This document shows, piece by piece, positions 1 through 64,000 of a stretch of 64,000 bases of DNA. The DNA lies in assembly GCA_026388155.1 (NCBI GenBank), contig JAPLKI010000025.1, forward strand, positions 220,931 through 284,930, read 5' to 3'. Positions within the stretch are counted from its first letter, which is position 1, and each line of letters opens with the position of its first letter. The position numbers and the translations under genes are program-made. Below the pieces are notes generated by a model. That model did not search any database. It was not told where the DNA came from and saw nothing but the letters and a program-made list of their open reading frames with translations. The stretch is from Elusimicrobiota bacterium (GTDB lineage: Bacteria; Elusimicrobiota; Elusimicrobia; Elusimicrobiales; UBA9959).

Positions 1-559
1 GCATGTTCAGGTTCGGGTGGGCCATGTCTATCTTCGCGCGCAGCACCCGCGAACCGTCGGGGAATTCGCCTTTGCGCATGCGTTCGAACAAATCCGCGTT
101 CTCTTCGATGGACCGGTTGCGGAACGGGCTGTCTTTTCCCGGCTCGGAAGGCGTGCCGCGGTACCGGCGCATTTCCTCCGCGCTCAGGTCGCAAACGAAG
201 GCTTTCCCTTTTTTTACCAGCGCCATGGCCCAATCGTACATCTGCGGGAAATAGTCGGAAGCGAAAAGCAGGCGGTCTTCGAAATCCCCGCCCAGCCATT
301 TGACATCGTCCACAATGGAATCCACGTACTCCTGTTCTTCTTTGGAGGGGTTGGTGTCGTCAAAACGAAGGTTGAACTTGCCCTTATAATCGCGGGCGAT
401 ACCGGAATTAAGGCAGATGGACTTGGCGTGGCCGATATGCAGGTATCCGTTGGGTTCCGGCGGGAACCGCGTGTGCACGCGCCCCCCGAACTTGCCGGAG
501 GCCAGGTCCCGGTCTATTATCTCACGGATAAAATTTGATTTTATTTCTTGAGTTTCCAT
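1..559 (-). CDS. glnS: Glutamine--tRNA ligase, 5' part (runs off the window edge)
   Basis: Not in the ORF track. Manual minus-strand translation from ATG 559 gives [51 protein letters not shown]...RFDDTNP, the HIGH-motif region of GlnRS. Confidence 0.95.
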
Positions 560-566
560 AGTAAAA

Positions 567-575
567 ATTATAACA
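567..575 (-). promoter_or_regulatory. Extended -10 promoter (TGT-TATAAT) 7 nt upstream of the glnS ATG, probably leaderless
   Basis: Minus strand reads tgtTATAATttttactATG; no Shine-Dalgarno. Confidence 0.6.
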
Positions 576-683
576 CAATTGTCTCTACCGACGAAAGTTC
601 AGCGTGTTTTTTGGCAAGATTTTCACTAGCCGGCGGGGAAAATATCTGGAATACAACTTTTTTCGAAATGATAACGGTAAATT

Positions 684-1409
684 TCAAGGCCCGGCCAGTT
701 TAAATTTTTTTTTAAGCAGGTCTTCATTCTCAAAAAACACAAATACCCGGTAAATATTGCCGGGATCCGCCTGCAGCAGGCACACAGCCTCGTACCTGAG
801 CTCCTTAACGACCTTAACTATCACAAAAGCGATCATTATCAGCCACACGCCTAACGAATTGAAAATCCCGGCCACCGCAAGCAGGGCAAGATTTGTTATC
901 ATCAGCCTGGAAAAAAGCGGCTCCAGCAGGTTTTCCGACCTTGTCCTGCGGAATTCGCTACTAGCCAGATAATCTAATAAAAATGATGCACCGTGGCTTA
1001 TGAACAGACCCAACAGCCACCATTTTATTTTTAGGATTAAAGGCAGCCAGGCGCTATCAATGAAGAATCCGACAAGAAACACGCCGTACAGGCCTAAATA
1101 CATTAAAAAAGGAAAAGTAAAAAAAATCGCGATGAACAGTTTTCCGAAGAAACCCATATTTGAGCCAAGTGCGGCCAGTACATCACAATCCCGGGAATTG
1201 AGCATTTTAAAAGTGACCGGCTCCGGGTATTTGTCCGACGCGGATGCAAAAAGTATCTTCAGGATGTTAAAAAATCCCAATATCACGGATTCAGTCCAGT
1301 AAAAAGCGAGTATTTCCTGTATACCCGCGGCATCATGAGGCGCCATGACGATAGGAACCAGGTTAGAGGCAATAAGCGTATAGCTTGAAACTCTGCGCGG
1401 GATCAGCAT
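684..1409 (-). CDS. Integral membrane protein (DUF6498-like)
   Basis: Several hydrophobic helices; 'YWTESVILGFFNILK' and 'LFISHGASF' motifs resemble that family. Confidence 0.55.
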   Translation of the reverse strand: MLIPRRVSSYTLIASNLVPIVMAPHDAAGIQEILAFYWTESVILGFFNILKILFASASDKYPEPVTFKMLNSRDCDVLAALGSNMGFFGKLFIAIFFTFPFLMYLGLYGVFLVGFFIDSAWLPLILKIKWWLLGLFISHGASFLLDYLASSEFRRTRSENLLEPLFSRLMITNLALLAVAGIFNSLGVWLIMIAFVIVKVVKELRYEAVCLLQADPGNIYRVFVFFENEDLLKKKFKLAGP

Positions 1410-1506
1410 ATTTTATAGGGTTTCACAACATAAGGCAGAAAAGGCCCTGTTGTCTTTTCCCCGGCAGGACCCGCGAAGTTGCAGGCCTGCCGGCTGCAAG
1501 AGTTTG

Positions 1507-2613
1507 TTAATCCCCGAAACTTATTCCGAGGTCGCGCGCGGTCAGCACGGTATCACAATCAAGCGGCACTGTCTTCATGCGGCTGGTGGCTTCTTTGAGA
1601 GGAACATAGCGCACAGTGGGAGGGTCAAGCGCCACCATCACCCCAGACTTACCCTCTTCCAGCGCGCGCACGGCGGCCGCGCCGAACCGGAGCGATATCA
1701 GGCGGTCAAAAGTAGTGGGATGGCCGCCGCGCAACAGATGCCCAAGCACCACAGTGCGGCATTCTTTTCCTGTCAGCGGTTCCAGTTCCTTCGCCACGCG
1801 CTCCCCCGCGCCACCAAGTTTTTCCGCCCGGCCCAGCTCTTTGCTGACCACCGAAACAGTTCCCCCTTTTGGTTTTGCCCCTTCCGCGACAACCACAATG
1901 GCATAATTTTTGCCCCGCTTGGGCCTTTCTTTGAGCGCCTCCGCCACCTTGTTTATGTCGTATGGAATTTCAGGTATCAGTATGGCGTCCGCATTGCCGG
2001 AAACTCCCACATTGAGGGCTATCCAGCCCGCATAGCGGCCCATAACCTCCACCACCATCACGCGGCAGTGCGCTTCGGCGGTGGAATGCAGCCGGTCCAG
2101 GCATTCAGTGGCAAATGAAACCGCCGAATCAAAACCGAATGTTATAACCGTCTTATCCAGATCGTTATCTATGGTTTTGGGCACACCTATAGCGCGTATG
2201 CCCTTTTCAGCAAGGACATTGGCTATGCCGAGCGAGCCGTCTCCGCCCAGAGCTATCAGCGCATCTATCTTATTCTTTTTGAAAGCCGCAACCAGTTCGT
2301 CCGAGCGGTCCTTTTCATAAAGCTTTCCGTCCGGGCCCCTGGTGGGATATTTCAGGGGATTGCCTTTATTGGTGGTGCCGAGTATTGTGCCGCCCAGATG
2401 CGTTATGCCGCGCACAGTCTTGCGCGTAAGCGGTATAAGCCCGCCTTCCGGATATTCTTCCGGTTTCATCAGGCCGTTATAGCCGTCGCGTATGCCCACG
2501 CATTCCCAGCCGCGGTTAAGCGCGGAAATGACCGTCGCCCTTATGACCGCGTTCAGCCCCGGAGCATCCCCCCCGCCGGTATTAATAGCGATCCTTTTAA
2601 TTGTTTTTCCCAT
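1507..2613 (-). CDS. pfkA: 6-phosphofructokinase (group III type, GGDG + PKTIDND)
   Basis: TGGGDAPGLN, GGDGS, PKTIDND, EVMGRYAGWIA and GHLLRGG motifs. Confidence 0.95.
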   Translation of the reverse strand: MGKTIKRIAINTGGGDAPGLNAVIRATVISALNRGWECVGIRDGYNGLMKPEEYPEGGLIPLTRKTVRGITHLGGTILGTTNKGNPLKYPTRGPDGKLYEKDRSDELVAAFKKNKIDALIALGGDGSLGIANVLAEKGIRAIGVPKTIDNDLDKTVITFGFDSAVSFATECLDRLHSTAEAHCRVMVVEVMGRYAGWIALNVGVSGNADAILIPEIPYDINKVAEALKERPKRGKNYAIVVVAEGAKPKGGTVSVVSKELGRAEKLGGAGERVAKELEPLTGKECRTVVLGHLLRGGHPTTFDRLISLRFGAAAVRALEEGKSGVMVALDPPTVRYVPLKEATSRMKTVPLDCDTVLTARDLGISFGD

Positions 2614-2726
2614 TATACCCCCTCCGATTGTTCCTAACTTTACATTTTAGACAATGACTAAAATGTAAAGTTAAGGTTTATTCACTATATCCCTACCAAT
2701 GGCAGTTTCGCGTACAGGGCTTACTA

Positions 2727-4091
2727 TCACTTTATCATCCGGGCGGAAATCTTGTTGGCCTTTTCCGCAAGCTTGAATTCATCCACATTTACTAAGCGGC
2801 CGTTTTTGACCACAACTTTGCCGTCGACTATGGTGTACTTCGTCCTGTGGGACGCGCCGCAGAACAGCAGCGAAGCCAGGGGGTCCGATTTGGAGCCGGC
2901 GAAGTCAAGTCCCGATACGTCAAATATAGCTATGTCGGCGGCCTTGCCCGGCTCGATGGAGCCTATATCGTCCCGGCCCAGCACTTCAGCCCCGCCGCGC
3001 GTGGCAAGCCTGAAAGCGTCGCGGGCCGGCATTGATTCCACGCCGCTTTTGACCCTGTGCACAAGCATTGTCTGGCGTATTTCGCCCAGCATATCCGAGG
3101 AATCGTTCGAGGCGGAACCGTCCACGGCAAGCCCCACCGGCACTTTATGCTTCAGGAACATCCGCACAGGCGCGATACCGGAGCCGAGCCGCAGGTTCGA
3201 GCAGGGGCAATGGGCCACACCGGTGCGGGTTTTGCCCATTTTTTTCGCCTCGGCCTCGTTTATATAAACGCAGTGGGCGAACCAGGAATTGCCTTCGGTA
3301 ACCCAGCCGACCGACTCCATGTATTCAAGCGGGCGCATTTTAAAAAGCTTCTTGCAGAAATCTTCTTCGTCAATGGTCTCGGCCAGATGCGTGTGCATCC
3401 TGACCCCCCATTTTTTGGCCATCTCGGCGGTGATTTTCAAGAGCTCCGTTGTCACCGAGAAAGGCGAACAGGGCGCAAGCGCCACGCGCGTCATGGCGAA
3501 CTTATTTTTATCGTGATATTTGTGGACCAGGCGCTCGCAGTCCTTCATTATGAAATCTTCGCTCTGCACCACGTCGTCCGGCGGCAGACCTCCCTTGGAA
3601 CGGCCACGGGACATTGAGCCGCGCGTGGGGTGGAAACGCATCCCCAGCTCTTTTGCGGCCTCTATCTGTGTGTCGATGAACAGGCCGCTGTTCTTTTTGG
3701 GGAAAACATAGAGATGGTCCGTGCTGGTGGTACAGCCGGTAAGCAGCAGCTCGCCCAGCCCCACCTGGGTGCTTGTATAAACCGCCTCCGGGGAAAGACG
3801 CCGCCAAATTTCATAAAGGTAAATCAGCCAGTCAAAAAGCTTGGCGTCCTGCACGGCGGGAAGATTGCGGGTCAAAGTCTGGTAAAGATGGTGGTGGGTG
3901 TTGACGAAACCCGGCAGGACGACGCAGTTTGTAGCGTCAATTACGGTATCGGCCTTGATTTTAAGATTTTTGCCTGTTTTTTTTATCTCAGGGCCCTCTA
4001 TATAGATATCGCCGCCTTTTATCTCACGGCACGCCGTGTCCATCAGAGCCAGCGTTAAAGCGTTTTTTATAAGCAGTGTTTTTTCTTTCAT
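2727..4091 (-). CDS. 8-oxoguanine deaminase-like amidohydrolase
   Basis: PGFVNTHHHLYQTLTR, APCSPFSV, HTHLAET, HCPCSNLRLGSG, DGSASND. Confidence 0.85.
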   Translation of the reverse strand: MKEKTLLIKNALTLALMDTACREIKGGDIYIEGPEIKKTGKNLKIKADTVIDATNCVVLPGFVNTHHHLYQTLTRNLPAVQDAKLFDWLIYLYEIWRRLSPEAVYTSTQVGLGELLLTGCTTSTDHLYVFPKKNSGLFIDTQIEAAKELGMRFHPTRGSMSRGRSKGGLPPDDVVQSEDFIMKDCERLVHKYHDKNKFAMTRVALAPCSPFSVTTELLKITAEMAKKWGVRMHTHLAETIDEEDFCKKLFKMRPLEYMESVGWVTEGNSWFAHCVYINEAEAKKMGKTRTGVAHCPCSNLRLGSGIAPVRMFLKHKVPVGLAVDGSASNDSSDMLGEIRQTMLVHRVKSGVESMPARDAFRLATRGGAEVLGRDDIGSIEPGKAADIAIFDVSGLDFAGSKSDPLASLLFCGASHRTKYTIVDGKVVVKNGRLVNVDEFKLAEKANKISARMIK

Positions 4092-4107
4092 GGATTCTCC
4101 GGCTTCG

Positions 4108-4138
4108 GCCGTCTGATAGACATAGTCCCTGTTACGGC
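4108..4138. repeat. 31-bp REP-like hairpin, family C copy 1
   Basis: GCCGTCTGATAGACATAGTCCCTGTTACGGC; homologous to 25395-25425 and 40915-40945 in opposite orientation. Confidence 0.75.
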
Positions 4139-4331
4139 ACAGTCGCGGACAGCGCCATAGGCCCGCGACAGTCCAGAGTCACTGCCATAGGCTTGAATTT
4201 CCCTGCGACAGAAATATTATAGTAAAATAGCCGTGGCGCGAAAGTACCGGACAGCGGTAATGTGATCGCCCTGTTTATTACAATTTTTTTGTTTTGACGG
4301 TTCCGGTGCTTAAAATTACGGCAAAGCGCAA

Positions 4332-4369
4332 ACCCCGCACTTTGGCCCTTTTGGGAAAAAGTGCGGGGT
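4332..4369. repeat. Short (internally deleted) member of the MITE-like family A
   Basis: ACCCCGCACTTT...AAAGTGCGGGGT inverted ends, flanked by AA/AA. Confidence 0.7.
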
Positions 4370-4397
4370 AAAATCCAACCCAGGAAGGTGCGATACC

Positions 4398-6887
4398 ATG
4401 GAAAAGACCTCTCAATTTTTAAGCGACGCCCAGCTTAAAGCTGAAGTGGATAAGTGTCTCTATTGCGCGGAAAAACCCTGCAAAGAGGCCTGCCCGTCGG
4501 ACTGTTCGCCGGCCGATTTCATAATGGCCGTTAAAGTGGGTGAAAAATCTGATTTCAAGCGCGCCGCCGCCCTGATAATGGGGAACAATCCGCTTGGCGG
4601 AGTCTGCGGCGTGGTCTGCCCCGACAAGCACTGCATGAAAGCGTGCGCGCGCCGCACTTTTGACGCGTCGGTTAACATCCCCGCCGTGCAGGCCGCGATA
4701 ATCAAAAAGGCGAACGAACTCGGTGTGATGCCGGAATTTGCAGTATCAAAATCCAACGCGAAAAAAGTGGCGGTGGTAGGCGCCGGGCCCGCGGGATTCG
4801 GCGCCGCGGCGGTCCTGGCGCAGAAGGGCTACAAAGTGGACATCTATGACGCCGACACCTCGGCGGGAGGGATGTGCAACCTTATACCTGATTCGCGGCT
4901 TGATAAGAAAACGCTTAAAACCGACCTTGATTTCATCACCGCGCTAGGGGCCGTGTCCGTCAAGTACGGTCACAAGGTTCCTGACCCCGCAAAACTCAAG
5001 GGCAGCTACAACGCCGTGCTGGTAACTACCGGCCTGGACGATCCGATACGGCTTAAGCTGCCTGGGGAAGAAGCGGCCGTCCTGTGGCCGGACTTTCTCA
5101 AAAAACCGGCGAAATATCGCCTTAAAGGCCGGCGCGTGGCCGTTATAGGCGGCGGAGCGGTTGCAGTCGATTGCGCCGAAACAGCCCATGCCGGCGGGGC
5201 CGCGCACGTCGAGCTGTTCGCGCTTGAAAAGCTGGGCGAGATGCCGCTTACGGCCAAAGAACTGGCCGGGATTCTGGACTGCGGCATACATGTGAGCGGC
5301 CGCACGCGCGTGACGCAGATCGTCGCCAAAGACGGGAAAATAACGGGCCTTCAAACTATAAAGGTGGCACTTCCCAAAGGGAAAAAATTCCATCCCCGGG
5401 TTATAGTAGACCTCCCCGGGACCGGGCAGTTCCGCAAGGATTTTGACTTCGTAATTATAGCCGTGGGAAGCCGGCCGACTTTCAAAACCGACGGCGTGCA
5501 GGGCGTCTTTTATGCCGGAGACCTTGCCAACGGGCCTACCACCGTGGTTGAGGCGGTGGCGGCGGGCAAGAACGCGGCGCTTACGATAGATACCTTCGTG
5601 ACCGGGAGTAAAAATCAGCCTTTTGACAAGAATGTTAAAAGCCGCGTGGTCCTGTCCGGCAGAAAGCTTGAGCCAGTCCCGCTTGAGGCGGATTTCTTCG
5701 GCAGAAAGATACTGTCCCCGTTCCTTCTTTCGGCCGCCCCCCCCTCGGACGGCTACGAACAGATGAAGAAGGCGTACGAAGCCGGGTGGCCGGGCGGGGT
5801 CATGAAAACCGCCTTTGACAATCTGTCCATACATATTCCGGCCGAGTATATGTTCGCTTTTACGCAGTCCACCTACGCCAACTGCGACAATGTTTCCGGC
5901 CATTCCATTGACCGGGTCTGCAAGGAAATTCACAAACTGCGCCGGGAATTCCCCGACAGGCTGACAATGGCGTCTACCGGCGGCCCGGTCACCGGCAACG
6001 ACGAAAGCGACAGGAAAGGCTGGCAGTCCAACACAAAGAAGCTTGAAGACGGCGGTGCCATGGGGATCGAATACAGCCTCTCCTGCCCGCAGGGCGGAGA
6101 CGGCACCAAAGGCGACATTGTCTCGCAGGACGCCGAGCTGACCGCCAGGATAATCGGCTGGGTAATGGAACCCGGCGATCCCGAAATACCGAAGCTTTTC
6201 AAGCTTACGGCCGCGGTCACCTCCATCTATCCCATAATCTCCGCCATCAAAGAAGTTTTCGCGAAATATCCCGGCAAGAAAGCCGGGGTAACGCTCGCCA
6301 ACACCTTCCCGACACTGGCTTTCAGGAAGGGCGCAAAGAAGACATGGGAAGAGGGGATCGTAGTGGGCATGAGCGGAGAAGGCGTGATACCCATAAGCAA
6401 CCTGACCCTTGCCAATGTCTCAAGGCTCGGCGTCGCGGTTTCCGGCAACGGCGGCCCCATGGATTACAAGGCCGCGGCGCATTTCCTCGCGCTGGGCGCG
6501 AAGACCGTCCAGTTCTGCACCATAGTCATGAAAAACGGCTATGGCGTGATAGACGACCTGCATTCGGGACTGAGCCACCTTATGGAGGAGAGAGGCATAA
6601 AATCCGTCAATGAACTTATAGGCGCCGCTCTTCCGGATCCGATAAAGGGCTTCATGGAGCTTACGGCGACGAAAAAGATCTCGGACGTCAACGCGGAACT
6701 TTGCCGGCACTGCGGGAACTGCACGCGGTGCCCGTATATGGCCGTCAGCCTGGACAGCGACCTTGTGCCCGTCACCGACGCCTCAAAATGCATAGGCTGC
6801 TCCATCTGCGCGCAGAAATGCTTCTCCGGCGCGCTGTATATGCGCGAGAGAACTTCCAGGGAAATGAAGCTGCTCAGCGAAAGTTAA
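4398..6887 (+). CDS. Fused dihydropyrimidine-dehydrogenase-like flavoprotein (PreT/GltD-like + PreA/DHOD-like FMN domain + 2x[4Fe-4S])
   Basis: CLYCAEKPCKEACP and CGVVCP Fe-S motifs, GAGPAG and GGGAVAVD Rossmann motifs, LSCPQG, C-terminal CxxCxxCxxCP and CIGCSICAQKC. Confidence 0.85.
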   Translation: MEKTSQFLSDAQLKAEVDKCLYCAEKPCKEACPSDCSPADFIMAVKVGEKSDFKRAAALIMGNNPLGGVCGVVCPDKHCMKACARRTFDASVNIPAVQAAIIKKANELGVMPEFAVSKSNAKKVAVVGAGPAGFGAAAVLAQKGYKVDIYDADTSAGGMCNLIPDSRLDKKTLKTDLDFITALGAVSVKYGHKVPDPAKLKGSYNAVLVTTGLDDPIRLKLPGEEAAVLWPDFLKKPAKYRLKGRRVAVIGGGAVAVDCAETAHAGGAAHVELFALEKLGEMPLTAKELAGILDCGIHVSGRTRVTQIVAKDGKITGLQTIKVALPKGKKFHPRVIVDLPGTGQFRKDFDFVIIAVGSRPTFKTDGVQGVFYAGDLANGPTTVVEAVAAGKNAALTIDTFVTGSKNQPFDKNVKSRVVLSGRKLEPVPLEADFFGRKILSPFLLSAAPPSDGYEQMKKAYEAGWPGGVMKTAFDNLSIHIPAEYMFAFTQSTYANCDNVSGHSIDRVCKEIHKLRREFPDRLTMASTGGPVTGNDESDRKGWQSNTKKLEDGGAMGIEYSLSCPQGGDGTKGDIVSQDAELTARIIGWVMEPGDPEIPKLFKLTAAVTSIYPIISAIKEVFAKYPGKKAGVTLANTFPTLAFRKGAKKTWEEGIVVGMSGEGVIPISNLTLANVSRLGVAVSGNGGPMDYKAAAHFLALGAKTVQFCTIVMKNGYGVIDDLHSGLSHLMEERGIKSVNELIGAALPDPIKGFMELTATKKISDVNAELCRHCGNCTRCPYMAVSLDSDLVPVTDASKCIGCSICAQKCFSGALYMRERTSREMKLLSES

Positions 6888-7026
6888 CCCGAGAAATTCA
6901 GTTAAATTTTTCGGGAAGGCTGAGGGCTTAGGGCTTAAAGCTTAAGATTTACAAGGGAATTTTCCCAGCTTCAGCCTCTTCAGCCTTCAGCCCAAAGCCT
7001 TAAGCCTTGCGAAAGAGGAAAACCAC

Positions 7027-8352
7027 ATGAACCATACCGTCCTGATCAAAAACGCAACTATAGTCACTTTGGGAGAAAAAAACCGCGTCCTCCGCGGGTA
7101 TTCAATACTGTGCGAAGACGGCAAAATAATAAAAATCGCCAAAGCCTCGCATTTTAAAGGCAGATACGCCAAAGTCGTGGACGCGCGCGGCAAGGTGGCG
7201 ATGCCGGGCTTCATCAACTCCCATATGCATTTTTACAGCACCTTCGCGCGCGGGCTGGGAAAAGCAAAGCCCTCGAAAAATTTTGTTGAGGTGCTTAATA
7301 ATCTCTGGTGGCGGCTGGACAAGAAGCTGACCAATGCCGATTCCTATTACAGCACGGTCATTCCCCTTATCGAGGCGGTGAAGAAAGGCACCACAACGAT
7401 AATAGACCACCACGCCAGCCCCTTTGCCATTGGAGGCTCTCTGCAAGCCATTGAGAAGGCCGTCAGGGAAACAGGCCTTCGCGCCTGCCTGTGTTACGAA
7501 CTGTCCGACCGCGACGGCAAAGAAACGGCCAGGGCCGGCCTTGAGGAAAACGCCGGTTTCATAAGATATGCGGCCAAAAAAAACGACAACTTCATAAAAG
7601 CCATGTTCGGCCTGCACGCTTCCTTCACCCTGACCAACGCCACCCTTGAGGAAGCCGCCGAAACGGGTCTCAAACTGGGCGCCGGTTTCCACATCCATAC
7701 AGCAGAATCGCAATCCGATCAGATCTTCTGCGAAACCCATCACAAGATGCGCGTGGTGGAGCGCCTGAAAAAATTCGGCATCCTTGGCCCCAAATCCATA
7801 GCCGCCCACTGCGTGCATGTTAACGACGCGGAAATTGACATCTTAAAGGAGACCGGCACCGCCGTAGTGCACAATCCGCAGTCTAACGCCAATAATTCCG
7901 TGGGCATAGCCGACATAGTTAAAATGTCGGCCCGCGGCGTACTGGTGGGCCTTGGCACCGATGCCATGACGGTAAACATGCTGGAGGAAGTAAGGAACGG
8001 CGTGTGGCTGCAGCATCTTAAGCACGATCCCTCACAGGGTTTTATGGAGCCGGCTACGGCGCTGCTGGTAAACAACGCCAAAATAGCCAATCGCTATTTC
8101 ACCGGCCTTGGCGAGCTGAAGGAAGGCTTTGCCGCCGACATCATCCTGATGGATTATTTCCCCCCGACTCCCATGGATGAGACCAACTTCTACGGCCATC
8201 TGGTGTTCGGCCTATCGCAGAGCGCGGTAGACACCACCATAGCGGCAGGCCGCGTGCTTATGGAAGGCAAGAAACTGAAACTGAATATTGACGAAGAGAA
8301 AGTTTCCCGCAAATCCCTTGAACTCGCCAAAAAACTTTGGAGCAGGTTCTAG
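7027..8352 (+). CDS. ssnA: Putative aminohydrolase SsnA
   Basis: PGFINSHMHFYSTFARG, LWWRLD, DHHASP, FGLHASFT, HNPQSN. Confidence 0.85.
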   Translation: MNHTVLIKNATIVTLGEKNRVLRGYSILCEDGKIIKIAKASHFKGRYAKVVDARGKVAMPGFINSHMHFYSTFARGLGKAKPSKNFVEVLNNLWWRLDKKLTNADSYYSTVIPLIEAVKKGTTTIIDHHASPFAIGGSLQAIEKAVRETGLRACLCYELSDRDGKETARAGLEENAGFIRYAAKKNDNFIKAMFGLHASFTLTNATLEEAAETGLKLGAGFHIHTAESQSDQIFCETHHKMRVVERLKKFGILGPKSIAAHCVHVNDAEIDILKETGTAVVHNPQSNANNSVGIADIVKMSARGVLVGLGTDAMTVNMLEEVRNGVWLQHLKHDPSQGFMEPATALLVNNAKIANRYFTGLGELKEGFAADIILMDYFPPTPMDETNFYGHLVFGLSQSAVDTTIAAGRVLMEGKKLKLNIDEEKVSRKSLELAKKLWSRF

Positions 8353-8358
8353 TGTAGT

Positions 8359-8397
8359 GTCCCGCACTTTGGCCCTTTTTGGAACAAAGTGCGGAGC
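8359..8397. repeat. Short degenerate member of family A directly after ssnA
   Basis: CCCGCACTTTGGCCCTTTTTGGAACAAAGTGCGG, nearly identical to 4332-4369. Confidence 0.65.
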
Positions 8398-8431
8398 ATA
8401 GGCCGAAAGTTGCAGTTCCCTATGCTGCAGG

Positions 8432-8460
8432 CTGACTCAAGTGTTTTAAAATGATATATT
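8432..8460 (+). promoter_or_regulatory. Sigma70-like promoter CTGACT-17-TATATT with TG extension, 6 nt before the ATG
   Basis: Identical copy at 9702-9730 in front of the paralog. Confidence 0.6.
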
Positions 8461-8466
8461 CTAGCT

Positions 8467-9501
8467 ATGTCCGCGATTGACCACCAAATCATGTTTATTG
8501 CCAAGCTGAGGGAATTCACGGGCAGGGCTCCCGCAGTCTACGCCAATCAGACGGAATTATTCCTCAACTCACTGTGGAGCATGTCGGAGCATCTCATTAA
8601 TTTAAAAAGAGCAATACTGAACGACGCGTGCGAGGATTTAGCCGGGAAGCTGGACAAAGGGGCTCTCTCTGATAAAACGATCGCGGAATTCAAGGACCTG
8701 CTGGAAAAGCTCGTCTCCGGCAGGGATTTTCAAATGATCTGCGGGAGCATGACCGGCAACAACAAAGGGCTGATCAAAGAAAGGCTCGCCACACTTGTGC
8801 CCCTCTCGCTGGTAGACGAGGAGAAAAAAACCGAGGACAGGGACATGGAGGCGGACCGGCAGATCGAGGAAACATACGCGAGGTTGAATTTCGCTCCCCT
8901 GGTCAAGGAGTTGAACGCCGCTCCTGAAAGCGGCGCGGTCGACGCGGTGCTCGCAAAAGCGAGGGTGGAGGTTGAAGAATACTGCTGTCTTTATCATATA
9001 CCGCTGGACGAGGGAGACACCTTCACTCCCTTCTCGCTGTTGCGCGTGGATGCGGTAATCGCAGCGAGCTACCGTATTCTCTCGGAGATCAGTGAAAAGA
9101 CAGGTTCCGTGAATTTGGGGGAAAAACTGATACTGATAGTTGACGATGACGAAGCGGTACGGGACCTGCTTGATTTTTTAGTGCGAAAAGAAGGCTTCAA
9201 AGTCGAAAAGGCGGCCGACGGGGAAGAAGCCATTCAAAAGGCTAAAACTCTTCATCCGGACCTTATCCTGCTTGACCTGATGCTGCCCAAATACGGCGGG
9301 TTTGAAATTCTGCGCGAGCTTCAAGGTGAAGACACCTCCGATATCCCCATAATAATCGTAACCGGCCGCAACCTCGACCACTCCACCTCGGAGATGATAA
9401 AACAGGAACCGAATGTAAAGGATTTTATGGGAAAACCGATAAAGCCCCAGGTTCTTGCCACCCTCCTGCACACGCTCCTTAAAACACAGGGAAAGAAATA
9501 A
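8467..9501 (+). CDS. Response regulator: unknown helical N-terminal domain + C-terminal receiver (paralog 1)
   Basis: ILIVDDDE, DLILLDLMLP, IIIVTG, KP motifs. Confidence 0.85.
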   Translation: MSAIDHQIMFIAKLREFTGRAPAVYANQTELFLNSLWSMSEHLINLKRAILNDACEDLAGKLDKGALSDKTIAEFKDLLEKLVSGRDFQMICGSMTGNNKGLIKERLATLVPLSLVDEEKKTEDRDMEADRQIEETYARLNFAPLVKELNAAPESGAVDAVLAKARVEVEEYCCLYHIPLDEGDTFTPFSLLRVDAVIAASYRILSEISEKTGSVNLGEKLILIVDDDEAVRDLLDFLVRKEGFKVEKAADGEEAIQKAKTLHPDLILLDLMLPKYGGFEILRELQGEDTSDIPIIIVTGRNLDHSTSEMIKQEPNVKDFMGKPIKPQVLATLLHTLLKTQGKK

Positions 9502-9510
9502 CCGGGGAGG

Positions 9511-9594
9511 GCCCCGCTCTTTTGGCCCCAAGGCAAAGCTCTATGGCACTATGCTAAGCCTGTCGACTGAAGCTATGAGCCAAAAGAGCGGGGC
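9511..9594. mobile_element. MITE-like element family A (84 bp, intergenic)
   Basis: Perfect 16-bp inverted repeat GCCCCGCTCTTTTGGC/GCCAAAAGAGCGGGGC, flanked by GG/GG. Confidence 0.75.
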
Positions 9595-9701
9595 GGGTTC
9601 TACGGCAAAATCTATTCTTGTTTGTCGCGGCATAAAATATTCCATAAGAATTCCAGCTTAATACCAATCCTTCAACAACGTCCCCTTCCCTGTGCTGTGG
9701 G

Positions 9702-9730
9702 CTGACTCAAGTGTTTTAAAATGATATATT
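9702..9730 (+). promoter_or_regulatory. Duplicate sigma70-like promoter of paralog 2
   Basis: gctgactcaagtgttttaaaatgatatattctag, identical to 8431-8464. Confidence 0.6.
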
Positions 9731-9736
9731 CTAGGC

Positions 9737-10756
9737 ATGGCAAAAATTGACCACCAAATCATGGTTATTACCAGGCTGAGGGAATTCACGGGAAGGGTTC
9801 CAGCGGCCTACGCCAATCAGACGGAGTTATTCATCACCTCACTGTGGAGCATGGCGGAGCATCTCATTAGTTTGAAGAAAGAAATGCTGAATGCAGCGTG
9901 CGCGGATTTCGCCGAGAAGCTGGACAACATGACCGCCACCAGAGAAACGATCGCGGAATTAAAGGATCTAGTCTCCGGCAAGGATTTTGACATGATCTGC
10001 CGGAGCATGGCCGGCAACAATAACGAGAGGACCAAGGAAAGTCTCGCCACACTTGTCCCCCTCTCGCTGGTAGACGAGGAGAAAAAAGAGGAGGGCAGAG
10101 ACACGGAGACGGACCGGCAGATCGAGGAAGCATACGAAGAGTTGAACTTCGCTCACCTGATCAAGGAGCTGAACTCCGAGCCTACGCTCAACGCGATCAA
10201 CGCGGTGCTCGCAAAAGCGAGGGCGGAGGTTGAAGAGTACTGCCGCTTTTATCATATACCGCTGGACGGAGGCAACACCTTCACTCCGTCCTCACTGTTG
10301 CGCCTGGATGCGGTAATCGCGGCGTGCTATCGTATTCTCTCTTACATCAGCGACAATATAGGTTCCGGGAAACTGATACTGATAGTTGACGATGATGAAG
10401 CGATACGGGACATGCTTGATTTTTTAGTGCGCAAAGAAGGCTTCAAGGTCGCGAAGGCGGCCGACGGGGATGAAGCTGTTCAAAAGGCTAAAACCCTGCA
10501 TCCTAATCTTATCCTGCTTGACCTGATGCTGCCCAAACAGGACGGGTTTAAAATTCTGCGCGAACTTCAAGGTGAAGGCACCTCCGATATTCCCATAATA
10601 ATAGTGACCGGCCGTTACCTCGACCGATCCACCAAGGAGATGATAAAGCAGGAACCGAATGTAAAGGATTTTATGGAAAAACCGATAGAGCCCCAGGGTT
10701 TAGCCACCCTCCTGCACACGCTCCTTAAAACACATGAACACAAGGGGCACGCCTGA
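9737..10756 (+). CDS. Response regulator paralog 2 (tandem duplicate of 8467-9501)
   Basis: Collinear, visibly high identity to the upstream ORF; receiver motifs intact. Confidence 0.85.
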   Translation: MAKIDHQIMVITRLREFTGRVPAAYANQTELFITSLWSMAEHLISLKKEMLNAACADFAEKLDNMTATRETIAELKDLVSGKDFDMICRSMAGNNNERTKESLATLVPLSLVDEEKKEEGRDTETDRQIEEAYEELNFAHLIKELNSEPTLNAINAVLAKARAEVEEYCRFYHIPLDGGNTFTPSSLLRLDAVIAACYRILSYISDNIGSGKLILIVDDDEAIRDMLDFLVRKEGFKVAKAADGDEAVQKAKTLHPNLILLDLMLPKQDGFKILRELQGEGTSDIPIIIVTGRYLDRSTKEMIKQEPNVKDFMEKPIEPQGLATLLHTLLKTHEHKGHA

Positions 10757-10893
10757 AACCATAGGCGGCATAAAGCCCGTTATAATGAGTCCGGCAGGCC
10801 CTGCACTTTTTTTATAACGGAACCGGCCCCCAACCGGACTGTCTTGCGGACTGTACAGGAAAACCTCAGCGCCGGTCCTGTTCCCAAAATCAC

Positions 10894-11892
10894 CTAAAAA
10901 GTTTTTGTTACTTTTTTCAGGCCTTTGGGGTTGTCGGGGTTCAGGCCTTTTTCCAGGGCGAGGCGCAGCGCCAGCATTTTCATTTTAACATCGGTCAGCA
11001 GGCAGTTGAAAGGAAACTTCCCGCCTTCCGGGAAAACGCTCTCGCAGGCGGTTCCTCTGGCCTCAAGGGCTTTTTTGACTTTCAGCAGATCCTCCGGCAG
11101 GTTTGAGGAAGGACTGAGAAGGAAAACAAAATCCTTTGAAGTATAGGCCCCCACCGGGCCGTGCAAGAACTCCGCCGCGGAATATCCCACCGCGTGAGAA
11201 CGGCTCATTTCCCTGAATTTCAAGGCGGAATCCTCGGCCACGGCGTTATAGGGGCCCCTGCCCACAAAACCGATTATCGGAGCTTTTTTGAGCCTGGCCC
11301 AGTCTTTCGGCAGTTCGAAGCCGTCTGAGATAGAATCCTCCAGCGATTCTTCCGTCTGCTCAAAGATTTCTTCGCCAAAGCAGCCGCTCCAGATTTGCGC
11401 GGTCCACAAAACCGCCCATAACTGGAGGGCGAAGCTTTTAGTGGCTGCCACCGGCAGTTCTTTTGAATTTGAAAGCAAAATACGCGCGTCCGCCGACCGG
11501 GCAAGCGGATTTTCGCTCAGCAACGGCTCATTGGTCACTGCCACGGATGCCGCGCCCCATTTTTTAAGCAGCTTCAGGCAGGCAATGATGTCTTCGCTTT
11601 TGCCGGACTGCGAGAAGGCCCATACGGCCTGGCCTTTGAAATTAAGCGGTTTTTTAGCCTCAAAGATAGAATGCGGGTGGATGAAGTTCGTAATCACTCC
11701 CGCATAAACTTCCCAGATATACTTCGCAAAAAGCGTGGCGTTGCCGGAACTTCCCCGCCCGACAAGATAAACGCTGTTGTTTTTGCCTTTGAGCGCCGTT
11801 TTTTCAAGCCCGTGCGCCCTTTCGGAAAACAAATGCAGAAGCCTGGGTATTTCCATGATATCCGAATAAGTCAGAGTGTTTTCTATTTTCAT
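10894..11892 (-). CDS. SIS-domain sugar isomerase (GlmS C-terminal-like, probable glucosamine-6-phosphate deaminase)
   Basis: GRGSS, SQSGKS, AATKSF, EFLHGP, NPDNPKGLKKVT; no glutaminase domain. Confidence 0.8.
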   Translation of the reverse strand: MKIENTLTYSDIMEIPRLLHLFSERAHGLEKTALKGKNNSVYLVGRGSSGNATLFAKYIWEVYAGVITNFIHPHSIFEAKKPLNFKGQAVWAFSQSGKSEDIIACLKLLKKWGAASVAVTNEPLLSENPLARSADARILLSNSKELPVAATKSFALQLWAVLWTAQIWSGCFGEEIFEQTEESLEDSISDGFELPKDWARLKKAPIIGFVGRGPYNAVAEDSALKFREMSRSHAVGYSAAEFLHGPVGAYTSKDFVFLLSPSSNLPEDLLKVKKALEARGTACESVFPEGGKFPFNCLLTDVKMKMLALRLALEKGLNPDNPKGLKKVTKTF

Positions 11893-12740
11893 TCTGAGCC
11901 TTTTACGATCTTGCGCTTTATTGAGCGCAGGCGGGTGAGGGCGTCCTCAACATTTTTCAAGTCCATTCCGGTGCTGCCGTAGTGGGCGTGCTCGATAGGC
12001 GAATCGGGACAGATATAGGTGCCGCGCCGCACGCCTTTCGGGTCGCGCTCCAGCCCCAGCCAGAGAAGCCAGGGTTTTATCACCGCGAAGTTTTTTGTCA
12101 GAATTTCGGGCCCGCTTTTTTGTATTTCCCGCGCGTCGCCGAAACCATCCAGAATCGCGCCGGGATGGTAACCGGCTTCCTTGGCGGCCAAAACATCCAG
12201 ATGCGTATCGCCGATGACAAAAACCTCCCCCGGCCTTATCTTTGTCTTTGTCATTTTTTCGGCCCTTTCCACTGCCTTGCGCAGCACATCGCTTCTGTGA
12301 CGGGAATCGCAACCGTAGCCGCCGAAAGAAAAATATTCCAGCAGGCCGGACGGCTCAAGCTTCAGAAACGCCCCCGCCTTCAGATTGCCGGTGCCAAGGC
12401 CTATAAGCAACCCCTTATTCCTTGAAAGTTTCTTAAGCAGTTTTTCCGCGCCTTTTATCTTGGCGTAATTCTTTCCTTTGATCGAAACGATTATTTCGGC
12501 CGGCAGGCACTTTACATAAAGCGCTTCTATTTTACGCGCTTCACCGGCTGTCGGCTTCCTGCCCCTGGCCCGCCTGAAGGCCGCGTCAAAATTAGCCTTG
12601 TCCGTAACGCCCTGCCAGGACAACTTTGAACAAACATCCGCCACGCCGCACATTTTCTTTATAGCTTTATTCAGGGCGCGCACACCCGCGCCCCCGGCTT
12701 TGATCAGGGTTCCGTCAATGTCAAAAAGCACTATTTTCAT
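11889..12740 (-). CDS. HAD-family hydrolase
   Basis: LFDIDGTL motif I, GTGN, IGDT..D motif IV. Confidence 0.85.
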   Translation of the reverse strand: MKIVLFDIDGTLIKAGGAGVRALNKAIKKMCGVADVCSKLSWQGVTDKANFDAAFRRARGRKPTAGEARKIEALYVKCLPAEIIVSIKGKNYAKIKGAEKLLKKLSRNKGLLIGLGTGNLKAGAFLKLEPSGLLEYFSFGGYGCDSRHRSDVLRKAVERAEKMTKTKIRPGEVFVIGDTHLDVLAAKEAGYHPGAILDGFGDAREIQKSGPEILTKNFAVIKPWLLWLGLERDPKGVRRGTYICPDSPIEHAHYGSTGMDLKNVEDALTRLRSIKRKIVKGSE

Positions 12741-14338
12741 GGTTTAGTCACTAAAGGCAAAAAATATTTATCCATCCGCCTGTAGCCGCCGCACATCTTA
12801 AGAGTATACTCTATTACCCGGACTATATCAGCGCCGCGCAAGGACGCTCCGCCGCCTATGCCAAGCCTTTTGCGGGCTAAAGAGAGCGGCTCGGGCCATG
12901 CCGAAGCGGCAAGCGCGAAATTGCGTTCCATTTTGGCAGTATCGCCGCTGTCTGCGAAAAGAAGGGCCTTATTCAGGCACACCCATATATTGCAGCCCTT
13001 TCCGCCGGGGGAGGATCCGTCTCCGGCGGAAAGCCTGCCGGCCGCTTCAAGCTCGCGCAAAGCTTCACGGCGGCGGCCGCAGCGCCGGTAAGCCTCGCCA
13101 AGCCAGGTCCTGGCTTCCGCGTCTTCCGGGGCGGCGGCAACCGCTTTTTTAAGTTCAATTAAGGCGTTTTTAAACTCACCCATTTCCAGGCAGGCCGCCC
13201 CCAGCCAGCAGGCGGCGTGACGACACTTGTTGTTTTTAAGCAATCCGACAGCCCGGCGGTATTGTTTCAGGAACAAGCGCATCTCCCCTTCCCAGGCCAG
13301 CACGCTTTCCTTTTCCGGCCCCGGAGCGGAGGAGTAAGCGGCTTTAAACTGTTCCAGTCCCGCGCGTATCCCGCCTTTACATAATAGCGCTTCGCCAAGA
13401 CTGCAATGAACCACCAGGTGCCGATAACCTATAGTCAGCATATTTTGGAAATCGGCGGCGGCCCTGTCATATCGGCCGGCATAAAGACTGTTCCACCCGG
13501 TCAGATACCTGGCAAAATCGTACTTTCCGGACCCTTTTTCAATAAGAACGCCTAATCGCGCCCGGGCGGCTTCCTTCGCCGAACCGTGTAAGTTCATGTT
13601 CAGGGTGCATTTAAGGTACGTCATAAAACCCTTCAGCCTCGGGCAAGGTTTTTCCTTTCCCAATCTGCGCGCGTGCTCCATGAAATAAGATTTCGGCAAG
13701 CTGTATTCGAGGCACCAGGGGTGGGCTATACTAAGCAGGCCGCACCGGCTCCTGGCTTCGCCGGGCAAGGTGAGCAGCGCGAGGATTTCACACGCCTTTT
13801 CATAATGCGAAAGCATGCAGTAGGCCTTAAAGAGTTCGGCGCTTGAACCGGCGCCTGCCGCGGCCGCAAAATCCAGGAGCGCGGAGCGCATTTCCCCCAG
13901 ATCGCCTTTTTTATCGGCCTCCACGGCCAGCTTCCAGGAATCCGGCATTTCAATTTCACGCAGGTTCCACCCCGGGTTATTAAGCAGCAAAAATAAAAAT
14001 ATGCGGGCCTCTTTAAAGCCCGGTGAAAGTTCAACGGCTTTTTTAAGACAGCCAAGCGCGCGCCCGCGCTCCCCTTTCTGCGCGAGTATGCGCGCTTTCA
14101 GGTAATGCGCGTGGGCTATGCCGGGCTCTACGGCAAGAACATGGTCCACATGCGGCTCAGCTTTTGCCGTATCGCCTAAACGCAGCGCCACTTTGGCAAG
14201 ATACAGGTCCGCCTGCGGAAGATTCACGTTAAAGCGTAAAGCCCGCTCAAAAAATGTTTCAGCCTCCCGCAAATTTCCCCGCTCCAGTGAAGACACCCCG
14301 TTTGTCATCGCTCTGAGGGCGACCGCTGTGTTTGGCAT
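12737..14338 (-). CDS. Tetratricopeptide repeat protein
   Basis: Multiple TPR-like helical repeats (AHAHYLKARIL, EARTWLGEAY); start uncertain. Confidence 0.75.
   Translation of the reverse strand: MPNTAVALRAMTNGVSSLERGNLREAETFFERALRFNVNLPQADLYLAKVALRLGDTAKAEPHVDHVLAVEPGIAHAHYLKARILAQKGERGRALGCLKKAVELSPGFKEARIFLFLLLNNPGWNLREIEMPDSWKLAVEADKKGDLGEMRSALLDFAAAAGAGSSAELFKAYCMLSHYEKACEILALLTLPGEARSRCGLLSIAHPWCLEYSLPKSYFMEHARRLGKEKPCPRLKGFMTYLKCTLNMNLHGSAKEAARARLGVLIEKGSGKYDFARYLTGWNSLYAGRYDRAAADFQNMLTIGYRHLVVHCSLGEALLCKGGIRAGLEQFKAAYSSAPGPEKESVLAWEGEMRLFLKQYRRAVGLLKNNKCRHAACWLGAACLEMGEFKNALIELKKAVAAAPEDAEARTWLGEAYRRCGRRREALRELEAAGRLSAGDGSSPGGKGCNIWVCLNKALLFADSGDTAKMERNFALAASAWPEPLSLARKRLGIGGGASLRGADIVRVIEYTLKMCGGYRRMDKYFLPLVTKP
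12998..13033. repeat. CCGCC/GGCGG palindrome (family D) inside the TPR gene
   Basis: CTTTCCGCCGG...GGATCC...CCGGCGGAAAG; homologous to intergenic 25440-25479. Confidence 0.6.
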
Positions 14339-14424
14339 AATATTTTTGTCTAAATCCGGTGGACGGACGCACAATAGCTCTGAAGCGCTGAAGAATTGAA
14401 ATAAAAAATCCAGGCCTGCAGACT

Positions 14425-15696
14425 TCAGCGCTTCAGCGCTTCAGCGCTAGTTTTGAACCGCAGCGCGCGGCCTTTCTTTACCGTCATCAGGTTAAGGCTG
14501 CCGCCGAAGTAGTAGCAAAGCTCGCGATAATCCTCAGCGTCAAAAACGGCTAAATCGGCCTGCTTGCCGGCTTCCAGAGTGCCAAGCCTGCCGCCCAGCC
14601 CCAAAGCGCAGGCGCCGTTTACGGTGGCGGCCGTTAAAGCCTCCTCCGGCCCCATTTTCAGGCGCAGGCAGGCAAGCGACAACACGAACTGCATGTTCCA
14701 GCAGGGGGCGGTGCCGGGATTGAAATCTGTGGCCAATGCCACCGGAATACCGGCCGCCATCAGTGCTTTTACCGGGGGATATTTTTCAACGCCCAGGTAA
14801 TGGTTTGAGGCAGGTAGCAGGGTTACAATGGTACCTGAAGCTTTAAGCGCCTTAATATCGGCGGCGTTGATAAAATCCGCGTGGTCAACGCTTACGGCGC
14901 CCGCGTGCGCGGCCGCAAGCGTGCCGCCGTAGTTTGAAAGCTGTTCGGTATGTGCCTTGGGTTTAAGGCCGAAGCTTTTCGCGGCCTCCAGATAACACGC
15001 CGTCTGCGCCGGGCTGAAATAGCCCTTTTCGCAGAAAATATCTGCGAAAACGGCCAGCTTTTCTTTGGCCACCGCCGGCATTATTTTTTCAATGGTGTAA
15101 GCCAGGTATTTTTCAGCGTCGCCCTTAAACTCTGGCGGAACGCTGTGGGCGGCTAAAAGCGTTGGGATCATTTCAAGCGCTGTTTCGCGCCCGGCGTTTT
15201 TTACGGCCCGCAGCATTTTCAGTTCGGAGGCCAGGCTAAGGCCGTAGCCGCTTTTTACCTCTATTGTGCCGGTGCCGCACTCAAGGAACTTTTGCGCCCG
15301 TTTCAAAAGCTGGCCGGCCATGGCGCGCGGGTTTTGTTTTCTGACGGACGCTATGCTTGAAACAATCCCCCCCCCGGCGGCTTTTATTTCCTTGTAGGAA
15401 GCACCTTCAAGACGCATGGAAAAATCTTTAAGGCGCGGTTCCGCAAAAACCGCGTGGGTGTGGCTGTCAACAAAAGCCGGTATTACCACGCCGCGGGCTT
15501 TGATTTCGCGGGCTTTTTTGACAAGCGGGTGTTTTATTACATCTTTTTCCGGGCCGGAGGCGAGGATATGCCCGCCTTCAATAAGCACCGCCCCGTTTGT
15601 AATCAGGCCGATGTCACGCATTGCTGAGCCGGAACGCGGACCCGGCGCGCCTTTGAATGTGAGCAGTTGTTTAATGTTGGTAAGGATTAAGGCCAT
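14425..15696 (-). CDS. hutI: Imidazolonepropionase
   Basis: DSHTHAVF, GGGIVSS, EVKSGYGL, DIFCEKG, ATDFNPG. Confidence 0.93.
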   Translation of the reverse strand: MALILTNIKQLLTFKGAPGPRSGSAMRDIGLITNGAVLIEGGHILASGPEKDVIKHPLVKKAREIKARGVVIPAFVDSHTHAVFAEPRLKDFSMRLEGASYKEIKAAGGGIVSSIASVRKQNPRAMAGQLLKRAQKFLECGTGTIEVKSGYGLSLASELKMLRAVKNAGRETALEMIPTLLAAHSVPPEFKGDAEKYLAYTIEKIMPAVAKEKLAVFADIFCEKGYFSPAQTACYLEAAKSFGLKPKAHTEQLSNYGGTLAAAHAGAVSVDHADFINAADIKALKASGTIVTLLPASNHYLGVEKYPPVKALMAAGIPVALATDFNPGTAPCWNMQFVLSLACLRLKMGPEEALTAATVNGACALGLGGRLGTLEAGKQADLAVFDAEDYRELCYYFGGSLNLMTVKKGRALRFKTSAEALKR

Positions 15697-15719
15697 AGTT
15701 ATTTTGATACAGCATCCAG

Positions 15720-15790
15720 CGGATAGGGGCTAGAGGCTAGGGATTTAGAAACTCCTTCCCTAATCCTCTATCCGCTAGCCCCTATCCGCT
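15720..15790. repeat. Heptamer-armed intergenic palindrome, family B (core ACTCCTTCCC at 15751-15760)
   Basis: Arms of ~7-nt units (TAGGGGC/TAGAGGC vs CTATCCG/CTAGCCC). Confidence 0.7.
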
Positions 15791-15793
15791 GCA

Positions 15794-16291
15794 CTACCTG
15801 TAATTATCAAACTGCAGTGTCACTCCGAAATCGCCGCCGCGGAGAAACGTCATTACTGTCTGAAGCTCGTCTTTGGAACGGGAAGTTATGCGAAGGCTGT
15901 CGCCCTGTATGGCGGCTGTAACTTTAAGCTTGGCGTCTTTTATGGCTCTTACCATTTCTTTGGCTTTGTCAATCGGTATACCCTGCTGGATCTTGACCAC
16001 CTGCCTGGCCTGCCCGCCGAGGGCCGATTCCACCTTGCCCGGCTGAAAATTTTTAAGCGGGATATTGCGTTTTGAAAGGCGCGTAAGCAAAACATCATAG
16101 AGGGCTTTTATCTTATACTCGTCCGAGGACAAAAGCGTTATGGCATTTTCTTTTTTATCGAAAGTCATCTCTGAATTGCTGCCCCTGAAATCATACCGGT
16201 TTATCACCTCTTTCATGGCGTTGGCGATGGATTCATCCACCAGATTCACATCCACTTTTGAAACCACATCAAAACTGAAGTCGGTAGCCAT
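15794..16291 (-). CDS. yajQ: YajQ family nucleotide/c-di-GMP-binding protein
   Basis: SFDVVSKVD, RYDFRGS, QQGI, IQGD.LR, DELQ, QFDNYR; strong SD AAGGAGG. Confidence 0.92.
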   Translation of the reverse strand: MATDFSFDVVSKVDVNLVDESIANAMKEVINRYDFRGSNSEMTFDKKENAITLLSSDEYKIKALYDVLLTRLSKRNIPLKNFQPGKVESALGGQARQVVKIQQGIPIDKAKEMVRAIKDAKLKVTAAIQGDSLRITSRSKDELQTVMTFLRGGDFGVTLQFDNYR

Positions 16292-16319
16292 AGTTATTAT
16301 ATCCTCCTTAGATATCGTT

Positions 16320-16407
16320 TAGCGTTTAGGGGCGAGGGGCTAGGGATTAGGGAGTTAGGAATTAAGGAAATACCTTCGCTAACCGCTATTACCTATACGC
16401 TATCCGC
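16320..16407. repeat. Heptamer-armed intergenic palindrome, family B (degenerate core)
   Basis: TAG-rich 7-mer arm, AAGGAAATACCTT centre, CTA-rich arm. Confidence 0.6.
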
Positions 16408-18068
16408 TATTTAATCATCGGTATTTTCACGCCTTTCTTTTTAGCGAAATCTATCGCCTTCTCATATCCGGCGTCCGCGTGCCTGATTACTCCCATGGCC
16501 GGGTCGTTGGTAAGCACTCTTTTAATTCTCAAGGCCATTTCTTTTGTGCCGTCGGCCACGGTAACCTGGCCGGCGTGAAGAGAATAGCCCATGCCCACTC
16601 CGCCGCCGTGGTGGAAAGACACCCAGCTGGCGCCTGAAGCGGTGTTTACCAAAGCGTTTAAAACAGGCCAGTCGGCTATGGCGTCGGAGCCGTCTTTCAT
16701 GGCCTCCGTTTCCCGGAACGGGCTTGCCACCGAGCCGCAATCCAGATGGTCGCGGCCTATCACTATCGGGGCCGAGATTTTTCCTTTTTTTACCAGTTCG
16801 TTCATGCGAAGTCCCATAATATGGCGCTCCCCATAGCCAAGCCAGCAAATGCGCGACGGCAGGCCCTGGAACTTAACCTTTTCCCCGGCCATTTTTATCC
16901 AGCGCGCCAGACTCTCATTGTCCGGGAAAAGCTCAAGGGCGAGCTTATCTGTAACGGCTATGTCTTTGGGATCACCCGAAAGGGCGGCCCAGCGGAAAGG
17001 CCCCTTGCCGTAACAGAAAAGGTCCCGTATATATGCGGGCACGAAACCCGGGAAATCGTAGGCGTTCTTCACGCCCTGCTTGAAAGCCATGGTGCGGATA
17101 TTATTGCCGTAATCAAAAACGACCGCCCCGCTTTTTTGGAGTTTCAGCATGGTTTCAACATGGATAGCTATGGATTCCATAGCCAGCTTCACATATTTTT
17201 TGGGGTCTTTTTTTCTAAGCTCTCCCGCGGCTTTAACCGTGAACCCCTTAGGAATATAACCGTTCAGCGGGTCGTGAGCGGAAGTCTGGTCGGTGAGCAC
17301 ATCCACCTTTACGCCGCGCCGCGCTATTTCCGGCAATACTTCGGCGCAGTTGCCCAAAAGCCCTATAGAGAGCGGCTTTCCAGCCTTCAGAGCTTCACCG
17401 GCCAGTTCAAGCGCGTCATCAAGGCTGCGCGCCATGGTGTCAACATAGGCCGTGTCCAGCCTTTTTTTTATGCGGGTTTCGTCCACTTCGATGATCAGGG
17501 CCACGCCGCCGTTCATGGTAACGGCGAGCGGCTGGGCGCCGCTCATTCCGCCAAGCCCGCCTGAGACCACAAGTCTGCCGGTAAGGTCGCTTTTAAAATG
17601 TTTTCTTGCGCATTGCGCGAAAGTTTCGTAAGTACCCTGAAGTATGCCCTGCGTACCTATGTAGATCCATGAACCGGCCGTCATCTGGCCGTACATCATA
17701 AGGCCTTTTTTTTCAAGCTCGTCAAAGACCTCCCAACTGGCCCAATTGCCCACCAAATTTGAATTGGCTATAAGCACGCGCGGGGCGTATTCATGCGTGC
17801 GCAGAACGCCCACGGGCTTGCCCGACTGGACAAGCAGGGTTTCGTCGTTTTTAAGTTTTTGCAGCGAACTTATTATGGCGCGGTAACAGTCCCAGTTGCG
17901 GGCGGCCTTGCCGCGGCCTCCGTAAACTATAAGGTCATCCGGGCGTTCGGCCACTTCGTTGTCCAGATTATTCATAAGCATGCGCATGGCCGCTTCCTGC
18001 TGCCAGCCAAGGCATGAAATTCTTTTGCCCCTTGGCGCCCTGATATTTTTAATCGGTGAATTGATCAT
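16407..18068 (-). CDS. hutU: Urocanate hydratase
   Basis: [58 protein letters not shown] before ATG 18068. Confidence 0.97.
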
Positions 18069-18120
18069 TGAATCACCCTCCCTGCGGCGGCGGTAATCGG
18101 TCACCGGTTACCCCCGTCTA

Positions 18121-18699
18121 TTATCTTATCCCACGGCATTTGTTAACCAGGTCGCCCACAGTAACGGCCCCGCTGTTTTTGAAAGCGGAAACGAAATGCT
18201 CAAAAATTTTTCTGGTCATTTCCACATCCGCAAGCGCCCGGTGCCAGTGTTCGCTTGAGAGGTTAAGCTCCCCGGCTATGGTACCCAGACGGTTATTGGT
18301 GAATTTATAATGGCCGCGCGCTATTTCGAGGGTATCCACCACAAGCAGATCCGGGAATTTAAGGCCTACCCGGGAAAATTCCATTTTTAAAAAATTTGTA
18401 TCAAAAGGAGCGTTGTGCGCCACTATCACCGAACCCTCAAGCAGATCCAAAAGCTTCGGCGCCACATCCTCAAAGACGGGGCTTGAACGCACCATATCGT
18501 CGGTGATACCGTTAATTCTTGAGGCGGTATGGGGGATGGGCCCGCCCGGATTTACAAGCGAAGAGAAATGATTGACGCGCGCGTCGCCTTTAAAGCCTAT
18601 CAGCGCCACTTCGCAGACACGCGCGCTGTCAGGCGAGAGCCCGGTGGTTTCCACGTCAATAAAATTAAAAATGGCCGAGTCTATGGTTTGATCAAGCAT
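18121..18699 (-). CDS. DEDDh 3'-5' exonuclease (DnaQ/epsilon-like)
   Basis: DVETTG, AHNAPFD, HRALAD; start uncertain (18699 or 18711). Confidence 0.88.
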   Translation of the reverse strand: MLDQTIDSAIFNFIDVETTGLSPDSARVCEVALIGFKGDARVNHFSSLVNPGGPIPHTASRINGITDDMVRSSPVFEDVAPKLLDLLEGSVIVAHNAPFDTNFLKMEFSRVGLKFPDLLVVDTLEIARGHYKFTNNRLGTIAGELNLSSEHWHRALADVEMTRKIFEHFVSAFKNSGAVTVGDLVNKCRGIR

Positions 18700-18749
18700 G
18701 GTGTGGATCATAAGCAGATTTAAGGCTGTGATAACAACAGCGGCTGGCA

Positions 18750-18825
18750 TATAGAGGCGAGAGGTCAGGGAATGAAGGACTCCTTCCCTATCCCCTATAC
18801 GCCAGCCTCTAGCCCCTACAATCTA
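18750..18825. repeat. Heptamer-armed palindrome, family B (core 18779-18788)
   Basis: ACTCCTTCCC with TAGAGGC-type and CTATCCC/CTAGCCC arms. Confidence 0.7.
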
Positions 18826-18828
18826 TTC

Positions 18829-19542
18829 CTATACCGTGCCGTAGTAAATATAGCGGGCCCAAAAGCCGAAGCCGGCCGCAAGAACTACGCTGAAAACGAT
18901 ATTTAAAAGCGACAGGTCTATAATGCGCTTTTTCCGTATGTGAAACATCTGGAATATCCAGGCCGCCGCAAAAGGCAGCCACCAATAGCCGGGCACAAAA
19001 AAGAAAGCCCACAAAACGAGGCGTTCAAAAATCACAAAATATTTTTCGTCAAACCTGGGGAATTTTTTGCCGTAGAGGTCTTTTTCAACGAAATAAACAA
19101 GCACCGTGGTCACATGACTGACCAGCACCAGCATGGCGGCGACGCCTATCCATTTTTCCGGCCTCAGAAAATCATACCCCGGATAAATCACGGGCGATAT
19201 CATGAAAAGCACATATATATGAAGGATCTGGTCCGTCAAAAAATTTACCGTTCCATCGCGGTAGCCAAGTTGTTTCATGCCGTATATGCGCAGTTCGTCT
19301 ATTAAAAAATGGACAAAGAACATCAGCGACAAAGCCAGCCAGCCATTGAATTTAAGCGGGCCAAGGCTGAACCAGACCGAACCAAGCACATTCCAGGTAA
19401 GCGCGACTGACACGATAAAATGCGTAATGCAGTGAATAAACATGCCGTAAACGGACCTCCGCTTTAAGGTATTCACAAAGTCGAATTGCAGCGTATAGTC
19501 CGCAAGCAAATGCGATAGAAGCAGCCGCCAGAATATTGCCAT
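18829..19542 (-). CDS. DUF3307-like membrane protein
   Basis: LLSHLLADYTLQ, H..H, HFLID, DQILHI His/Asp pattern. Confidence 0.75.
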   Translation of the reverse strand: MAIFWRLLLSHLLADYTLQFDFVNTLKRRSVYGMFIHCITHFIVSVALTWNVLGSVWFSLGPLKFNGWLALSLMFFVHFLIDELRIYGMKQLGYRDGTVNFLTDQILHIYVLFMISPVIYPGYDFLRPEKWIGVAAMLVLVSHVTTVLVYFVEKDLYGKKFPRFDEKYFVIFERLVLWAFFFVPGYWWLPFAAAWIFQMFHIRKKRIIDLSLLNIVFSVVLAAGFGFWARYIYYGTV

Positions 19543-19659
19543 ATAAATTACCTGTTTTCCTCAGAGATTTCGACACGCTCGCCGCAACCTCTTACTGTTT
19601 GGAAGTAAGATCAAACGTTCCGTCCCAATTGTCTCCTTCTGTGCCTTGTGCCTGGCTTA

Positions 19660-21834
19660 TTAATCATGGAACTTGGAAGTAAGATTAAACGTTCCATCCC
19701 ATTCACTTGGAACAGCGGAAGAATATTTCTCGGCCAAATCCAGATAAAATCGCGAGGGTCCGTCCTGCGGAGCGGCGGCGAGCGCCGCTTCAAAGGCCTT
19801 GCGGGCTTTGTCATAATCGCCCTTATAGAACGCCTCAAGGCCATCGTTATAGGCCTCAAGCAGTTTCTTGAGTTCAGCCGACAATTTGCCCTTATGCGCC
19901 AGCGGCTCATAGACTTTAACGGGTATAGCTTTGCCGACCACCCGTATCTGCCCAAGGCGTCTGGCTTCAAGGAAATCCTTCGCCTCTTCGTAAGTGTATT
20001 CGCTCACCATTATCTTTGAGTGGAAGTATTTATTGGCGCCTTCAAGCCGGGAGGCCAGGTTCACCGAATCTCCCATTACGGTGTATGAAAGCCGGGTCTT
20101 TGACCCCATGTTGCCCACGACCATGGGGCCGGAGTTAAGGCCTATGCGCGCCGAGGGTTTAATGGTGAACTCCGTAAGTTCCGTGTTCAGGCGGGCTATT
20201 TCTCCCATGCAGTCGACCGCCGCCATGCAGGCCAGTTTGCGGTGGTCTTTCTGGTCAAGCGGGGCGTTCCAGAAAGCCATTATGCAGTCGCCTATGTATT
20301 TATCCACCACGCCGTCGTATTTAAGAATCACGTCCGTCAGGCCCGAAAGGTAACTGCCCAGCATCTTTGTGAGCTGCTCAGGCGTCATTTTCTCGGACAT
20401 AGTGGTAAAGCCCGCTATGTCCAGAAAGAAGGCGGTCATGTCGCGCTTCTCGCCGCCAAGAGACAGCTTGGACGGGTCTTTGGTGATGACCTCGACAATT
20501 TTGGGCGAAAGGTACTGGCCGAAAGTGTTTTTTATCCACTTTTTCTCGCGGCCTTCCGCCAGAGCCTTATCCACGGTGATGTAGACAAAAGGCAGGAAAA
20601 GCGAGAGGGCCACCGTCATTAACGGGAAAACCCAAAGTTTTATAAGCAGCAGGTAATCTATGATAAAGAGCAGTCCCAATGAACAAAGAGACACCGCAAC
20701 AATGGTCTTTATGGAGAATTTCCGCAAAGAAACCGGAAGCCATGGCAGCGCGAGGATGAGCAGCAGCGCATACCCGCCGTATACGGGCGCCATCATATCG
20801 GAGCGCATCAGATTGTCTATAGTGGTGGCATGGACTTCCACTCCCGGGAAAAGTTTCTGAAAGGGAGCGGGAAAATGGTCGTAAGTTCCAAGCGCCGTAG
20901 AACCGATAAGGACAATACTGTCTTTAAGCACCGCTTTTTCTTCCTTGCTGAGCCGTCCCTCAATGATGTCCGCGATGGAAATATGTCTGTAACTGGCGCA
21001 GTAAAAATCTTTTTCATCGGTAGACCAGCCGGGGTGCGACTTCAGGCATACAGGTTCCCTGTAGTTCACGAATATGGGCGACTTGCCGTAGCGCTTTTGC
21101 AATTCAGCGAGCGTCTTGCCTGAATAAATAGAGTATGCGCCCATGCCAAGCGACACTATACGCACATCCGCGCACTCCTTCCCGCATTTCAGGCGTGAAT
21201 TTATTTGCGAGTATGTTACATTTTTAACATTTTCGTCAAGCGTATCGGAATCGGTGCCTGGATAAAAAAGCCAGAATTTTCTTATATGGCCGTCGAGATC
21301 CATGCTTATGTCGGAATTCGGATATGCGAGCAGCCGGCTGTTCTCCATTACTCCCTTAAGGGGAAGCTTCAATTTCTTTGTAACGCTGTCTATCGCCAGC
21401 AGATTGACCACATTCCCCGCCCTCCCGACGGCTGAAAACATCAAATTATCGCTTTCCTTGTTGTCAGGCTCAAAGAACATCACATCAACGCCTATGGCTT
21501 TGACGCCCAGCAGATTCATTTTTTTTATAATTTCGCCGTAATACTTCCGTTTAAACGGAAAACCGTACTTGCCTATGGTATAATCGTCAATCGTGGCTAT
21601 AATAACCTTGTCATAAGACGGCTTATTCACATACTTTCCGAAAAGGAAACTATAATTCAGATTGTCGGTAAAAACCAGGGACAAATAACCCGGTAAATTA
21701 AGCCTAAAATCGCCCCATTTGTTTTCAAGGCTCTCAAACATGTTCAGTGCGTGCGTCAAAGCGAATATCAGTGAAAAAACGGCTATTGCCGCGTACACGA
21801 CTTTACTTTGTTTTTTAGCGCCTTCTGTTTTCAT
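19660..21834 (-). CDS. CHASE2-domain class III adenylate cyclase
   Basis: DVMFFEPD, LIGSTA, PGVEVHA (CHASE2); 3 TM helices; DIAGFT, DKYIGD, YTVMGDSVNLASRLEG (Lys/Thr, ATP-type). Confidence 0.9.
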   Translation of the reverse strand: MKTEGAKKQSKVVYAAIAVFSLIFALTHALNMFESLENKWGDFRLNLPGYLSLVFTDNLNYSFLFGKYVNKPSYDKVIIATIDDYTIGKYGFPFKRKYYGEIIKKMNLLGVKAIGVDVMFFEPDNKESDNLMFSAVGRAGNVVNLLAIDSVTKKLKLPLKGVMENSRLLAYPNSDISMDLDGHIRKFWLFYPGTDSDTLDENVKNVTYSQINSRLKCGKECADVRIVSLGMGAYSIYSGKTLAELQKRYGKSPIFVNYREPVCLKSHPGWSTDEKDFYCASYRHISIADIIEGRLSKEEKAVLKDSIVLIGSTALGTYDHFPAPFQKLFPGVEVHATTIDNLMRSDMMAPVYGGYALLLILALPWLPVSLRKFSIKTIVAVSLCSLGLLFIIDYLLLIKLWVFPLMTVALSLFLPFVYITVDKALAEGREKKWIKNTFGQYLSPKIVEVITKDPSKLSLGGEKRDMTAFFLDIAGFTTMSEKMTPEQLTKMLGSYLSGLTDVILKYDGVVDKYIGDCIMAFWNAPLDQKDHRKLACMAAVDCMGEIARLNTELTEFTIKPSARIGLNSGPMVVGNMGSKTRLSYTVMGDSVNLASRLEGANKYFHSKIMVSEYTYEEAKDFLEARRLGQIRVVGKAIPVKVYEPLAHKGKLSAELKKLLEAYNDGLEAFYKGDYDKARKAFEAALAAAPQDGPSRFYLDLAEKYSSAVPSEWDGTFNLTSKFHD

Positions 21835-21880
21835 TTAAACCGCCCTTTGCAGCCGCTGTTTTACGATTAATTGTTCTATA

Positions 21881-23938
21881 TTATCCGGCGGAGCCGTTGT
21901 CCGCGTTCCGCACGGGCAGCGAAACCTTAAAAACAACACCGCCTGAAATTTTCGACTCGGCCCGGATAGTGCCGCCGTGCAGTTCCACTATCTTCCTCGC
22001 TATGGCAAGCCCCAGGCCGAAGCCGGACTCGCCGTCTCCCGGTTTTAACTGCTTGTATTTTTCAAAAATATTCTCAAGCTGAGCGTCCGGTATGCCGGGG
22101 CCGTCGTCGGCCACCTCAAAACGCAGGGAACGGCCTTCCGCCGTGACCAAAGCGCTTACTTTTCCCCCCGCCGGCGTGAACTTCCAGGCGTTGGAAAGAA
22201 GGTTCTCTATTACCCTGCGCATAAGCGAGCTGTCAGCCGAAAATTCCGTATTTTTAGCGCCGGAAACGTCAATCTCAAAACTGATGTTTTTTTCCTCAAA
22301 AAGCGCCTTAAAACCCTCGGCCGCCGAAACCAGGAAGTCAGCCGCGTTTATTTTCCGCAGGTCCGGTTTAAGCTGGCCCGCTTCCATGCGCGAGATGTCC
22401 AGTATATTTTCAAGCAATTTAAAAAGCCGGTCGCTTGAATCCCGCACACTTTTAACATAGCCGGCCTGTTTGGCGTCAGGCGCGAATTCCCGTTCCAGAA
22501 GCTTTATGTAGCCCTGCATGGTAAGCAGCGGGGCCCGCAAATCGTGCGCCACGGCGTGAAAAAAGTCCTCTTTAACCCGCTGTATTTCACGTTCCAGCGT
22601 AACATCCCGCAAAATCATAAACACGGCCGGCTTCTGTGTTTTGGTTGAAAGCGTCTGCAGGCTGATCCGGTAGTATTTTTTTGCGCCCGAGGAGTCCAGT
22701 TCCACAAACCCGTCGCGCGAGGAAGATTTAGCCTGCACAAGCCCGGCTATTTTCCAGCGCAGCGCTTCCCCTTTAAGGCCGTTTTCTCCTTCTACGCCAA
22801 GCAGCGTGTTGGCCGAGGCATTGGCGTAAAGCAGATCACCCTTTAAATCGCAAAGGATAATGGCGTCATGGATAAGGCTGATAAGCAGTTCAAGCTTGCT
22901 TTTTTCATCGAAAATCTTTTCAAGCTGAAGGCCGTGGTAGCGGTCCGATTCCCTCATCATGGAGTTGAACGCCTGAAGCAGGGCGTCCAGTTCGGAAATG
23001 CCGGAAAATTTATCCACCGGCGTTTTAAAATCCTGGCGCGCCACCCGCGCGGCGCCCGCGGCCAGCGCCTCCACCGGGCCCGCAAGGCGCCTGCTGAAAG
23101 CGAGAGCTGAAAAATAAAAAGCCGTGATTATGGCAAGCAGGAAAAACGCCATCAGCCAGGTTATGCGGCTGATGCCCGAGAACGCCTCAGCCCGGTCCTG
23201 GAGGGTTACGGCGTAAAGGTCAAAGCCGTGCGCCTTTTCTATAGCGCCGATGTAGCGCGCGCGGGTGCCGTCGAGAAAAAATGTTTTTTCCTTTTTACTC
23301 TCAAGAACCCCCTTAAGCCTTTCGCGGCTCAAGTCGTCAAAACGGCGCCAGACGGAAACAAAATTTCCGTCTCCGTCGGCCACTAGCACGCCGCCCGATG
23401 CCCCCAGACGCTGAGCCTCCAGTTTTTCAAAAAGGTCCCTCATGTTGACCAGCGCAAAAGCGTAGTAGCCGCCGCCAAGCGGATAGACCAGCCGGCACAC
23501 CGGCATGTTAAAGAGCAGTTCAAAACGCCCCGCCTGATATACGCCCGTGGCCGCCGCTTTTTTAAAAAGCGGTTCGTTCCCGAGGTCGACATAGCCGAAA
23601 AGCCTTTTCAATTCAGGGGCCCCGCCGCTTAATATCTCCCGCCCGTCGGCTCCGGTAAAAGCGAGAAAAATAAATTCAGGGTTGTGCCGGAGCGACTTTT
23701 GAAGGTTCTCCCTGGTTACATACGAAGCATCGGGCCCCCACATGTTTTCAAGCCGGCCCGCCAGTTCGCCGGTTTTCTGGGTTATTAGCAGCGCCGCCAT
23801 CTGCGACACATTTTCGTGCAGAGTCAGGATATTTTTTTTGGCGGCCGACTGGTAATAATAAAGGAAAATTCCGGTGGGTATTATGGGGATGAGGCCCGCG
23901 CCAAGAACTATAAGCAAAAGTTTATTCAGCAGTTTCAC
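21881..23938 (-). CDS. Membrane sensor histidine kinase (sensor-HAMP-PAS-HisKA-HATPase)
   Basis: VAHDLRAPL, NLLSNAWKF, DDGPGI, GFGLGLAI. Confidence 0.92.
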   Translation of the reverse strand: MKLLNKLLLIVLGAGLIPIIPTGIFLYYYQSAAKKNILTLHENVSQMAALLITQKTGELAGRLENMWGPDASYVTRENLQKSLRHNPEFIFLAFTGADGREILSGGAPELKRLFGYVDLGNEPLFKKAAATGVYQAGRFELLFNMPVCRLVYPLGGGYYAFALVNMRDLFEKLEAQRLGASGGVLVADGDGNFVSVWRRFDDLSRERLKGVLESKKEKTFFLDGTRARYIGAIEKAHGFDLYAVTLQDRAEAFSGISRITWLMAFFLLAIITAFYFSALAFSRRLAGPVEALAAGAARVARQDFKTPVDKFSGISELDALLQAFNSMMRESDRYHGLQLEKIFDEKSKLELLISLIHDAIILCDLKGDLLYANASANTLLGVEGENGLKGEALRWKIAGLVQAKSSSRDGFVELDSSGAKKYYRISLQTLSTKTQKPAVFMILRDVTLEREIQRVKEDFFHAVAHDLRAPLLTMQGYIKLLEREFAPDAKQAGYVKSVRDSSDRLFKLLENILDISRMEAGQLKPDLRKINAADFLVSAAEGFKALFEEKNISFEIDVSGAKNTEFSADSSLMRRVIENLLSNAWKFTPAGGKVSALVTAEGRSLRFEVADDGPGIPDAQLENIFEKYKQLKPGDGESGFGLGLAIARKIVELHGGTIRAESKISGGVVFKVSLPVRNADNGSAG

Positions 23939-24084
23939 GTTTAGACCTTGTCACACACTGCCTTAGGCTTTAAGCCATAAGAGCGCAGCCCGCCATAAGC
24001 CATATGCTAGAGGCCATAAGCTCTATTAAGGGAACTCCTAAAAAGCGTATGGCATACGGCTTAAAACTTACGGCACCTTTCTCC

Positions 24085-25299
24085 CTAAGGCTTACAGCCT
24101 ATGGCTTTTCCCTTAAGCGCCTCGATCAGTTTGGGCAGTATTTCGTGCGCGTCGCCCACTATTCCGTATGTGGCCACATTAAAGATGGAAGCGGTTGAAT
24201 CTTTATTGACGGCGATGACAATATCCGACGCCCGCATACCGACTATATGCTGGACGGCGCCGGAAATGCCGAAAGCGAGGTAAAGCCTGGGAGAAACCGT
24301 AGTTCCACTTTGCCCCACCTGGCGGGCCTTTTCTTTGAAACCCAGATCTACGGCCGCCCTTGAAGCCCCCACCATGCCCCCAAGCAGGCTCGCCAGTTCT
24401 TCCAGCGTTTTGAATTTTTCCCTGGTTTTCATACCGCGTCCGCCGGAAACGATGATTTTGGCGTCGCTTATTTTAAGGGTTCCGCATTCGCGCGTGATTT
24501 TTCTTTCCAGCACTTTAACGCGGCGCAGGCTCTTGTCAATTTTGATATCCGCCCTGATCAGCACCGCCGTTTTCCCGTAAACTGGCTCCGAGAGTTTCAT
24601 GACGTTGGGGCGCACGGTGGCCATCTGCGGCCTGGAATTGGGACTTAAAATGTCAGCCATGATATTACCGCCGAAGGCGGGGCGTGACTGCAGCAGCAGG
24701 CCGTCTTTTATAGCGAGCCCCGTGCAATCCGCCGTCAAACCGACATAAAGCGCGGCAGCCACGCGCGGGGCCAGGTCCCGGCCCTGGATAGTGGCCGGAT
24801 AAAGCATGACCGCCGGTTTATGCGTGTTGACAAGCGCCGTGATGACGGTGGAAAAAATGTCGGTATTATATTCAAAAAGCTCGGGGTTTTCCGTCAGGTA
24901 CATTTTATCGGCGCCAAACGCGCCCAGTTCTTTTTCATAGGCGCGGTTCTTGTCGGTCAACACCACCGCGCAGAGTTCCTGGCCGAGGTCGTCCGCCAAT
25001 TTCCGCCCGGCCGACAACAACTCAAAAGTGACCCGCTTTATTTTTTGCGCGGAAGTCTTATCTTCGGGCTCCGACATTTCCACAAAAACCCACACGCCTT
25101 TATAGCCTGAAAGGTCCCTTGTGGACGCTTCCTCTCTGGCTATGGTTATGGCTTCCACCGGGCAGACCTGCACGCAGACGCCGCACAAAGTGCAGGCCTC
25201 GTTTATAACGGCCTTCTTGGCCATCATCTGTATCGCCGCGAAAGGGCAGACCGGCACGCATTTAGTGCAACCTATGCATTTTTGTGAAACATTGATCAT
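24085..25299 (-). CDS. etfA: Electron transfer flavoprotein alpha subunit with N-terminal 2x[4Fe-4S] ferredoxin domain
   Basis: CIGCTKCVPVCP and CTLCGVCVQVCP, then GLTADCT, SRPAFGGN, QVGQSG, GISGAVQH. Confidence 0.92.
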   Translation of the reverse strand: MINVSQKCIGCTKCVPVCPFAAIQMMAKKAVINEACTLCGVCVQVCPVEAITIAREEASTRDLSGYKGVWVFVEMSEPEDKTSAQKIKRVTFELLSAGRKLADDLGQELCAVVLTDKNRAYEKELGAFGADKMYLTENPELFEYNTDIFSTVITALVNTHKPAVMLYPATIQGRDLAPRVAAALYVGLTADCTGLAIKDGLLLQSRPAFGGNIMADILSPNSRPQMATVRPNVMKLSEPVYGKTAVLIRADIKIDKSLRRVKVLERKITRECGTLKISDAKIIVSGGRGMKTREKFKTLEELASLLGGMVGASRAAVDLGFKEKARQVGQSGTTVSPRLYLAFGISGAVQHIVGMRASDIVIAVNKDSTASIFNVATYGIVGDAHEILPKLIEALKGKAIGCKP

Positions 25300-25394
25300 A
25301 AATTCTTCGCAACTACTCAGGTTATCAGGTTCACGGTTCAGGGTTCACGGTTATCTTTTCCTTAATCTTCATGCTTTTTCAAGGCTATGCCAGT

Positions 25395-25425
25395 GCCGTA
25401 TCAGAGGCCATGCCTATCAGACGGC
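25395..25425. repeat. 31-bp REP-like hairpin, family C copy 2
   Basis: GCCGTATCAGAGGCCATGCCTATCAGACGGC. Confidence 0.75.
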
Positions 25426-25439
25426 CAACCGTTGAACCG

Positions 25440-25479
25440 TTTCCGCCGGAGGCGGATCCGCCGGGTTGTTTGGCGGAAA
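25440..25479. repeat. CCGCC/GGCGG palindrome, family D (intergenic)
   Basis: TTTCCGCCGGAGGCGGATCCGCC...TGGCGGAAA. Confidence 0.65.
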
Positions 25480-25516
25480 ACCGCTGAACCGTGAACCTGA
25501 GTAGCTACAATTCTCC

Positions 25517-26308
25517 TTATTCAGAAATAAAGCGCTTTTCTTTCATTATCTCAAGCAGTTTTTCCACCGCCTGATGAGCGGAACCATGCGTCATCTGCGC
25601 CTTGCCTTTCAGCGGCGGCGGATAAATTTTGTTTACCTGCGTGGGCGAGCCTTTAAGGCCAAGGTAGCGCTCTTCGGCCCCGATATCCTCGGCCGACCAG
25701 ACCTGGTAAGGTTTAGCCTGCGCCGCGTGGATCTCCCGGAAGGAGGGATATTTGGGCGCGTAGTCATTAGGCATTATCATGGTAAAAAGCGCGGGAGGCT
25801 TTACTTCAACCATTTCATAACCGCTGTCAATGAGCTTTTTTACGATAAACTTTTTCCCATCCAGGTCAATATGTTCGCAAAAAGTCACCTGCGCTATTCC
25901 GAGCTGCTGCGCCACGCCCGGCCCCACCTGCGCGGTGTCGCCGTCTATGGCCTGCATGCCGCATAAAATAAGGTCAAGCTTGCCCGCTTTTTTGGCCGCG
26001 CGGGACAACGCGTAAGAAGTGGCCCAGGTATCGGAACCGGCAAACGCCCTGTCGGAAAGCAATATCCCCTCGTCGGCGCCAAGAGCAAGAGCCAGCTGCA
26101 CCACGCTTTTTGCCTGCGGCGGCCCCATTGAAATAACCGTGACCCTGAAATTGTGCTTTTTTTTAAGCTCAAGCGCGCTTTGCAGCGCGAAATGGTCGTA
26201 GGGATTTATTATGCTGGGTACGCCGGCCCTTATAAGAGTGCCGGTTTCAGGATTTATTTTTACTTCGGTGGTATCAGGCACCTGCTTGATAAAAACGGCG
26301 ATGTGCAT
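25517..26308 (-). CDS. etfB: Electron transfer flavoprotein beta subunit
   Basis: KQVPDT, INPYD, DRAFAGSDTWATS, AIDGDTAQVGP, GLKGSPT. Confidence 0.95.
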   Translation of the reverse strand: MHIAVFIKQVPDTTEVKINPETGTLIRAGVPSIINPYDHFALQSALELKKKHNFRVTVISMGPPQAKSVVQLALALGADEGILLSDRAFAGSDTWATSYALSRAAKKAGKLDLILCGMQAIDGDTAQVGPGVAQQLGIAQVTFCEHIDLDGKKFIVKKLIDSGYEMVEVKPPALFTMIMPNDYAPKYPSFREIHAAQAKPYQVWSAEDIGAEERYLGLKGSPTQVNKIYPPPLKGKAQMTHGSAHQAVEKLLEIMKEKRFISE

Positions 26309-26334
26309 GTTGATCTCCTTGATAAATCTAATTC

Positions 26335-26478
26335 GTTAGCGAATAGGGGTTAGCGAATAGCGAATAGGGAAGGAGTTCCTTATTGCCGTCTCAATCTGCA
26401 GCGTGCATTTGCTATTCGCTATTCTCTGTTCGCTATTCGCTGCTGTTGTGCTATTCGCTTCTTCACTATTCGCTGCTC
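26335..26478. repeat. Heptamer repeat palindrome (GCGAATA)n/(CTATTCG)n with family B core at 26367-26376
   Basis: Direct inspection. Confidence 0.75.
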
Positions 26479-28113
26479 TTAGCGCGCCTTGAACGTCTGC
26501 TTCAGTTTCGCGGCTACAAGGTCCATGTCCGCCGTAAGGCCTTTTTGAACGGCGGCGGCGCCCGCGAAGTCAACCGATAGATTAGAAACGCCCTCTACGG
26601 AACCTAAAACCAGCGCCGCGCCCTCCGTAGTGATCGTAAGCGCGGCCTCTCTCGCAAAAATACGGGCCATGGCCTGCCAGCCCTGAACGTCAAAGCGCAC
26701 AGACTCGGTGTATTGCTCTTTGGCGGCCGCGCCGGAAAAGACATACGCCGACTCGGCCATAGCTATAAGCCTGCCCAGCTTGAAGGTTACATGCTGGTGG
26801 CGGGTTAGCTTGTGCAGGCGGCACTCTTCAAGCAAAGCCGCAAGCGAGCGCAGCGAAAGTGCGCAGGCGTCCGCTCCCACACTGGCATTATCCGCGTGTA
26901 AAGCGTCCATTTTATCGGCCAGATCCAGATAATACCGGCCCCGGGTTTTCAGATGTTCCTGCCAGCGGCCCCGGTAAATGGTCATTTCCAGCACTTCGCT
27001 GGTGCCTTCATAGATACAGGTTATTTTAACATCCCGCTTTATCTTTTCAACCGGGAAATCGCGGGTGTAGCCGTACCCCCCGAGGGCCTGTATGGCGTCT
27101 TCGGCCGCCTTATTTCCTGACTCTGTGGCGAAATATTTGGCGACCGCGCCCTCGGTCTGCAGGCCATGTTCGCCTGAGTCAAGGCGGTTCGCCGTTTCCT
27201 CTATGTAGGCGCGGGCGGCCTCAAGCCTTACGATGTTCGGCACCAGGAATTTGTGGGTATAGCCCTGCTTATCTGAAAGCGGGCCGCCGGCCTGTATCCT
27301 CTGCTGACTGTAACGCGCGGCTATTTCAATGGCTTCCAGGCCCGCCCCAAGGCCGAAAGCCGCCACCATAAGCCGGGTGTAGCCGAAAACAGCCTGCGCC
27401 TGTAAAAGACCTTTGCCTTCTTCAAGGCCTATAAGATTTTCAATCGGGACATAAACATTGTCAAGTGAAAGCCCCGCTGTATTTGAAAGCCGTATACCGT
27501 GCTTGTCTTCATGTTTGTTGGGTGAAAAACCTTCCATGTTCCGCTCAACTATAAACCAGCACGGGCCGCCCGGCGCAAGAGCAAGCACGGTGTAGAGATC
27601 GGCCACCCCTCCGTTCGAGATCCATTGCTTGGCACCGGTCAGATGGTATCCGGCGAGCTTGCCGTTTTTCACCACATGCTCGGCCCTTGTTTTTAAGTTA
27701 ACCAGGTCGGAGCCGGCGTCCGGCTCGGTGGCGGCGTACGCCACAAGCAGCCTTTCCTCCGCTATTTTTTTAAGCCATTTTTCTTTCTGCTCCTCGGTTC
27801 CGCCCACATTAAGCGGGTCGGTGCCCAGAAAAGTGGCGAACACCGAGGTGGCAATGCCGAGGTCTATGTGCGCCAGCGCCTCGCAAAAGCGATAAATGTC
27901 GTAAGTGCCGCCGGAAACCCCTCCGTACTTGACGGGGATCATCAGCAAATGCACGCCCAAGATCGCGGGGTCGGTCATCTCTTTTAAGATTTCGGCCGGG
28001 AACTCGTTATCGGCGTCATGTTGGCGTATGAAGTCATAGGGCAGACGCCTTTTAGCGTAATCACGCAGACTGTCCAGCATCAGGTTCCTTGAAATAGTGT
28101 CCATGCTAGGCAT
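26479..28113 (-). CDS. Acyl-CoA dehydrogenase family protein with C-terminal extension
   Basis: ATEPDAGSD, GAKQWISNG, QALGGYGY, IYEGTSEV. Confidence 0.9.
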   Translation of the reverse strand: MPSMDTISRNLMLDSLRDYAKRRLPYDFIRQHDADNEFPAEILKEMTDPAILGVHLLMIPVKYGGVSGGTYDIYRFCEALAHIDLGIATSVFATFLGTDPLNVGGTEEQKEKWLKKIAEERLLVAYAATEPDAGSDLVNLKTRAEHVVKNGKLAGYHLTGAKQWISNGGVADLYTVLALAPGGPCWFIVERNMEGFSPNKHEDKHGIRLSNTAGLSLDNVYVPIENLIGLEEGKGLLQAQAVFGYTRLMVAAFGLGAGLEAIEIAARYSQQRIQAGGPLSDKQGYTHKFLVPNIVRLEAARAYIEETANRLDSGEHGLQTEGAVAKYFATESGNKAAEDAIQALGGYGYTRDFPVEKIKRDVKITCIYEGTSEVLEMTIYRGRWQEHLKTRGRYYLDLADKMDALHADNASVGADACALSLRSLAALLEECRLHKLTRHQHVTFKLGRLIAMAESAYVFSGAAAKEQYTESVRFDVQGWQAMARIFAREAALTITTEGAALVLGSVEGVSNLSVDFAGAAAVQKGLTADMDLVAAKLKQTFKAR

Positions 28114-28267
28114 TTAAATCTCCTTGCAAAATCCAATCGTCAGGGTATAGGGGTTAGCGAATAACGAAAAAGTAAATAGTAAGAAAGCAAATAGCAAATA
28201 GTAACAGCCAGAGAGGTTTATTTTCATTGTCAAAGCAGTCTCATTTTTCCCACTATTTGCTATCTTA

Positions 28268-29767
28268 CTATTTGCTATTTGCTTCTTCTCTATTCGCTGC
28301 CGTTATATAACCTTTAACTTCTCTCACCAGTTTTTCGCCGTAAGATTTGTCTTCCAAACCTTCAGTGTTTATAAAAACGTTTTCGGCGACACAGCGGATA
28401 GCCGCCTCAAGCAGGTAGCGGGCGCTTCTGTAGTCCGATACCACCTGCGGCGACACAGCGCCTGAACAAACTTCAAGCCCCGCCAGGGCCTCCGAGGCCA
28501 GGCGCGCCGTCTTAAGCGGAACCTCGGCCGCGTACTTAAGAGCGGCCTGCATTTTGGCTTTGCGCGCCGGATCGTCCTTTGGCAGTTTCATGGCGGCCAT
28601 GAAAACGTCAAAAGAAGCCGAATCCTCGCTTACGCAATTCTGCAGGGCTGCCTTATATTCGCCAAGCTTCTCCCGCAAGGCGTTCAGGGCGGGTTTCTTG
28701 GCCTCATCCAGCTTTTTCCCGCGCAAAGTTATACCCAGCGCCATCTGGCCGAGAGCGCAGCCCATGGCCCCGCTGACCGCGCCGGCTGACCCCCCGCCCG
28801 GAGTGGGGTCGGTATTCGCCAGCGCATCCACAAAAAGACCGGCGCCCGACTGCCAGGAGCTTAGAAGTTTTAAAAGCTTGGTTTCCAGCACCTGGGTATC
28901 CTTGCTGAAATCTTTGACATTAAGGGTCTCAACGGCATAGTCGGTAATGGCTTCCTGCGTGGTAAGGCCTATAAGTTCTGTGCCGGTAACCGCTATATTT
29001 TTCGGGGCCAGATCCTTGGCCATTTCATCCATTACGCGCTTTATGGAAGTGGTCCGGTAATCCGTAAGCACGGTTGAAATTTGCACCTGTCCCTTGGATT
29101 CCAGAAAAATCTCCTTGGCGCGGAGCGCCGGCAGGCCGCCGCCGGAAGTGCGGATCTTTTTTGCCAGAACTTTGGCAAAATCCATATCGGTAGTGGCGAG
29201 GTTTACATTGAAATTGACTATCTGGTTTCGGGCGCCCACGGCCATTGCGCCGGCGGTGGGATGTATTTTATCAGGTCCGAAATCCGGCACGCGGTCCGGA
29301 TTTTTACCTATTTCTTCGCGCAGGCCCTCAAATTGCCCCTTGCGCACCTTGGCCAGATCCCTCCGGTTTTCATTGCGGGCGGCCCTGTCATAGAGATACA
29401 CCGGTATGTTCAATTCCCTGCCTATGCGCTCACCAGCGATTTCAGCCAGCTTTACGCATTCCTCCAATGTGGAGTCCATGATGGGAATGAACGGCGCCAC
29501 GTCAGTGGCCCCCATTCGGGGGTGTTCGCCTTTGTGATGGTTCAGATCTATCAGGCCCGCGGCCTTTTTAGTAACGGCAAACATAGCATCGGCGGCGGTT
29601 TCAAGAGGGGCTATAAAAGTGAGCACCGTGCGGTTGTGGTCGGCGTCTTTTTCCACGTCCAGCACAAGCACGCCCGGCACGGACCTGGCGGCATCCACGA
29701 TCTGGTTTATCTTCTCAATGTCCCTGCCCTCGCTGAAATTAGGCACACACTCGACGAATTTACCCAT
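28268..29767 (-). CDS. ftcd: Fused glutamate formiminotransferase / formiminotetrahydrofolate cyclodeaminase
   Basis: VECVPNFSEGRD, DHNRTV, HPRMGATDV; C-terminal PTPGGGSAGA cyclodeaminase motif; SD GGAGG. Confidence 0.92.
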   Translation of the reverse strand: MGKFVECVPNFSEGRDIEKINQIVDAARSVPGVLVLDVEKDADHNRTVLTFIAPLETAADAMFAVTKKAAGLIDLNHHKGEHPRMGATDVAPFIPIMDSTLEECVKLAEIAGERIGRELNIPVYLYDRAARNENRRDLAKVRKGQFEGLREEIGKNPDRVPDFGPDKIHPTAGAMAVGARNQIVNFNVNLATTDMDFAKVLAKKIRTSGGGLPALRAKEIFLESKGQVQISTVLTDYRTTSIKRVMDEMAKDLAPKNIAVTGTELIGLTTQEAITDYAVETLNVKDFSKDTQVLETKLLKLLSSWQSGAGLFVDALANTDPTPGGGSAGAVSGAMGCALGQMALGITLRGKKLDEAKKPALNALREKLGEYKAALQNCVSEDSASFDVFMAAMKLPKDDPARKAKMQAALKYAAEVPLKTARLASEALAGLEVCSGAVSPQVVSDYRSARYLLEAAIRCVAENVFINTEGLEDKSYGEKLVREVKGYITAANREEANSK

Positions 29768-29783
29768 ACTGCCTCCAATATCT

Positions 29784-29868
29784 GCCCCGCTCTTTTGGTG
29801 CACAACTCCGGGTTCTATAACCAAAGTGTTGCCCTATAAGCCTTGTGTTGCGGCCAAAAGGGCGGGGC
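29784..29868. mobile_element. MITE-like element family A (85 bp) in the 5' region of ftcd
   Basis: GCCCCGCTCTTTTGG...CCAAAAGGGCGGGGC, flanked by CT/CT. Confidence 0.75.
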
Positions 29869-30051
29869 CTGCGTAGGTACCGGAACAAGTCAGCGCTGAA
29901 GTTTTCCGCTCTCTTCCACTTCAGAACTTCAGCTCTAACTCACAGACAGCCCCAAAAAAGCCGGAAGACGCCTTCATACGGCGCGCTATATAAAACTATA
30001 TTATTAAAATTATACTAATTTTAGGAAACCGGTTAGCCCAGAAAACCGGTT

Positions 30052-31176
30052 TTATCGCGAGCCCTTTAGGAGTTCCCGGTAATAGGCCAGTGTACGCGCG
30101 CCCATTATTTCAACGGTAAATTTTTCCCGCACCAGCGCGACGGAGTTTTTGGAAAGTTCGGCGCGCAGCGCTTCGTTTTTAAGCAGAGTTTCCAGCCGGT
30201 CGGCAAGGGCGCCGGCGTCGCCGGGAGGGAAGAGCAGACCGGTAACTCCGTCCTTTACTATTTCAGAATTCCCGGAAATATCACTGGCGGCGGCCGGAAC
30301 TCCCATGGCCAGCGACTCCCTTATGCTGCCGCTCAGCGCTTCGCCTTTCACAGCCGCGTTCACGCTTACCGAAGCGACAGAAAGCAGACGCTCCACATCG
30401 TTCCGCTGGCCAAGAAAGCGGGCTTTTTCCGGCGGCAGCCCTTCAAGGGTGAAAAGCGCCTTAAGCTCAGGGGAATCCGTGTCGCGGCCCGCAAAAACAA
30501 GTATAAAATCCAGTCCCCTGGAGTAAAGCGTTTTGGCGGCTTTCAGCAATACATGCTGGCCCTTGTGGGCACTGAAGTTGCCTACCAATATTATAACCGG
30601 CAGACCTGGCGGCAGGCACAGTTCTTCCGTTATGGCAGGCGCCGGCGGCTGTGGAAAAAAGAGGGCGGTGTCGGTGCCGCTGTAAATGGTACGCACACGA
30701 TTTTCGGGCAGGCCATAGGCCGTAAGCAGGCCGCGTACCGATTCGGCCACAGCTATAAAACCGTCTATCAGGCTGCTTTTGTACTTTAGTTTGGCAAAGA
30801 AAGTGGTGATAATGGGGTGAGAAACCCTTCGCGTTACCAGGAAGACCGGTTTATGCCGCGCCCGAAGTTTTGCTATAAGGGCCATGGCATGGGCCTTGGG
30901 GTGATGAGCATGCAGGATATCCGGCTGCCTCTCATTTATCAGGCGGGCGAGCGCAAAAGCGGTTATAAGGTCATAGTCGCGGCAGGGCTTAAAATGGACC
31001 ACTTCAAAACCTTCCGCGGCGGCCTTTCGTCCGAGGTCACCGTCAGGGGGACAGGCAAAAATATTAAGCTGCCCGGCTTTGCGCAGTTGGCGCGCCAGGA
31101 AAAGGGCCTGAGCGGCGCCGCCGGTCCAGCCGGAACTCTCCGTTATATGCAGTATTTTTAATTTATGAGCGCTCAT
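30052..31176 (-). CDS. Glycosyltransferase family 4
   Basis: WTGGAAQ, HAHH, KGQHVLL, EALSGSIRESLAMG (E-x7-E). Confidence 0.9.
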   Translation of the reverse strand: MSAHKLKILHITESSGWTGGAAQALFLARQLRKAGQLNIFACPPDGDLGRKAAAEGFEVVHFKPCRDYDLITAFALARLINERQPDILHAHHPKAHAMALIAKLRARHKPVFLVTRRVSHPIITTFFAKLKYKSSLIDGFIAVAESVRGLLTAYGLPENRVRTIYSGTDTALFFPQPPAPAITEELCLPPGLPVIILVGNFSAHKGQHVLLKAAKTLYSRGLDFILVFAGRDTDSPELKALFTLEGLPPEKARFLGQRNDVERLLSVASVSVNAAVKGEALSGSIRESLAMGVPAAASDISGNSEIVKDGVTGLLFPPGDAGALADRLETLLKNEALRAELSKNSVALVREKFTVEIMGARTLAYYRELLKGSR

Positions 31177-31283
31177 TTTCAGTTTGACATGAAAAGGTCC
31201 AATGCACGCGGTAATTATAGTAAATAAGCCGCACCGCGGAAAAAAACCGGCAAAAGACTTTCAGTCCCCAAGAACCCTTATAT

Positions 31284-31368
31284 AAACGAAAAACCCGCTT
31301 TTGGCGGGTTTTCGCTTCCCCTTTTTCGGGGAGTTCACATGTGGCGGTCCCTTTTGAGGTTAACAGCC
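31284..31368 (-). ncRNA. Candidate small RNA, copy A (unnamed)
   Basis: Promoter upstream, three predicted hairpins, terminal CCCGC/GCGGG-U-tract terminator, homologous to 33941-34028. Confidence 0.65.
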
Positions 31369-31374
31369 ATACAT

Positions 31375-31403
31375 AGTATGGCAGATACTGTTTGACTTGT
31401 CAA
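31375..31403 (-). promoter_or_regulatory. Sigma70 promoter TTGACA-17-CATACT
   Basis: -35 at 31403-31398, -10 at 31380-31375. Confidence 0.7.
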
Positions 31404-31411
31404 GGGGTAAA

Positions 31412-31999
31412 CTATAACCAAGCACTGACTACGAACATCAACCCTAAATTATCGGCCGAATCAAGGTTAAAACCACCGCCTTTCATATTAAAAACGTGCT
31501 GCCAGCGCGCTTCCAACGAGGCCCTTGAGCCGAACCAGAACGGATAGCGCACCCCCCCGCCAAGCAATATGCCGGGACTGGCGCCGGAAGCCGAGGCGCA
31601 GGAAACCCCGGCGATTTTAAATGAATTTTGCGTCCACTGATAAAATCCTGCGCCGACAAAGCTGTAATAGGAATGCCCGCCCTTCAGATACGAAGCCCTC
31701 AGATAAGCCACAAGCGAGAATATTTTTATGTTCAGGTCAGGTATTTTTTTGTTCTTATGGCCCGTGGACATTGAACTGTCAAGACCATAGCTCAACAAAT
31801 CATCCAGCGGTTTTTCAAGCGACACTTTAAAAGCCGGGGCAGACCTGAAACCGGCGTTTTTATCTCCCCAACGCCCTCCGAACGGGATATCGGAGCCGTA
31901 ACCTGCGGACAAGCTGTAATCCGACGCCGAAGCGGGAGCCCCGGCGCATGCAGCCGCAAGGCAAAGCAGAAACGATAAAAAGACATATTTAACAGTCAT
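31412..31999 (-). CDS. Outer-membrane beta-barrel domain protein
   Basis: Signal peptide, alternating aromatic/glycine beta strands, GAGFY, C-terminal aromatic. Confidence 0.65.
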   Translation of the reverse strand: MTVKYVFLSFLLCLAAACAGAPASASDYSLSAGYGSDIPFGGRWGDKNAGFRSAPAFKVSLEKPLDDLLSYGLDSSMSTGHKNKKIPDLNIKIFSLVAYLRASYLKGGHSYYSFVGAGFYQWTQNSFKIAGVSCASASGASPGILLGGGVRYPFWFGSRASLEARWQHVFNMKGGGFNLDSADNLGLMFVVSAWL

Positions 32000-32058
32000 C
32001 GAAAAAAGGACCGGGCTGCCGGCGGGCCGGAGACAGAATTAAGTTTGATTTCCAGCCG

Positions 32059-32589
32059 TTATTTTTTATCTGTTTTTTTGATATTCTTTACCAATTCAGG
32101 GTGGTCTTTCCTGAACTGATTCATTTCTTTCTTTTGAATGTCCTTCAGGAACTTCACGGCTTCTTTATATCCCTTTTTTTTCGTTTCCACGGCTTTGTGA
32201 ATTTCCTTACTGGAAGAGGCCTTCATCTGTTCCTTCAGCTGCCTGAGTTCTTCCTGCTGTTTTTTCTTCAGTTCGGCCATAGCCTGGCCCTGCTTCATTT
32301 TCATCTCCTCAATGCTGGCGGGCGCGGCAGGCTTTACAGCGACTTCGGGGACGGCGGCTTTTACATGAGCCGCCACAGTGCCCAACTCCGGAACGCCTGG
32401 ATCGGCCTGAAGCAGATTGGGTTGGAGTTCAGCGGGAGCGGAGACGTCTTTTTGCTCCTGCTTAGGCTCGGGGCGTGCGGGGGCGGCACCGGCCGGCGGC
32501 ACACCGGAAACAGGCAGGACCGGGGGATTCTGAGCGCAAACGCCGGCGCTTAAAAACCCAAGAACCATCAACAATACCGTCTTTTTCAT
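32059..32589 (-). CDS. Secreted hypothetical protein (Pro/Ala linker + Lys/Glu-rich coiled coil)
   Basis: MKKTVLL signal peptide with SD AGGAG. Confidence 0.65.
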   Translation of the reverse strand: MKKTVLLMVLGFLSAGVCAQNPPVLPVSGVPPAGAAPARPEPKQEQKDVSAPAELQPNLLQADPGVPELGTVAAHVKAAVPEVAVKPAAPASIEEMKMKQGQAMAELKKKQQEELRQLKEQMKASSSKEIHKAVETKKKGYKEAVKFLKDIQKKEMNQFRKDHPELVKNIKKTDKK

Positions 32590-32736
32590 TTTATTCTCCT
32601 TGAAAACAACCTGGCTGAACGTTAGAAAGGCTATTAGACTGAAGGAAGAATAGGCTGAAGGCAAAGCAGACTGAAAACTTCAACCTTCAATATAAACGCC
32701 TCTCTTTCTAACAGCCTTCAGTCTAAACAACCTGAT

Positions 32737-33813
32737 TTATTTAGGAACGACCCCCGTGCCTGCCCTGATTTTATCAAGGTTATAAACCCCGTCGCGCGAA
32801 ATAAATCCGGCCCCTCGCATGCCGCTGTCTTTTATAAAAAACGGCGTATCCAGATCTATAAAGTCAAACCCGCCAAGCCCGCCGGCGAACTGCGCGGCTA
32901 CTCCGGAGGCGAGTTCGGTTTCAAGCATTTCGCCCATCATCAGCTTTACGCCTTTTGCTCTGGCCAGCGTCCAGACCTCACGCGCCTTGAGGAAGCCGAA
33001 TTTGGTAAGTTTTATATTTACCGCCGTAACCGCTTTAGCGGCGAGCAGGCGAAAAACTTCATTAACGGAATAAGCGCTTTCGTCGGCGCACACGGGCATT
33101 TTAAGTTTCTTTGAAAGCCAGGAGAGGCCCTCAAGATCATTTTTAGCCACCGGCTGTTCAAAGACCGCCGGCACAATGCCTTTTTTCCCGAGAGCCGCAA
33201 TGAATTTCTGCGCCTCAGCCGCCGTATAGGCGCAGTTGGCGTCAAGGTAAATATCGCAGCCGGGCGCGGATTTATTCACCGCTTCAAGCCGCCGCATATC
33301 CTCATCAAAGTCAATCCCCACTTTTATCTTGAAAATTTTAAAGCCCGCGCGGCGCATTTTCAGCGTGAAGTCACGGGCCTCGGCCGCGCCGCCTATCACC
33401 ACGGTAATGTCGGTTTTAAGGCGGGCCTTGGCGCCGCCAAAAAAGCGCCAGAGGGAAATATCCAGCCTGCGGCAGGCCAGATCGAGCAGAGCTGTCTGCA
33501 CCGCCGCCAAAGCCGCGCGGCGGGAATCCAGTATTTCCTCAAGAGCGCAGAAAAGCTTTAAATAATCAGCCGAATCTTTGCCCTCAAGATACTTTGCGGC
33601 CATATTCAGGCCTTTACGCGTGCTCTCAAGGGTTTCGCCGGTAATATGGCTTGCCACCGCGGCTTCCCCCCAGCCGGTAAAGCCGTCTTTTGACTTGACG
33701 GAAAAAAGCGCGTTTTCAAGACTTTTATGGCTGCCGCTTGAAATGGTAAAGGGAGTAAACAGATCCGCCCGCAGGACGCGTTCGGCACAGCCGGTTATAA
33801 GCGAGGTTTTCAT
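32737..33813 (-). CDS. Dipeptide (L-Ala-D/L-Glu) epimerase, enolase superfamily
   Basis: FTISSG, KIKVG, DAN, EQP, ADES, NIKLTK, DLD. Confidence 0.88.
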   Translation of the reverse strand: MKTSLITGCAERVLRADLFTPFTISSGSHKSLENALFSVKSKDGFTGWGEAAVASHITGETLESTRKGLNMAAKYLEGKDSADYLKLFCALEEILDSRRAALAAVQTALLDLACRRLDISLWRFFGGAKARLKTDITVVIGGAAEARDFTLKMRRAGFKIFKIKVGIDFDEDMRRLEAVNKSAPGCDIYLDANCAYTAAEAQKFIAALGKKGIVPAVFEQPVAKNDLEGLSWLSKKLKMPVCADESAYSVNEVFRLLAAKAVTAVNIKLTKFGFLKAREVWTLARAKGVKLMMGEMLETELASGVAAQFAGGLGGFDFIDLDTPFFIKDSGMRGAGFISRDGVYNLDKIRAGTGVVPK

Positions 33814-33940
33814 ATCAGTTAAGGCTCCAGTTCTTCTTGTACTGCCGTTGAAATATATTTAAATATATAAGACGGGGCAAAAGCAAGGCGGCGGATTTCC
33901 GCAGTTTCTTTCGGCTTGAAATAACGCCTGTCAGTCTGCT

Positions 33941-34028
33941 AAACGAAAAACCCGCTCGTCGCGGGTTTTCGCTTCCCCCATAAGGCAGGGGGACTTGCCA
34001 TTTGGCGGACAGCCTTAGGCTGACGGCC
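33941..34028 (-). ncRNA. Candidate small RNA, copy B (unnamed)
   Basis: Same architecture and conserved blocks as 31284-31368. Confidence 0.65.
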
Positions 34029-34034
34029 AAAAGA

Positions 34035-34063
34035 AGTGTAGCACATGAATCTTGACTTGTCAA
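34035..34063 (-). promoter_or_regulatory. Sigma70 promoter TTGACA-17-TACACT
   Basis: -35 at 34063-34058, -10 at 34040-34035. Confidence 0.72.
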
Positions 34064-34077
34064 GGGGGCACGGACCG

Positions 34078-35337
34078 CTAATTTTTATACCACACCATGT
34101 AGTCATTGCCCTGCGCGGTCAATGTCCAGCCGGGGCCGGGATCCCAGCTCTGCCCGCCAAGCTTGACCGCCAGCTTATTGTCTATTACAGCAGCATAGAG
34201 ATTCTGCGAAGCCTGTATGATGCTTACGCTGCTTGAAGAATTTATTCCCAGGGATTTTCTTATTTTGGCAAGCCTTGTTATTTCGTCTTTCAGTCCCCAG
34301 TCAAAAAAATGAGACCAGAAGATGCACGGGACGCCGGGATGGGTCAAAATATAAGCGTAGCCCTGCATTACCTTGTCGGAAGGGAAGGGCCAGGACTTGG
34401 AAGAACTCGCATTGAGCGTGGTATCATGGTTGTCCACGAAAGTCACGGCGTTGTCCGGCCACCAGCCGATAAGGCCGGACGGGCGGCCGCTTGCGTCTTT
34501 CAGCCGCCAGTATTCGCCGGAAGCGACGGCCTGCTGAAGTATGCCCTTGGTCGTAAAATCAAATACTTTTATTTCGCCGTTGACCGAATCCATCCAGCTG
34601 GCTAAAGCCTGCCTGTGAGTATCGGTATTGTTAAGGTCAAGGTCGTCCCATATTTCGGCCACGGCAAAAACCGGTTTTGTGGCCCTGTTGTACATAAGCA
34701 TGTATTTGGAATCGTAGCCGCGGGCAAAATCGTAGCGCCAGCCGTCGTAGCCGACGGAAGTTCTCAGCCAGGTCATCCATGCGGTTATATCCTTCTGCAC
34801 GGCAGCGTTGGTATGATCCAGGTCACGCGCGAAAGGCACTCCCTTGCCGGTATCCGGCGCACCCCTGCCCTTCCCCCACTCGTCATCGGAGCAAACCGAT
34901 TCCGGACCCCACGCCGGGTCGGTGAAGTCGGCCCAGCCCTTGGTTCCCACACGGTGGTTGATAACGATGTCGGCTATAACCCGCACCCCTTTGGCGCGCA
35001 AAGCGGTTATGGCCGAGGCAAGTTCGACCGAAGAACCGTATTTGGAGTCCTGTATATAAAGCCTTCTGGGCAGATAGCCCTCGTCGCTGGCCGAGTCTGA
35101 GGAAGGCGGCAGCCAAACCAGGTTTATTCCCGCCCGGGACATATCGCCGGCCCTGCTCTCTACCGTGTTCCACCAGGGAGAGGTTTTCCATGAAGTCCAG
35201 TTAAAACCCTGAAGCATGATGGTGGAATCAAATCTTGGGACCGATGAGCCGGGGTTATGAACGGAAGCACAAAAAACTCTGCCGCCTGAAAGAGGCAGCA
35301 GTAATAGCACGGTGGCCAGCAGTTTTTTCACTTTCAT
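34078..35337 (-). CDS. Secreted alpha-amylase, GH13 (plant-type-like)
   Basis: Signal peptide; LQGFNW, DIVINHR, GWRYDFARG, AEIWD, FVDNHD, YILTHPG. Confidence 0.9.
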   Translation of the reverse strand: MKVKKLLATVLLLLPLSGGRVFCASVHNPGSSVPRFDSTIMLQGFNWTSWKTSPWWNTVESRAGDMSRAGINLVWLPPSSDSASDEGYLPRRLYIQDSKYGSSVELASAITALRAKGVRVIADIVINHRVGTKGWADFTDPAWGPESVCSDDEWGKGRGAPDTGKGVPFARDLDHTNAAVQKDITAWMTWLRTSVGYDGWRYDFARGYDSKYMLMYNRATKPVFAVAEIWDDLDLNNTDTHRQALASWMDSVNGEIKVFDFTTKGILQQAVASGEYWRLKDASGRPSGLIGWWPDNAVTFVDNHDTTLNASSSKSWPFPSDKVMQGYAYILTHPGVPCIFWSHFFDWGLKDEITRLAKIRKSLGINSSSSVSIIQASQNLYAAVIDNKLAVKLGGQSWDPGPGWTLTAQGNDYMVWYKN

Positions 35338-35394
35338 AACCCTATATACATTTCTATCACATATAAAGATTTTGTCAAGGGCCAATTGGGCAGG

Positions 35395-35533
35395 GGGTAG
35401 GGACTCGAGACTAGGGGTTAGCGGTTGGCGGTTAGGGAAGGAGTTTCTTACACTAACCGCTAGCGGCTAGCGGAGAGGGCGAGGAGTAAAGAACTCCTTC
35501 CCTAAACCCCTAACCTCCAGCCCCTATACCCTG
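35395..35533. repeat. Double family B palindrome (cores 35435-35444 and 35493-35502, inverted)
   Basis: GGGAAGGAGT and ACTCCTTCCC with heptamer arms. Confidence 0.72.
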
Positions 35534-35535
35534 CT

Positions 35536-36720
35536 TTATGCTAATTTTTTTCTCAGGTAATCAGCCCGCAAGGCGTCGCGTTCTGACGGGGAAAGCTGCC
35601 CGCCCCGCACTTTGGCCGATCCCATCGCGGAAAAAGTGCGGGATTTTCCGCTTGCAAGCTGCACATGGGCCGGCTGCATTAAAAGCGTCAGCTGGTTAAG
35701 CGTGTTGAAATCAAGGCCAAGCCCCGCACTTTTGGTTCCCAGACCATCGTCAATAGCCGCAGTCTCGCCGCTAACCGGCCGCTTTTTATCCCAAAAGGGC
35801 GGGGTAAACCTGCAGCCCATGGCAAGCCCCAGTCGCACCAAAGAAACATGCCGCATAAATTCCTGATAGGACATGAGCCTCGCATTCTTCAGCATACCAT
35901 AGGCGCGGTAAACAGCATCCTCCGTTTTCAACCTGTCCCCGCCCTTAAGAAGGGTTTCTCTGGCGGATATCTCCCTGCTTATGAGGTTTTTTATTGCGCG
36001 GTCCAGGCTTCTGCAGAACTCTTCCTCGCTCTTTCCCAGGCAGACGGCGTTTGAGATCTGGTAGAAATCACCCAGAATATAGGTGCCCTCGCCGTAAATG
36101 CCTCTTGCGGTAACGCCAAGACTGGAAAGGCTTTCAAGAGTTTCGGGTATGTATCCAAGGCGGGAAAGCGCGGGCAAATGGGCAAGACACGACACCCTGA
36201 GTCCTGTCCCCGCATTTGCGGGGCTGGCGGTAAGGCAGCCGAATTTATCGCTGCAGGCGTAAGGCAAAATCCTGCCGAGCGAACTTTCAAGTTTTTCCGC
36301 CGCGGCGAAAGCTTCTTCTATTGCAAGGCCGGCGACGATGCTTTGCACGCGCAGATGATCTTCTTCATTTACCATCACGGAAAGGCTTTCGTCGCCGCTG
36401 ATCACAACGCCCGCGGGCCGGATCATGGCGGACAGGGCATGCGAAATATGGTGGCGTTCCGCCAGAATTTGTTTTTCGAATGGAGAAAGCGTTTCGGTTT
36501 TAAGGTAACATGACCCCGGAAAAAAACCGCAGGCTTTTACAGCCTTGAACGCCAGGTCACGCGCGGAAAGCAGGGAGGAGGCGTGGGCGCGGTGCGGAAA
36601 CGGAAAACCGGAAAAGTTGCGCGCGAAGCGCACCCGGGTTGAAAATATCATTTCCGGGCAGCTGCCGCGCGAATTCGCCCAGTTAACGGCAGACCCGAAA
36701 GAGTCGGTTATTTCCGGCAT
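35536..36720 (-). CDS. mcsB: Protein arginine kinase McsB-like (ATP:guanido phosphotransferase) with two repeat-derived insertions
   Basis: STRVRFARN, ERHHIS, VMVNEEDHLRVQ, GTGLRVS, RGIYGEG, YQISN; adjacent to mcsA. Confidence 0.9.
   Translation of the reverse strand: MPEITDSFGSAVNWANSRGSCPEMIFSTRVRFARNFSGFPFPHRAHASSLLSARDLAFKAVKACGFFPGSCYLKTETLSPFEKQILAERHHISHALSAMIRPAGVVISGDESLSVMVNEEDHLRVQSIVAGLAIEEAFAAAEKLESSLGRILPYACSDKFGCLTASPANAGTGLRVSCLAHLPALSRLGYIPETLESLSSLGVTARGIYGEGTYILGDFYQISNAVCLGKSEEEFCRSLDRAIKNLISREISARETLLKGGDRLKTEDAVYRAYGMLKNARLMSYQEFMRHVSLVRLGLAMGCRFTPPFWDKKRPVSGETAAIDDGLGTKSAGLGLDFNTLNQLTLLMQPAHVQLASGKSRTFSAMGSAKVRGGQLSPSERDALRADYLRKKLA
35602..35644. repeat. Short family A element inside mcsB
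   Basis: GCCCCGCACTTTGG...AAAAGTGCGGG; read as SRTFSAMGSAKVRGG. Confidence 0.7.
35721..35805. mobile_element. 85-bp family A element inside mcsB
   Basis: GCCCCGCACTTTTGG...CCAAAAGGGCGGGGT, flanked by AA/AA; frame preserved. Confidence 0.78.
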
Positions 36721-36727
36721 TTATTCG

Positions 36728-37357
36728 CTATCCTAATTTCTTTATCTGGTCGCGCAGCCGGGCGGCTGTTTCAAAATCTTCCCTGTCAACGGCCGCTTTG
36801 AGCTCGGCGTTAAGCCCTTTAAGCCGGCGCGCGGTTTGTGCTTTGCGTTCCCGCTTCCCCGTTGCCGCACTGTCGCATTTTTCAAAGCTCTTTGCAGCCC
36901 GCGTCGCATAAACCTTTCCGGTATGCAGGCAGGAACCGTACGCGCGGGTAAGAAGCTCGCTTAACTGCGCGTCGAAGCTCACGTAGCACACGGAGCAGCC
37001 GAGTTTGCCCGTTTCCTTGAACTCTCTGTAGGTTAAAGCGCAGGCAGGACAATGCAGGGCCTTTTTCCCCGCCGGCAGGAATTCCTTGAAACAGCCGTTT
37101 ATGCCGCCTAATATATCCGGTATGTTCAAGGAACCGCTTTCATAGCCGGCGGGTACCGCCCCGCCCTTTTGGCCCGGAAAGCTGGGCTTATCACCCGACC
37201 TGTAATCTCCCACGCCGGTAGATTGTTCCAAAAGAGCGGGGCCCGCCCCTTTTTTGGCGGCGCATACGGCGCACAAATGGGCGTCGGTAACCTTGTTGTT
37301 TACCGCCATTTTAAGAAAAACAACGGCCTCGCGCCGGCCGCAATCCATGCAAAGCAT
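36728..37357 (-). CDS. mcsA: McsA-like protein (CxxC motifs + UvrB/C motif)
   Basis: MLCMDC, HLCAVCA, CPAC, GKLGCSVCY, EDFETAARLRDQIK. Confidence 0.9.
   Translation of the reverse strand: MLCMDCGRREAVVFLKMAVNNKVTDAHLCAVCAAKKGAGPALLEQSTGVGDYRSGDKPSFPGQKGGAVPAGYESGSLNIPDILGGINGCFKEFLPAGKKALHCPACALTYREFKETGKLGCSVCYVSFDAQLSELLTRAYGSCLHTGKVYATRAAKSFEKCDSAATGKRERKAQTARRLKGLNAELKAAVDREDFETAARLRDQIKKLG
37158..37242. mobile_element. 85-bp family A element inside mcsA
   Basis: GCCCCGCCCTTTTGG...CCAAAAGAGCGGGGC, flanked by CC/CC; read as GPALLEQ...GQKGGA. Confidence 0.78.
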
Positions 37358-38025
37358 TATGTTACGGCCTCAAGCCTGCCTCCTGAAAGATGGAAAACCC
37401 GGTCGGCGTAGGAAGCTGCGTCTTCGTTATGGGTCACCATAAGCACAGAAGCCCCGATAGAGTTGGCTTTTTTTAGATCGTCCAGAACTATTTTCGCGTT
37501 ATGCCTGTCCAGATTGCCGGTGGGCTCGTCGGCTATCAGCAGGCCGGGATTGTTTACGAGGGCCCTTAAAATAGCCGCGCGCTGTTTTTCTCCGCCTGAG
37601 ATCTCCATAGGAAATTTGTGCGCCAGCGCCTCAAGCCCGAAGCGCCGCAAAAGTCCGACTGCACGCGAGGTATCCCCGCGCCCGGCAATCCTTAGGGGCA
37701 TGTCAATGTTTTCAAGCACCGTGAATTCCGGCAGGAGCGAGTCGAACTGAAACACGAAACCTATGTTTTTCAGCCGAAGAACCGCTTTTTCGCTTTCGCT
37801 CAAAAGCTCGAGCTTGCGGCCATAAAGGCGTATTTCCCCGCTATATGAATCGTCAAGCAAGCCTATCAGATTGAGAAATGTGGATTTGCCGGAACCGGAA
37901 GGACCAAGGAGCACGATAAATTCCCCCTTACGGGCAAAGAAATTTATCTCTTCAAGTACCTGTACCTGCTCGTGCCCCTGCACATAAGCCTTGCTCAGAC
38001 CGGTTATTTCTACGATTTTATCCAT
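37357..38025 (-). CDS. lolD: Lipoprotein-release ABC transporter ATP-binding protein
   Basis: GPSGSGKS, IGFVFQF, ISGGEKQR, ADEPTGNLD; follows lolC/E. Confidence 0.85.
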   Translation of the reverse strand: MDKIVEITGLSKAYVQGHEQVQVLEEINFFARKGEFIVLLGPSGSGKSTFLNLIGLLDDSYSGEIRLYGRKLELLSESEKAVLRLKNIGFVFQFDSLLPEFTVLENIDMPLRIAGRGDTSRAVGLLRRFGLEALAHKFPMEISGGEKQRAAILRALVNNPGLLIADEPTGNLDRHNAKIVLDDLKKANSIGASVLMVTHNEDAASYADRVFHLSGGRLEAVT

Positions 38026-38039
38026 AGTTAAACGGCAGA

Positions 38040-38105
38040 GAATAGTGGCGAGAGATTAGCGGTACTCCTTCCCCAACCTCCAGCCGCTAGCCTCTATCCT
38101 CTGCC
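38040..38105. repeat. Family B palindrome (core 38064-38073)
   Basis: ACTCCTTCCC with heptamer arms. Confidence 0.65.
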
Positions 38106-39329
38106 CTACCCATACCGTATGGCATCCACGGGGCTGATCTTTGAGGCCCGAAGCGCCGGATAAACGGCGCTGAGCATACAGAGCGCGTAGCTGATAAAAA
38201 CCGTGCCGAGCACATCGCGCAGTTTTATTTCCACCGGCACCCGGCTGATATAGTAAATGTCTGAAGGCAGTTCAACTACCGGATAGCGTCCGATGAACAG
38301 CGAGAGCGCGAGTCCCAAAAGCACGCCGAGGCTTATACCGCTTATGGCTATAAGGTTGCCCTCCCAGAAAAAAACGCGCCGTATGAACCCGGGGCCGGCC
38401 CCTATCGAGCGCAGTATGCCTATATCGCGCAGTTTTTCCACGCTCATCATCAGCAGATTTGAGGCAATATTAAAAGTGGCCACCAGAATTATAAGCGCGA
38501 GCACCAGAGACATCATAAATTTCTCAAGTTTCAGGGCCGCAAAAAGCGTCTGGTTCATGTCGGCGTAGGTTTTCACCGTATACTGAAAACCGAGGCTTTT
38601 TTTAAGCGCGGCGGCCACCCGCCCCGAAAGTTCTATATCGTCCAGCTTCAGGCCCATGCCGTTCGCGCCGCCGTCAAGATTAAAAAAGTCTCCCGCATCT
38701 TTAATCCCGCAATAGGCCATGGTATTGTCAAACTCATAGTAACCGGTGTGAAGAAGACCCGCCACTTTGAACTTGCGCATTTTCGGGAAAATGCCTATGG
38801 AGGTGGCTACGGATTTCGGCGACACAAGAATAACCTCGTCTCCCAGCCACACGCCTATGTTCTTTGCCAGTTCTTCGCCGAGTATGATGGCGGGAACCAT
38901 GGAGCCGGTTTCTTTCAACGCGTTCCAGGAGCCGGTTTTAAGCGAAGCCTTAAGGTTGTTTATTTTAAACTCGCCCTCGGGGTCAAGCCCTTTCACCACC
39001 ACGCCGGTGGAGCGGTTATCAAAGGTAAGTATCCCCTGCCCAAGCACGAAAGGGGAAAAGGCGGTCACATGGCCCTGTTCGGAAAGCGCCGAGGTCAGGC
39101 GCGCGCGGTCCTGGGTCCGCATGGGACCGTAAATTATGATATGCGCCTGGGCGTCAACTATTTTTTTCTTGATGTCGGACTGGAAACCGTTCATTACGGA
39201 GAGGGTGGTAATAAGAGCCGCTACCCCCACGGTAACTCCGGCCACGCCTATAAGCGTGGTTACCATGGAAAACAGGCCTTTTCTCTTGGCTTTCAGATAC
39301 CGGTAGGCGATAAAGAATTCTGCGGACAT
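38106..39329 (-). CDS. lolE: Lipoprotein-release ABC transporter permease LolC/E
   Basis: FIAYRYL, LSVMNGF, LFAALKLEK, DIGILRSIG, PVDAIRYG. Confidence 0.88.
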   Translation of the reverse strand: MSAEFFIAYRYLKAKRKGLFSMVTTLIGVAGVTVGVAALITTLSVMNGFQSDIKKKIVDAQAHIIIYGPMRTQDRARLTSALSEQGHVTAFSPFVLGQGILTFDNRSTGVVVKGLDPEGEFKINNLKASLKTGSWNALKETGSMVPAIILGEELAKNIGVWLGDEVILVSPKSVATSIGIFPKMRKFKVAGLLHTGYYEFDNTMAYCGIKDAGDFFNLDGGANGMGLKLDDIELSGRVAAALKKSLGFQYTVKTYADMNQTLFAALKLEKFMMSLVLALIILVATFNIASNLLMMSVEKLRDIGILRSIGAGPGFIRRVFFWEGNLIAISGISLGVLLGLALSLFIGRYPVVELPSDIYYISRVPVEIKLRDVLGTVFISYALCMLSAVYPALRASKISPVDAIRYG

Positions 39330-39387
39330 AATTATACGGCAGCGGCTAGAGGAGAGCGTATAGCGTAGAGAGCAGTTTCCCCCCTTC

Positions 39388-40896
39388 TTACAGGTCCGGG
39401 GCCTTGTACTTTGCGGCTTCGGGTTTCAGCAGCGGGAACAAAATCACTTCCCTTATGGAAGGCTTGCCGGCAAAAAGCATGGTAAGGCGGTCAATGCCTA
39501 TGCCGATGCCGCCCATCGGAGGCATACCGTACTCCATGGCCTCAATAAAATCCTTATCAAGAATGTCCGCCTCGCCGTTATTTTCCTCTTCGCGCTGGCG
39601 GAGCTGCTCCTCAAGGCGGCTTTTCTGATCCTCGGGGTCGTTCAACTCGGAGTAGGCGTTCGCTATTTCCTCTTTCCCGGCAAAAAACTCAAAGCGTTCC
39701 ACTATGGATTCATCTCCGGTCTTACATTTGGCCAGCGGAGTTATGGCCGTGGGATAATCCATAACGAAAGTGGGCTGATCCAGTTCCGACAGTATCTTCT
39801 CGTCCATGATCCGTTCAAAGATCTTGGCGGGCGGGGTGTCGGCCGCGGATTCTATGTGAAGTTTGGCCGCCAGTTTTTTCAGGTTTTCCTTGTTAAAGGA
39901 CTTGCCCTTCAGCACTTCGTGTATGTTCTCTCCTGTTTTTTTCAGCCATTCGCCGGGCAGGGACAGACGTTTGAACGGAGGCTTCAGGTTTACCGTCATC
40001 CCGTTGTAGTCAACAGTGTCCGCGCCTATGATAAGCGAGCATTTTTTAAAGATCGTTTCCACCAGTTCGGCCATGCCGTTGTAGTCGGAATAGGCCTTAT
40101 AGGCTTCCAGCGTGGTAAATTCCGGATTATGGCGGGTGTCCACGCCCTCATTGCGGAACACGCGGCCTATTTCGTATGCGCCGTCAAAACCGCCGATGAT
40201 AAGTTTCTTAAGCGGCAGTTCCGTGGCGATGCGCATGTAAAGTTCATATTTATACGCGTTGTGAAAGGTTATAAAGGGCCGCGCCGACGCGCCGCCGGCC
40301 TGGGCGCAAAGCACCGGAGTTTCAACCTCAAGGTAGCCGTCCGCGTCAAGCACGCCGCGGATGGCGGATACCACCTGCGCGCGCCGCACAAAAATAGTAC
40401 GCGCTTCCTCGTTGGAAATAAGGTCAAGGTAACGCTCGCGGTAGCGGGCTTCCGGATCCGTCAGGCCGTGAAATTTCTCAGGCAGCGGGCGCACGGATTT
40501 TGAAAGCACCGTAAGTTTTTCCGCGTTCACGGTCAATTCCCCCGTATGGGTCAGAAAAAGTTTTCCCTCCACCCCCAGAAAATCCCCCACGTGCATCTGC
40601 TTCTTAAAAAGTTCATAAGCCGCTTCACCCACGGCGTCCTTTTTAACGTAAATCTGCATCTTGCCGGTGCCATCCTTAAGGTGGGCGAAAGTGGCCTTGC
40701 CCATCACGCGCATAAGCACTATGCGTCCCGCTATTATAACGCTTGTATCGGCCGGGGCCTGGCGGGCCCTGTCAATTTTATGCGTCAGCCGGAACCTGTG
40801 GGGGAACGGATCTATACCCTGCTCCCGTATGGTTTTTATTTTGGCGTAATTATTGGCGATTATGTCGTTTATCCCGGAGTTTGGGGTGATGTTCAT
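39388..40896 (-). CDS. lysS: Lysine--tRNA ligase (class II)
   Basis: PLPEKFHGL, YRERYLDL, FRNEG, HNPEFT, YGMPPMGGIGIGIDRL. Confidence 0.97.
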   Translation of the reverse strand: MNITPNSGINDIIANNYAKIKTIREQGIDPFPHRFRLTHKIDRARQAPADTSVIIAGRIVLMRVMGKATFAHLKDGTGKMQIYVKKDAVGEAAYELFKKQMHVGDFLGVEGKLFLTHTGELTVNAEKLTVLSKSVRPLPEKFHGLTDPEARYRERYLDLISNEEARTIFVRRAQVVSAIRGVLDADGYLEVETPVLCAQAGGASARPFITFHNAYKYELYMRIATELPLKKLIIGGFDGAYEIGRVFRNEGVDTRHNPEFTTLEAYKAYSDYNGMAELVETIFKKCSLIIGADTVDYNGMTVNLKPPFKRLSLPGEWLKKTGENIHEVLKGKSFNKENLKKLAAKLHIESAADTPPAKIFERIMDEKILSELDQPTFVMDYPTAITPLAKCKTGDESIVERFEFFAGKEEIANAYSELNDPEDQKSRLEEQLRQREEENNGEADILDKDFIEAMEYGMPPMGGIGIGIDRLTMLFAGKPSIREVILFPLLKPEAAKYKAPDL

Positions 40897-40914
40897 TTTC
40901 TAGCCTATGGCTGT

Positions 40915-40945
40915 GCCGTATCAAGGGCTATGCCCATCAGACGGC
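40915..40945. repeat. 31-bp REP-like hairpin, family C copy 3, overlapping the response regulator stop codon
   Basis: GCCGTATCAAGGGCTATGCCCATCAGACGGC. Confidence 0.75.
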
Positions 40946-41325
40946 TTTGATGCGATGGCGTCCTTTACGATTTTTACCAGGTTTTTGGGTTCGAACGGCT
41001 TTTCCACGAAAGCGAAAATATTGGAGGACAGCTCAAAGAGGTCTTTCATCTGCCCCTTGGCGGTCAATATAATTATGGGTATGTGGCTAAGCTCGTTAAT
41101 TTCCTGGAGTTTTCCCTGCAGGGTATAGCCGTCCATTTCAGGCATCATGATGTCAAGTATCAGGACGTCGGGAATAATTTTCTTGGCGGCGTCAAGGGAG
41201 GTAAGCAGGTTAAAGGCCTCAAGGCCGTTATACGCCTCATGCACTTCCAGCTGCTCCCGCTCCATAAGCACCTTGATCAGATACACCACATCTTTCTCGT
41301 CATCCACTACCATTACTTTAGCCAT
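40921..41325 (-). CDS. Single-domain response regulator
   Basis: VVDDE, LDIMMPEMDG, LTA, KPF. Confidence 0.9.
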   Translation of the reverse strand: MAKVMVVDDEKDVVYLIKVLMEREQLEVHEAYNGLEAFNLLTSLDAAKKIIPDVLILDIMMPEMDGYTLQGKLQEINELSHIPIIILTAKGQMKDLFELSSNIFAFVEKPFEPKNLVKIVKDAIASKPSDGHSP

Positions 41326-41570
41326 AAATCCCCTGTAAACCGCGAAAAACCGTCGAAAGACAAAACCGCGGATTTTCCGGCGCCTGGCGGCACTTTGCCT
41401 GCCAGAGGCGGGGCCGGACCGAATTCATTATTATAGTATATAATTTCTCGCAGTTAAAAATCCCGCTCCGGAGCGGGACCGGAGAGAAGAAAAACCGGCG
41501 CAAAAAATGTAAAATGGATATGCAGCCTGAAACTGCGGCTGGAAACATAATCATTTCCTGGAGATTCAAA

Positions 41571-42026
41571 ATGGCACTTGAAAAAACCCTTATCCTTATC
41601 AAACCTGACGGCATTAAACGGCGGCTGACCGGCCTGGCCATTGACCGGCTTGAAAACGCGGGCTTTGAGCTTGTGGGCGCGAAAGCGGTAAGCGTCACTG
41701 AAGATTTGGCCAGAAAACATTATGACGCCCTCAAAGACAAACCGTTCTTTGAAAACCTTATAAAATATATACGCGGAGAGTTTCACGGTATTTCAAAAAA
41801 CCGCATTATCGCTTTGGTTTACAGAGGCGAGAACGCAATAAAAGGGGTGCGCGCCGTGGTGGGGGCCACAAATCCCGAGGAGGCCGCACCCGGTTCCATA
41901 AGGGGCTCGTTTGGAAGGATAAGTTCAAAAGGACAGTTTGAAAATGTAGTCCATGCCTCAGGCGATGCTGAAGACGCCAGGCGTGAAGTGGCCCTCTGGT
42001 TTAAGCCTGACGAAATAATTGAGTAA
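41571..42026 (+). CDS. ndk: Nucleoside-diphosphate kinase
   Basis: EKTLILIKPDG, GATNP, PGSIRG, NVVHAS. Confidence 0.95.
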   Translation: MALEKTLILIKPDGIKRRLTGLAIDRLENAGFELVGAKAVSVTEDLARKHYDALKDKPFFENLIKYIRGEFHGISKNRIIALVYRGENAIKGVRAVVGATNPEEAAPGSIRGSFGRISSKGQFENVVHASGDAEDARREVALWFKPDEIIE

Positions 42027-42107
42027 AGAAGGCCATAGGCCATACGCCGTAAGCCATAAGTTTAAAGGTGTTCCTTAAAAAGCTTATGGCAGTAATTCTC
42101 TTTCGAT

Positions 42108-42989
42108 ATGAAACTTAAACTTTTATTCCCGTTTGTTTTTTTCTTCAGCGCCCCACTTTTCGCACAGCAAGCCGGCCGGGAACGCGTCGAGGAGCGCGTA
42201 ACGCTTGAAACGGACGACGGCTGGAAACTGAATGCCCGCTACCTGAGAGCCGCGCAGAGCGCGCCCACCCTTGTACTGCTGCACACTCAAAAAAGCGACC
42301 TGACGGAATGGAACCTTTGGTTCCCCTACCTTAAAAAATACGGCTACGGCTACCTGGCGCCTGACCTGCGCGGGCATGGTTTCAGCTTTATTATGCCCAA
42401 CGGCTCCACAGCCACCTACAGATCCTTCGCTATAAGCGGCCCCGACAACGAATTCAATAAAATGACCAGGGATGTGGAAGCGGCCGTGGCGTATCTGTCA
42501 ACGAACTCCGTAACCTCCGACAGGATAGTTCTGGCGGGTTCCGTGCTGGGCGCGAACCTGGCCATAAAAACAGCCGCCATACATCAGGATATCGCCATGG
42601 TTATAGCCATTTCTCCTGCGCTCAATATAAACGACGTGCTGTCAATAAACCCGCTCAGGGCCTACGGTAAAAGGCCGATCCTGCTTGTGGCCGGCGCCGA
42701 CCGGGCCAGGCAATACAAGGAATTCCAGCTTATAAATGATATAGCGAAATCGGCCTGCGGAAAAGAAAATGTAAGCGTGCTGGTTGAAGCAAAAGGCATA
42801 GGGCCGGAATTGATCACAAAATACAACATTAAAAGGGTTCTGGACTGGCTTAAAAATCCGCGCCTGCCGGAGATAATTCAGCTGTCAACCGGCGCCGTGC
42901 AGGACGCCGCGCCCAAGGCCTTATCGGACGATGGAAACGACCGGACCGAAGAAGAGCAGGCCGCCTACAAGGATGGCAATGGAGAATAA
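42108..42989 (+). CDS. Exported alpha/beta-hydrolase fold protein, probably non-catalytic
   Basis: Signal peptide, VLLH, DLRGHG; nucleophile elbow reads GSVLG. Confidence 0.75.
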   Translation: MKLKLLFPFVFFFSAPLFAQQAGRERVEERVTLETDDGWKLNARYLRAAQSAPTLVLLHTQKSDLTEWNLWFPYLKKYGYGYLAPDLRGHGFSFIMPNGSTATYRSFAISGPDNEFNKMTRDVEAAVAYLSTNSVTSDRIVLAGSVLGANLAIKTAAIHQDIAMVIAISPALNINDVLSINPLRAYGKRPILLVAGADRARQYKEFQLINDIAKSACGKENVSVLVEAKGIGPELITKYNIKRVLDWLKNPRLPEIIQLSTGAVQDAAPKALSDDGNDRTEEEQAAYKDGNGE

Positions 42990-43878
42990 ATTCTTAAAAT
43001 ATTCAAAGCTCCCCACCGAACAGGTAAACCCGCGCACGGCCGACCTTGACCGGCTGCCGCTCCGGCGGGTGCTTGAGAAGCTGAACCGCGAAGACTCCCT
43101 TATTCCGAAGGCGGTCAAAAAAGCCATACCGCAGATAGAGAAAGCGGCGCGGGCCGTATCGCGGGCGTATCTCTCCGGCAACAAAATATTCTTTATCGGC
43201 GCCGGAACCAGCGGCCGGCTGGGAGTGCTTGAAGCGGCGGAACTCCCCCCCACTTACGGCGTAGACTCGGCAATCTTTACGGCGCTTATGGCCGGGGGCG
43301 ACAAGGCCGTGTTCCACTCAAAGGAAGGAGCCGAAGATGTTTTTGACGACGGACGGCGCGAAATTTACAAACTCGCCCGCAAAGGAGATGTTGTTATAGG
43401 CATAGCCGCAAGCGGCATAACGCCGTATGTGCGCGGAGGGCTTGTCGCAGGCAAAAAGAAGGGCGCGGTAACAGCGCTTATTACCTGCAACCCCGGTGAA
43501 AAATCCAGGGAAACCGACGTGGTAGTGGCGCTTGACGTGGGGCCTGAACCGATTTCCGGTTCCACCCGCATGAAGTCGGGCACGGCCACCAAGCTTGCGC
43601 TGAACATGATTTCCACTTCTGCCATGGTAATTTCAGGCAAGGTTTACCGCAACTGGATGGTGGATGTAAAAACCACTTCGCACAAGCTCGTATTGCGCGC
43701 GGAGCGCATTGCCGCCACCCTGGGAGAAGTGCAGCAGGAAGAAGCGCGGCGCCTGCTTACTATCACCGGCAACGAAGTTAAGACGGCCATCGTAATGGCT
43801 CGCCGCGGGATAAGCCTGGAAAAAGCCCGCACCCTCATAAAAAAGCATAAAGGCTTCCTAAAAGCCATCCTTGGCTAA
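42979..43878 (+). CDS. murQ: N-acetylmuramic acid 6-phosphate etherase
   Basis: GAGTSGRLGVL, EGAED, GPEPISGSTRMKSGTATK. Confidence 0.95.
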   Translation: MENKFLKYSKLPTEQVNPRTADLDRLPLRRVLEKLNREDSLIPKAVKKAIPQIEKAARAVSRAYLSGNKIFFIGAGTSGRLGVLEAAELPPTYGVDSAIFTALMAGGDKAVFHSKEGAEDVFDDGRREIYKLARKGDVVIGIAASGITPYVRGGLVAGKKKGAVTALITCNPGEKSRETDVVVALDVGPEPISGSTRMKSGTATKLALNMISTSAMVISGKVYRNWMVDVKTTSHKLVLRAERIAATLGEVQQEEARRLLTITGNEVKTAIVMARRGISLEKARTLIKKHKGFLKAILG

Positions 43879-44035
43879 GGCAGATGCATAGCAGTTTAGA
43901 TGCATAGCAGCTTAGAAGTTGAAATTCTTTGAAATTTCAGCCCGCTTTACATCCGTGCATCTCTACGTCCGCTCCTTCTTGCAAAATGAAACCTTTTCGC
44001 CGGATTATCCGTATGTTTTCATGGATGCCAAAAAT

Positions 44036-45298
44036 ATGAGATACCACAAGATTACAAGACTGCTTCGCGCTATGGCAGTTATGTTATTTTTTTCCCCGCT
44101 CGGAATTTATGCCCAGGAAGCCGCTCCGCTCTCTTTTGACGAAGCCGCCAGACTCCTGCTTCAGAACAACCCGCAGGCCATAACTGCCGAACGCGCCATA
44201 GACTCGGCCCGCAACCGTTCCTTATATTACCGTGCCGGCCTTTATCCGCAACTCTCCGCCAATGCCGGTTATAACCGCGTCGAAGGAGACTTAAGCCCGG
44301 CAAGCGAATCCTATTCATACGGTTTTTCCGCCACCCAGCCCATTTTCTCCCCCGCCCTGCCAGCCGCGATCCGCTCCGCCCTGGCCTCTTACCGCAAGAC
44401 CGAGGCGGACTACGACCTGCTTAAGTCCGCTTTGCTTTTTGATCTCAAGACGACTTTTTCCGACCTCATCAAGGCGCGTGAAACCCTTAAACTTTCCGAA
44501 GTGACCCTTAAACGCCGGGCCGAAAATGTGGAGATAATCCGTATCAAATACGAAGCAGGCCGCGAGAACAAAGCCGCGCTTCTTGAAACCCAGTCCGTAT
44601 ACAAGACCTCCCAGTGGCAGCACGAGGGCTATAAAAAGGATCTGCGCCTCCTGGAACGGAAACTGAACCGCCTGCTTGGCCGCCCGCCCATGGCGGACAC
44701 GCAGGTGACAGCCCTCCCCTCCTCACCGGTCCCGCCGGAAGAGTTTAATTCTTTTTCCGGCAGCCTGGAGAAACATCCATCGCTCCGCTCCGCCCGCGCC
44801 TTGCTGGAAGTAAGCCAGGCCGGCGTTGACCGCTCCAAAAGCGGATTTCTGCCCGAAGCCGACGCAGTGGGCAATTATACCTGGGCCGGCTCCGACTGGC
44901 CCGACAAGAACAAAAGCTGGTCGGCGGGCTTTACCCTTTCACTTCCATTATTCACCGGCGGCAAGCTTTCGGCGGACCTGACTTCCGCGCAAGCCGATAA
45001 AGCCCGCGCCGAGGCCTCTCTTAAAGACGCCCGGGACGAAGTTTATATAAACGCGGAGGACACCTTTCTATCCTGGCGCCAGGCCTGGTCCTTTATGGAC
45101 GTGGCTAATACCGTCCTGGAATCGGCCAATGCCCGCGCCTGGCTTCTGCGCAAGCAGTATCTGGCCGGCCAGGCTTCATATTTCGAATGGCGCAATGTTG
45201 AAGAGCAGCTTATCAGCGCCGAGAATCAGCTTTTGTCGGCCAAGCGGGATCTCGCCGTAGCCCACGCAGCCTTCACCAGATCTTTAGGAGAATTCTAA
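44036..45298 (+). CDS. TolC family outer-membrane efflux protein
   Basis: Signal peptide, LYPQLS, YEAG, LSLPLFTGG, YLAG repeats; start uncertain. Confidence 0.85.
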   Translation: MRYHKITRLLRAMAVMLFFSPLGIYAQEAAPLSFDEAARLLLQNNPQAITAERAIDSARNRSLYYRAGLYPQLSANAGYNRVEGDLSPASESYSYGFSATQPIFSPALPAAIRSALASYRKTEADYDLLKSALLFDLKTTFSDLIKARETLKLSEVTLKRRAENVEIIRIKYEAGRENKAALLETQSVYKTSQWQHEGYKKDLRLLERKLNRLLGRPPMADTQVTALPSSPVPPEEFNSFSGSLEKHPSLRSARALLEVSQAGVDRSKSGFLPEADAVGNYTWAGSDWPDKNKSWSAGFTLSLPLFTGGKLSADLTSAQADKARAEASLKDARDEVYINAEDTFLSWRQAWSFMDVANTVLESANARAWLLRKQYLAGQASYFEWRNVEEQLISAENQLLSAKRDLAVAHAAFTRSLGEF

Positions 45299-46260
45299 TG
45301 AAAAAGAGCTTTTTCAAAACCAAGAAATTTATATTCGGCGGCATCATCCTGGTACTGATCGGCGGAGGCTGGACCGCCTGCGAACATAGCCGGGCCAAGA
45401 AGGAGCTTAAGAAGCTGGAAGATCTCTCTCCCGTGAAAGTCGCCAAAGGGCTGTTCGTAATAAAGACCCAGGCTATAGGCGTAGTTGAGCCGGAAAACCG
45501 CGTGCTGGTAACGCCTTCGGTAAGCGGCCGGGCGGAGGAAGTACTGTTCCGCGAAGGCGACCTGGCGAAAAAAGGCCAGATACTTGCCTGGGTAAGTTCA
45601 AGCGAGCGCACCGCGCTTTTAGACTCCCTTAAAATGAACGGTTCCACTCCCGAGGAGAAGAAAATGGTGGAAGAAGCCTACAATCTTACGCCCGTGGTCT
45701 CCCCCATAGACGGCATGGTGATAAAACGCGCCGTTGAGCCGGGCCAATCCGTCAGCGAAGCAAAGGAAATAGCCGTTCTCTCGGACCGCCTCATCATCAA
45801 GACCTATGTGGACGAGACCGACATCGGCAGCGTGAAAGAAGGCCAGAAAGCCGAGTTCTACCTTGATTCTTTCCCCAAGGACAAGTACGAGGGAAATGTG
45901 CTTTCCATCGCCAGAGAGTCCATCCTGAAGGAAGGTGTGACTGTTTACGAAGTGAAGATCCTGGCCTCTAAAAATATCCCGGTACTGCGCTCCGGCATGA
46001 CGGCCGACGTGCGCGTAATAACAGACGTGAAACCGAAAGCTCTTTACCTGCCCAAGAAAGCCATTACTTACAAGGATGGGGACGCTTTTGTGACTATTAA
46101 AGACGCAAAAGCAAAAAAGGTAACCGACAAAAAAGTGGAGCTCGGCGCCTCCAATGAGAAAACCATAGAGATACTTTCGGGTGTCAGCGAGAACGACACT
46201 GTCTACTACTCCACCTCGATCGCCAAAGAGCGCTCCAACATAGTAATAAACGCCAATTAA
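45298..46260 (+). CDS. macA: MacA-like periplasmic adaptor subunit
   Basis: SVSGR, SPIDGMV, VDETDIG, LRSGMTA; between tolC and macB. Confidence 0.8.
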   Translation: MKKSFFKTKKFIFGGIILVLIGGGWTACEHSRAKKELKKLEDLSPVKVAKGLFVIKTQAIGVVEPENRVLVTPSVSGRAEEVLFREGDLAKKGQILAWVSSSERTALLDSLKMNGSTPEEKKMVEEAYNLTPVVSPIDGMVIKRAVEPGQSVSEAKEIAVLSDRLIIKTYVDETDIGSVKEGQKAEFYLDSFPKDKYEGNVLSIARESILKEGVTVYEVKILASKNIPVLRSGMTADVRVITDVKPKALYLPKKAITYKDGDAFVTIKDAKAKKVTDKKVELGASNEKTIEILSGVSENDTVYYSTSIAKERSNIVINAN

Positions 46261-48270
46261 ATGGAAACGCTGATAGACATACGCAAGGTCTCCAAGACCT
46301 ATCTCACCGGCTCATTTACAGTGGAGGCGCTTAAAGAAGTCTCCCTCAAAATAAAAGCCGGCGAGCTGGTATCTCTGACAGGCCCTTCCGGGTCCGGCAA
46401 ATCCACTTTAATGCACATCCTGGGTTTTCTGGACCGGCTGGACTCAGGGGAATACTATTTCGCGGGCCATCCGACGTCCAGCCTTGATGAAGGCCAGTTG
46501 GCCGCCATCCGCAGCCGCATGGTCGGCTTCATATTCCAGTCTTTCCACCTTCTAAAGAGGACCACGGCCAGAGATAACGTCATGCTGCCCATGGTCTACA
46601 GCGGCCTCGGAACGGATGCGCGTAAAGCCCTGGAGTGCCTGCGGCTTGTAGGCCTCTCCGATAGGGCAAAGCATAAATCGAACGAACTCTCCGGCGGACA
46701 GTGTCAGCGTGTGGCGGTAGCCCGCGCACTTGTGAACAACCCGCTTATTCTGCTGGCCGACGAACCCACCGGCAACCTGGATGCCAAAAGCCGCCAGGAA
46801 GTGATGCAGGTAATAAAAGACCTCAATGACCGCGGCCTTACCGTGGTCATAGTCACGCATGATGAAGAGGTTTCGGCGCAGACCCGCCGCGTGGTGCGTA
46901 TGAAGGACGGCGAGATAGTTTCCGATGAAACCCGCCCCGCTCTTTTAGGCCGGGAAGCGCGGCTTGAAACCCAGCCTGAATCTTTTGCGCCCGGGCAATT
47001 GAGCCAAAAGGGCGGGGCCGCGCGGCTGCCCAAAGCGCGTATGGGCTTCACCCCTTCCGAAATCGGCGAACAGTTAAAGGTAGCTTTCAAGGCCATCTGG
47101 AGCCACAAAACACGCAGCGCTCTGACCATACTGGGCATCTTTATAGGCGTGGGCTCCATCATCTCGCTTATGACCATAAGCGAAGGTTTCATGAAAAGCC
47201 TGCTCAGCGGCGCCAGCGAAGACGACGCCAAAAAGGTCTACGTCACGCCTCGCCAGGAACACCTCAAAGCAAGCCGCCGCCTTACATACAGCGACGTGGA
47301 GGCCATAAGGTCCGGGGTGCCGCTGGCGGAAAAGATCACGCCCATAGTGCAGGGCAGCGCCCAGGCCTCTGTAGGGAATAAACACGTTGACGCCAGCATA
47401 CAGAGCAGCGAGGGTTTTACCCTGGAAGCTCAAAAGTCAAAAAAGAAATTTTTTGAGAACCGCAGCCTGGAAGGCCGCTTCTTCACTCCGGCTGAAAATT
47501 TGAACCGCGCGCGTGTGGCGGTTATCAATCAGACTTTGGCCAAAAAAATGTTCGGCTCGGGATCGGCGGTCAACAACGAGATACGCCTAAAGGATATAAC
47601 GTTCACGGTAGTGGGGGTCGCGGAGGACCAGAAAGCGGAACAGATCTTCGGAGGCCGGCCTACGGCCTATATCCCTATCAACACCGCCTCCAAGCGCGTG
47701 TTCGGTTCTACCCGCCTGGACTATATAGAAGTGGTCGCGCCCACCCCCGCCGACTCTGTTGAGGCGCGCAAGCAGATAATCCTGGTCCTGCGTAAAGCGC
47801 ACGCTCTGCGCGAAGACAAGGACGATGACTTTGAAGTTAAAACTTTTGAGGCGCAGATAAAGATGTTCAAAGACGGCATGGGGAAACTCTCGCTGGTGGT
47901 CTACGCGATAGCGGGCATTTCCCTTCTTGTAGGCGGCATAGGGATTATGAACATCATGCTTGTCAGCGTCACTGAACGCACCCGCGAGATAGGATTGCGC
48001 AAAGCCCTGGGGGCCAAGAACTCCGACATTTTAGGCCAGTTCCTAATTGAGGCGGTCACGCTTTGCCTTATAGGCGGGGCATTGGGCATAGCCCTGGGGT
48101 TTGCATTGGGCTGGGCGGCTTACTTTTTTATTAAGGTACCTCCGACGCTGGGGATAGGCACCATTTCTTTCGCTTTCGGTTTTTCCACTATTATCGGTGT
48201 AAGCTTCGGTTTCTGGCCGGCGCTGCGCGCGGCAATGCTTGACCCCATAGAAGCGCTCCGTTACGAGTAA
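46261..48270 (+). CDS. macB: MacB-like fused ABC ATPase-permease
   Basis: GPSGSGKS, LSGGQ, DEPTGNLD; GGIGIMNIMLVSVTERTREIGLRKALGA; PIEALRYE. Confidence 0.9.
   Translation: METLIDIRKVSKTYLTGSFTVEALKEVSLKIKAGELVSLTGPSGSGKSTLMHILGFLDRLDSGEYYFAGHPTSSLDEGQLAAIRSRMVGFIFQSFHLLKRTTARDNVMLPMVYSGLGTDARKALECLRLVGLSDRAKHKSNELSGGQCQRVAVARALVNNPLILLADEPTGNLDAKSRQEVMQVIKDLNDRGLTVVIVTHDEEVSAQTRRVVRMKDGEIVSDETRPALLGREARLETQPESFAPGQLSQKGGAARLPKARMGFTPSEIGEQLKVAFKAIWSHKTRSALTILGIFIGVGSIISLMTISEGFMKSLLSGASEDDAKKVYVTPRQEHLKASRRLTYSDVEAIRSGVPLAEKITPIVQGSAQASVGNKHVDASIQSSEGFTLEAQKSKKKFFENRSLEGRFFTPAENLNRARVAVINQTLAKKMFGSGSAVNNEIRLKDITFTVVGVAEDQKAEQIFGGRPTAYIPINTASKRVFGSTRLDYIEVVAPTPADSVEARKQIILVLRKAHALREDKDDDFEVKTFEAQIKMFKDGMGKLSLVVYAIAGISLLVGGIGIMNIMLVSVTERTREIGLRKALGAKNSDILGQFLIEAVTLCLIGGALGIALGFALGWAAYFFIKVPPTLGIGTISFAFGFSTIIGVSFGFWPALRAAMLDPIEALRYE
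46934..47018. mobile_element. 85-bp family A element in the macB ATPase-permease linker
   Basis: GCCCCGCTCTTTTAG...CCAAAAGGGCGGGGC; interior aligns with 37158-37242; read as PALLGRE...SQKGGA. Confidence 0.75.
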
Positions 48271-48311
48271 TGTATAGGACAAGCGTGCGCGCATACCGCT
48301 CACACTCCGAC

Positions 48312-48341
48312 AAAAAGCCCGCTCTTTTGAGCGGGCTTTTT
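48312..48341. terminator. Bidirectional intrinsic terminator
   Basis: AAAAAGCCCGCTC-TTTT-GAGCGGGCTTTTT between convergent genes. Confidence 0.85.
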
Positions 48342-48447
48342 AGATAAACTTGCTTTATTATATTTAGAAAAGATAGTTCAGGCCTGCGCGGATTATGTTA
48401 TATCTATTATCTGAACGCCTTGTATGGGAACGATATGTCAGGCGTTT

Positions 48448-49776
48448 TTAAGCGGCCGGGGTCAGAGCAATGCTTTCTCCGTAATAGGCAGCCTCGGGGG
48501 TAAGGATAAGGCTTTCTCCGTAATCGGCTGTTTCGGTGGAAAGGGTCAGCCGGCAATTACCGGAGCGGCAGATTATGCTGAAAGCTCCTTTCTGCGGTTT
48601 ACTCCTTTCCAGGATATCCATGCCGCCGAGCGCTTTAAGCCTTGCAATCACCATGGCGCCGGTAATAAGGGTAAAGCGGGTAAATTCTTCTAAAGCGTCC
48701 GGCGCGCCTGCCCGGACCAGATAGCAGTCCCCCTGCACCTCTATGCGCGCTTCGGCGGTCATTTCTTCGGCCAGGAACTGCAGCAGCCTGCCTGTAAGAT
48801 ATTTAAGGTGCGACGCATTTATCTCATTTTGTACGCCTTTTGCCGCCGCCCTGAGCCGGTTCAGGGCGGCTTCTTCTATGACCATTCCTTCGTCGCCGGG
48901 GATCTTCTGAATGTCCGCTCCGGCGGGCGAAGCCAGTGTGTAAAGAGCGGAAATATTGGAGGGCTCGGTTATGCCGAATTCGAATTCAGCGCCCATGATG
49001 CCGCGTATCAACTCATGGAGCTCAAGGTCGAAAGGGTGGCTTATGGCGAGCAGCGTTGAAGCTCCCGGCGCGGCCAGCGCCGCTATATTGTTCTGCATGG
49101 CGAATTTTACCGGCAGCACGCCCGGTTTAATGTCCTCCGGATTTATCACCGGAAAATACGGAAGCTTAGAGAAGTCTGCTATAAGGCGCGCCACCCGGGC
49201 GGAGGTGATCCCAAGTATTTCGGCCAGCTTGTAGATATCTCCAAGCTGCAGCGCGGCCACGGCTTTAGCGCCGGCGCCGTCCAGCTTGAATCTGTCTATT
49301 ATGCTTAGTTTGAAGTCAGTAAACGTGTAATGCCCTTTTCCAGCGGCGGCGGGGAAGCTCCGCACTCCCTGCGACGGTATATATGCGCCCCAGGCGGTTT
49401 TTTTCCCCGCATAGCGCTTTGTGATTTCCAGCAGCGATTCTTTGTCGAAAGGTTTTGTGAGATAATCCACTCCGCCCGCCGCCAGCGCGCTTACCTTGTT
49501 CTGCGGCTGATTAAGCGCGGACAGGAACACAACCGGTATTGTTGAAGTCCTCGCGTCCTGCTTAAACACCTTGCATACCTCGTACCCGCTCATTGCCGGC
49601 ATCATAATGTCCAGAAGTATCAGATCCGGATTCAGTTTTTTCGCTATGGCAATGCCTATCCTGGGGTCCGAAGCGGAATAAACCAGGTAGCCTTCCCTTG
49701 TCAGCATAATTACAAGGGTCTGGATTATGTCCTTATTGTCGTCTATACAGAGGATTGTAAGCTGGTCGGCAGCCAT
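48448..49776 (-). CDS. Response regulator receiver fused to PilB/GspE N-terminal domains, lacking the ATPase core
   Basis: CIDDN, LLDIMMP, TKPF; then LAISHPFD and IARLKALGGMDILERSKPQKG...YGESLIL; no Walker A. Confidence 0.75.
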   Translation of the reverse strand: MAADQLTILCIDDNKDIIQTLVIMLTREGYLVYSASDPRIGIAIAKKLNPDLILLDIMMPAMSGYEVCKVFKQDARTSTIPVVFLSALNQPQNKVSALAAGGVDYLTKPFDKESLLEITKRYAGKKTAWGAYIPSQGVRSFPAAAGKGHYTFTDFKLSIIDRFKLDGAGAKAVAALQLGDIYKLAEILGITSARVARLIADFSKLPYFPVINPEDIKPGVLPVKFAMQNNIAALAAPGASTLLAISHPFDLELHELIRGIMGAEFEFGITEPSNISALYTLASPAGADIQKIPGDEGMVIEEAALNRLRAAAKGVQNEINASHLKYLTGRLLQFLAEEMTAEARIEVQGDCYLVRAGAPDALEEFTRFTLITGAMVIARLKALGGMDILERSKPQKGAFSIICRSGNCRLTLSTETADYGESLILTPEAAYYGESIALTPAA

Positions 49777-49945
49777 GTATTCTCAGACCTCGCGCCGCGT
49801 ATTTTGCGCGGATAAACTTGTGGAGCAATTATACTAAATCACCGTCAGCCCGGGCGAAGCATTTTCTAATTCATTTTCCGACTCAAATCCAAGGAACGGT
49901 GTGCATCAGAACGCCAAACAACGAAGGAGTGTCTGACGCACCACA

Positions 49946-51727
49946 CTAGCCCTGAACTGCGGCGCCGGCGACCTTGTAGAGCAGCATGGGCCGGGTTTTG
50001 CCCTTCATCAGGACCGGACCGCACGCCGTGAATTCAATTCCCGGGAAGCGGCCGCGGTCCACCTCCTGCAAAAGCGCTTCACTGACCAAAATCTCGGTCA
50101 AGAATTGCTTGGTCTGCCCCTCCACGCGCGAAGCCACGTTGACCGTATCGCCAAGCACCGTATACTCAAGCCTATTCTCAGTACCCACATTGCCCGCGAT
50201 CAATCCGCCGGTGTGCATCCCCACCCCGAAGCTCACCGGCTCGTGATCGCCCGTGGCGTTGAAGCGGCGCAGGGCGTCTTTCATGCCCAGGGCCGCGCGC
50301 AGGGCGGCCTCGGCATGGTCCGTCACCCCGAAGACGGGCGAAAATATCGCCATCACCGCGTCGCCCATGAATTTGTTGATGACGCCCTGATTATCCGTGA
50401 TGGGCCTGGTCACGGCCGTAAAGTATTCGTTGAGGAACCGGATCAGCTCGGTCGGGGGCAGCTTTTCGCTCAAAGGGGTGAAATTCCTGATATCCGAGAA
50501 AAGTATGGTGGCCCGGATCTCCTCGCCCGCGAGATTCACTTTGCCGCTCTTCATTATCTTTGCCGCGATCTCGATGGAGACATATTTGCCGAAGGTGTCC
50601 TTGATCCTCTCGCGCTCGGCCAATCCGTCGAGCATCAGGTTGAAGTGGCCCTTGAGCTGGCCGATCTCGTCGGCATAAAGCACCGAAGTCTTGCAGGAAA
50701 AATCCCCGGCCGCCACGGCCCGCATCCGGCGCACCAGGGCGTCTATAGGCTTCTGCACGCTCCATTTGAAAAACGCCACGGAAGCCAGTTGGAGGGGCAG
50801 GACGACCACGACAAGCAGCGCGATTATAAGGCAGGGAATCAGCGCCCGATGGTTCTGGAAAAATATTGTCCACTGGAAATTATGCCGCAGGCCCGATATG
50901 GCGTCTATGTTGAAGGACACAGGGACATAGAGGCTTAAGAGCAGCGGGACCATGGCCAGGGAAAACATCATCAGGCCGTGCCTGAGGGTCAAGCCAATGG
51001 CGAAGCCCCGCTTAAGGCCGTGCGGGTTGGTCTCCAGGAAGAAGGGCTTGGCGATAAAGCGCCGGATATAAAGCTGTGTGAGTTCCAGGTTAAGGTAGCT
51101 CACGAAGGCGCCGAAGAGCAAGGCGGCGACCGCAAATACCATCTTGATCCTGAGGCCCGGGACTCCGTACTGAGCGGCGAAGGCCGCAGTCTTGATGAAA
51201 TACTGCTGAACCGCGATAACCCAGACCAGGGCGAAAATGACCAACGGCAGGTTGATTATCCTCCTCTCCACCTGCGCGGGGTCTGGCTTCTTGCGAAAGA
51301 AACGGTATCTGTATAGCGGCCAGAGCCACAGCACCAGCAGCCAGCCGTACAAGCCGGCGATACTCTGCGAACTGCCGAACGATACGCTGATATCCTGGTC
51401 GGATTCCTTGGCCATTGTGAGGTTGCTGGCCTGGCCTGCTTCCCGCGTCCCCTCCCGGCCCTTTTTATCGGAATAATGCACTCCGCTCTTTTCAGTCTTG
51501 AGCGGATGGAATATCTTCTCCACCAGTTCCCGGGGCGGCTCATTATTGCGGCCGGCGGCCATTGCTTTGCTCAGCTCCGCCTCCAACAGGCGGATGTCAA
51601 TAAGGGAATAGCTCATGAACACGCTGCTCGTGATACCACCCAGGTTTATCATGAACCAAAAGAGGATGTAGAGCGGCAGATGGAGGTTCCGCACACCCCT
51701 CCAGAGTCGGGTTATGATCGTGGTCAT
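49946..51727 (-). CDS. Multi-TM HAMP class III adenylate cyclase
   Basis: DEIGQL HAMP, FSDIRNFT, NKFMGDA, YTVLGDTVNVASRVEG. Confidence 0.9.
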   Translation of the reverse strand: MTTIITRLWRGVRNLHLPLYILFWFMINLGGITSSVFMSYSLIDIRLLEAELSKAMAAGRNNEPPRELVEKIFHPLKTEKSGVHYSDKKGREGTREAGQASNLTMAKESDQDISVSFGSSQSIAGLYGWLLVLWLWPLYRYRFFRKKPDPAQVERRIINLPLVIFALVWVIAVQQYFIKTAAFAAQYGVPGLRIKMVFAVAALLFGAFVSYLNLELTQLYIRRFIAKPFFLETNPHGLKRGFAIGLTLRHGLMMFSLAMVPLLLSLYVPVSFNIDAISGLRHNFQWTIFFQNHRALIPCLIIALLVVVVLPLQLASVAFFKWSVQKPIDALVRRMRAVAAGDFSCKTSVLYADEIGQLKGHFNLMLDGLAERERIKDTFGKYVSIEIAAKIMKSGKVNLAGEEIRATILFSDIRNFTPLSEKLPPTELIRFLNEYFTAVTRPITDNQGVINKFMGDAVMAIFSPVFGVTDHAEAALRAALGMKDALRRFNATGDHEPVSFGVGMHTGGLIAGNVGTENRLEYTVLGDTVNVASRVEGQTKQFLTEILVSEALLQEVDRGRFPGIEFTACGPVLMKGKTRPMLLYKVAGAAVQG

Positions 51728-51845
51728 CGCGAATACCGTTGATCTATAGGAGACATAAGAGCGATCATTGTGTGTTTCCTTTGTGGTTGAAGCTTCTGCA
51801 CGCCTCCCGGAAAAAGCCGCAAAAGCGAACCTCTATCGCAATAAT

Positions 51846-52850
51846 TCATCGGATACACTTCTCTTTTATAATATTCACCAGAAGTTCTTCGGAATAATCC
51901 ACCCCCTGTTTATATTTTTTTTCAAGAGGCTGCTTGAAAGGATTTCTTTTTTGCCTGCCCGCAATGCACAGATGCATATGAAAAGAATAGCAATGCTGGC
52001 AATGATGATTCACAGGCTGGGGCAGAACAAAGTTATCTCCCAGGATCGGGAACACGATTTCATTGGACCTGATTTCGTTATGCAGGATCACAGCCGGCTT
52101 CCTGTGGAAGGCGAACAAGTGCATAGGAGCTGAATTAGGCCCTATAAAAAGATCGGCCTGTTTCATTAAAGCCGCCGCTGTTCCCAAACTTTTCACATCC
52201 CAGAGCCGTTCATGACAGGGAATTTTTTGATCGCCCGGAAAGCCGAACTGGACCCAGTGGATCTGATCCCTGGTCTTTTTAAAAATTCTATTCCAGGCGA
52301 ACCAGGAAAGAACATTTCCGACCGTTCTTCCCGAAGTATGCACCAGCAGCACTTTTTTATTTTTGGGAACTTTAGATCTCCATTCCGCGGCGGCATCCGA
52401 TTCCCGTTGAGAGCAATACAATTCCGGGGCCGGTTCCTCTGTCGTGTAAATGCCGAAAACCCGGAGCCTGCGCTGATGTGAATTTCCGAAGCCGAATTCC
52501 CGGAAGGCTCCCGCGGGTTCCCGTCCCGGAATATCCCTGATGGAGTCGACATAGGGGTTTAATTTAAAGACCTCTTCGGCAAATCTATGCGGAGCCGCAA
52601 AAACCCTGCAACCTTTATATTTTTCTTTTAACATTCTGGGAACATTTGTATAAGTGAGATAATCGCCTATATGGGATTTCCGTTCTCCGATAAAAAAACC
52701 CTCTTTTAATCCCGTATCTATTTCTTCCGCGGAAAAAGGTTTATCCGCGAATCTGTCTTTCCATGTTTCCTGGTAACGAAGTATTTCTTTTTCATAATCC
52801 GAAATGGAATAGTAATTTAAAACATCCTCGGTTAGCGGAGAACTATTCAT
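51846..52850 (-). CDS. Glycosyltransferase family 9-like (heptosyltransferase-like)
   Basis: HIGD, NPYVD, ADLFIGPNSAPMHL. Confidence 0.75.
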   Translation of the reverse strand: MNSSPLTEDVLNYYSISDYEKEILRYQETWKDRFADKPFSAEEIDTGLKEGFFIGERKSHIGDYLTYTNVPRMLKEKYKGCRVFAAPHRFAEEVFKLNPYVDSIRDIPGREPAGAFREFGFGNSHQRRLRVFGIYTTEEPAPELYCSQRESDAAAEWRSKVPKNKKVLLVHTSGRTVGNVLSWFAWNRIFKKTRDQIHWVQFGFPGDQKIPCHERLWDVKSLGTAAALMKQADLFIGPNSAPMHLFAFHRKPAVILHNEIRSNEIVFPILGDNFVLPQPVNHHCQHCYSFHMHLCIAGRQKRNPFKQPLEKKYKQGVDYSEELLVNIIKEKCIR

Positions 52851-53041
52851 TATCGGCTGCTCCTTTTTCCTCTGTCGGATTTTGGCCGGCACGAACCTGC
52901 AAGTCTCACCCGGTAAACCCGGCAAGATAAGGATATCCGGAACGCTGCGTCTTTTACTGAATTATTGTTTATGTTGTTTCGGGCTCGTTTCTTTACGGAT
53001 ACCGGGAACGGTTCTCAAATTATCGGTATTCGCGGTACGGC

Positions 53042-54493
53042 CTAATAATTGTTCGCCAATTCCACAAGCAGACTCTCGTGGAGTTTATCAATTTCGGCGG
53101 GGTCGGCCGAATAGTTGTTGATTATAAAGGTAAATGCCAGGCTGCGGCCTTTTTTTGTTTTAAGGTAGCCGGTATAGGCACGCACGCCGGTAAGCGAGCC
53201 TGATTTAATGCGCAGGCCTTTGGCCAGATAAGTATCGTTGCCCATGCGCTTTATATGGCCGGTGGCCTCGGGGTCAGCCGGAAACACCAGCGTATCCCCG
53301 AAAGCCTCAAAATATTTCTTCTTTGAAACCGAGCAGAGCAGGTCCGTAAAGTTCTCCGCCTTGACCATATCCGCCTGCGACAGCCCGGAAGCGTCTATAA
53401 GCTTCATTTCCGAGATGTCCACTTTCTGCGCGGCCAGGAAATCCCTCAGAATTTTTATGCCGTTGTCATCCGTGCCTTTAAGGCCCGACGCTGCGGCCAG
53501 CTGCCGCAGCATCAGTTCGGCGTAAAGGTTGAAACTGCGCTTATTGGTCACGCGTATTATATTTTCAAGCGCGGCGCCCTGTGTTTCAGTTATAAAAGTC
53601 AGCCGGGCATCCTTAAGGGGTTCGGCTGTCTTATAGGGTTTTTTATTTGAGTTTATTCCGGCATGCATTAAATAAGCGTTAAAGCTTTGCGCAGCGAACA
53701 ATGCCGGGGCCGGTAACGCGCCCTTAATGGCGAATTCTTCGGCACCCTGCGGAATGGAACCGCGCAGCACCGCCATATTTTGCTCCGGAAAGGCGAAAAC
53801 ATAGCCGTTGTCTCCGGAACCCTTCGGGCCGGTCAGCATATAATTTTCGAATTTAAGGTCCGCCAGGTAGGGTTCGGTGCGCAGGACTTTAGCTTCCCCG
53901 CCTACGGAATCGGACGGTTTGAAATAGAGTTTATAAAGGTTGTCGTTTATGGTGAGAGCCGAGGCCTGGGCGGCGTAGTAATTGCCTATATCTTCCCAGG
54001 CCCAGGAGCCGGGCTGAACGCTTTCAAAGGCGGACTCGTCGCCCACAACGGCTCCGTTAATGACATTTATGCCCCTGGCTTTAACAGCATCAGCCCAAAG
54101 CTTGAAGGTTTCCTCCAGCGGCCGGGCGTCTTTTATCAGTTGGGAACCAAGGGATGGATCCCCGCCGCCTTTAATATAGATGTTGCCGTTCAAAAAACCG
54201 TTCACGACAGCGCCGTCATGATAAACGGCGGTTTTGATCCTGTAATCCGGGCCAAGCCGGTCAAAAGCGGCGGCGGTAACGAAAATTTTAAGTATACTGC
54301 CCGGCGTCAGATTTTTCTGCGCGTTGTAAGCGGCCACGCTAATGCCTGAGGCGGCGTCCTTCACGCTTATCCCCCAGGAAGCGTTCTTGATTCCCGGCCG
54401 GGAGGCCAGTTCCTTTATTCTGGCGTTAATATCCGCCGCGCCCGAGGACCCCGCGCACAGCAGAACCAGCGCAAATAATATCACGCTTTTCAT
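53042..54493 (-). CDS. dacB: D-alanyl-D-alanine carboxypeptidase/endopeptidase PBP4 (peptidase S13)
   Basis: PGSILK (SxxK), GGGDPSL, SFN (SxN), DASGLS, KSGSL. Confidence 0.92.
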   Translation of the reverse strand: MKSVILFALVLLCAGSSGAADINARIKELASRPGIKNASWGISVKDAASGISVAAYNAQKNLTPGSILKIFVTAAAFDRLGPDYRIKTAVYHDGAVVNGFLNGNIYIKGGGDPSLGSQLIKDARPLEETFKLWADAVKARGINVINGAVVGDESAFESVQPGSWAWEDIGNYYAAQASALTINDNLYKLYFKPSDSVGGEAKVLRTEPYLADLKFENYMLTGPKGSGDNGYVFAFPEQNMAVLRGSIPQGAEEFAIKGALPAPALFAAQSFNAYLMHAGINSNKKPYKTAEPLKDARLTFITETQGAALENIIRVTNKRSFNLYAELMLRQLAAASGLKGTDDNGIKILRDFLAAQKVDISEMKLIDASGLSQADMVKAENFTDLLCSVSKKKYFEAFGDTLVFPADPEATGHIKRMGNDTYLAKGLRIKSGSLTGVRAYTGYLKTKKGRSLAFTFIINNYSADPAEIDKLHESLLVELANNY

Positions 54494-54500
54494 AAATAAA

Positions 54501-54509
54501 AGTATAGCA
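54501..54509 (-). promoter_or_regulatory. Extended -10 promoter (TGC-TATACT) 7 nt before the dacB ATG
   Basis: Minus strand reads tgcTATACTtttatttATG; no SD. Confidence 0.55.
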
Positions 54510-54654
54510 AATCAAAGAATTGTCGGGTTACCGCAGAGTGTTCAGTCCGAATTCTTCACTTATGAAGAATTCCCCTTCGCAGTGCTCAGGGGTCGCTTCG
54601 CGACGGATACACCCTTGAGAATTTTCGCACATAGTGCTGAAAATTCTCAACCCG

Positions 54655-56376
54655 CTACTGCGGGGAATCCTGCACTTTTTTGTCCCCTGATTTTTCAATG
54701 GAAACCGGCTCTGAATGCAGGATTCGGGTTAACAAAGCGCGGGTTTCTTTGTCCGCGGGATCGGCGGAGAGCGCTTTCCCGTAAAACAAGATCGCGCCGG
54801 GCGTATCTTTACGGGAGAGAGCGAGTTTGCCCAGATTGAGGTAAGCGGCGGCATAAGCGCTATCGCACTGCGCCGCCTGGGTATAATATTGCGTTGCTTT
54901 TGCGGTCTCGCCTTTTAGCAGGTAAATATTGCCCATATTATTAAGCGCGGGAGCGTGGCAGGGGCTGATCTTCAGCGTTTGCGCGAAATACTCCTGCGCT
55001 TTGGCGAACTCTTTGTTTCGGGCGTACAGGAAACCTAAATTGTAATAGTTGTCGTCATTTTCCGGATATATCAGTATCGCCTGAGAAAGGCAGACCTCCG
55101 CTTCATTAGTCATATTCGCCTGTATATAGGCGCCGCATAAATTGATGAGCGCGGGGGCCGCCTGCGGCTGTTTTCGCAAAGTATCTCTCCAGAGCGAAAC
55201 GCCGTCTTTCCACACCGCGCAGCGGACCCGTGCCGTTACCGCAAGCGCCAGCACCGCGCTTATCGCGCATATCGCCGTTATGCCCCTATGCGCGGGACCC
55301 AGGCGCCGCCACAGGCGGCGGGCGCATACCGCCCCGATAATAAAAATCCCTATTGAAGCCAAATAGGTGTAGCGGTCGGCGGAAATGATAACCGGACCGA
55401 CCGGGAAGAACTGAAGCACGGGTAAAAGCATGATCGCAAAAAAAGCCGCGCCGAAAATTATCTCTTTGTCCCGGCGGAAATATTTCCACAGCAAAAACAT
55501 TACCGCCAGGGTCCCCGCCGAAAAACAGTACAAAGCCGGTTTTCCCACCGCCGCGAAACCATATATGGCCGAAAGATTGAACGGCCACAGCAGGGTGTAA
55601 ATGTAAAAACCCAGATTATAAAGCGGGGCGACCAGCCGTTTCGCCCCGTGCATGCGGAGACCGCCCGACAGCGACATGGATATGGAGGCGAAGATGGCCG
55701 CGAAAACAAAAAACGGTATTTTATCCAGCCAGCGCCTGAGCCCGATTTTCCCGGATTTAAGATAATCCATCAGAAGCAGCGTCACCGGCAATGTTACCGC
55801 CATTGATTTGGATAACAGCGCGCAGAGAAAAAGAGCCAACGATAGGAACCAGGTCTTTGCCCCCCTGAGCCGCAAAGCGTAGGACGCAAGCGCGGAGAGA
55901 TAAAAAAACGCGTAAAGCACGTCTTTCCTTTCCGCCACCCAGGCCACGGATTCCACATGCGCGGGATGTATGCCGAATAAAAGAGCCGTAAAAAATGCCA
56001 TCCATGCGCCGCCGAATAAAAGCCTCACCAGGAACATTACAAGCGCGGTATCGGCCAAATGCAGAAAAAGGCTGGTCGCGTGATAAATTCTGGGGTTAAG
56101 CCCCGCGAAATGATACTCCAGCGCATAGCTGAGAGTGGACAGCGGTGAATACATTCCAAGGTCCGGCGTGGAAAAAACAGTTTTTACGCTTTCCCAGGAG
56201 AGCGTTTTAATTTTGGGGTTCTGGATTATATATTGGGTCTCATCCCAATTGATAAAACCGTTGTTAAGGCAGGGACTCATCGCGATCCAGGTAAATAATA
56301 GCGCCAAAAAAAGCAGGGGGATAAACAGCTCCATTCCCCGGATACCTGGCGTAAATAGTTTTTCTTCCTGTTTCAT
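54655..56376 (-). CDS. TMTC-like GT-C membrane glycosyltransferase with C-terminal TPRs
   Basis: FINWDE, YSPL, HPAHVESVAWVAERKD, ALLSK, ADRYTYL, WKDGVSLW, TPRs. Confidence 0.85.
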   Translation of the reverse strand: MKQEEKLFTPGIRGMELFIPLLFLALLFTWIAMSPCLNNGFINWDETQYIIQNPKIKTLSWESVKTVFSTPDLGMYSPLSTLSYALEYHFAGLNPRIYHATSLFLHLADTALVMFLVRLLFGGAWMAFFTALLFGIHPAHVESVAWVAERKDVLYAFFYLSALASYALRLRGAKTWFLSLALFLCALLSKSMAVTLPVTLLLMDYLKSGKIGLRRWLDKIPFFVFAAIFASISMSLSGGLRMHGAKRLVAPLYNLGFYIYTLLWPFNLSAIYGFAAVGKPALYCFSAGTLAVMFLLWKYFRRDKEIIFGAAFFAIMLLPVLQFFPVGPVIISADRYTYLASIGIFIIGAVCARRLWRRLGPAHRGITAICAISAVLALAVTARVRCAVWKDGVSLWRDTLRKQPQAAPALINLCGAYIQANMTNEAEVCLSQAILIYPENDDNYYNLGFLYARNKEFAKAQEYFAQTLKISPCHAPALNNMGNIYLLKGETAKATQYYTQAAQCDSAYAAAYLNLGKLALSRKDTPGAILFYGKALSADPADKETRALLTRILHSEPVSIEKSGDKKVQDSPQ

Positions 56377-56400
56377 ATTATATCTTCGTCCGTTTACGGC

Positions 56401-59400
56401 TCAGCCCGCGCGGATGATCCTTCCGCCCTTTTTTCCGGCACCGGGCCCTATTTTGATGATCCTGTCGGCGGCGCGCGTCAGCATCGGCTCATGAGTGATG
56501 CAAAGGATGCTGCCGCCCTCACCGATAATTTCCTCGAACAGCGCCAGGAGCCTTGAAATATCTTTATAATGCAGCCCGCCCGTAGGCTCGTCGAGAAGAT
56601 ACAGGGTATGCCTTCCTTTTCCCTCCGCCATCCCCGCGGCAAGTTTCAATCGCTGCAATTCGCCGGCCGATAAGGTGTGTATGGGCTGCCCCGCGGATAA
56701 GTAATCCAATCCCGTCTTTTCAGCCAGAGCGATTATTTGCAGCACCTTCTCCCTGTTTTTCCCCTTAAGATGTTTTTCAAGGAACAAATGCAGCCCGCTA
56801 AAAGACATTTTCAGCAGTTCCATGATGGAAACGCCGTCAATTTGCGCCGCCCGGATCTCCGGCCTGTAACGCGAGCCATGGCAGGTTTCGCACAGAACCC
56901 GGGCATCGCTCCAGTAATCCATGCTGACCTCATGAAAACCTGAGCCATGGCAGTCCGGGCACCGCCCGTCCCTGGATAAAAAAGAAAAATGACCGGCTTT
57001 CCATTTATTTTTCTTCGCCGCTTCGCAATCCGAGAACATATCGCGCAAAGGTTCAAATATGCCCAGGAAAGTTGCGGGAATGCCGGAATAAGATACCGCC
57101 GGGATATCCTGTTCCACCATCACCATATGGTTAAGCGCTCCGGTAATCCTGAATTCCGCGCAATTGACAGGATTACCTTTCCTCCAGGAAGCGCTGATAA
57201 CTTCGCTCACCAGGCTTGTTTTCCCGCTGCCGCTGACGCCGGTGACGGCAATAAGTCCTCCGCCCGGAATATCCACATCCGCGCGGACAAGATTGTTAGC
57301 AAAGGCTCCGCGTACCTCAAGCCCGGGCTGCAGGACCCGTTTTCTTTTGCCGGCAAAATCCGCATGTTCTTTCGCGCTGATAAAAGTTTCAGGATTCCCG
57401 TCGGCAATTATCTTTCCGCCTTCCGTGCCGCCTGCAGGCCCTAATTCGATCACCCTGTCTGAAATGGCAAGCATGGCGGACGATTGTTCCACCATAAGCA
57501 CGGTGTTGCCGCTGTCACGCAGCCCCTCTACGATCCCGCTCATTCTTGCCGCGTCAGAAGCGTGCAACCCGAAAGAAGGCTCATCGAGCATATATGTAAT
57601 ACCGGTCAGGCCGGAATGTATCTGCGTGGCTATCTGCAGCCGCTGAAACTCCCCGCCTGACAGTGTGGAGATAAGCCTTGCGGGCGAGAGATAATCGAGC
57701 CCTGCCTGCGTCAGTGATTCCAGTTTACGAAGTATTTCGGCGGCCAAAGGATCCAGAACGGCCTTTTTTGAGGCTTCCCGCAAATGAATATCCGCTGTGG
57801 TCTTCTCTTTGAAGAAAGAGACCAGTTCCGATACTTCAAGCTGAGAAAGCCCTGCGATATCCAGTCCCGCGAGCGTCACCAGCAAAGGCCTTTCCTTAAG
57901 CCGCTTTCCCTTACAGGAAGGACAGTTATCGTGCTTCATCAGCGCCAGCATCGCTTCGCCCCGGTAGTCGGAGTGTTTTCGCGCGTATTCTTCTTCAACC
58001 AGGACGGCGAAACCTTTCCATTGCCCCTTAAAGGTATGCACACCTTCGCGGCTGCCGCGTTTGTAACTCCATTTTACTTCAAGCGTATGGCCGGGAAAGC
58101 CGCGCATGGCTGTTTGCTTCTCCGTCGGAGTCAGCTCCTGCCACGGTTTGCTGAAATCAATTCCCGAAAGCTCGCCCGCCGCGCGGAGAGCGGCCGTATA
58201 CTGGCCATGCTGCTCGCCGTAGAACTTTCCCGTTTTAGTGCCGTCAAGCGCCCCGGCGGTCAGGGGCAATTGCGGGTGAGTCACTAATTTTTCCTGATCG
58301 CAGACCGTAATATATCCCATGCCGCCGCAAGCGGGGCACGCGCCCTCTTCGCTGTTAAAGGAAAAAACGCTTGATAAAAGCGGCTCCATTCCCGCCGGAT
58401 ATTTACCCGCGCGGCTGTATAAAAGACGCAATAAGTCATATAAGCCGGTATAAGTGCCTACTGTTGAGCGGGGAGTATTGGTTGAAGCTTTTCTTCTGAC
58501 AGCCACCGCGGGTGTCAGCCCCGAAACAGATTCCACCAGAGGATCGCCGGTTTTGCCGATAAACTGGCGGATATAGGAAGACAGTCCGTCGCTGAATCTG
58601 CGCTGGCTTTCGGCATAAAACGTATCAAATACCAGCGATGATTTCCCGCTGCCGGAAACGCCGGTAACCGCCGTAATACTGTTTAACGCCACGGAAAGGT
58701 CGAAGCCCTTCAGATTATTCGTGGTTATGCCGCGAAGACTGATAGGAGCGGAAGCGCTCTTTTCCATTACGCCAGGCGCCGCCTGAGAGCGGCTGGCGCC
58801 CGCCGCTTTACCCGAAACATGCTTTTTCAGTTCACTGCCTGTAACGCTTGTTTCGCATTCAAGAAGTAAAGAGGGAGCGCCAGAAAAGACCAGATTTCCG
58901 CCTTCCTCGCCGCTGCCGGGCCCCAGGTCAATAACCCGGTCGGCGGAAAGGATAAAGTCCTGGTGATGTTCTACGGCAAGAATGGTATGTCCTTTCCCGG
59001 TAAGTTTGCGCAAAGCCGCGATCAAGACGCGCACATCGGCCAGATGAAGGCCGGTGGTGGGCTCGTCCAATATATAGAGTATATTCCCGGAGCTGGTTTT
59101 TGAAAGTTCGGTCGCCAGTTTTACCCGCTGGGCCTCGCCCCCCGAAAGCGTTGTGCTCGGCTGACCCAGCTTTAAATAACCCAGCCCGAGCCCTATCATT
59201 GTCCGGGTTATGCGGGTGATCTTATCATGGCCTTTGAAAAAATTGTCCGCGTCGGTAACCGACAACTCCTGGATATCGGCGACGGATTTGCCGTTCCACA
59301 GTATTTCCAGCGTTTCTTTGGTGAACCGTTTCCCTTCGCAGACTTCGCAGGGAACGTCGATATTTCCGAGAAAATGCATTCCTATCTGCTGTACGCCCGC

Positions 59401-61224
59401 CCCCCCGCAGGTCTCGCACCGGCCGCCCTTCACCACGAAAGAAAACTGTCCTTTTTTATAGCCGCGCTGTTTTGACTGCGGCAGCGCCGCGAACAAGTCG
59501 CGGATATGATCGGACATCCCGGTATAGGTGGACGGGTTGCTGTTAGGCGTGCGGCCAATGGGAGATTGGTCAATATGGATTATCCGCTTAAACGGGTTAA
59601 CGGCGGGGTCTTTTTTACCGGACAACTGCTCCAGCAGGTCTTCCACAAGGCTCGACTTGCCGCTTCCGGAAACGCCGGTGATAACATTGAACTTTCCTGC
59701 GGCAAATCTGGCGCTAAAACCTTTAAGATTGTTTTTTGCGGCATTATCAACGCCGAAAAGCCGCGCGCTTCCTCTTTCGCCGCTGTTTACTTTTTCATGT
59801 GAATAATCAAATTTTTCATTCCCTTTAAGAAAATCAAGCGTCCGGCTCCCCGGTGTATCGCCGCCCAGGAACTCTTCATAAGGGCCGCTGAACAGAACTT
59901 CTCCCCCGGCTTCACCCGGCCCCGGGCCGAGCTCGATTATCCAGTCCGCGGAACGGATAGTCTGCTCGTCATGTTCAACCGCGATAACCGTATTGCCGTT
60001 CTTTACAAGACCGCGCATCAGTTCCAACAGCCGCCGGTGATCCGAAGGATGCAGCCCCGCGCTGGGCTCGTCCAGCACATAAAGCACGTTGCGCAGACCG
60101 GTTACCGCCTGGTTCGCCAGCCTTATGCGCTGCGCTTCCCCGCCTGAAAGCGTTGTGGATTCGCGCTCGAGAGCGAGATAGCCAAGCCCGAGCTGCTCAA
60201 GCATCCGGCTGCGCTTTAAAATAAGTTCCCGGACAGGTTCCGCGACCGCGGCTTCTTTTCCCTCCAGTACAAGTTTTTCAAAAAAACGCTGAAGCTGTTT
60301 CAGGCTCATGGCGGAAAACCCGGCGATATTCGATCCCCATAATTTATATGAAAGCGCTTCCGGGTTAAGCCGTTTTCCCCCGCAATGCGGGCAGGCGAAC
60401 GAACGCACAAATCGGAGAATATTCGGATTGCGGTCGCGCTTCAGTATCTCGTCCATTATCGGGATAATGCCCCTGTAACAGCCTTCCTGGCGGGGACGCG
60501 CCGTCATGCCCGTCCAACGCATCCGTGACTCCAGGGTATGTTTGCCGAATGGAATGGTTATTTTATCGGAACCGTAAAGCACCACGTTTTTCTGGTATTC
60601 GCCGAGGTCCTTCCAGGGGATATCCACGGAAAACCCTTCGGAGCGGCACACCTGGTCGAGCACGTCTATCGTCACCTGCGAATATATAATATAGCCGTTC
60701 GGGGTCGATAACGCCGACGCCCCCTCGCGCAATGTTTTTGAAGCGTCGCCGATGATGAGCGCCGGGTCTATCCTGTCTTCCACGCCCAGGCCTTTACAGT
60801 GCGGACAATAGCCCGACGGCGAATTAAAAGAAAACAGGCTGCGCTCGGGTTTTGTTTTCACTCCGGGAGAAACGGCGAGCCGGGCGAACAGCAGGCGCAG
60901 GTAATCATAGATTTCGGTAAGCGTTCCGACCGTGGACCGGGGATTGCGCAGCGCCGTCTGCTGGTTCACCGCGATAACAGGGAACAGGCCGCTTATCGCA
61001 TCGGCTTTGGGTTTGCGCAGTTTTTTATCAGGGTTTCTGCTTCCCGAAAGAAAATTTTCCAAAAACAGCCGCTGGCCTTCGCGGCAGAGGACATCATATA
61101 CCAGGCTTGATTTCCCGCTGCCCGACACGCCGGTCACGACTATCAGCCGGTAATGCGGGATTTCAAGAGAAACCTGTCTAAGGTTGTTTTCAGCGGCGCC
61201 GGATATTATGATTTTAGGATTCAT
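56401..61224 (-). CDS. uvrA: Double-length UvrA-family ATPase (four nucleotide-binding domains)
   Basis: Four GVSGSGK[ST] Walker A motifs, four LS[GA]GE signatures, four LDEP motifs, FSFNS and CxxC zinc fingers. Confidence 0.88.
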   Translation of the reverse strand: MNPKIIISGAAENNLRQVSLEIPHYRLIVVTGVSGSGKSSLVYDVLCREGQRLFLENFLSGSRNPDKKLRKPKADAISGLFPVIAVNQQTALRNPRSTVGTLTEIYDYLRLLFARLAVSPGVKTKPERSLFSFNSPSGYCPHCKGLGVEDRIDPALIIGDASKTLREGASALSTPNGYIIYSQVTIDVLDQVCRSEGFSVDIPWKDLGEYQKNVVLYGSDKITIPFGKHTLESRMRWTGMTARPRQEGCYRGIIPIMDEILKRDRNPNILRFVRSFACPHCGGKRLNPEALSYKLWGSNIAGFSAMSLKQLQRFFEKLVLEGKEAAVAEPVRELILKRSRMLEQLGLGYLALERESTTLSGGEAQRIRLANQAVTGLRNVLYVLDEPSAGLHPSDHRRLLELMRGLVKNGNTVIAVEHDEQTIRSADWIIELGPGPGEAGGEVLFSGPYEEFLGGDTPGSRTLDFLKGNEKFDYSHEKVNSGERGSARLFGVDNAAKNNLKGFSARFAAGKFNVITGVSGSGKSSLVEDLLEQLSGKKDPAVNPFKRIIHIDQSPIGRTPNSNPSTYTGMSDHIRDLFAALPQSKQRGYKKGQFSFVVKGGRCETCGGAGVQQIGMHFLGNIDVPCEVCEGKRFTKETLEILWNGKSVADIQELSVTDADNFFKGHDKITRITRTMIGLGLGYLKLGQPSTTLSGGEAQRVKLATELSKTSSGNILYILDEPTTGLHLADVRVLIAALRKLTGKGHTILAVEHHQDFILSADRVIDLGPGSGEEGGNLVFSGAPSLLLECETSVTGSELKKHVSGKAAGASRSQAAPGVMEKSASAPISLRGITTNNLKGFDLSVALNSITAVTGVSGSGKSSLVFDTFYAESQRRFSDGLSSYIRQFIGKTGDPLVESVSGLTPAVAVRRKASTNTPRSTVGTYTGLYDLLRLLYSRAGKYPAGMEPLLSSVFSFNSEEGACPACGGMGYITVCDQEKLVTHPQLPLTAGALDGTKTGKFYGEQHGQYTAALRAAGELSGIDFSKPWQELTPTEKQTAMRGFPGHTLEVKWSYKRGSREGVHTFKGQWKGFAVLVEEEYARKHSDYRGEAMLALMKHDNCPSCKGKRLKERPLLVTLAGLDIAGLSQLEVSELVSFFKEKTTADIHLREASKKAVLDPLAAEILRKLESLTQAGLDYLSPARLISTLSGGEFQRLQIATQIHSGLTGITYMLDEPSFGLHASDAARMSGIVEGLRDSGNTVLMVEQSSAMLAISDRVIELGPAGGTEGGKIIADGNPETFISAKEHADFAGKRKRVLQPGLEVRGAFANNLVRADVDIPGGGLIAVTGVSGSGKTSLVSEVISASWRKGNPVNCAEFRITGALNHMVMVEQDIPAVSYSGIPATFLGIFEPLRDMFSDCEAAKKNKWKAGHFSFLSRDGRCPDCHGSGFHEVSMDYWSDARVLCETCHGSRYRPEIRAAQIDGVSIMELLKMSFSGLHLFLEKHLKGKNREKVLQIIALAEKTGLDYLSAGQPIHTLSAGELQRLKLAAGMAEGKGRHTLYLLDEPTGGLHYKDISRLLALFEEIIGEGGSILCITHEPMLTRAADRIIKIGPGAGKKGGRIIRAG

Positions 61225-62738
61225 TCACGGGCATTATTCAGGCGCGGTTCGGCAACCGGGCCGGCGGGCTTATTATCGTTTTTTTCAGGGAAAATATACG
61301 AGAATATCACGGCCATCAGAAAGGCGAATATAAAACTGGTCAGCCTTTCGGAGATCCCGGTGCCTTTCTCAAAAAAAGATTTCCAGATTATTGTGCCGGC
61401 GGTGCCGGATATCAAAGACGCTACAACCCCGGACCTTGATATCTTACCCCAGAACAGGACCAATAACAATGCGGGGCCGATGGACGAGCCGATACCCGAC
61501 CACGCGTAGGAAACCAATCCGAAAACCGAGTCTTTTACCATAAGAGCCATTATAAAAGCCGCGAGTCCCACAAGCAGGGTCATGATCCTGTTAAACCACA
61601 GGGCCGCCTTCGCCGACAACTGCTTTTTCGAGTAATTCCCGTATAAGTCCTGGGTTATGGCGGAGGAACATAGTATGATCTCCGACGACGCTGTGGACAT
61701 CATAGCGGATATCGCGCCCGCAAGCAGCACGCCGGCCACTATCGGGGTGATGAAGTTGTTCACAAGCACGGGGAATATCATTTCAAACCCTTTATTATTC
61801 ACATCGGCGAGTCTCGCCGCGGAGTCGCCGCCTATCAGCCCGCCGTTCACAAAAGCGAACCCCAGCCAGCCTATAAGCAGCGCGCCGCCGTAAGCTATCA
61901 GCGTCCAGGCGGTGGCTGTCCACTTGGCCGTCTTTATGTCTTTTTCATTTCTGACGGCCATCATTCTTATGAGAAGCTGGGGCTGCCCGGTATATCCCAA
62001 AGCCCAGCTTAAACCGCTGATAATTAAAAGCGCCGCGCTCAGCCCGGTTTTCCCGGCGGTAAGCGAGCTGTAGGACAGGCCCGCGTTTTGAATTGCGGCG
62101 GCGACATGAATATTATTTTTTGAAGCGATAAAGAACAGGATCGCCGGCAAAACTATCAGAGAAATTATCATCAGGACGGCCTGGAAAACATCCGTCGCGA
62201 CGACAGTGATAAATCCGCCTATCATGCAGTAAAATACGACTATCAGCGAACCTATGACAGTGCCCCATATAGGATCGATCCCGAAAGTGTCGTACAGCAC
62301 TTTCCCTCCGCCGTAAAACTGCGCTTCGATGTAGAACAACAGGAAGAAAATAATAATAAGAGAAGACAGCGTTCCGATGGTCCTTTCCGCGCCGGGGAAT
62401 CTGTTTGACAGCAGGCTTGTGATGGTCAGCGCCCCGGTTTTTTCGGTTTCAAGCCTGAGCCTGTTGCTCATGGCGAACCAGATAAAAACTATGCCAGCCA
62501 CACAGCCAAGCGCGAACCAGAACGCCTGCATGCCCAGCAGAAAGGCCTCGCCGGTCAGCCCCAGGATCAGCCACGCGGATTCGCCGGTGGCTCTTTCCGA
62601 TAAAGCCAATGAAAGCCCTGAGATCTTTTTGCCGCCCAGAACAAAATCAGAAGCGGTCTCGGACATGCTTGCCGTGAAGAAAGTAATCCCCAGCAGCGCC
62701 GCCAAATAAAGGACGAAAACAATGATCGTTGCGTTCAT
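61221..62738 (-). CDS. putP: Sodium/proline symporter (SSS family)
   Basis: DFVLGGK, SAWLILGLTG, TDVFQ, LGYTGQPQ, SAMMST, VSYAWSGIG. Confidence 0.82.
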   Translation of the reverse strand: MNATIIVFVLYLAALLGITFFTASMSETASDFVLGGKKISGLSLALSERATGESAWLILGLTGEAFLLGMQAFWFALGCVAGIVFIWFAMSNRLRLETEKTGALTITSLLSNRFPGAERTIGTLSSLIIIFFLLFYIEAQFYGGGKVLYDTFGIDPIWGTVIGSLIVVFYCMIGGFITVVATDVFQAVLMIISLIVLPAILFFIASKNNIHVAAAIQNAGLSYSSLTAGKTGLSAALLIISGLSWALGYTGQPQLLIRMMAVRNEKDIKTAKWTATAWTLIAYGGALLIGWLGFAFVNGGLIGGDSAARLADVNNKGFEMIFPVLVNNFITPIVAGVLLAGAISAMMSTASSEIILCSSAITQDLYGNYSKKQLSAKAALWFNRIMTLLVGLAAFIMALMVKDSVFGLVSYAWSGIGSSIGPALLLVLFWGKISRSGVVASLISGTAGTIIWKSFFEKGTGISERLTSFIFAFLMAVIFSYIFPEKNDNKPAGPVAEPRLNNARE

Positions 62739-62897
62739 AAATCCTCCTGAAATTATAATACAAAAAAGGCAAGCGGCGGGGCCATTTTGGGCTCACGCAT
62801 TTTTTCGCTGATAAGCCGGCTGTGTTAAATGGAGGGACCCCGACTTGGCTATCGTGCAATTCTATAACCAAAGCGAAAAAACTCCGGCCGTTTTTTT

Positions 62898-63305
62898 CTA
62901 TAAGAAATTTCCGCGGGCGGGAAAGAAGTGAAAATGGCGCAGCGAGGCGGGCATATGCGAGCCGACGGAACCGATAACCATTACCGCCGCAAGCATACCG
63001 ACGCGGCGCTCCCAAAACACCGGGACCAGCGCCAGAATGACAAGTTTGACCAGCACCATGCCGCCCGCGAGCTGGAAGGCCCAATCAAAACCGGCCCAGA
63101 GTTCCAGCGCGATGAGGCCGGCGCCTGAAAAAATCGCCCAGTACAGACAGGGCATAAGCTCGGCGCGGGGAAGGCCGAACCAATGTCCCCCGAATAACAC
63201 GGAAAAGCTCAACAGATGAACCGTGCGCAGCGTGATGCGCAAGGCCCGGCTTCCTTTCCACTTCCTTTTCTTGGGAGGAAATAAAATTTTTTCCAGACTT
63301 CCCAT
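62898..63305 (-). CDS. Small hypothetical membrane protein
   Basis: Four hydrophobic segments; RTVHL and SHMP..LRH His motifs. Confidence 0.65.
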   Translation of the reverse strand: MGSLEKILFPPKKRKWKGSRALRITLRTVHLLSFSVLFGGHWFGLPRAELMPCLYWAIFSGAGLIALELWAGFDWAFQLAGGMVLVKLVILALVPVFWERRVGMLAAVMVIGSVGSHMPASLRHFHFFPARGNFL

Positions 63306-63315
63306 ATTTTTTCTT

Positions 63316-63873
63316 TTACCGGTTACTCTTTACCGTCCGCATCCTGGTTTCGTCCATCTTCTTCCATCGGCGCTTGAGCCGCATAAGCACCGGTTTAAGC
63401 TTCATGCGGGTAATGAAGGGCAGCCTGTCCACAAAAAGCACCCCGTCAAGATGGTCCAGCTCATGCTGAACCGCCTTCGCCAAAAGACCCTCAGCGTTTA
63501 TTTCTATAGGCAGGCCTTTTTCGTTCAGCGCCCTGGCCTTAACCCTGGAAAATCTTTTTATCCTGGCGAACAGTCCGGGAAGCGAGAGACAACCCTCTTC
63601 TTCCGTCATGGAACCGGACTTCGCCACCAGTTCCGGATTGATAAGCACTATCTTCAGGTCTTCTTCGTTATCTTTTTTTATTATAATGATCGCGAGCCGC
63701 AGGTCCAAACCTATCTGGTTAGCCGCGAGTCCCGTGCCGTTAACGGCTTCCGCAGTCTCGAACATGTCCTTTAAAATGCCGGGCAGGTCCTTTTTAGCTT
63801 TTTCAAAATTCACTTTCCTGGCGCTTTTTTCAAGTATCTTTTCTCCGTATTTACAGATTCTTCTTATAGCCAT
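63316..63873 (-). CDS. def: Peptide deformylase
   Basis: GTGLAANQIG, EGCLSLP, QHELDHLDG. Confidence 0.97.
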   Translation of the reverse strand: MAIRRICKYGEKILEKSARKVNFEKAKKDLPGILKDMFETAEAVNGTGLAANQIGLDLRLAIIIIKKDNEEDLKIVLINPELVAKSGSMTEEEGCLSLPGLFARIKRFSRVKARALNEKGLPIEINAEGLLAKAVQHELDHLDGVLFVDRLPFITRMKLKPVLMRLKRRWKKMDETRMRTVKSNR

Positions 63874-64000
63874 AATAGACCTCGCTAACGGCCGGAATTG
63901 GATTCACTGAAAATGCCGATCAGATTTATTTTATTTTACTATAAATGCCGCTTTGATAGATTAACCGGGCCGTGATATGATAGATTATGATTCATATGAG

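Follow-up and report, generated by a model that had tools for sequence, protein, structure and literature searches.

A previously uncatalogued family of ~85-base RNA genes with its own promoter and a three-hairpin fold kept in two orders of Elusimicrobia

Two similar short units lie on the minus strand of the window, the 64,000-nt stretch of an Elusimicrobiota genome analysed here. The initial annotation read them as sibling small RNA genes of no known family. Are they genes in their own right or control elements of their neighbours, and what might their RNA do?

A promoter-to-terminator unit and its distribution

Units A and B are two copies of one promoter-to-terminator unit (Table 1). They share 66 identical positions and recognise each other by blastn with E = 1.8e-11 in the 3.36-Mb host genome, confirming the homologous pair that had been described; neither blastn nor a model search found a third copy in this genome. 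The homology extends from the bases preceding the −35 box to the U-tract, and the copies diverge most in the linker and the loops. Their promoters are the top two sigma-70-type sites within 29800–35600. Each matches the consensus at 10 of 12 positions and has a 17-nt spacer and a TG ahead of the −10 box, and in both copies GGC begins 6 nt past the −10 box, exactly the layout first proposed.

Table 1. Positions of the two units and of their parts in the window
Feature	Position	Strand	Remark
Copy A, predicted 85-nt RNA	31284..31368	-	ancestral position of the family; model score 82.5 bits
Copy A, −35 palindrome TTGAC-NN-GTCAA	31392..31403	-	12 bp, candidate operator; contains −35 box 31398-31403, which starts at 31403
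Copy A, −10 box CATACT	31375..31380	-	TG extension; ends at 31375
Copy A, hairpin P1	31343..31368	-	from predicted +1; 3 pairs, U.C mismatch, variable upper stem
Copy A, linker	31333..31342	-	purine-rich, single-stranded, 10 nt; sole long open stretch
Copy A, hairpin P2 (UCCCC/GGGGA)	31317..31332	-
Copy A, hairpin P3	31287..31315	-	12-bp terminator-type stem, G-C clamp outside A-U run
Copy A, U-tract after P3	31284-31286	-
Box TATAAT of downstream glycosyltransferase gene	31214..31219	-	separate from copy A; argues against leader role
Copy B, predicted 88-nt RNA	33941..34028	-	genus-level duplicate; model score 66.8 bits
Copy B, −35 palindrome TTGAC-NN-GTCAA	34052..34063	-	contains −35 box 34058-34063, which starts at 34063
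Copy B, −10 box TACACT	34035..34040	-	TG extension; ends at 34035
Copy B, hairpin P1	34004-34028	-
Copy B, linker	33994-34003	-
Copy B, hairpin P2	33974-33993	-
Copy B, hairpin P3	33944-33972	-

The palindrome over the −35 box had been overlooked. It occurs in the form TTGAC-NN-GTCAA in 51 of 80 promoter-bearing homologs, and the host genome (G000) holds 13 such sites where 2.8 are expected. In Elusimicrobiales, a regulator binding this palindrome likely controls the RNA gene. Pairing of the RNA with four other RNAs of the same promoter type was weaker than with shuffled sequences.

Searches with Rfam 15 at the gathering threshold gave no match in the window (best sub-threshold score 23.5 against a 60-bit cut-off, E 0.29) and none across 15 diverse homolog loci, so that the family does appear to be outside those catalogued there, as first noted. 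Since RNase P RNA and tmRNA are both already present in the genome, it is neither of these. Literature searches on noncoding RNAs of Elusimicrobia or Elusimicrobiota listed no description of it, and the main text of PMC11109978, whose supplement may bear on novelty, does not mention Elusimicrobia. The units belong to a previously uncatalogued family of ~85-base RNA genes with its own promoter and a three-hairpin fold, kept in two orders of uncultured Elusimicrobia.

Of 80 genomes in the host's family, 63 carry genuine copies, as do both genomes of a sister family and 27 of 101 genomes from a second order of the class; large model searches scored 24–30 candidates per genome, and distant copies may escape them. 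Most genomes carry the gene once. A second copy was seen only in the three genomes of the host genus, in G020 (there without a promoter) and in G292, and 'sibling sRNAs' is therefore no fitting description of the family as a whole. B is a duplicate that arose in the host genus and is likely a dosage copy or a diverging spare; in G002 it has lost its promoter.

The gene is absent from its usual locus in near-complete genomes G063 and G006, and searches of three g11 genomes did not recover it, so it is either dispensable there or too diverged. Families of other classes in a 151-genome sample of the phylum gave no match, and neither did viral contigs (two patterns). Sampled genomes of a small-genome sister family, f2, yielded no convincing copy: weak model matches, none above 38.7 bits, occur in 34 of 74 genomes, and the 15 loci inspected proved to be terminators or a tRNA 3′ end, with the promoter absent. 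A further f2 locus, in G111, combines a promoter with three short hairpins. Matches in G018, G012, G010, G006 and G046 were rejected on inspection as other promoters or terminators, and those in G228, G261 and G338 were also rejected after inspection; a match in G378 was left out of locus inspection.

The known carriers are metagenome-assembled genomes. A metagenome scan returned 35 matches, all on contigs longer than 1.1 kb, which therefore mark no transcript ends. Lake metatranscriptomes (three runs of one study, contigs of at least 151 nt) contained seven pieces on neighbouring genes and none on A or B, an 85-nt RNA being likely missed in such assemblies.

The three-hairpin fold

A and B are each predicted to form three hairpins (z = −4.1 and −4.6), and none of 200 shuffled sequences was as stable. 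The family layout begins with a 5′ hairpin that carries a conserved defect (mostly C·C); an open A-rich linker of ~9 nt, a GC hairpin and a 12-bp terminator follow. Across 46 sequences, 94.1% of cells are paired, compared with at most 52% for a slid fold, and 14 of 24 pairs show two-sided changes, with P1 and P2 covarying (pair counts that ignore kinship). RNAalifold, unfitted, returned the same fold from 15 second-order sequences, with two-sided change in 12 of 28 pairs. The predicted fold is thus well supported, and the numbers back the early suggestion that stems are kept by structural selection while loops vary.

All three hairpins are found in 81 of 83 sequences. Among these 81, the linker measures 7–10 nt in 69 and the gap between P2 and P3 0–2 nt in 77. 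An internal defect is present in P1 in 80 sequences, in P2 in 20 and in P3 in 16; the P1 defect is C·C in 47, and its identity shifts in the second order, where about 9 of 28 show the strict C·C pattern. The U-tract after P3 is modest, with 3–4 U per 8 nt in 56 of 81 sequences. No loop–loop or linker–loop pairing is conserved among the homologs, and loop–loop runs are no longer than in mismatched pairs.

Most of what had been taken as conserved linker is in fact paired: CCGCC forms the 3′ side of P1, and GCGAAAA supplies the 5′ side of the terminator stem. The true single-stranded linker differs between A and B; in the family it is 96% unpaired, belongs to the least conserved parts of the RNA and has become almost entirely A at four loci within one genus. 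An ATG lies within nt 16–45 in 29 of 83 homologs, followed by an immediate stop in 11 and by frames of scattered lengths in the others, which agrees with the earlier judgement that the unit is not a peptide gene.

Relation to flanking genes

With an RNA-only model (R1), of which the promoter is not part, we located 68 loci in the first order, that of the host; 66 of these have kept the promoter with its −10 box. Promoter and fold persist beside convergent, divergent or unrelated genes. Copy A is followed by a gene with its own −10 box, as had been stated, and relatives have an analogous box. The claim that the flanking genes are unrelated holds for A in that its neighbours differ in function, but A also occupies the ancestral locus of the family.

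Pattern matching shows ftcD (glutamate formiminotransferase) as the next gene at 45 of the 68 first-order loci, or 46 when L039 is included. This association and the modest U-tract would suit a riboswitch or attenuator gating read-through into ftcD or another downstream gene. However, a TATAAT box lies between the RNA terminator and ftcD at 39 of the 45 loci, the next gene is convergent at six first-order loci, RNA and ftcD point away from each other in G030 and G023, and the second order lacks the ftcD link. Such variable neighbours, often convergent or divergent, make a riboswitch unlikely. Moreover, folds without P3 cost 5.5–22.6 kcal/mol (median 15.9), their comparison reveals no antiterminator shared across homologs, and neither loops nor junctions show aptamer-like conservation. 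The riboswitch reading is largely refuted, and we consider it very improbable. With its own promoter and terminator, the unit is a stand-alone RNA gene, independent of its flanking genes, as the initial annotation had preferred on the grounds of unrelated neighbours and separate −10 boxes of the downstream genes.

The RNA itself could be unimportant: the unit might serve to terminate the upstream operon, its promoter being incidental, or might be an insulator whose effect comes from transcription as such. In the first order the promoter starts ~10–130 nt past the upstream stop codon, the promoter-less copies in G002 and G020 retain P2 and P3, and the P3 core is similar to ordinary terminators of these genomes. 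Against this stand the covariation of P1 and P2 and the persistence of an intact gene beside a divergent upstream gene in G030, G023, G207 and G356. In G020, a remnant without promoter stays in front of ftcD, while the intact copy is located elsewhere. We regard an unimportant RNA as quite unlikely.

Possible modes of action

Promoter, fold, terminator-type end, independence from neighbours and mostly single-copy inheritance in two orders are firm properties of the family. The own strong promoter likely yields a stable RNA of ~85 nt, which would start at or just before the first P1 pair and end after P3; with both ends in stems, it would resist exonucleases. Protein binding, base pairing and an antitoxin-like role had been suggested as functions.

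RsaE and RoxS are C-rich, Hfq-independent sRNAs with three hairpins, and their motifs lie in apical loops. The sX13 RNA of Xanthomonas resembles the present family as a stand-alone gene with three stem-loops, a C-run and no need for Hfq; in the available text on sX13, the C-rich (4C) motifs occupy apical loops, from which they pair with G-rich sites in mRNAs (PMC3771888). By analogy, our RNA could be an Hfq-independent regulator whose linker, perhaps with an opened UCCCC arm of P2, pairs with ribosome-binding sites. Almost all homologs have a C-run after the linker, UG(U/A)GAAC linkers are common in the first order, and the peak of A/B differences in linker and loops could mean different targets. 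One start-region duplex (−22.9 kcal/mol) lies slightly beyond the best of 12 shuffles (−22.4 kcal/mol); the strongest (−24.5 kcal/mol) falls at an ORF start of doubtful reality. Unlike in sX13 and RsaE/RoxS, however, a covarying stem keeps the C-run closed (its mean unpaired probability is 0.09, and opening it costs 9–10 kcal/mol), the loops are variable and A-rich, and a poorly conserved linker that drifts to all-A does not behave like a seed. Target prediction covering the mRNAs of one genome, G000, gave no signal above controls: full-length binding below −10 kcal/mol was predicted at 25 of 1220 start regions versus 13 of 600 coding windows for A, and at 18 of 1220 versus 13 of 600 for B. 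An accessible anti-Shine-Dalgarno motif is not conserved among the homologs. With its C-motif paired and start regions unenriched, the RNA was rejected as a member of the C-rich anti-Shine-Dalgarno class, and the suggestion of a base-pairing regulator is weakened to a possible but doubtful one. Dependence on Hfq (PF17209) or ProQ (PF04352) was discarded, as neither chaperone was found in five genomes.

The antitoxin-like role finds no support: there is no overlapping or conserved partner ORF, no ORF is conserved on the opposite strand at homolog loci, and the longest exact match elsewhere in G000, besides the sister copy, is 16 nt. A type I antitoxin or an antisense RNA of RNAI type was rejected for want of an overlapping or long complementary partner. 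RNAI of ColE1-type plasmids (RF00106) is likewise short, with three hairpins and a strong promoter, and scores 17.7 and 17.1 bits at the two copies (E 4.7 and 6.3; cut-off 47 bits), but this similarity is driven by the terminator; unlike RNAI, the units are chromosomal and surrounded by housekeeping genes, and neither an antisense primer RNA nor an origin was seen.

CsrB/RsmYZ, 6S RNA and Y RNA are protein-titrating RNAs, and our family resembles them in its strong own promoter and terminator, in keeping shape over sequence and in having no link to neighbours. Each was rejected as an identity: the repeated GGA loops of CsrB/RsmYZ are absent and CsrA (PF02599) was found in none of five genomes; the 5′ and 3′ ends do not pair with each other as in Y RNA, and Ro60 (PF05731) was likewise found in none of the five; the fold shows no long, centrally bubbled hairpin of the 6S type, and the 6S model gave no match. 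The FopS sRNAs with the RRM protein RbpB of Bacteroides offer another comparison. As far as the available text of PMC11697453 describes them, they are paralogous RNAs of Hfq-less bacteria, have a single-stranded 5′ seed and one terminator, are present in 14 copies and repress translation. Here too the RNAs are paralogous, the host lacks Hfq and G000 encodes one RRM protein; unlike FopS, the 5′ end is a hairpin, there are one or two copies, and presence of the RRM protein does not track the RNA. This protein is far more widespread than the RNA (207 of 393 genomes overall) and was not found in near-complete RNA-positive genomes G017 and G029 or, by family tally, in G207 and G215; co-occurrence does not favour it as the partner. 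Thus, no protein partner was identified among the Hfq, CsrA, ProQ, Ro60, Ffh and RRM candidates.

A housekeeping-type RNA replacing a lost or unrecognised function, such as SRP RNA (Alu-like ribosome binding) or 6S RNA (RNA polymerase binding), would be consistent with a single-copy gene with a strong promoter, inherited across two orders in variable contexts. Rfam detects neither 6S nor SRP RNA in G000, the Ffh M-domain was missing from all 201 phylum genomes searched, and loss of SRP is published, as the available text of two reports states (PMC4779614, PMC7987157). On the other hand, the RNA lacks the loop–loop complementarity of the Alu fold as well as the 6S bubble hairpin, most families of the phylum that lack Ffh yielded no copy, and near-complete genomes lack it at the locus. 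Loop–loop pairing of two hairpins defines the Alu fold. An SRP RNA or Alu domain was rejected, the helix-8 motif, Ffh and loop–loop pairing all being absent, and a motif scan for a divergent SRP RNA gave nothing convincing. We consider such a replacement unlikely. The same holds for a new type of RNP RNA with a housekeeping role, ancient and lineage-wide, which might bind the ribosome, RNA polymerase or some novel family of proteins via its gapped-helix shape and so replace part of a lost core function. That reading would place the RNA in a phylum that lacks Ffh/SRP and in a host where Hfq, CsrA, ProQ, Ro60 and a recognisable 6S RNA are all missing.

We favour, with a probability of about one half, an RNA that acts in trans as a shape-recognised protein decoy or as the RNA of an RNP; protein binding is our best guess among the three functions first suggested. 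The partner protein would recognise the distorted base of P1, the open A-rich linker of ~9 nt and the stacked P2 and P3 helices. Drift of loops and linker is expected if geometry, not base pairing, is read. Against this reading, the RNA has one linker, unlike typical sponges with their repeated sites, and both the shift of the P1 defect in the second order and the absences from near-complete genomes also weigh against it.

Families of structured sRNAs shared between orders are uncommon outside a few well-studied phyla. The present family comes with material for pull-downs and structure determination: ~95 natural variants, a supported fold, a conserved helix defect, natural promoter-loss alleles and a diverged duplicate. 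In the host bacteria, which have also lost SRP, no textbook sRNA partner came to light; discovery of the partner would likely expose an RNA–protein system beyond Hfq, CsrA, ProQ and Ro60.

Genes A and B and their homologs

Both minus-strand units of the initial annotation, A and B, are present in the window as it described them. Their promoters are the two top promoter-like sites within positions 29800–35600; both have a spacer of 17 nt and an extended -10 box. Both predicted folds comprise three hairpins and are more stable than all 200 shuffles (z of -4.1 and -4.6). The two units have 66 positions in common and match each other with an E-value of 1.8e-11, the homology running exactly from promoter to U-tract. 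The host genome (G000; 3.36 Mb, 96.9% complete) holds no third copy, and an Rfam search gave no match for A, B or 15 diverse homolog loci, in line with the view that this is not a recognized RNA family. An alpha-amylase gene lies upstream of B, B and A are separated by the genes of an enolase-superfamily enzyme and of two proteins that look secreted and have no Pfam match, and a glycosyltransferase gene and then ftcD (glutamate formiminotransferase) follow A. Elsewhere in the window, the ATP:guanido phosphotransferase and the adjoining cysteine-rich protein resemble mcsB/mcsA; no ctsR-like ORF lies directly beside them.

Coordinates of A, B and other features in the window, the host genome (G000) and related genomes
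Feature	Location	Strand	Remarks
A	window 31284–31368	-	85-nt predicted RNA
B	window 33941–34028	-	88-nt predicted RNA
Gene order kept in host family	window 28268–35385		amylase, enolase-superfamily enzyme, secreted proteins, RNA, ftcD
Two ORFs	window 31412–31999, 32059–32589		exported-looking, no Pfam match
ATP:guanido phosphotransferase and adjoining cysteine-rich protein	window 35536–37357	-	
Candidate RNA L241	G000:C7:15824	+	~390 nt, adenine-poor, same promoter type
Candidate RNA L242	G000:C13:95691	+	~250 nt, adenine-poor, same promoter type
Candidate RNA L243	G000:C17:17174	-	~130 nt, G/U-rich, terminator hairpin, same promoter type
c-di-GMP-I riboswitch L240	G000:C2:8821	-	59.9 bits, preceded by palindrome-flanked promoter
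c-di-GMP-I riboswitch L239	G000:C5:32527	+	59.8 bits, preceded by palindrome-flanked promoter
Intergenic motif L245–L247	G000:C4:86315, C7:40320, C21:3824		~30–50 nt, three occurrences
L212 (G012), L215 (G010)	about 1500–1570		similar promoters with inverted repeat before small heat-shock-like genes
L217 (G228), L218 (G261), another order	about 1500–1610		conserved short promoter-to-terminator unit, different fold

When all species genomes were scanned for the exact pattern, 40 records came up, 36 of them titled Elusimicrobia, Elusimicrobiota, Elusimicrobiales or Elusimicrobiaceae and four only "bacterium". The covariance-model search of related genomes that the annotation had proposed was run with a model of the RNA only, and matched 64 of 80 host-family genomes (60 above 45 bits). 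Since the match in G018 proved false on inspection, 63 of the 80 are genuine carriers; the G088 match is truncated by a contig end, and those in G030 and G023 score low yet have promoter and fold. Both genomes of sister family f3 carry the gene. All matches in sister family f2 are weak, and those inspected are terminators or a tRNA end; one f2 locus (L214 in G111) has a promoter, three short hairpins and a terminator and is possibly a very diverged member.

A refined model containing the promoter reached a second order of the class (G207, G213 and G247, 46–54 bits), where blastn and a pattern search found 28 promoter-bearing copies in 27 of 101 genomes; the promoter is no independent evidence there, because the pattern required the -35 box. 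RNAs of both orders have in common the GG/CC base of P1 (5' hairpin), a linker ending in RAC, the UCC/GGA base of P2 (GC hairpin) and a clamped A-U run in P3 (terminator-type hairpin). Judged by these details and the model scores, they are likely, although not certain, to be homologous. At limited sensitivity, neither 38 genomes from other orders nor the other classes or viral contigs yielded a convincing copy. We conclude that this is a real small RNA gene family that spans two orders and is duplicated in the host genus.

Fold and promoter

Three hairpins occur in 81 of 83 distinct sequences, over a span of 75–94 nt. The open linker between P1 and P2 measures 7–10 nt in 69 of the 81, P2 abuts P3, and 80 of the 81 have an internal defect in P1 a few pairs above its base (C·C in 47, U·C in 8, more varied in the second order). 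Among 46 first-order sequences, in an alignment fitted to the model and with pair counts that ignore kinship, 94.1% of cells are paired as opposed to at most 52% with partners slid, and 14 of 24 pairs show two-sided change; the corresponding values from an earlier alignment without such fitting are 89.2% and 9 of 24. RNAalifold recovered the same fold unaided from 15 second-order sequences. Because P3 pairs outside the A-U run also covary, the RNA likely continues beyond the first U-run, and since the first paired base follows the -10 box by 4–8 nt, P1 likely encloses the predicted 5' end.

The promoter is present in 66 of the 68 first-order loci that were found without using it. Its -35 box forms half of a palindrome, TTGAC-NN-GTCAA, in 51 of 80 promoter-bearing homologs, and a one-base variant occurs in 6 more; in the second order the palindrome is mostly missing. 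G000 contains 13 such palindromes (2.8 expected), most of them on or beside promoters of secreted-looking proteins, other candidate RNAs and two c-di-GMP-I riboswitch leaders. A form with a 3-nt spacer is also enriched in G000 (12), without a tie to such promoters. The palindrome over the -35 box is likely to be an operator.

Candidate RNAs L241 and L242 contain 8–10% A and have near-identical terminators, and the start of L243 has a similar counterpart in G026 (L026); Rfam searches gave no match for these three or for the intergenic motif. Riboswitch L240 is preceded by a long hairpin whose interior is rich in G and U, and the inverted repeat of L212 and L215 resembles a CIRCE element.

Gene context and copy history

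A riboswitch acting on the downstream gene would fit the first order, in which ftcD is usually next (by pattern at 45 of the 68 loci, or at 46 if L039 is included). However, a separate TATAAT stands between RNA and ftcD in 39 of these 45 loci, the next gene is convergent at six first-order loci, and at two the RNA gene is divergent from ftcD. In G020, the intact RNA gene lies upstream of a different gene and a promoter-less remnant remains before ftcD. Second-order contexts are unrelated to ftcD and family-dependent, and the RNA family has no antiterminator fold in common. A riboswitch is therefore unlikely, as the annotation had argued; nor is any peptide conserved among the homologs, again as it had held.

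A occupies the ancestral position, and in the host genus a glycosyltransferase gene inserted after it. B likely arose by duplication within this genus, since it sits behind the amylase gene in each of the three genomes and has, in G000 and G001, the unusual 3' end of A. Linker and loops of B have diverged from those of A, and its promoter is deleted in G002. Most genomes carry one copy, and the picture of sibling RNAs is thus not supported in general. The gene is gone from its usual locus in G063 and G006, which argues against an essential role.

Proposed protein recognition and comparison with known RNAs

Among the functions initially suggested, base pairing with targets gave negative results in prediction: the C-run is itself paired (unpaired probability 0.09), predicted binding to start regions is not better than to coding windows, and across homologs the sequence of the open linker is variable. 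Loop-loop pairing is at chance level only. The conserved feature is the geometry together with the P1 helix defect, which points to an RNA that would be recognized by a protein through both. Protein binding is the most likely function, with a probability of about 0.5.

Hfq, Ro60, CsrA and ProQ were each found in none of five genomes. G000 encodes an RRM protein, as do 207 of the 393 genomes of the class; none was found in several near-complete carriers of the RNA.

Protein-titrating RNAs are closest in layout. The family fails the defining tests of every known family considered, among them 6S, Y RNA, CsrB, RsaE and the Alu domain. sX13 is similar in hairpin count (PMC3771888), and FopS/RbpB differs in fold and copy number (PMC11697453). 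Searches of the literature on Elusimicrobia noncoding RNAs, with one possibly relevant supplement left aside, turned up no description of the family, which appears to be undescribed.

Loss of the signal recognition particle (SRP) in Elusimicrobia is already on record (PMC4779614, PMC7987157). In phylum-wide samples, Ffh (M-domain) was found in 0 of 201 Elusimicrobiota genomes and large SRP RNA in 0 of 151, and these counts extend earlier statements in the literature that SRP occurs in few Elusimicrobia.

Follow-up and report, generated by a model that had tools for sequence, protein, structure and literature searches.

How do short repeats with inverted ends come to lie in frame inside intact genes, and what carries them there? 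The question is raised by a 64,000-nt stretch of DNA (the window) of an uncultured bacterial lineage in which the initial annotation had described five copies of an element of about 85 bp with 15-bp terminal inverted repeats (TIRs), three of them within mcsB, mcsA and macB. We re-found all five with the same coordinates and lengths and with flanks GG/GG, CT/CT, AA/AA, CC/CC and CC/CG, but three related copies (35602-35644, 4332-4369 and 8359-8397) had been overlooked. With up to two mismatches allowed, the TIR pattern has 14 matches in the window, compared with a mean of 1.25 and a maximum of 5 in shuffles. An Rfam search of the window gave no match.

Copies and host genes in the window

The copies, listed without strand, and their three host genes are as follows.

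4332..4369: 38-bp short copy; AA repeat; intergenic
8359..8397: 39-bp short copy; intergenic; without flanking repeat
9511..9594: 84-bp copy; GG repeat; intergenic, two response-regulator paralogs either side
29784..29868: 85-bp copy; CT repeat; intergenic in the gene model of this analysis
35536..36720, minus strand: mcsB, protein-arginine kinase; open; two inserts, both after the catalytic domain
35602..35644: 43-bp related copy with the GCCCCGCACTTTGGCC end type; in frame in mcsB
35721..35805: 85-bp copy; in frame in mcsB, phase 0; 29-residue insert; AA repeat on both flanks
36728..37357, minus strand: mcsA, McsB activator; open; one insert
37158..37242: 85-bp copy; in frame in mcsA; 29-residue insert; CC repeat
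46261..48270, plus strand: macB-type ABC ATPase/permease fusion; open; one insert
46934..47018: 85-bp copy; in the macB linker at the ATPase/permease boundary; CC/CG flanks

The three gene names hold by profile matches: NF002194, NF053707 and PF00217 for McsB and NF053706 for McsA, with NCBIfam scores below the curated cut-offs for both, and PF12704/PF00005/PF02687 for MacB. The copy at 29784..29868 immediately precedes the probable start of a formiminotransferase-cyclodeaminase gene, and the target of the mcsA copy adjoins TIR-like sequence. Contigs of public runs span the copies from 29784 to 37242 (X3, X4, X6) and that at 46934 with 0 differences, so the copies are no assembly slip, with the proviso that these runs may be the source of the window DNA.

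Clean 29-residue indels had been expected in alignments with orthologs, an expectation that McsB and McsA satisfied and MacB did not. Exactly the 29 residues of the McsB insert are absent from 8/8 orthologs, and for McsA, G001 lacks 29 residues and the seven remaining orthologs about 30. At the DNA level the empty mcsA and mcsB sites of G001 are 87 nt shorter and hold the dinucleotide position once. The second McsB insert, from the 43-bp copy, amounts to 15 residues relative to the outgroups, and G001 has a degenerate version of 13 residues. The MacB linker of the window's genome (G000) is 17 residues longer than those of G001 and G016; the macB copy is present at the identical site in the congener G002 and absent in G001, G015 and G016.

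Size classes, reading frame and target sites

The genome-wide TIR search proposed in the initial annotation revealed a far wider family. A loose scan of G000 gave about 155 paired copies with modal lengths of 37, 43 and 85 bp, and G002 holds 67 (37, 52 and 85 bp) in the 2.24 Mb, about 86% of that genome, that the count covers. Lengths range from 31 to 103 bp. The claim of a fixed length survives as a mode only, since 10 of the 33 intergenic long copies (81-89 bp) are exactly 85 bp. Conserved ends with divergent interiors were upheld: the median interior identity among 30 85-mers is 29%, and the 85-bp length recurs in four genera with unrelated interiors. Folds show pairing end-to-end only. The idea that interiors were picked up from other parts of the genome was rejected, the outside matches of the 85-bp class being, among those listed, few, short and mostly degenerate copies.

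Genes contain 28% (44/155) of the copies in G000 and 42% (28/67) in G002; between genes, the orientation of the neighbouring genes has little bearing on where copies lie. Family copies lie in frame within dozens of open genes, housekeeping genes included, and mostly add 13 to 29 amino acids, in keeping with the predicted in-frame peptides that lack counterparts in orthologs. Coding copies occur in every phase and in either orientation, and the peptides vary with frame and subfamily. Insertions of 13, 15, 18 and 29 residues in GlyS, DapF, EtfB, RNase HII, MtaB-type proteins and McsA/McsB would, judged from sequence, map positions at which these proteins tolerate inserts.

The proposal that the element's geometry preserves the frame was right for coding copies, 39/44 of which in G000 have a length of 3n+1 (25/28 in G002), but only 42/107 intergenic copies do (Fisher p=1e-8), and the intergenic share taken alone does not exceed one third (p=0.12). 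Frame-shifting subfamilies of 38, 83 and 84 bp amplify too, but between genes. The frame rule is thus mainly a filter, selection by length on coding copies. Selection for open unused frames was considered and rejected (56/110 open against 52.8 in the null, p=0.28).

The suspected target-site duplication proved real. After de-duplication to 141 of the 155 G000 copies, 80 carry a 2-bp repeat, against a mean of 14.2 and a maximum of 27 in shuffles; within a purine/pyrimidine class the repeats are identical in 70/87 cases, compared with 30 in the null (maximum 46). A 3-bp repeat occurs in 14/141 copies and neither kind in 47/141. Empty sites are shorter by exactly the element length plus 2 at six sites compared between G000 and G002, as at mcsA and mcsB, and flank deletions are found at many orthologous sites. 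The target consensus resembles GGC-NN-GCC (outward flank G 84%, C 65%, C 53%). NN is AA in 42 cases, AG in 30 and GG in 22, with almost no others; GA, GC and CG never occur, where 8, 13 and 17 would be expected. The strand of NN follows the asymmetry of the two element ends (37:12, p=5e-4); it is tied neither to gene direction (12:10) nor to local GC skew (31:23). Among asymmetric targets, five fit a 4-bp direct repeat (CTAA, TTAG, CGGA, TATG), two a mirror rule, five neither change and two something else. The duplication is 2 bp, or possibly 4 bp.

A dinucleotide carried by the element itself is ruled out, as NN differs among near-identical copies. The same observation largely refutes movement by a serine recombinase with a 2-bp crossover core, for which the core must be inherited. 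The 2-bp repeat between palindromic half-sites is what such an enzyme would give, and resolvase-domain genes are present in G000 (six) and G002 (one), but none was found in copy-bearing G001 and none lies near a TIR elsewhere; we regard this reading as very improbable.

Three sites hold different family members in the two species. Across five coding copies shared between congeners, the ends vary less than the interiors (12/146 against 25/145, p=0.02), and both vary less than third codon positions (35%). Copies are often part of larger composite repeats. The less variable ends, the composite repeats and the different interiors at one site could be explained if the ends served the host as REP-like sites for binding or structure, with recombination or gene conversion among copies already present, in place of a dedicated transposase, as the main means of spread and exchange. 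Clean empty sites with a single dinucleotide nevertheless require de novo insertion, flanks are unrelated at most sites (141 of 155 strict copies remain after de-duplication), and intergenic copies scarcely follow gene orientation. We consider this explanation unlikely.

The search for a mobiliser

The descriptive account, namely the copies, ends, flank repeats, empty sites, target, in-frame retention across species and replaced sites, is held with high confidence, and the view of a non-autonomous repeat stands. What moves it is a separate matter. One candidate is a classical miniature element (MITE) of a DDE-transposase insertion sequence (IS) making 2-3-bp duplications (or 4-5 bp, YNNR, counting the terminal base), with the IS lost or unassembled and the same frame filter acting. 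Target duplication is a signature of DDE enzymes rather than of the IS200-type HUH class. The 15-bp TIRs with a truly target-derived duplication, the 3-bp class, the mixed asymmetric targets and insertions 2 bp from TIR-like sequence (12/282 junctions) all fit such an element.

The enzyme itself did not appear in the genomes searched, which are draft assemblies: they yielded no DDE-transposase IS bounded by GCCCCGCHCTTTTGG-type ends, the kind of IS that the initial annotation had advised looking for. Its IS30 lead found no support, as NF033563 matched nothing in the three genus genomes G000, G001 and G002 (0/3); an IS30 in G015 has ends unrelated to those of the element. Profiles for IS30, IS4/IS5, ISL2, IS427, IS630, IS1182 and IS1380 were negative in G000 and G002, and eight DDE/IS110 profiles matched nothing in G000 except one Mu-like protein. 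No long TIR pair in G000 encloses a transposase, transposase loci fetched from relatives lack a matching end pair, and the 200 bp next to G000 contig ends contain no exact TIR. In screens for paralogs and DNA repeats, none of the top groups listed was a multi-copy IS. Chance matches dominated a bare 15-mer scan of genome contigs, judged from 80 of its 121 loci, and the 14 loci from viral scans all lacked the combination of full ends with a 2-bp repeat. A metagenome scan for the end-to-end junction found eight loci, one tandem of family copies and seven terminator-like, with no transposase. None of the tyrosine or serine recombinase genes has flanking TIRs. Recent activity, as implied by the 18 copies of a young 52-bp subfamily in G002, also speaks against this candidate, as do the many copies shorter than 46 bp; 31-46 bp is very little DNA for a double-stranded paired-end complex. 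A DDE origin is, on this evidence, a serious possibility.

We tentatively prefer a reading in which a resident TIRYT-type Y1/HUH transposase acts in trans and frame filtering follows in coding DNA, and set its probability a little short of even. The negative DDE/IS110 profiles in G000, the small size of many copies and the REPIN-like pairing of conserved ends with a spacer of preferred length favour it. Y1_Tnp genes occur in G000, which has four candidate enzymes at C13:73.6k, C18:96.6k, C8:190.3k and C24:284.6k, and in G001, G002, G011, G015 and G017, and TIR-flanked Y1 (TIRYT) is the sole transposase family common to all six carrier genomes checked. Most Y1 genes are TIR-flanked (for example AAAAAAGGGGACAGGC and AAAAGGTGCCAGGCAC), and these TIRs share an AAAAG...C-AG-G layout with the element end plus repeat, a similar-looking but non-matching arrangement. 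The assignment to TIRYT (subclass 2.1) is by resemblance, made without a tree, with a weak Bac_DnaA_C match and NF047646 below cut-off. Enzyme identity is the weak step of this reading: the element TIR flanked Y1 at 0/38 loci examined, the element ends are not GTAG-tagged hairpins, and co-occurrence says little because Y1 genes are present in 34/41 family genomes whether or not the repeat is. The target duplication, the differing NN of near-identical copies, the 47/141 copies without a 2- or 3-bp repeat and the flank deletions at many orthologous sites also count against it.

In the Y1 reading, these lineage-restricted short repeats without coding capacity, which have conserved inverted ends and variable interiors and have entered many sites with a short target duplication, would likely be mobilised by the resident enzyme. 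The junction of end, NN and flank may be recognised as a small palindrome. The hairpin-loop form of this idea is weakened, because CTCG junctions, which the YYYR loop rule (PMC9975016) admits, are absent. Excision or exchange would regenerate the target site; no excision joint was seen in contigs of four public runs, which cannot show absence. Coding copies would probably be retained only where length and duplication add up to a multiple of three and the protein tolerates the insert, and 3n+1 lineages may have been more successful since coding sequence makes up about 84% of the genome. A bolder proposal is a TIR-flanked HUH class that moves 31-103-bp elements with target duplication and swaps members at fixed sites in essential genes, the 3n+1 lengths (31, 37, 43, 52, 85 and 94 bp) having been selected at the element level for coding habitability, a heritable system of exchangeable peptide cassettes. 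We think this rather doubtful.

Comparison with known repeat families

TIRtrons (TIRYT, TnpA-Y1 subclass 2.1) include dispersed TIR families organised as dimers (PMC3733652, PMC6006769). The carrier genomes likewise hold Y1 genes between TIRs with a GGGGWSAS-like motif, but the element ends match none of these TIRs, and the portions of the two papers at hand describe neither coding insertions nor target duplications. REPINs have conserved inverted ends and a variable spacer of preferred length (bioRxiv 2021.07.10.451892, PMC3116915), and the resemblance extends to vertical persistence in the lineage and RAYT-like genes in the genome. The ends here, however, are not self-complementary GTAG/GGAG-tagged palindromic REPs, no RAYT gene is flanked by the element repeat, and copies are often inside genes, whereas REPINs are almost wholly extragenic.

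Type II MITEs of prokaryotes, such as Correia, RUP, ERIC and Nezha (PMC10969869, PMC3184786), share with this family TIRs, flanking direct repeats, the lack of a transposase, empty and filled orthologous sites and a dispersed multi-copy distribution. The present elements are smaller, with GC-rich ends and 28-42% of copies within genes, and no autonomous IS with the same ends was found in the draft assemblies searched.

The analogy drawn initially to Rickettsia palindromic elements (RPEs) was apt. RPE-1 and others, and the intragenic REPs of Opitutus terrae, insert in frame into many unrelated, often housekeeping genes (PMC10969869, PMC3733652), adding 20-30 or more residues, and a mobiliser is known in neither system. 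In-frame selfish repeats are familiar from Rickettsia and a few other bacteria. The present family supplies what those do not: dozens of dated sites that are empty, filled or replaced from one congener to another, a well-defined target, and a single genome with four candidate enzymes; it also allows selection and design in frame-neutral insertion to be told apart. The peptide encoded by RPEs, which measure about 150 bp, is conserved; the family described here shows no such peptide, uses three phases, both orientations and unrelated interior subfamilies, and pairs at its ends alone. The family is apparently an undescribed MITE/REPIN-like coding repeat, a variant of the RPE theme in which several size classes have ends in common and insertion can be shown to duplicate a short target.

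Copies in the window and the extent of the family

Re-reading the window sequence returned all five element copies with the lengths and flanks first described, and 14 matches to the terminal inverted repeat (TIR) against 1.25 expected by chance. The host genes of the coding copies keep their names, McsB, McsA and a MacB-type fusion. The 29-residue insert of McsB is clean and absent from 8/8 orthologs, while for McsA 29 residues are absent in the congener G001 but about 30 in seven other orthologs; the DNA gap at the mcsB and mcsA empty sites is 87 nt. The MacB insert is absent in the relatives G001, G015 and G016, but it is not the clean 29 residues proposed, as the linker around the copy is variable and the net length difference is 17 residues. 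This copy is common to G000 (the genome of the window) and its congener G002 at the same site. Compared with a solved McsB chain, McsB carries the 29-residue insert and a second of 15 residues, both after the catalytic domain. The second is a related copy, of which G001 has a degenerate 13-residue version:

35602-35644, 43 bp, second copy in mcsB (ortholog and DNA comparison)

The 84-bp copy lies between tandem paralogous response-regulator genes (8467-9501 and 9737-10756), and a third, partial paralog on another G000 contig (C17:181726) is likewise preceded by a short copy.

Loose scanning of the 3.36 Mb of G000 gave 155 paired copies, a few of them false positives; the commonest lengths are 37, 43 and 85 bp, and smaller classes lie at 52, 94, 101-103 and 135-143 bp. 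The 120 tiles read from G002, 2.24 Mb out of some 2.6 Mb, contained 67 copies with modes at 37, 52 and 85 bp, and a 31-bp class with 7-bp ends had 8 pattern matches in each genome. Length is modal rather than fixed: 85 bp recurs in four genera, and several modal and minor classes coexist. With one mismatch allowed, 4/4 long copies in G015 are 85 bp, two further relatives (G011 and G017) have one 85-bp copy each, and G001 has six long-pattern matches of 82-97 bp. The short pattern matches 7/61 relatives, all in one family; the long pattern matches 5/301 genomes of the phylum, four in the same family and one, a single AT-rich match, outside it. Among the matches listed in a 15-mer contig scan, the same repeats are present in Elusimicrobia bacterium GWA2_51_34. 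The element family is real and lineage-restricted. Its interiors are strongly diverged between conserved ends, as the initial annotation held (median pairwise interior identity 29% among 30 85-mers). By their interiors, the 56 long G000 copies sort into roughly eight to ten subfamilies, and each has at least one relative above the shuffle maximum; reliable pairing in predicted folds is limited to the element ends.

Several other short palindromic families in G000 (CAGTCGCGGACAGCGCC..., AGGGGAAACCGC..., GTCCGCCTAAGGCGGA; e.g. C8:68526-68612, C4:47285-47361) often occur as 42-bp units nested in one another and in the studied elements; at G002 L293:17808 one of them adds 42 nt, in frame, to an 85-class copy. 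A 230-bp composite repeat of four or five palindromes (C2:48600-48831, C11:131958-132187, C24:372340-372572; also G002 locus L296) contains a 101-103-bp unit with ends related to the element's. GGCCGTCTGA, with 80 occurrences in G000, often adjoins elements; it resembles the Neisseria uptake sequence and is probably the end of another repeat.

Reading frame and selection on length

Against gene calls from our own codon model (2695 genes, 84% coding), 44/155 G000 copies lie inside genes, and 39 of these 44 have length 3n+1, which with 2 bp keeps the frame; two of the other five stand in tandem within a single gene. Intergenic copies divide 42/33/32 by length remainder (42 being 3n+1). The coding share is 39/84 for frame-keeping copies versus 5/71 for others. 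In G002, 28/67 copies are coding, 25/28 of them 3n+1, compared with 20/35 intergenic copies. Selection therefore filters coding copies; frame-shifting subfamilies exist yet remain intergenic. This filter alone leaves two observations unaccounted for: every modal length is 3n+1, and 85 bp is kept with unrelated interiors in four genera. We infer selection acting on length at the level of the element.

Spanning orthologs in the G002 tiles exist for 20/44 coding copies. Three of these sites are exact and three hold a shared copy of the same length; at the other 14 the copy is shared but with additional indels, has been replaced, or aligns poorly. Host genes among 11 orthologs scanned include glyS, dapF, pth, etfB, rnhB, prmC, an MtaB-type enzyme and the CCA-adding enzyme. 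Five shared copies differ at 37/291 bases versus 35% at third codon positions (117 genes), a hint of constraint or young age.

Insertion sites and candidate mobilisers

From 204 copies, removal of uncertain ends left 155 and of shared flanks 141. Identical 2-bp flanks occur in 80/141 (null mean 14.2, max 27), well in line with the suggested duplication; 14/141 have a 3-bp repeat and 47/141 neither. Of sites located across the congeners (37 G000 sites in G002, 26 G002 sites in G000), six proved to be the anticipated empty sites, and the remainder were shared, imprecise or occupied by other repeats.

Empty orthologous sites short by exactly length+2 in the G000-G002 comparison (C, G000 contig; L, locus)
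C22:52556
C8:123041
C7:164133
C17:79641
L352:14162
L306:11923

Elsewhere one site holds different members: 85 bp at C24:451009 versus 52 bp at G002 L303:5172, with the same CT repeat; 85 bp at C17:304117 versus a 31-bp member; and 52 bp at L316:17774 versus a 37-bp member. Either hot-spot reuse or replacement would leave this pattern, and the two look alike in site comparison.

Read outward, the flanks are enriched in G (84%), C (65%) and C (53%), which makes the target resemble the junction at the element's own ends. Flanking dinucleotides were AA 42, AG 30, GG 22, CA 6, TA 3, AC 2 and AT 2, with zero cases of GA, GC or CG; within the same purine/pyrimidine class, 70/87 were identical (null 30, max 46). 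The purine strand tracks the asymmetry of the two ends in the long-end type (37:12), with no such tie in the 37-bp type (13:10). Asymmetric targets split into five with a 4-bp direct repeat, two following a mirror rule, five default and two other, and a terminal A accompanies a flanking A (10/18 vs 11/142). Because of this split and pairing, an 83-bp element with a 4-bp duplication appears as possible as 85 + 2 bp.

No mobiliser of the element was found in G000 or G002, both draft assemblies. Profiles PF01609, NF033563, PF02371, PF13359, PF13358, PF13340, PF13701 and PF13751 had no match in either draft, and the IS30-family lead, which NF033563 addresses, is thereby not supported. PF00665 matched one Mu-like protein in G000; in G002 it matched two ORFs, which lack the element ends. 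At L178 (G000 C6:156253-159009) an ATPase gene comes after a 710-codon Mu-like transposase, and the pair probably belongs to a transposable prophage or what is left of one. Movement by a DDE IS since lost is less likely than not, and somewhat less likely than the Y1 route below.

Y1 (HUH) transposase genes number 4 in G000 and 6 in G002 and are present in 34/41 family genomes. Most have their own TIRs, several bearing the GGGGWSAS motif, which PMC3733652 and PMC6006769 describe for TIR-flanked Y1 (TIRYT) genes. The Y1 TIR layout, AAAAG...C-AG-G, resembles element end plus repeat, and the element TIR itself matched at 0/38 Y1 loci examined. Junction 4-mers CTTG, CCTG and TTTA are type II DNA loops known from PMC9975016, and a single-strand step in movement would fit them; CTCG is absent, so we place little weight on the match. 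Movement by the Y1 route has, tentatively, a nearly even prospect.

Y1 genes in G000, for example at C13:73555-74231 (L153) and on C18 (L157), have on either side 21-23 bp palindromes AAAAGGTAGACGCTACCTTTT / AAAAGGTACCAGGTACCTTTT, also dispersed in the genome (11 and 8 copies); each gene with its palindromes appears to be a TIRtron having its own repeat family. A pair of 25-bp inverted repeats akin to the element ends (C8:105224-107151) surrounds an AT-rich 357-codon ORF, whose C-terminus is nuclease-like by motif, and an ORF6N-like remnant, with no recognisable transposase there. Three paralogous large serine recombinases lie at contig ends (C17:116, C25:391, C21:121339).

Place among known repeats

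The family is apparently undescribed, as first proposed: no description was met in the open-access literature searched, although a matching TIR may be listed in Figure 9 or the supplementary files of PMC3733652. In one search the phylum name occurred in none of the 20 papers listed out of 816. Coding palindromes are already known as a theme. Compared with known systems as described in PMC10969869, PMC3184786, PMC3116915 and bioRxiv 2021.07.10.451892, the element falls outside strict membership of REPINs, IS30-MITEs and Rickettsia palindromic elements; it is MITE-like in footprint and REPIN-like in evolution.
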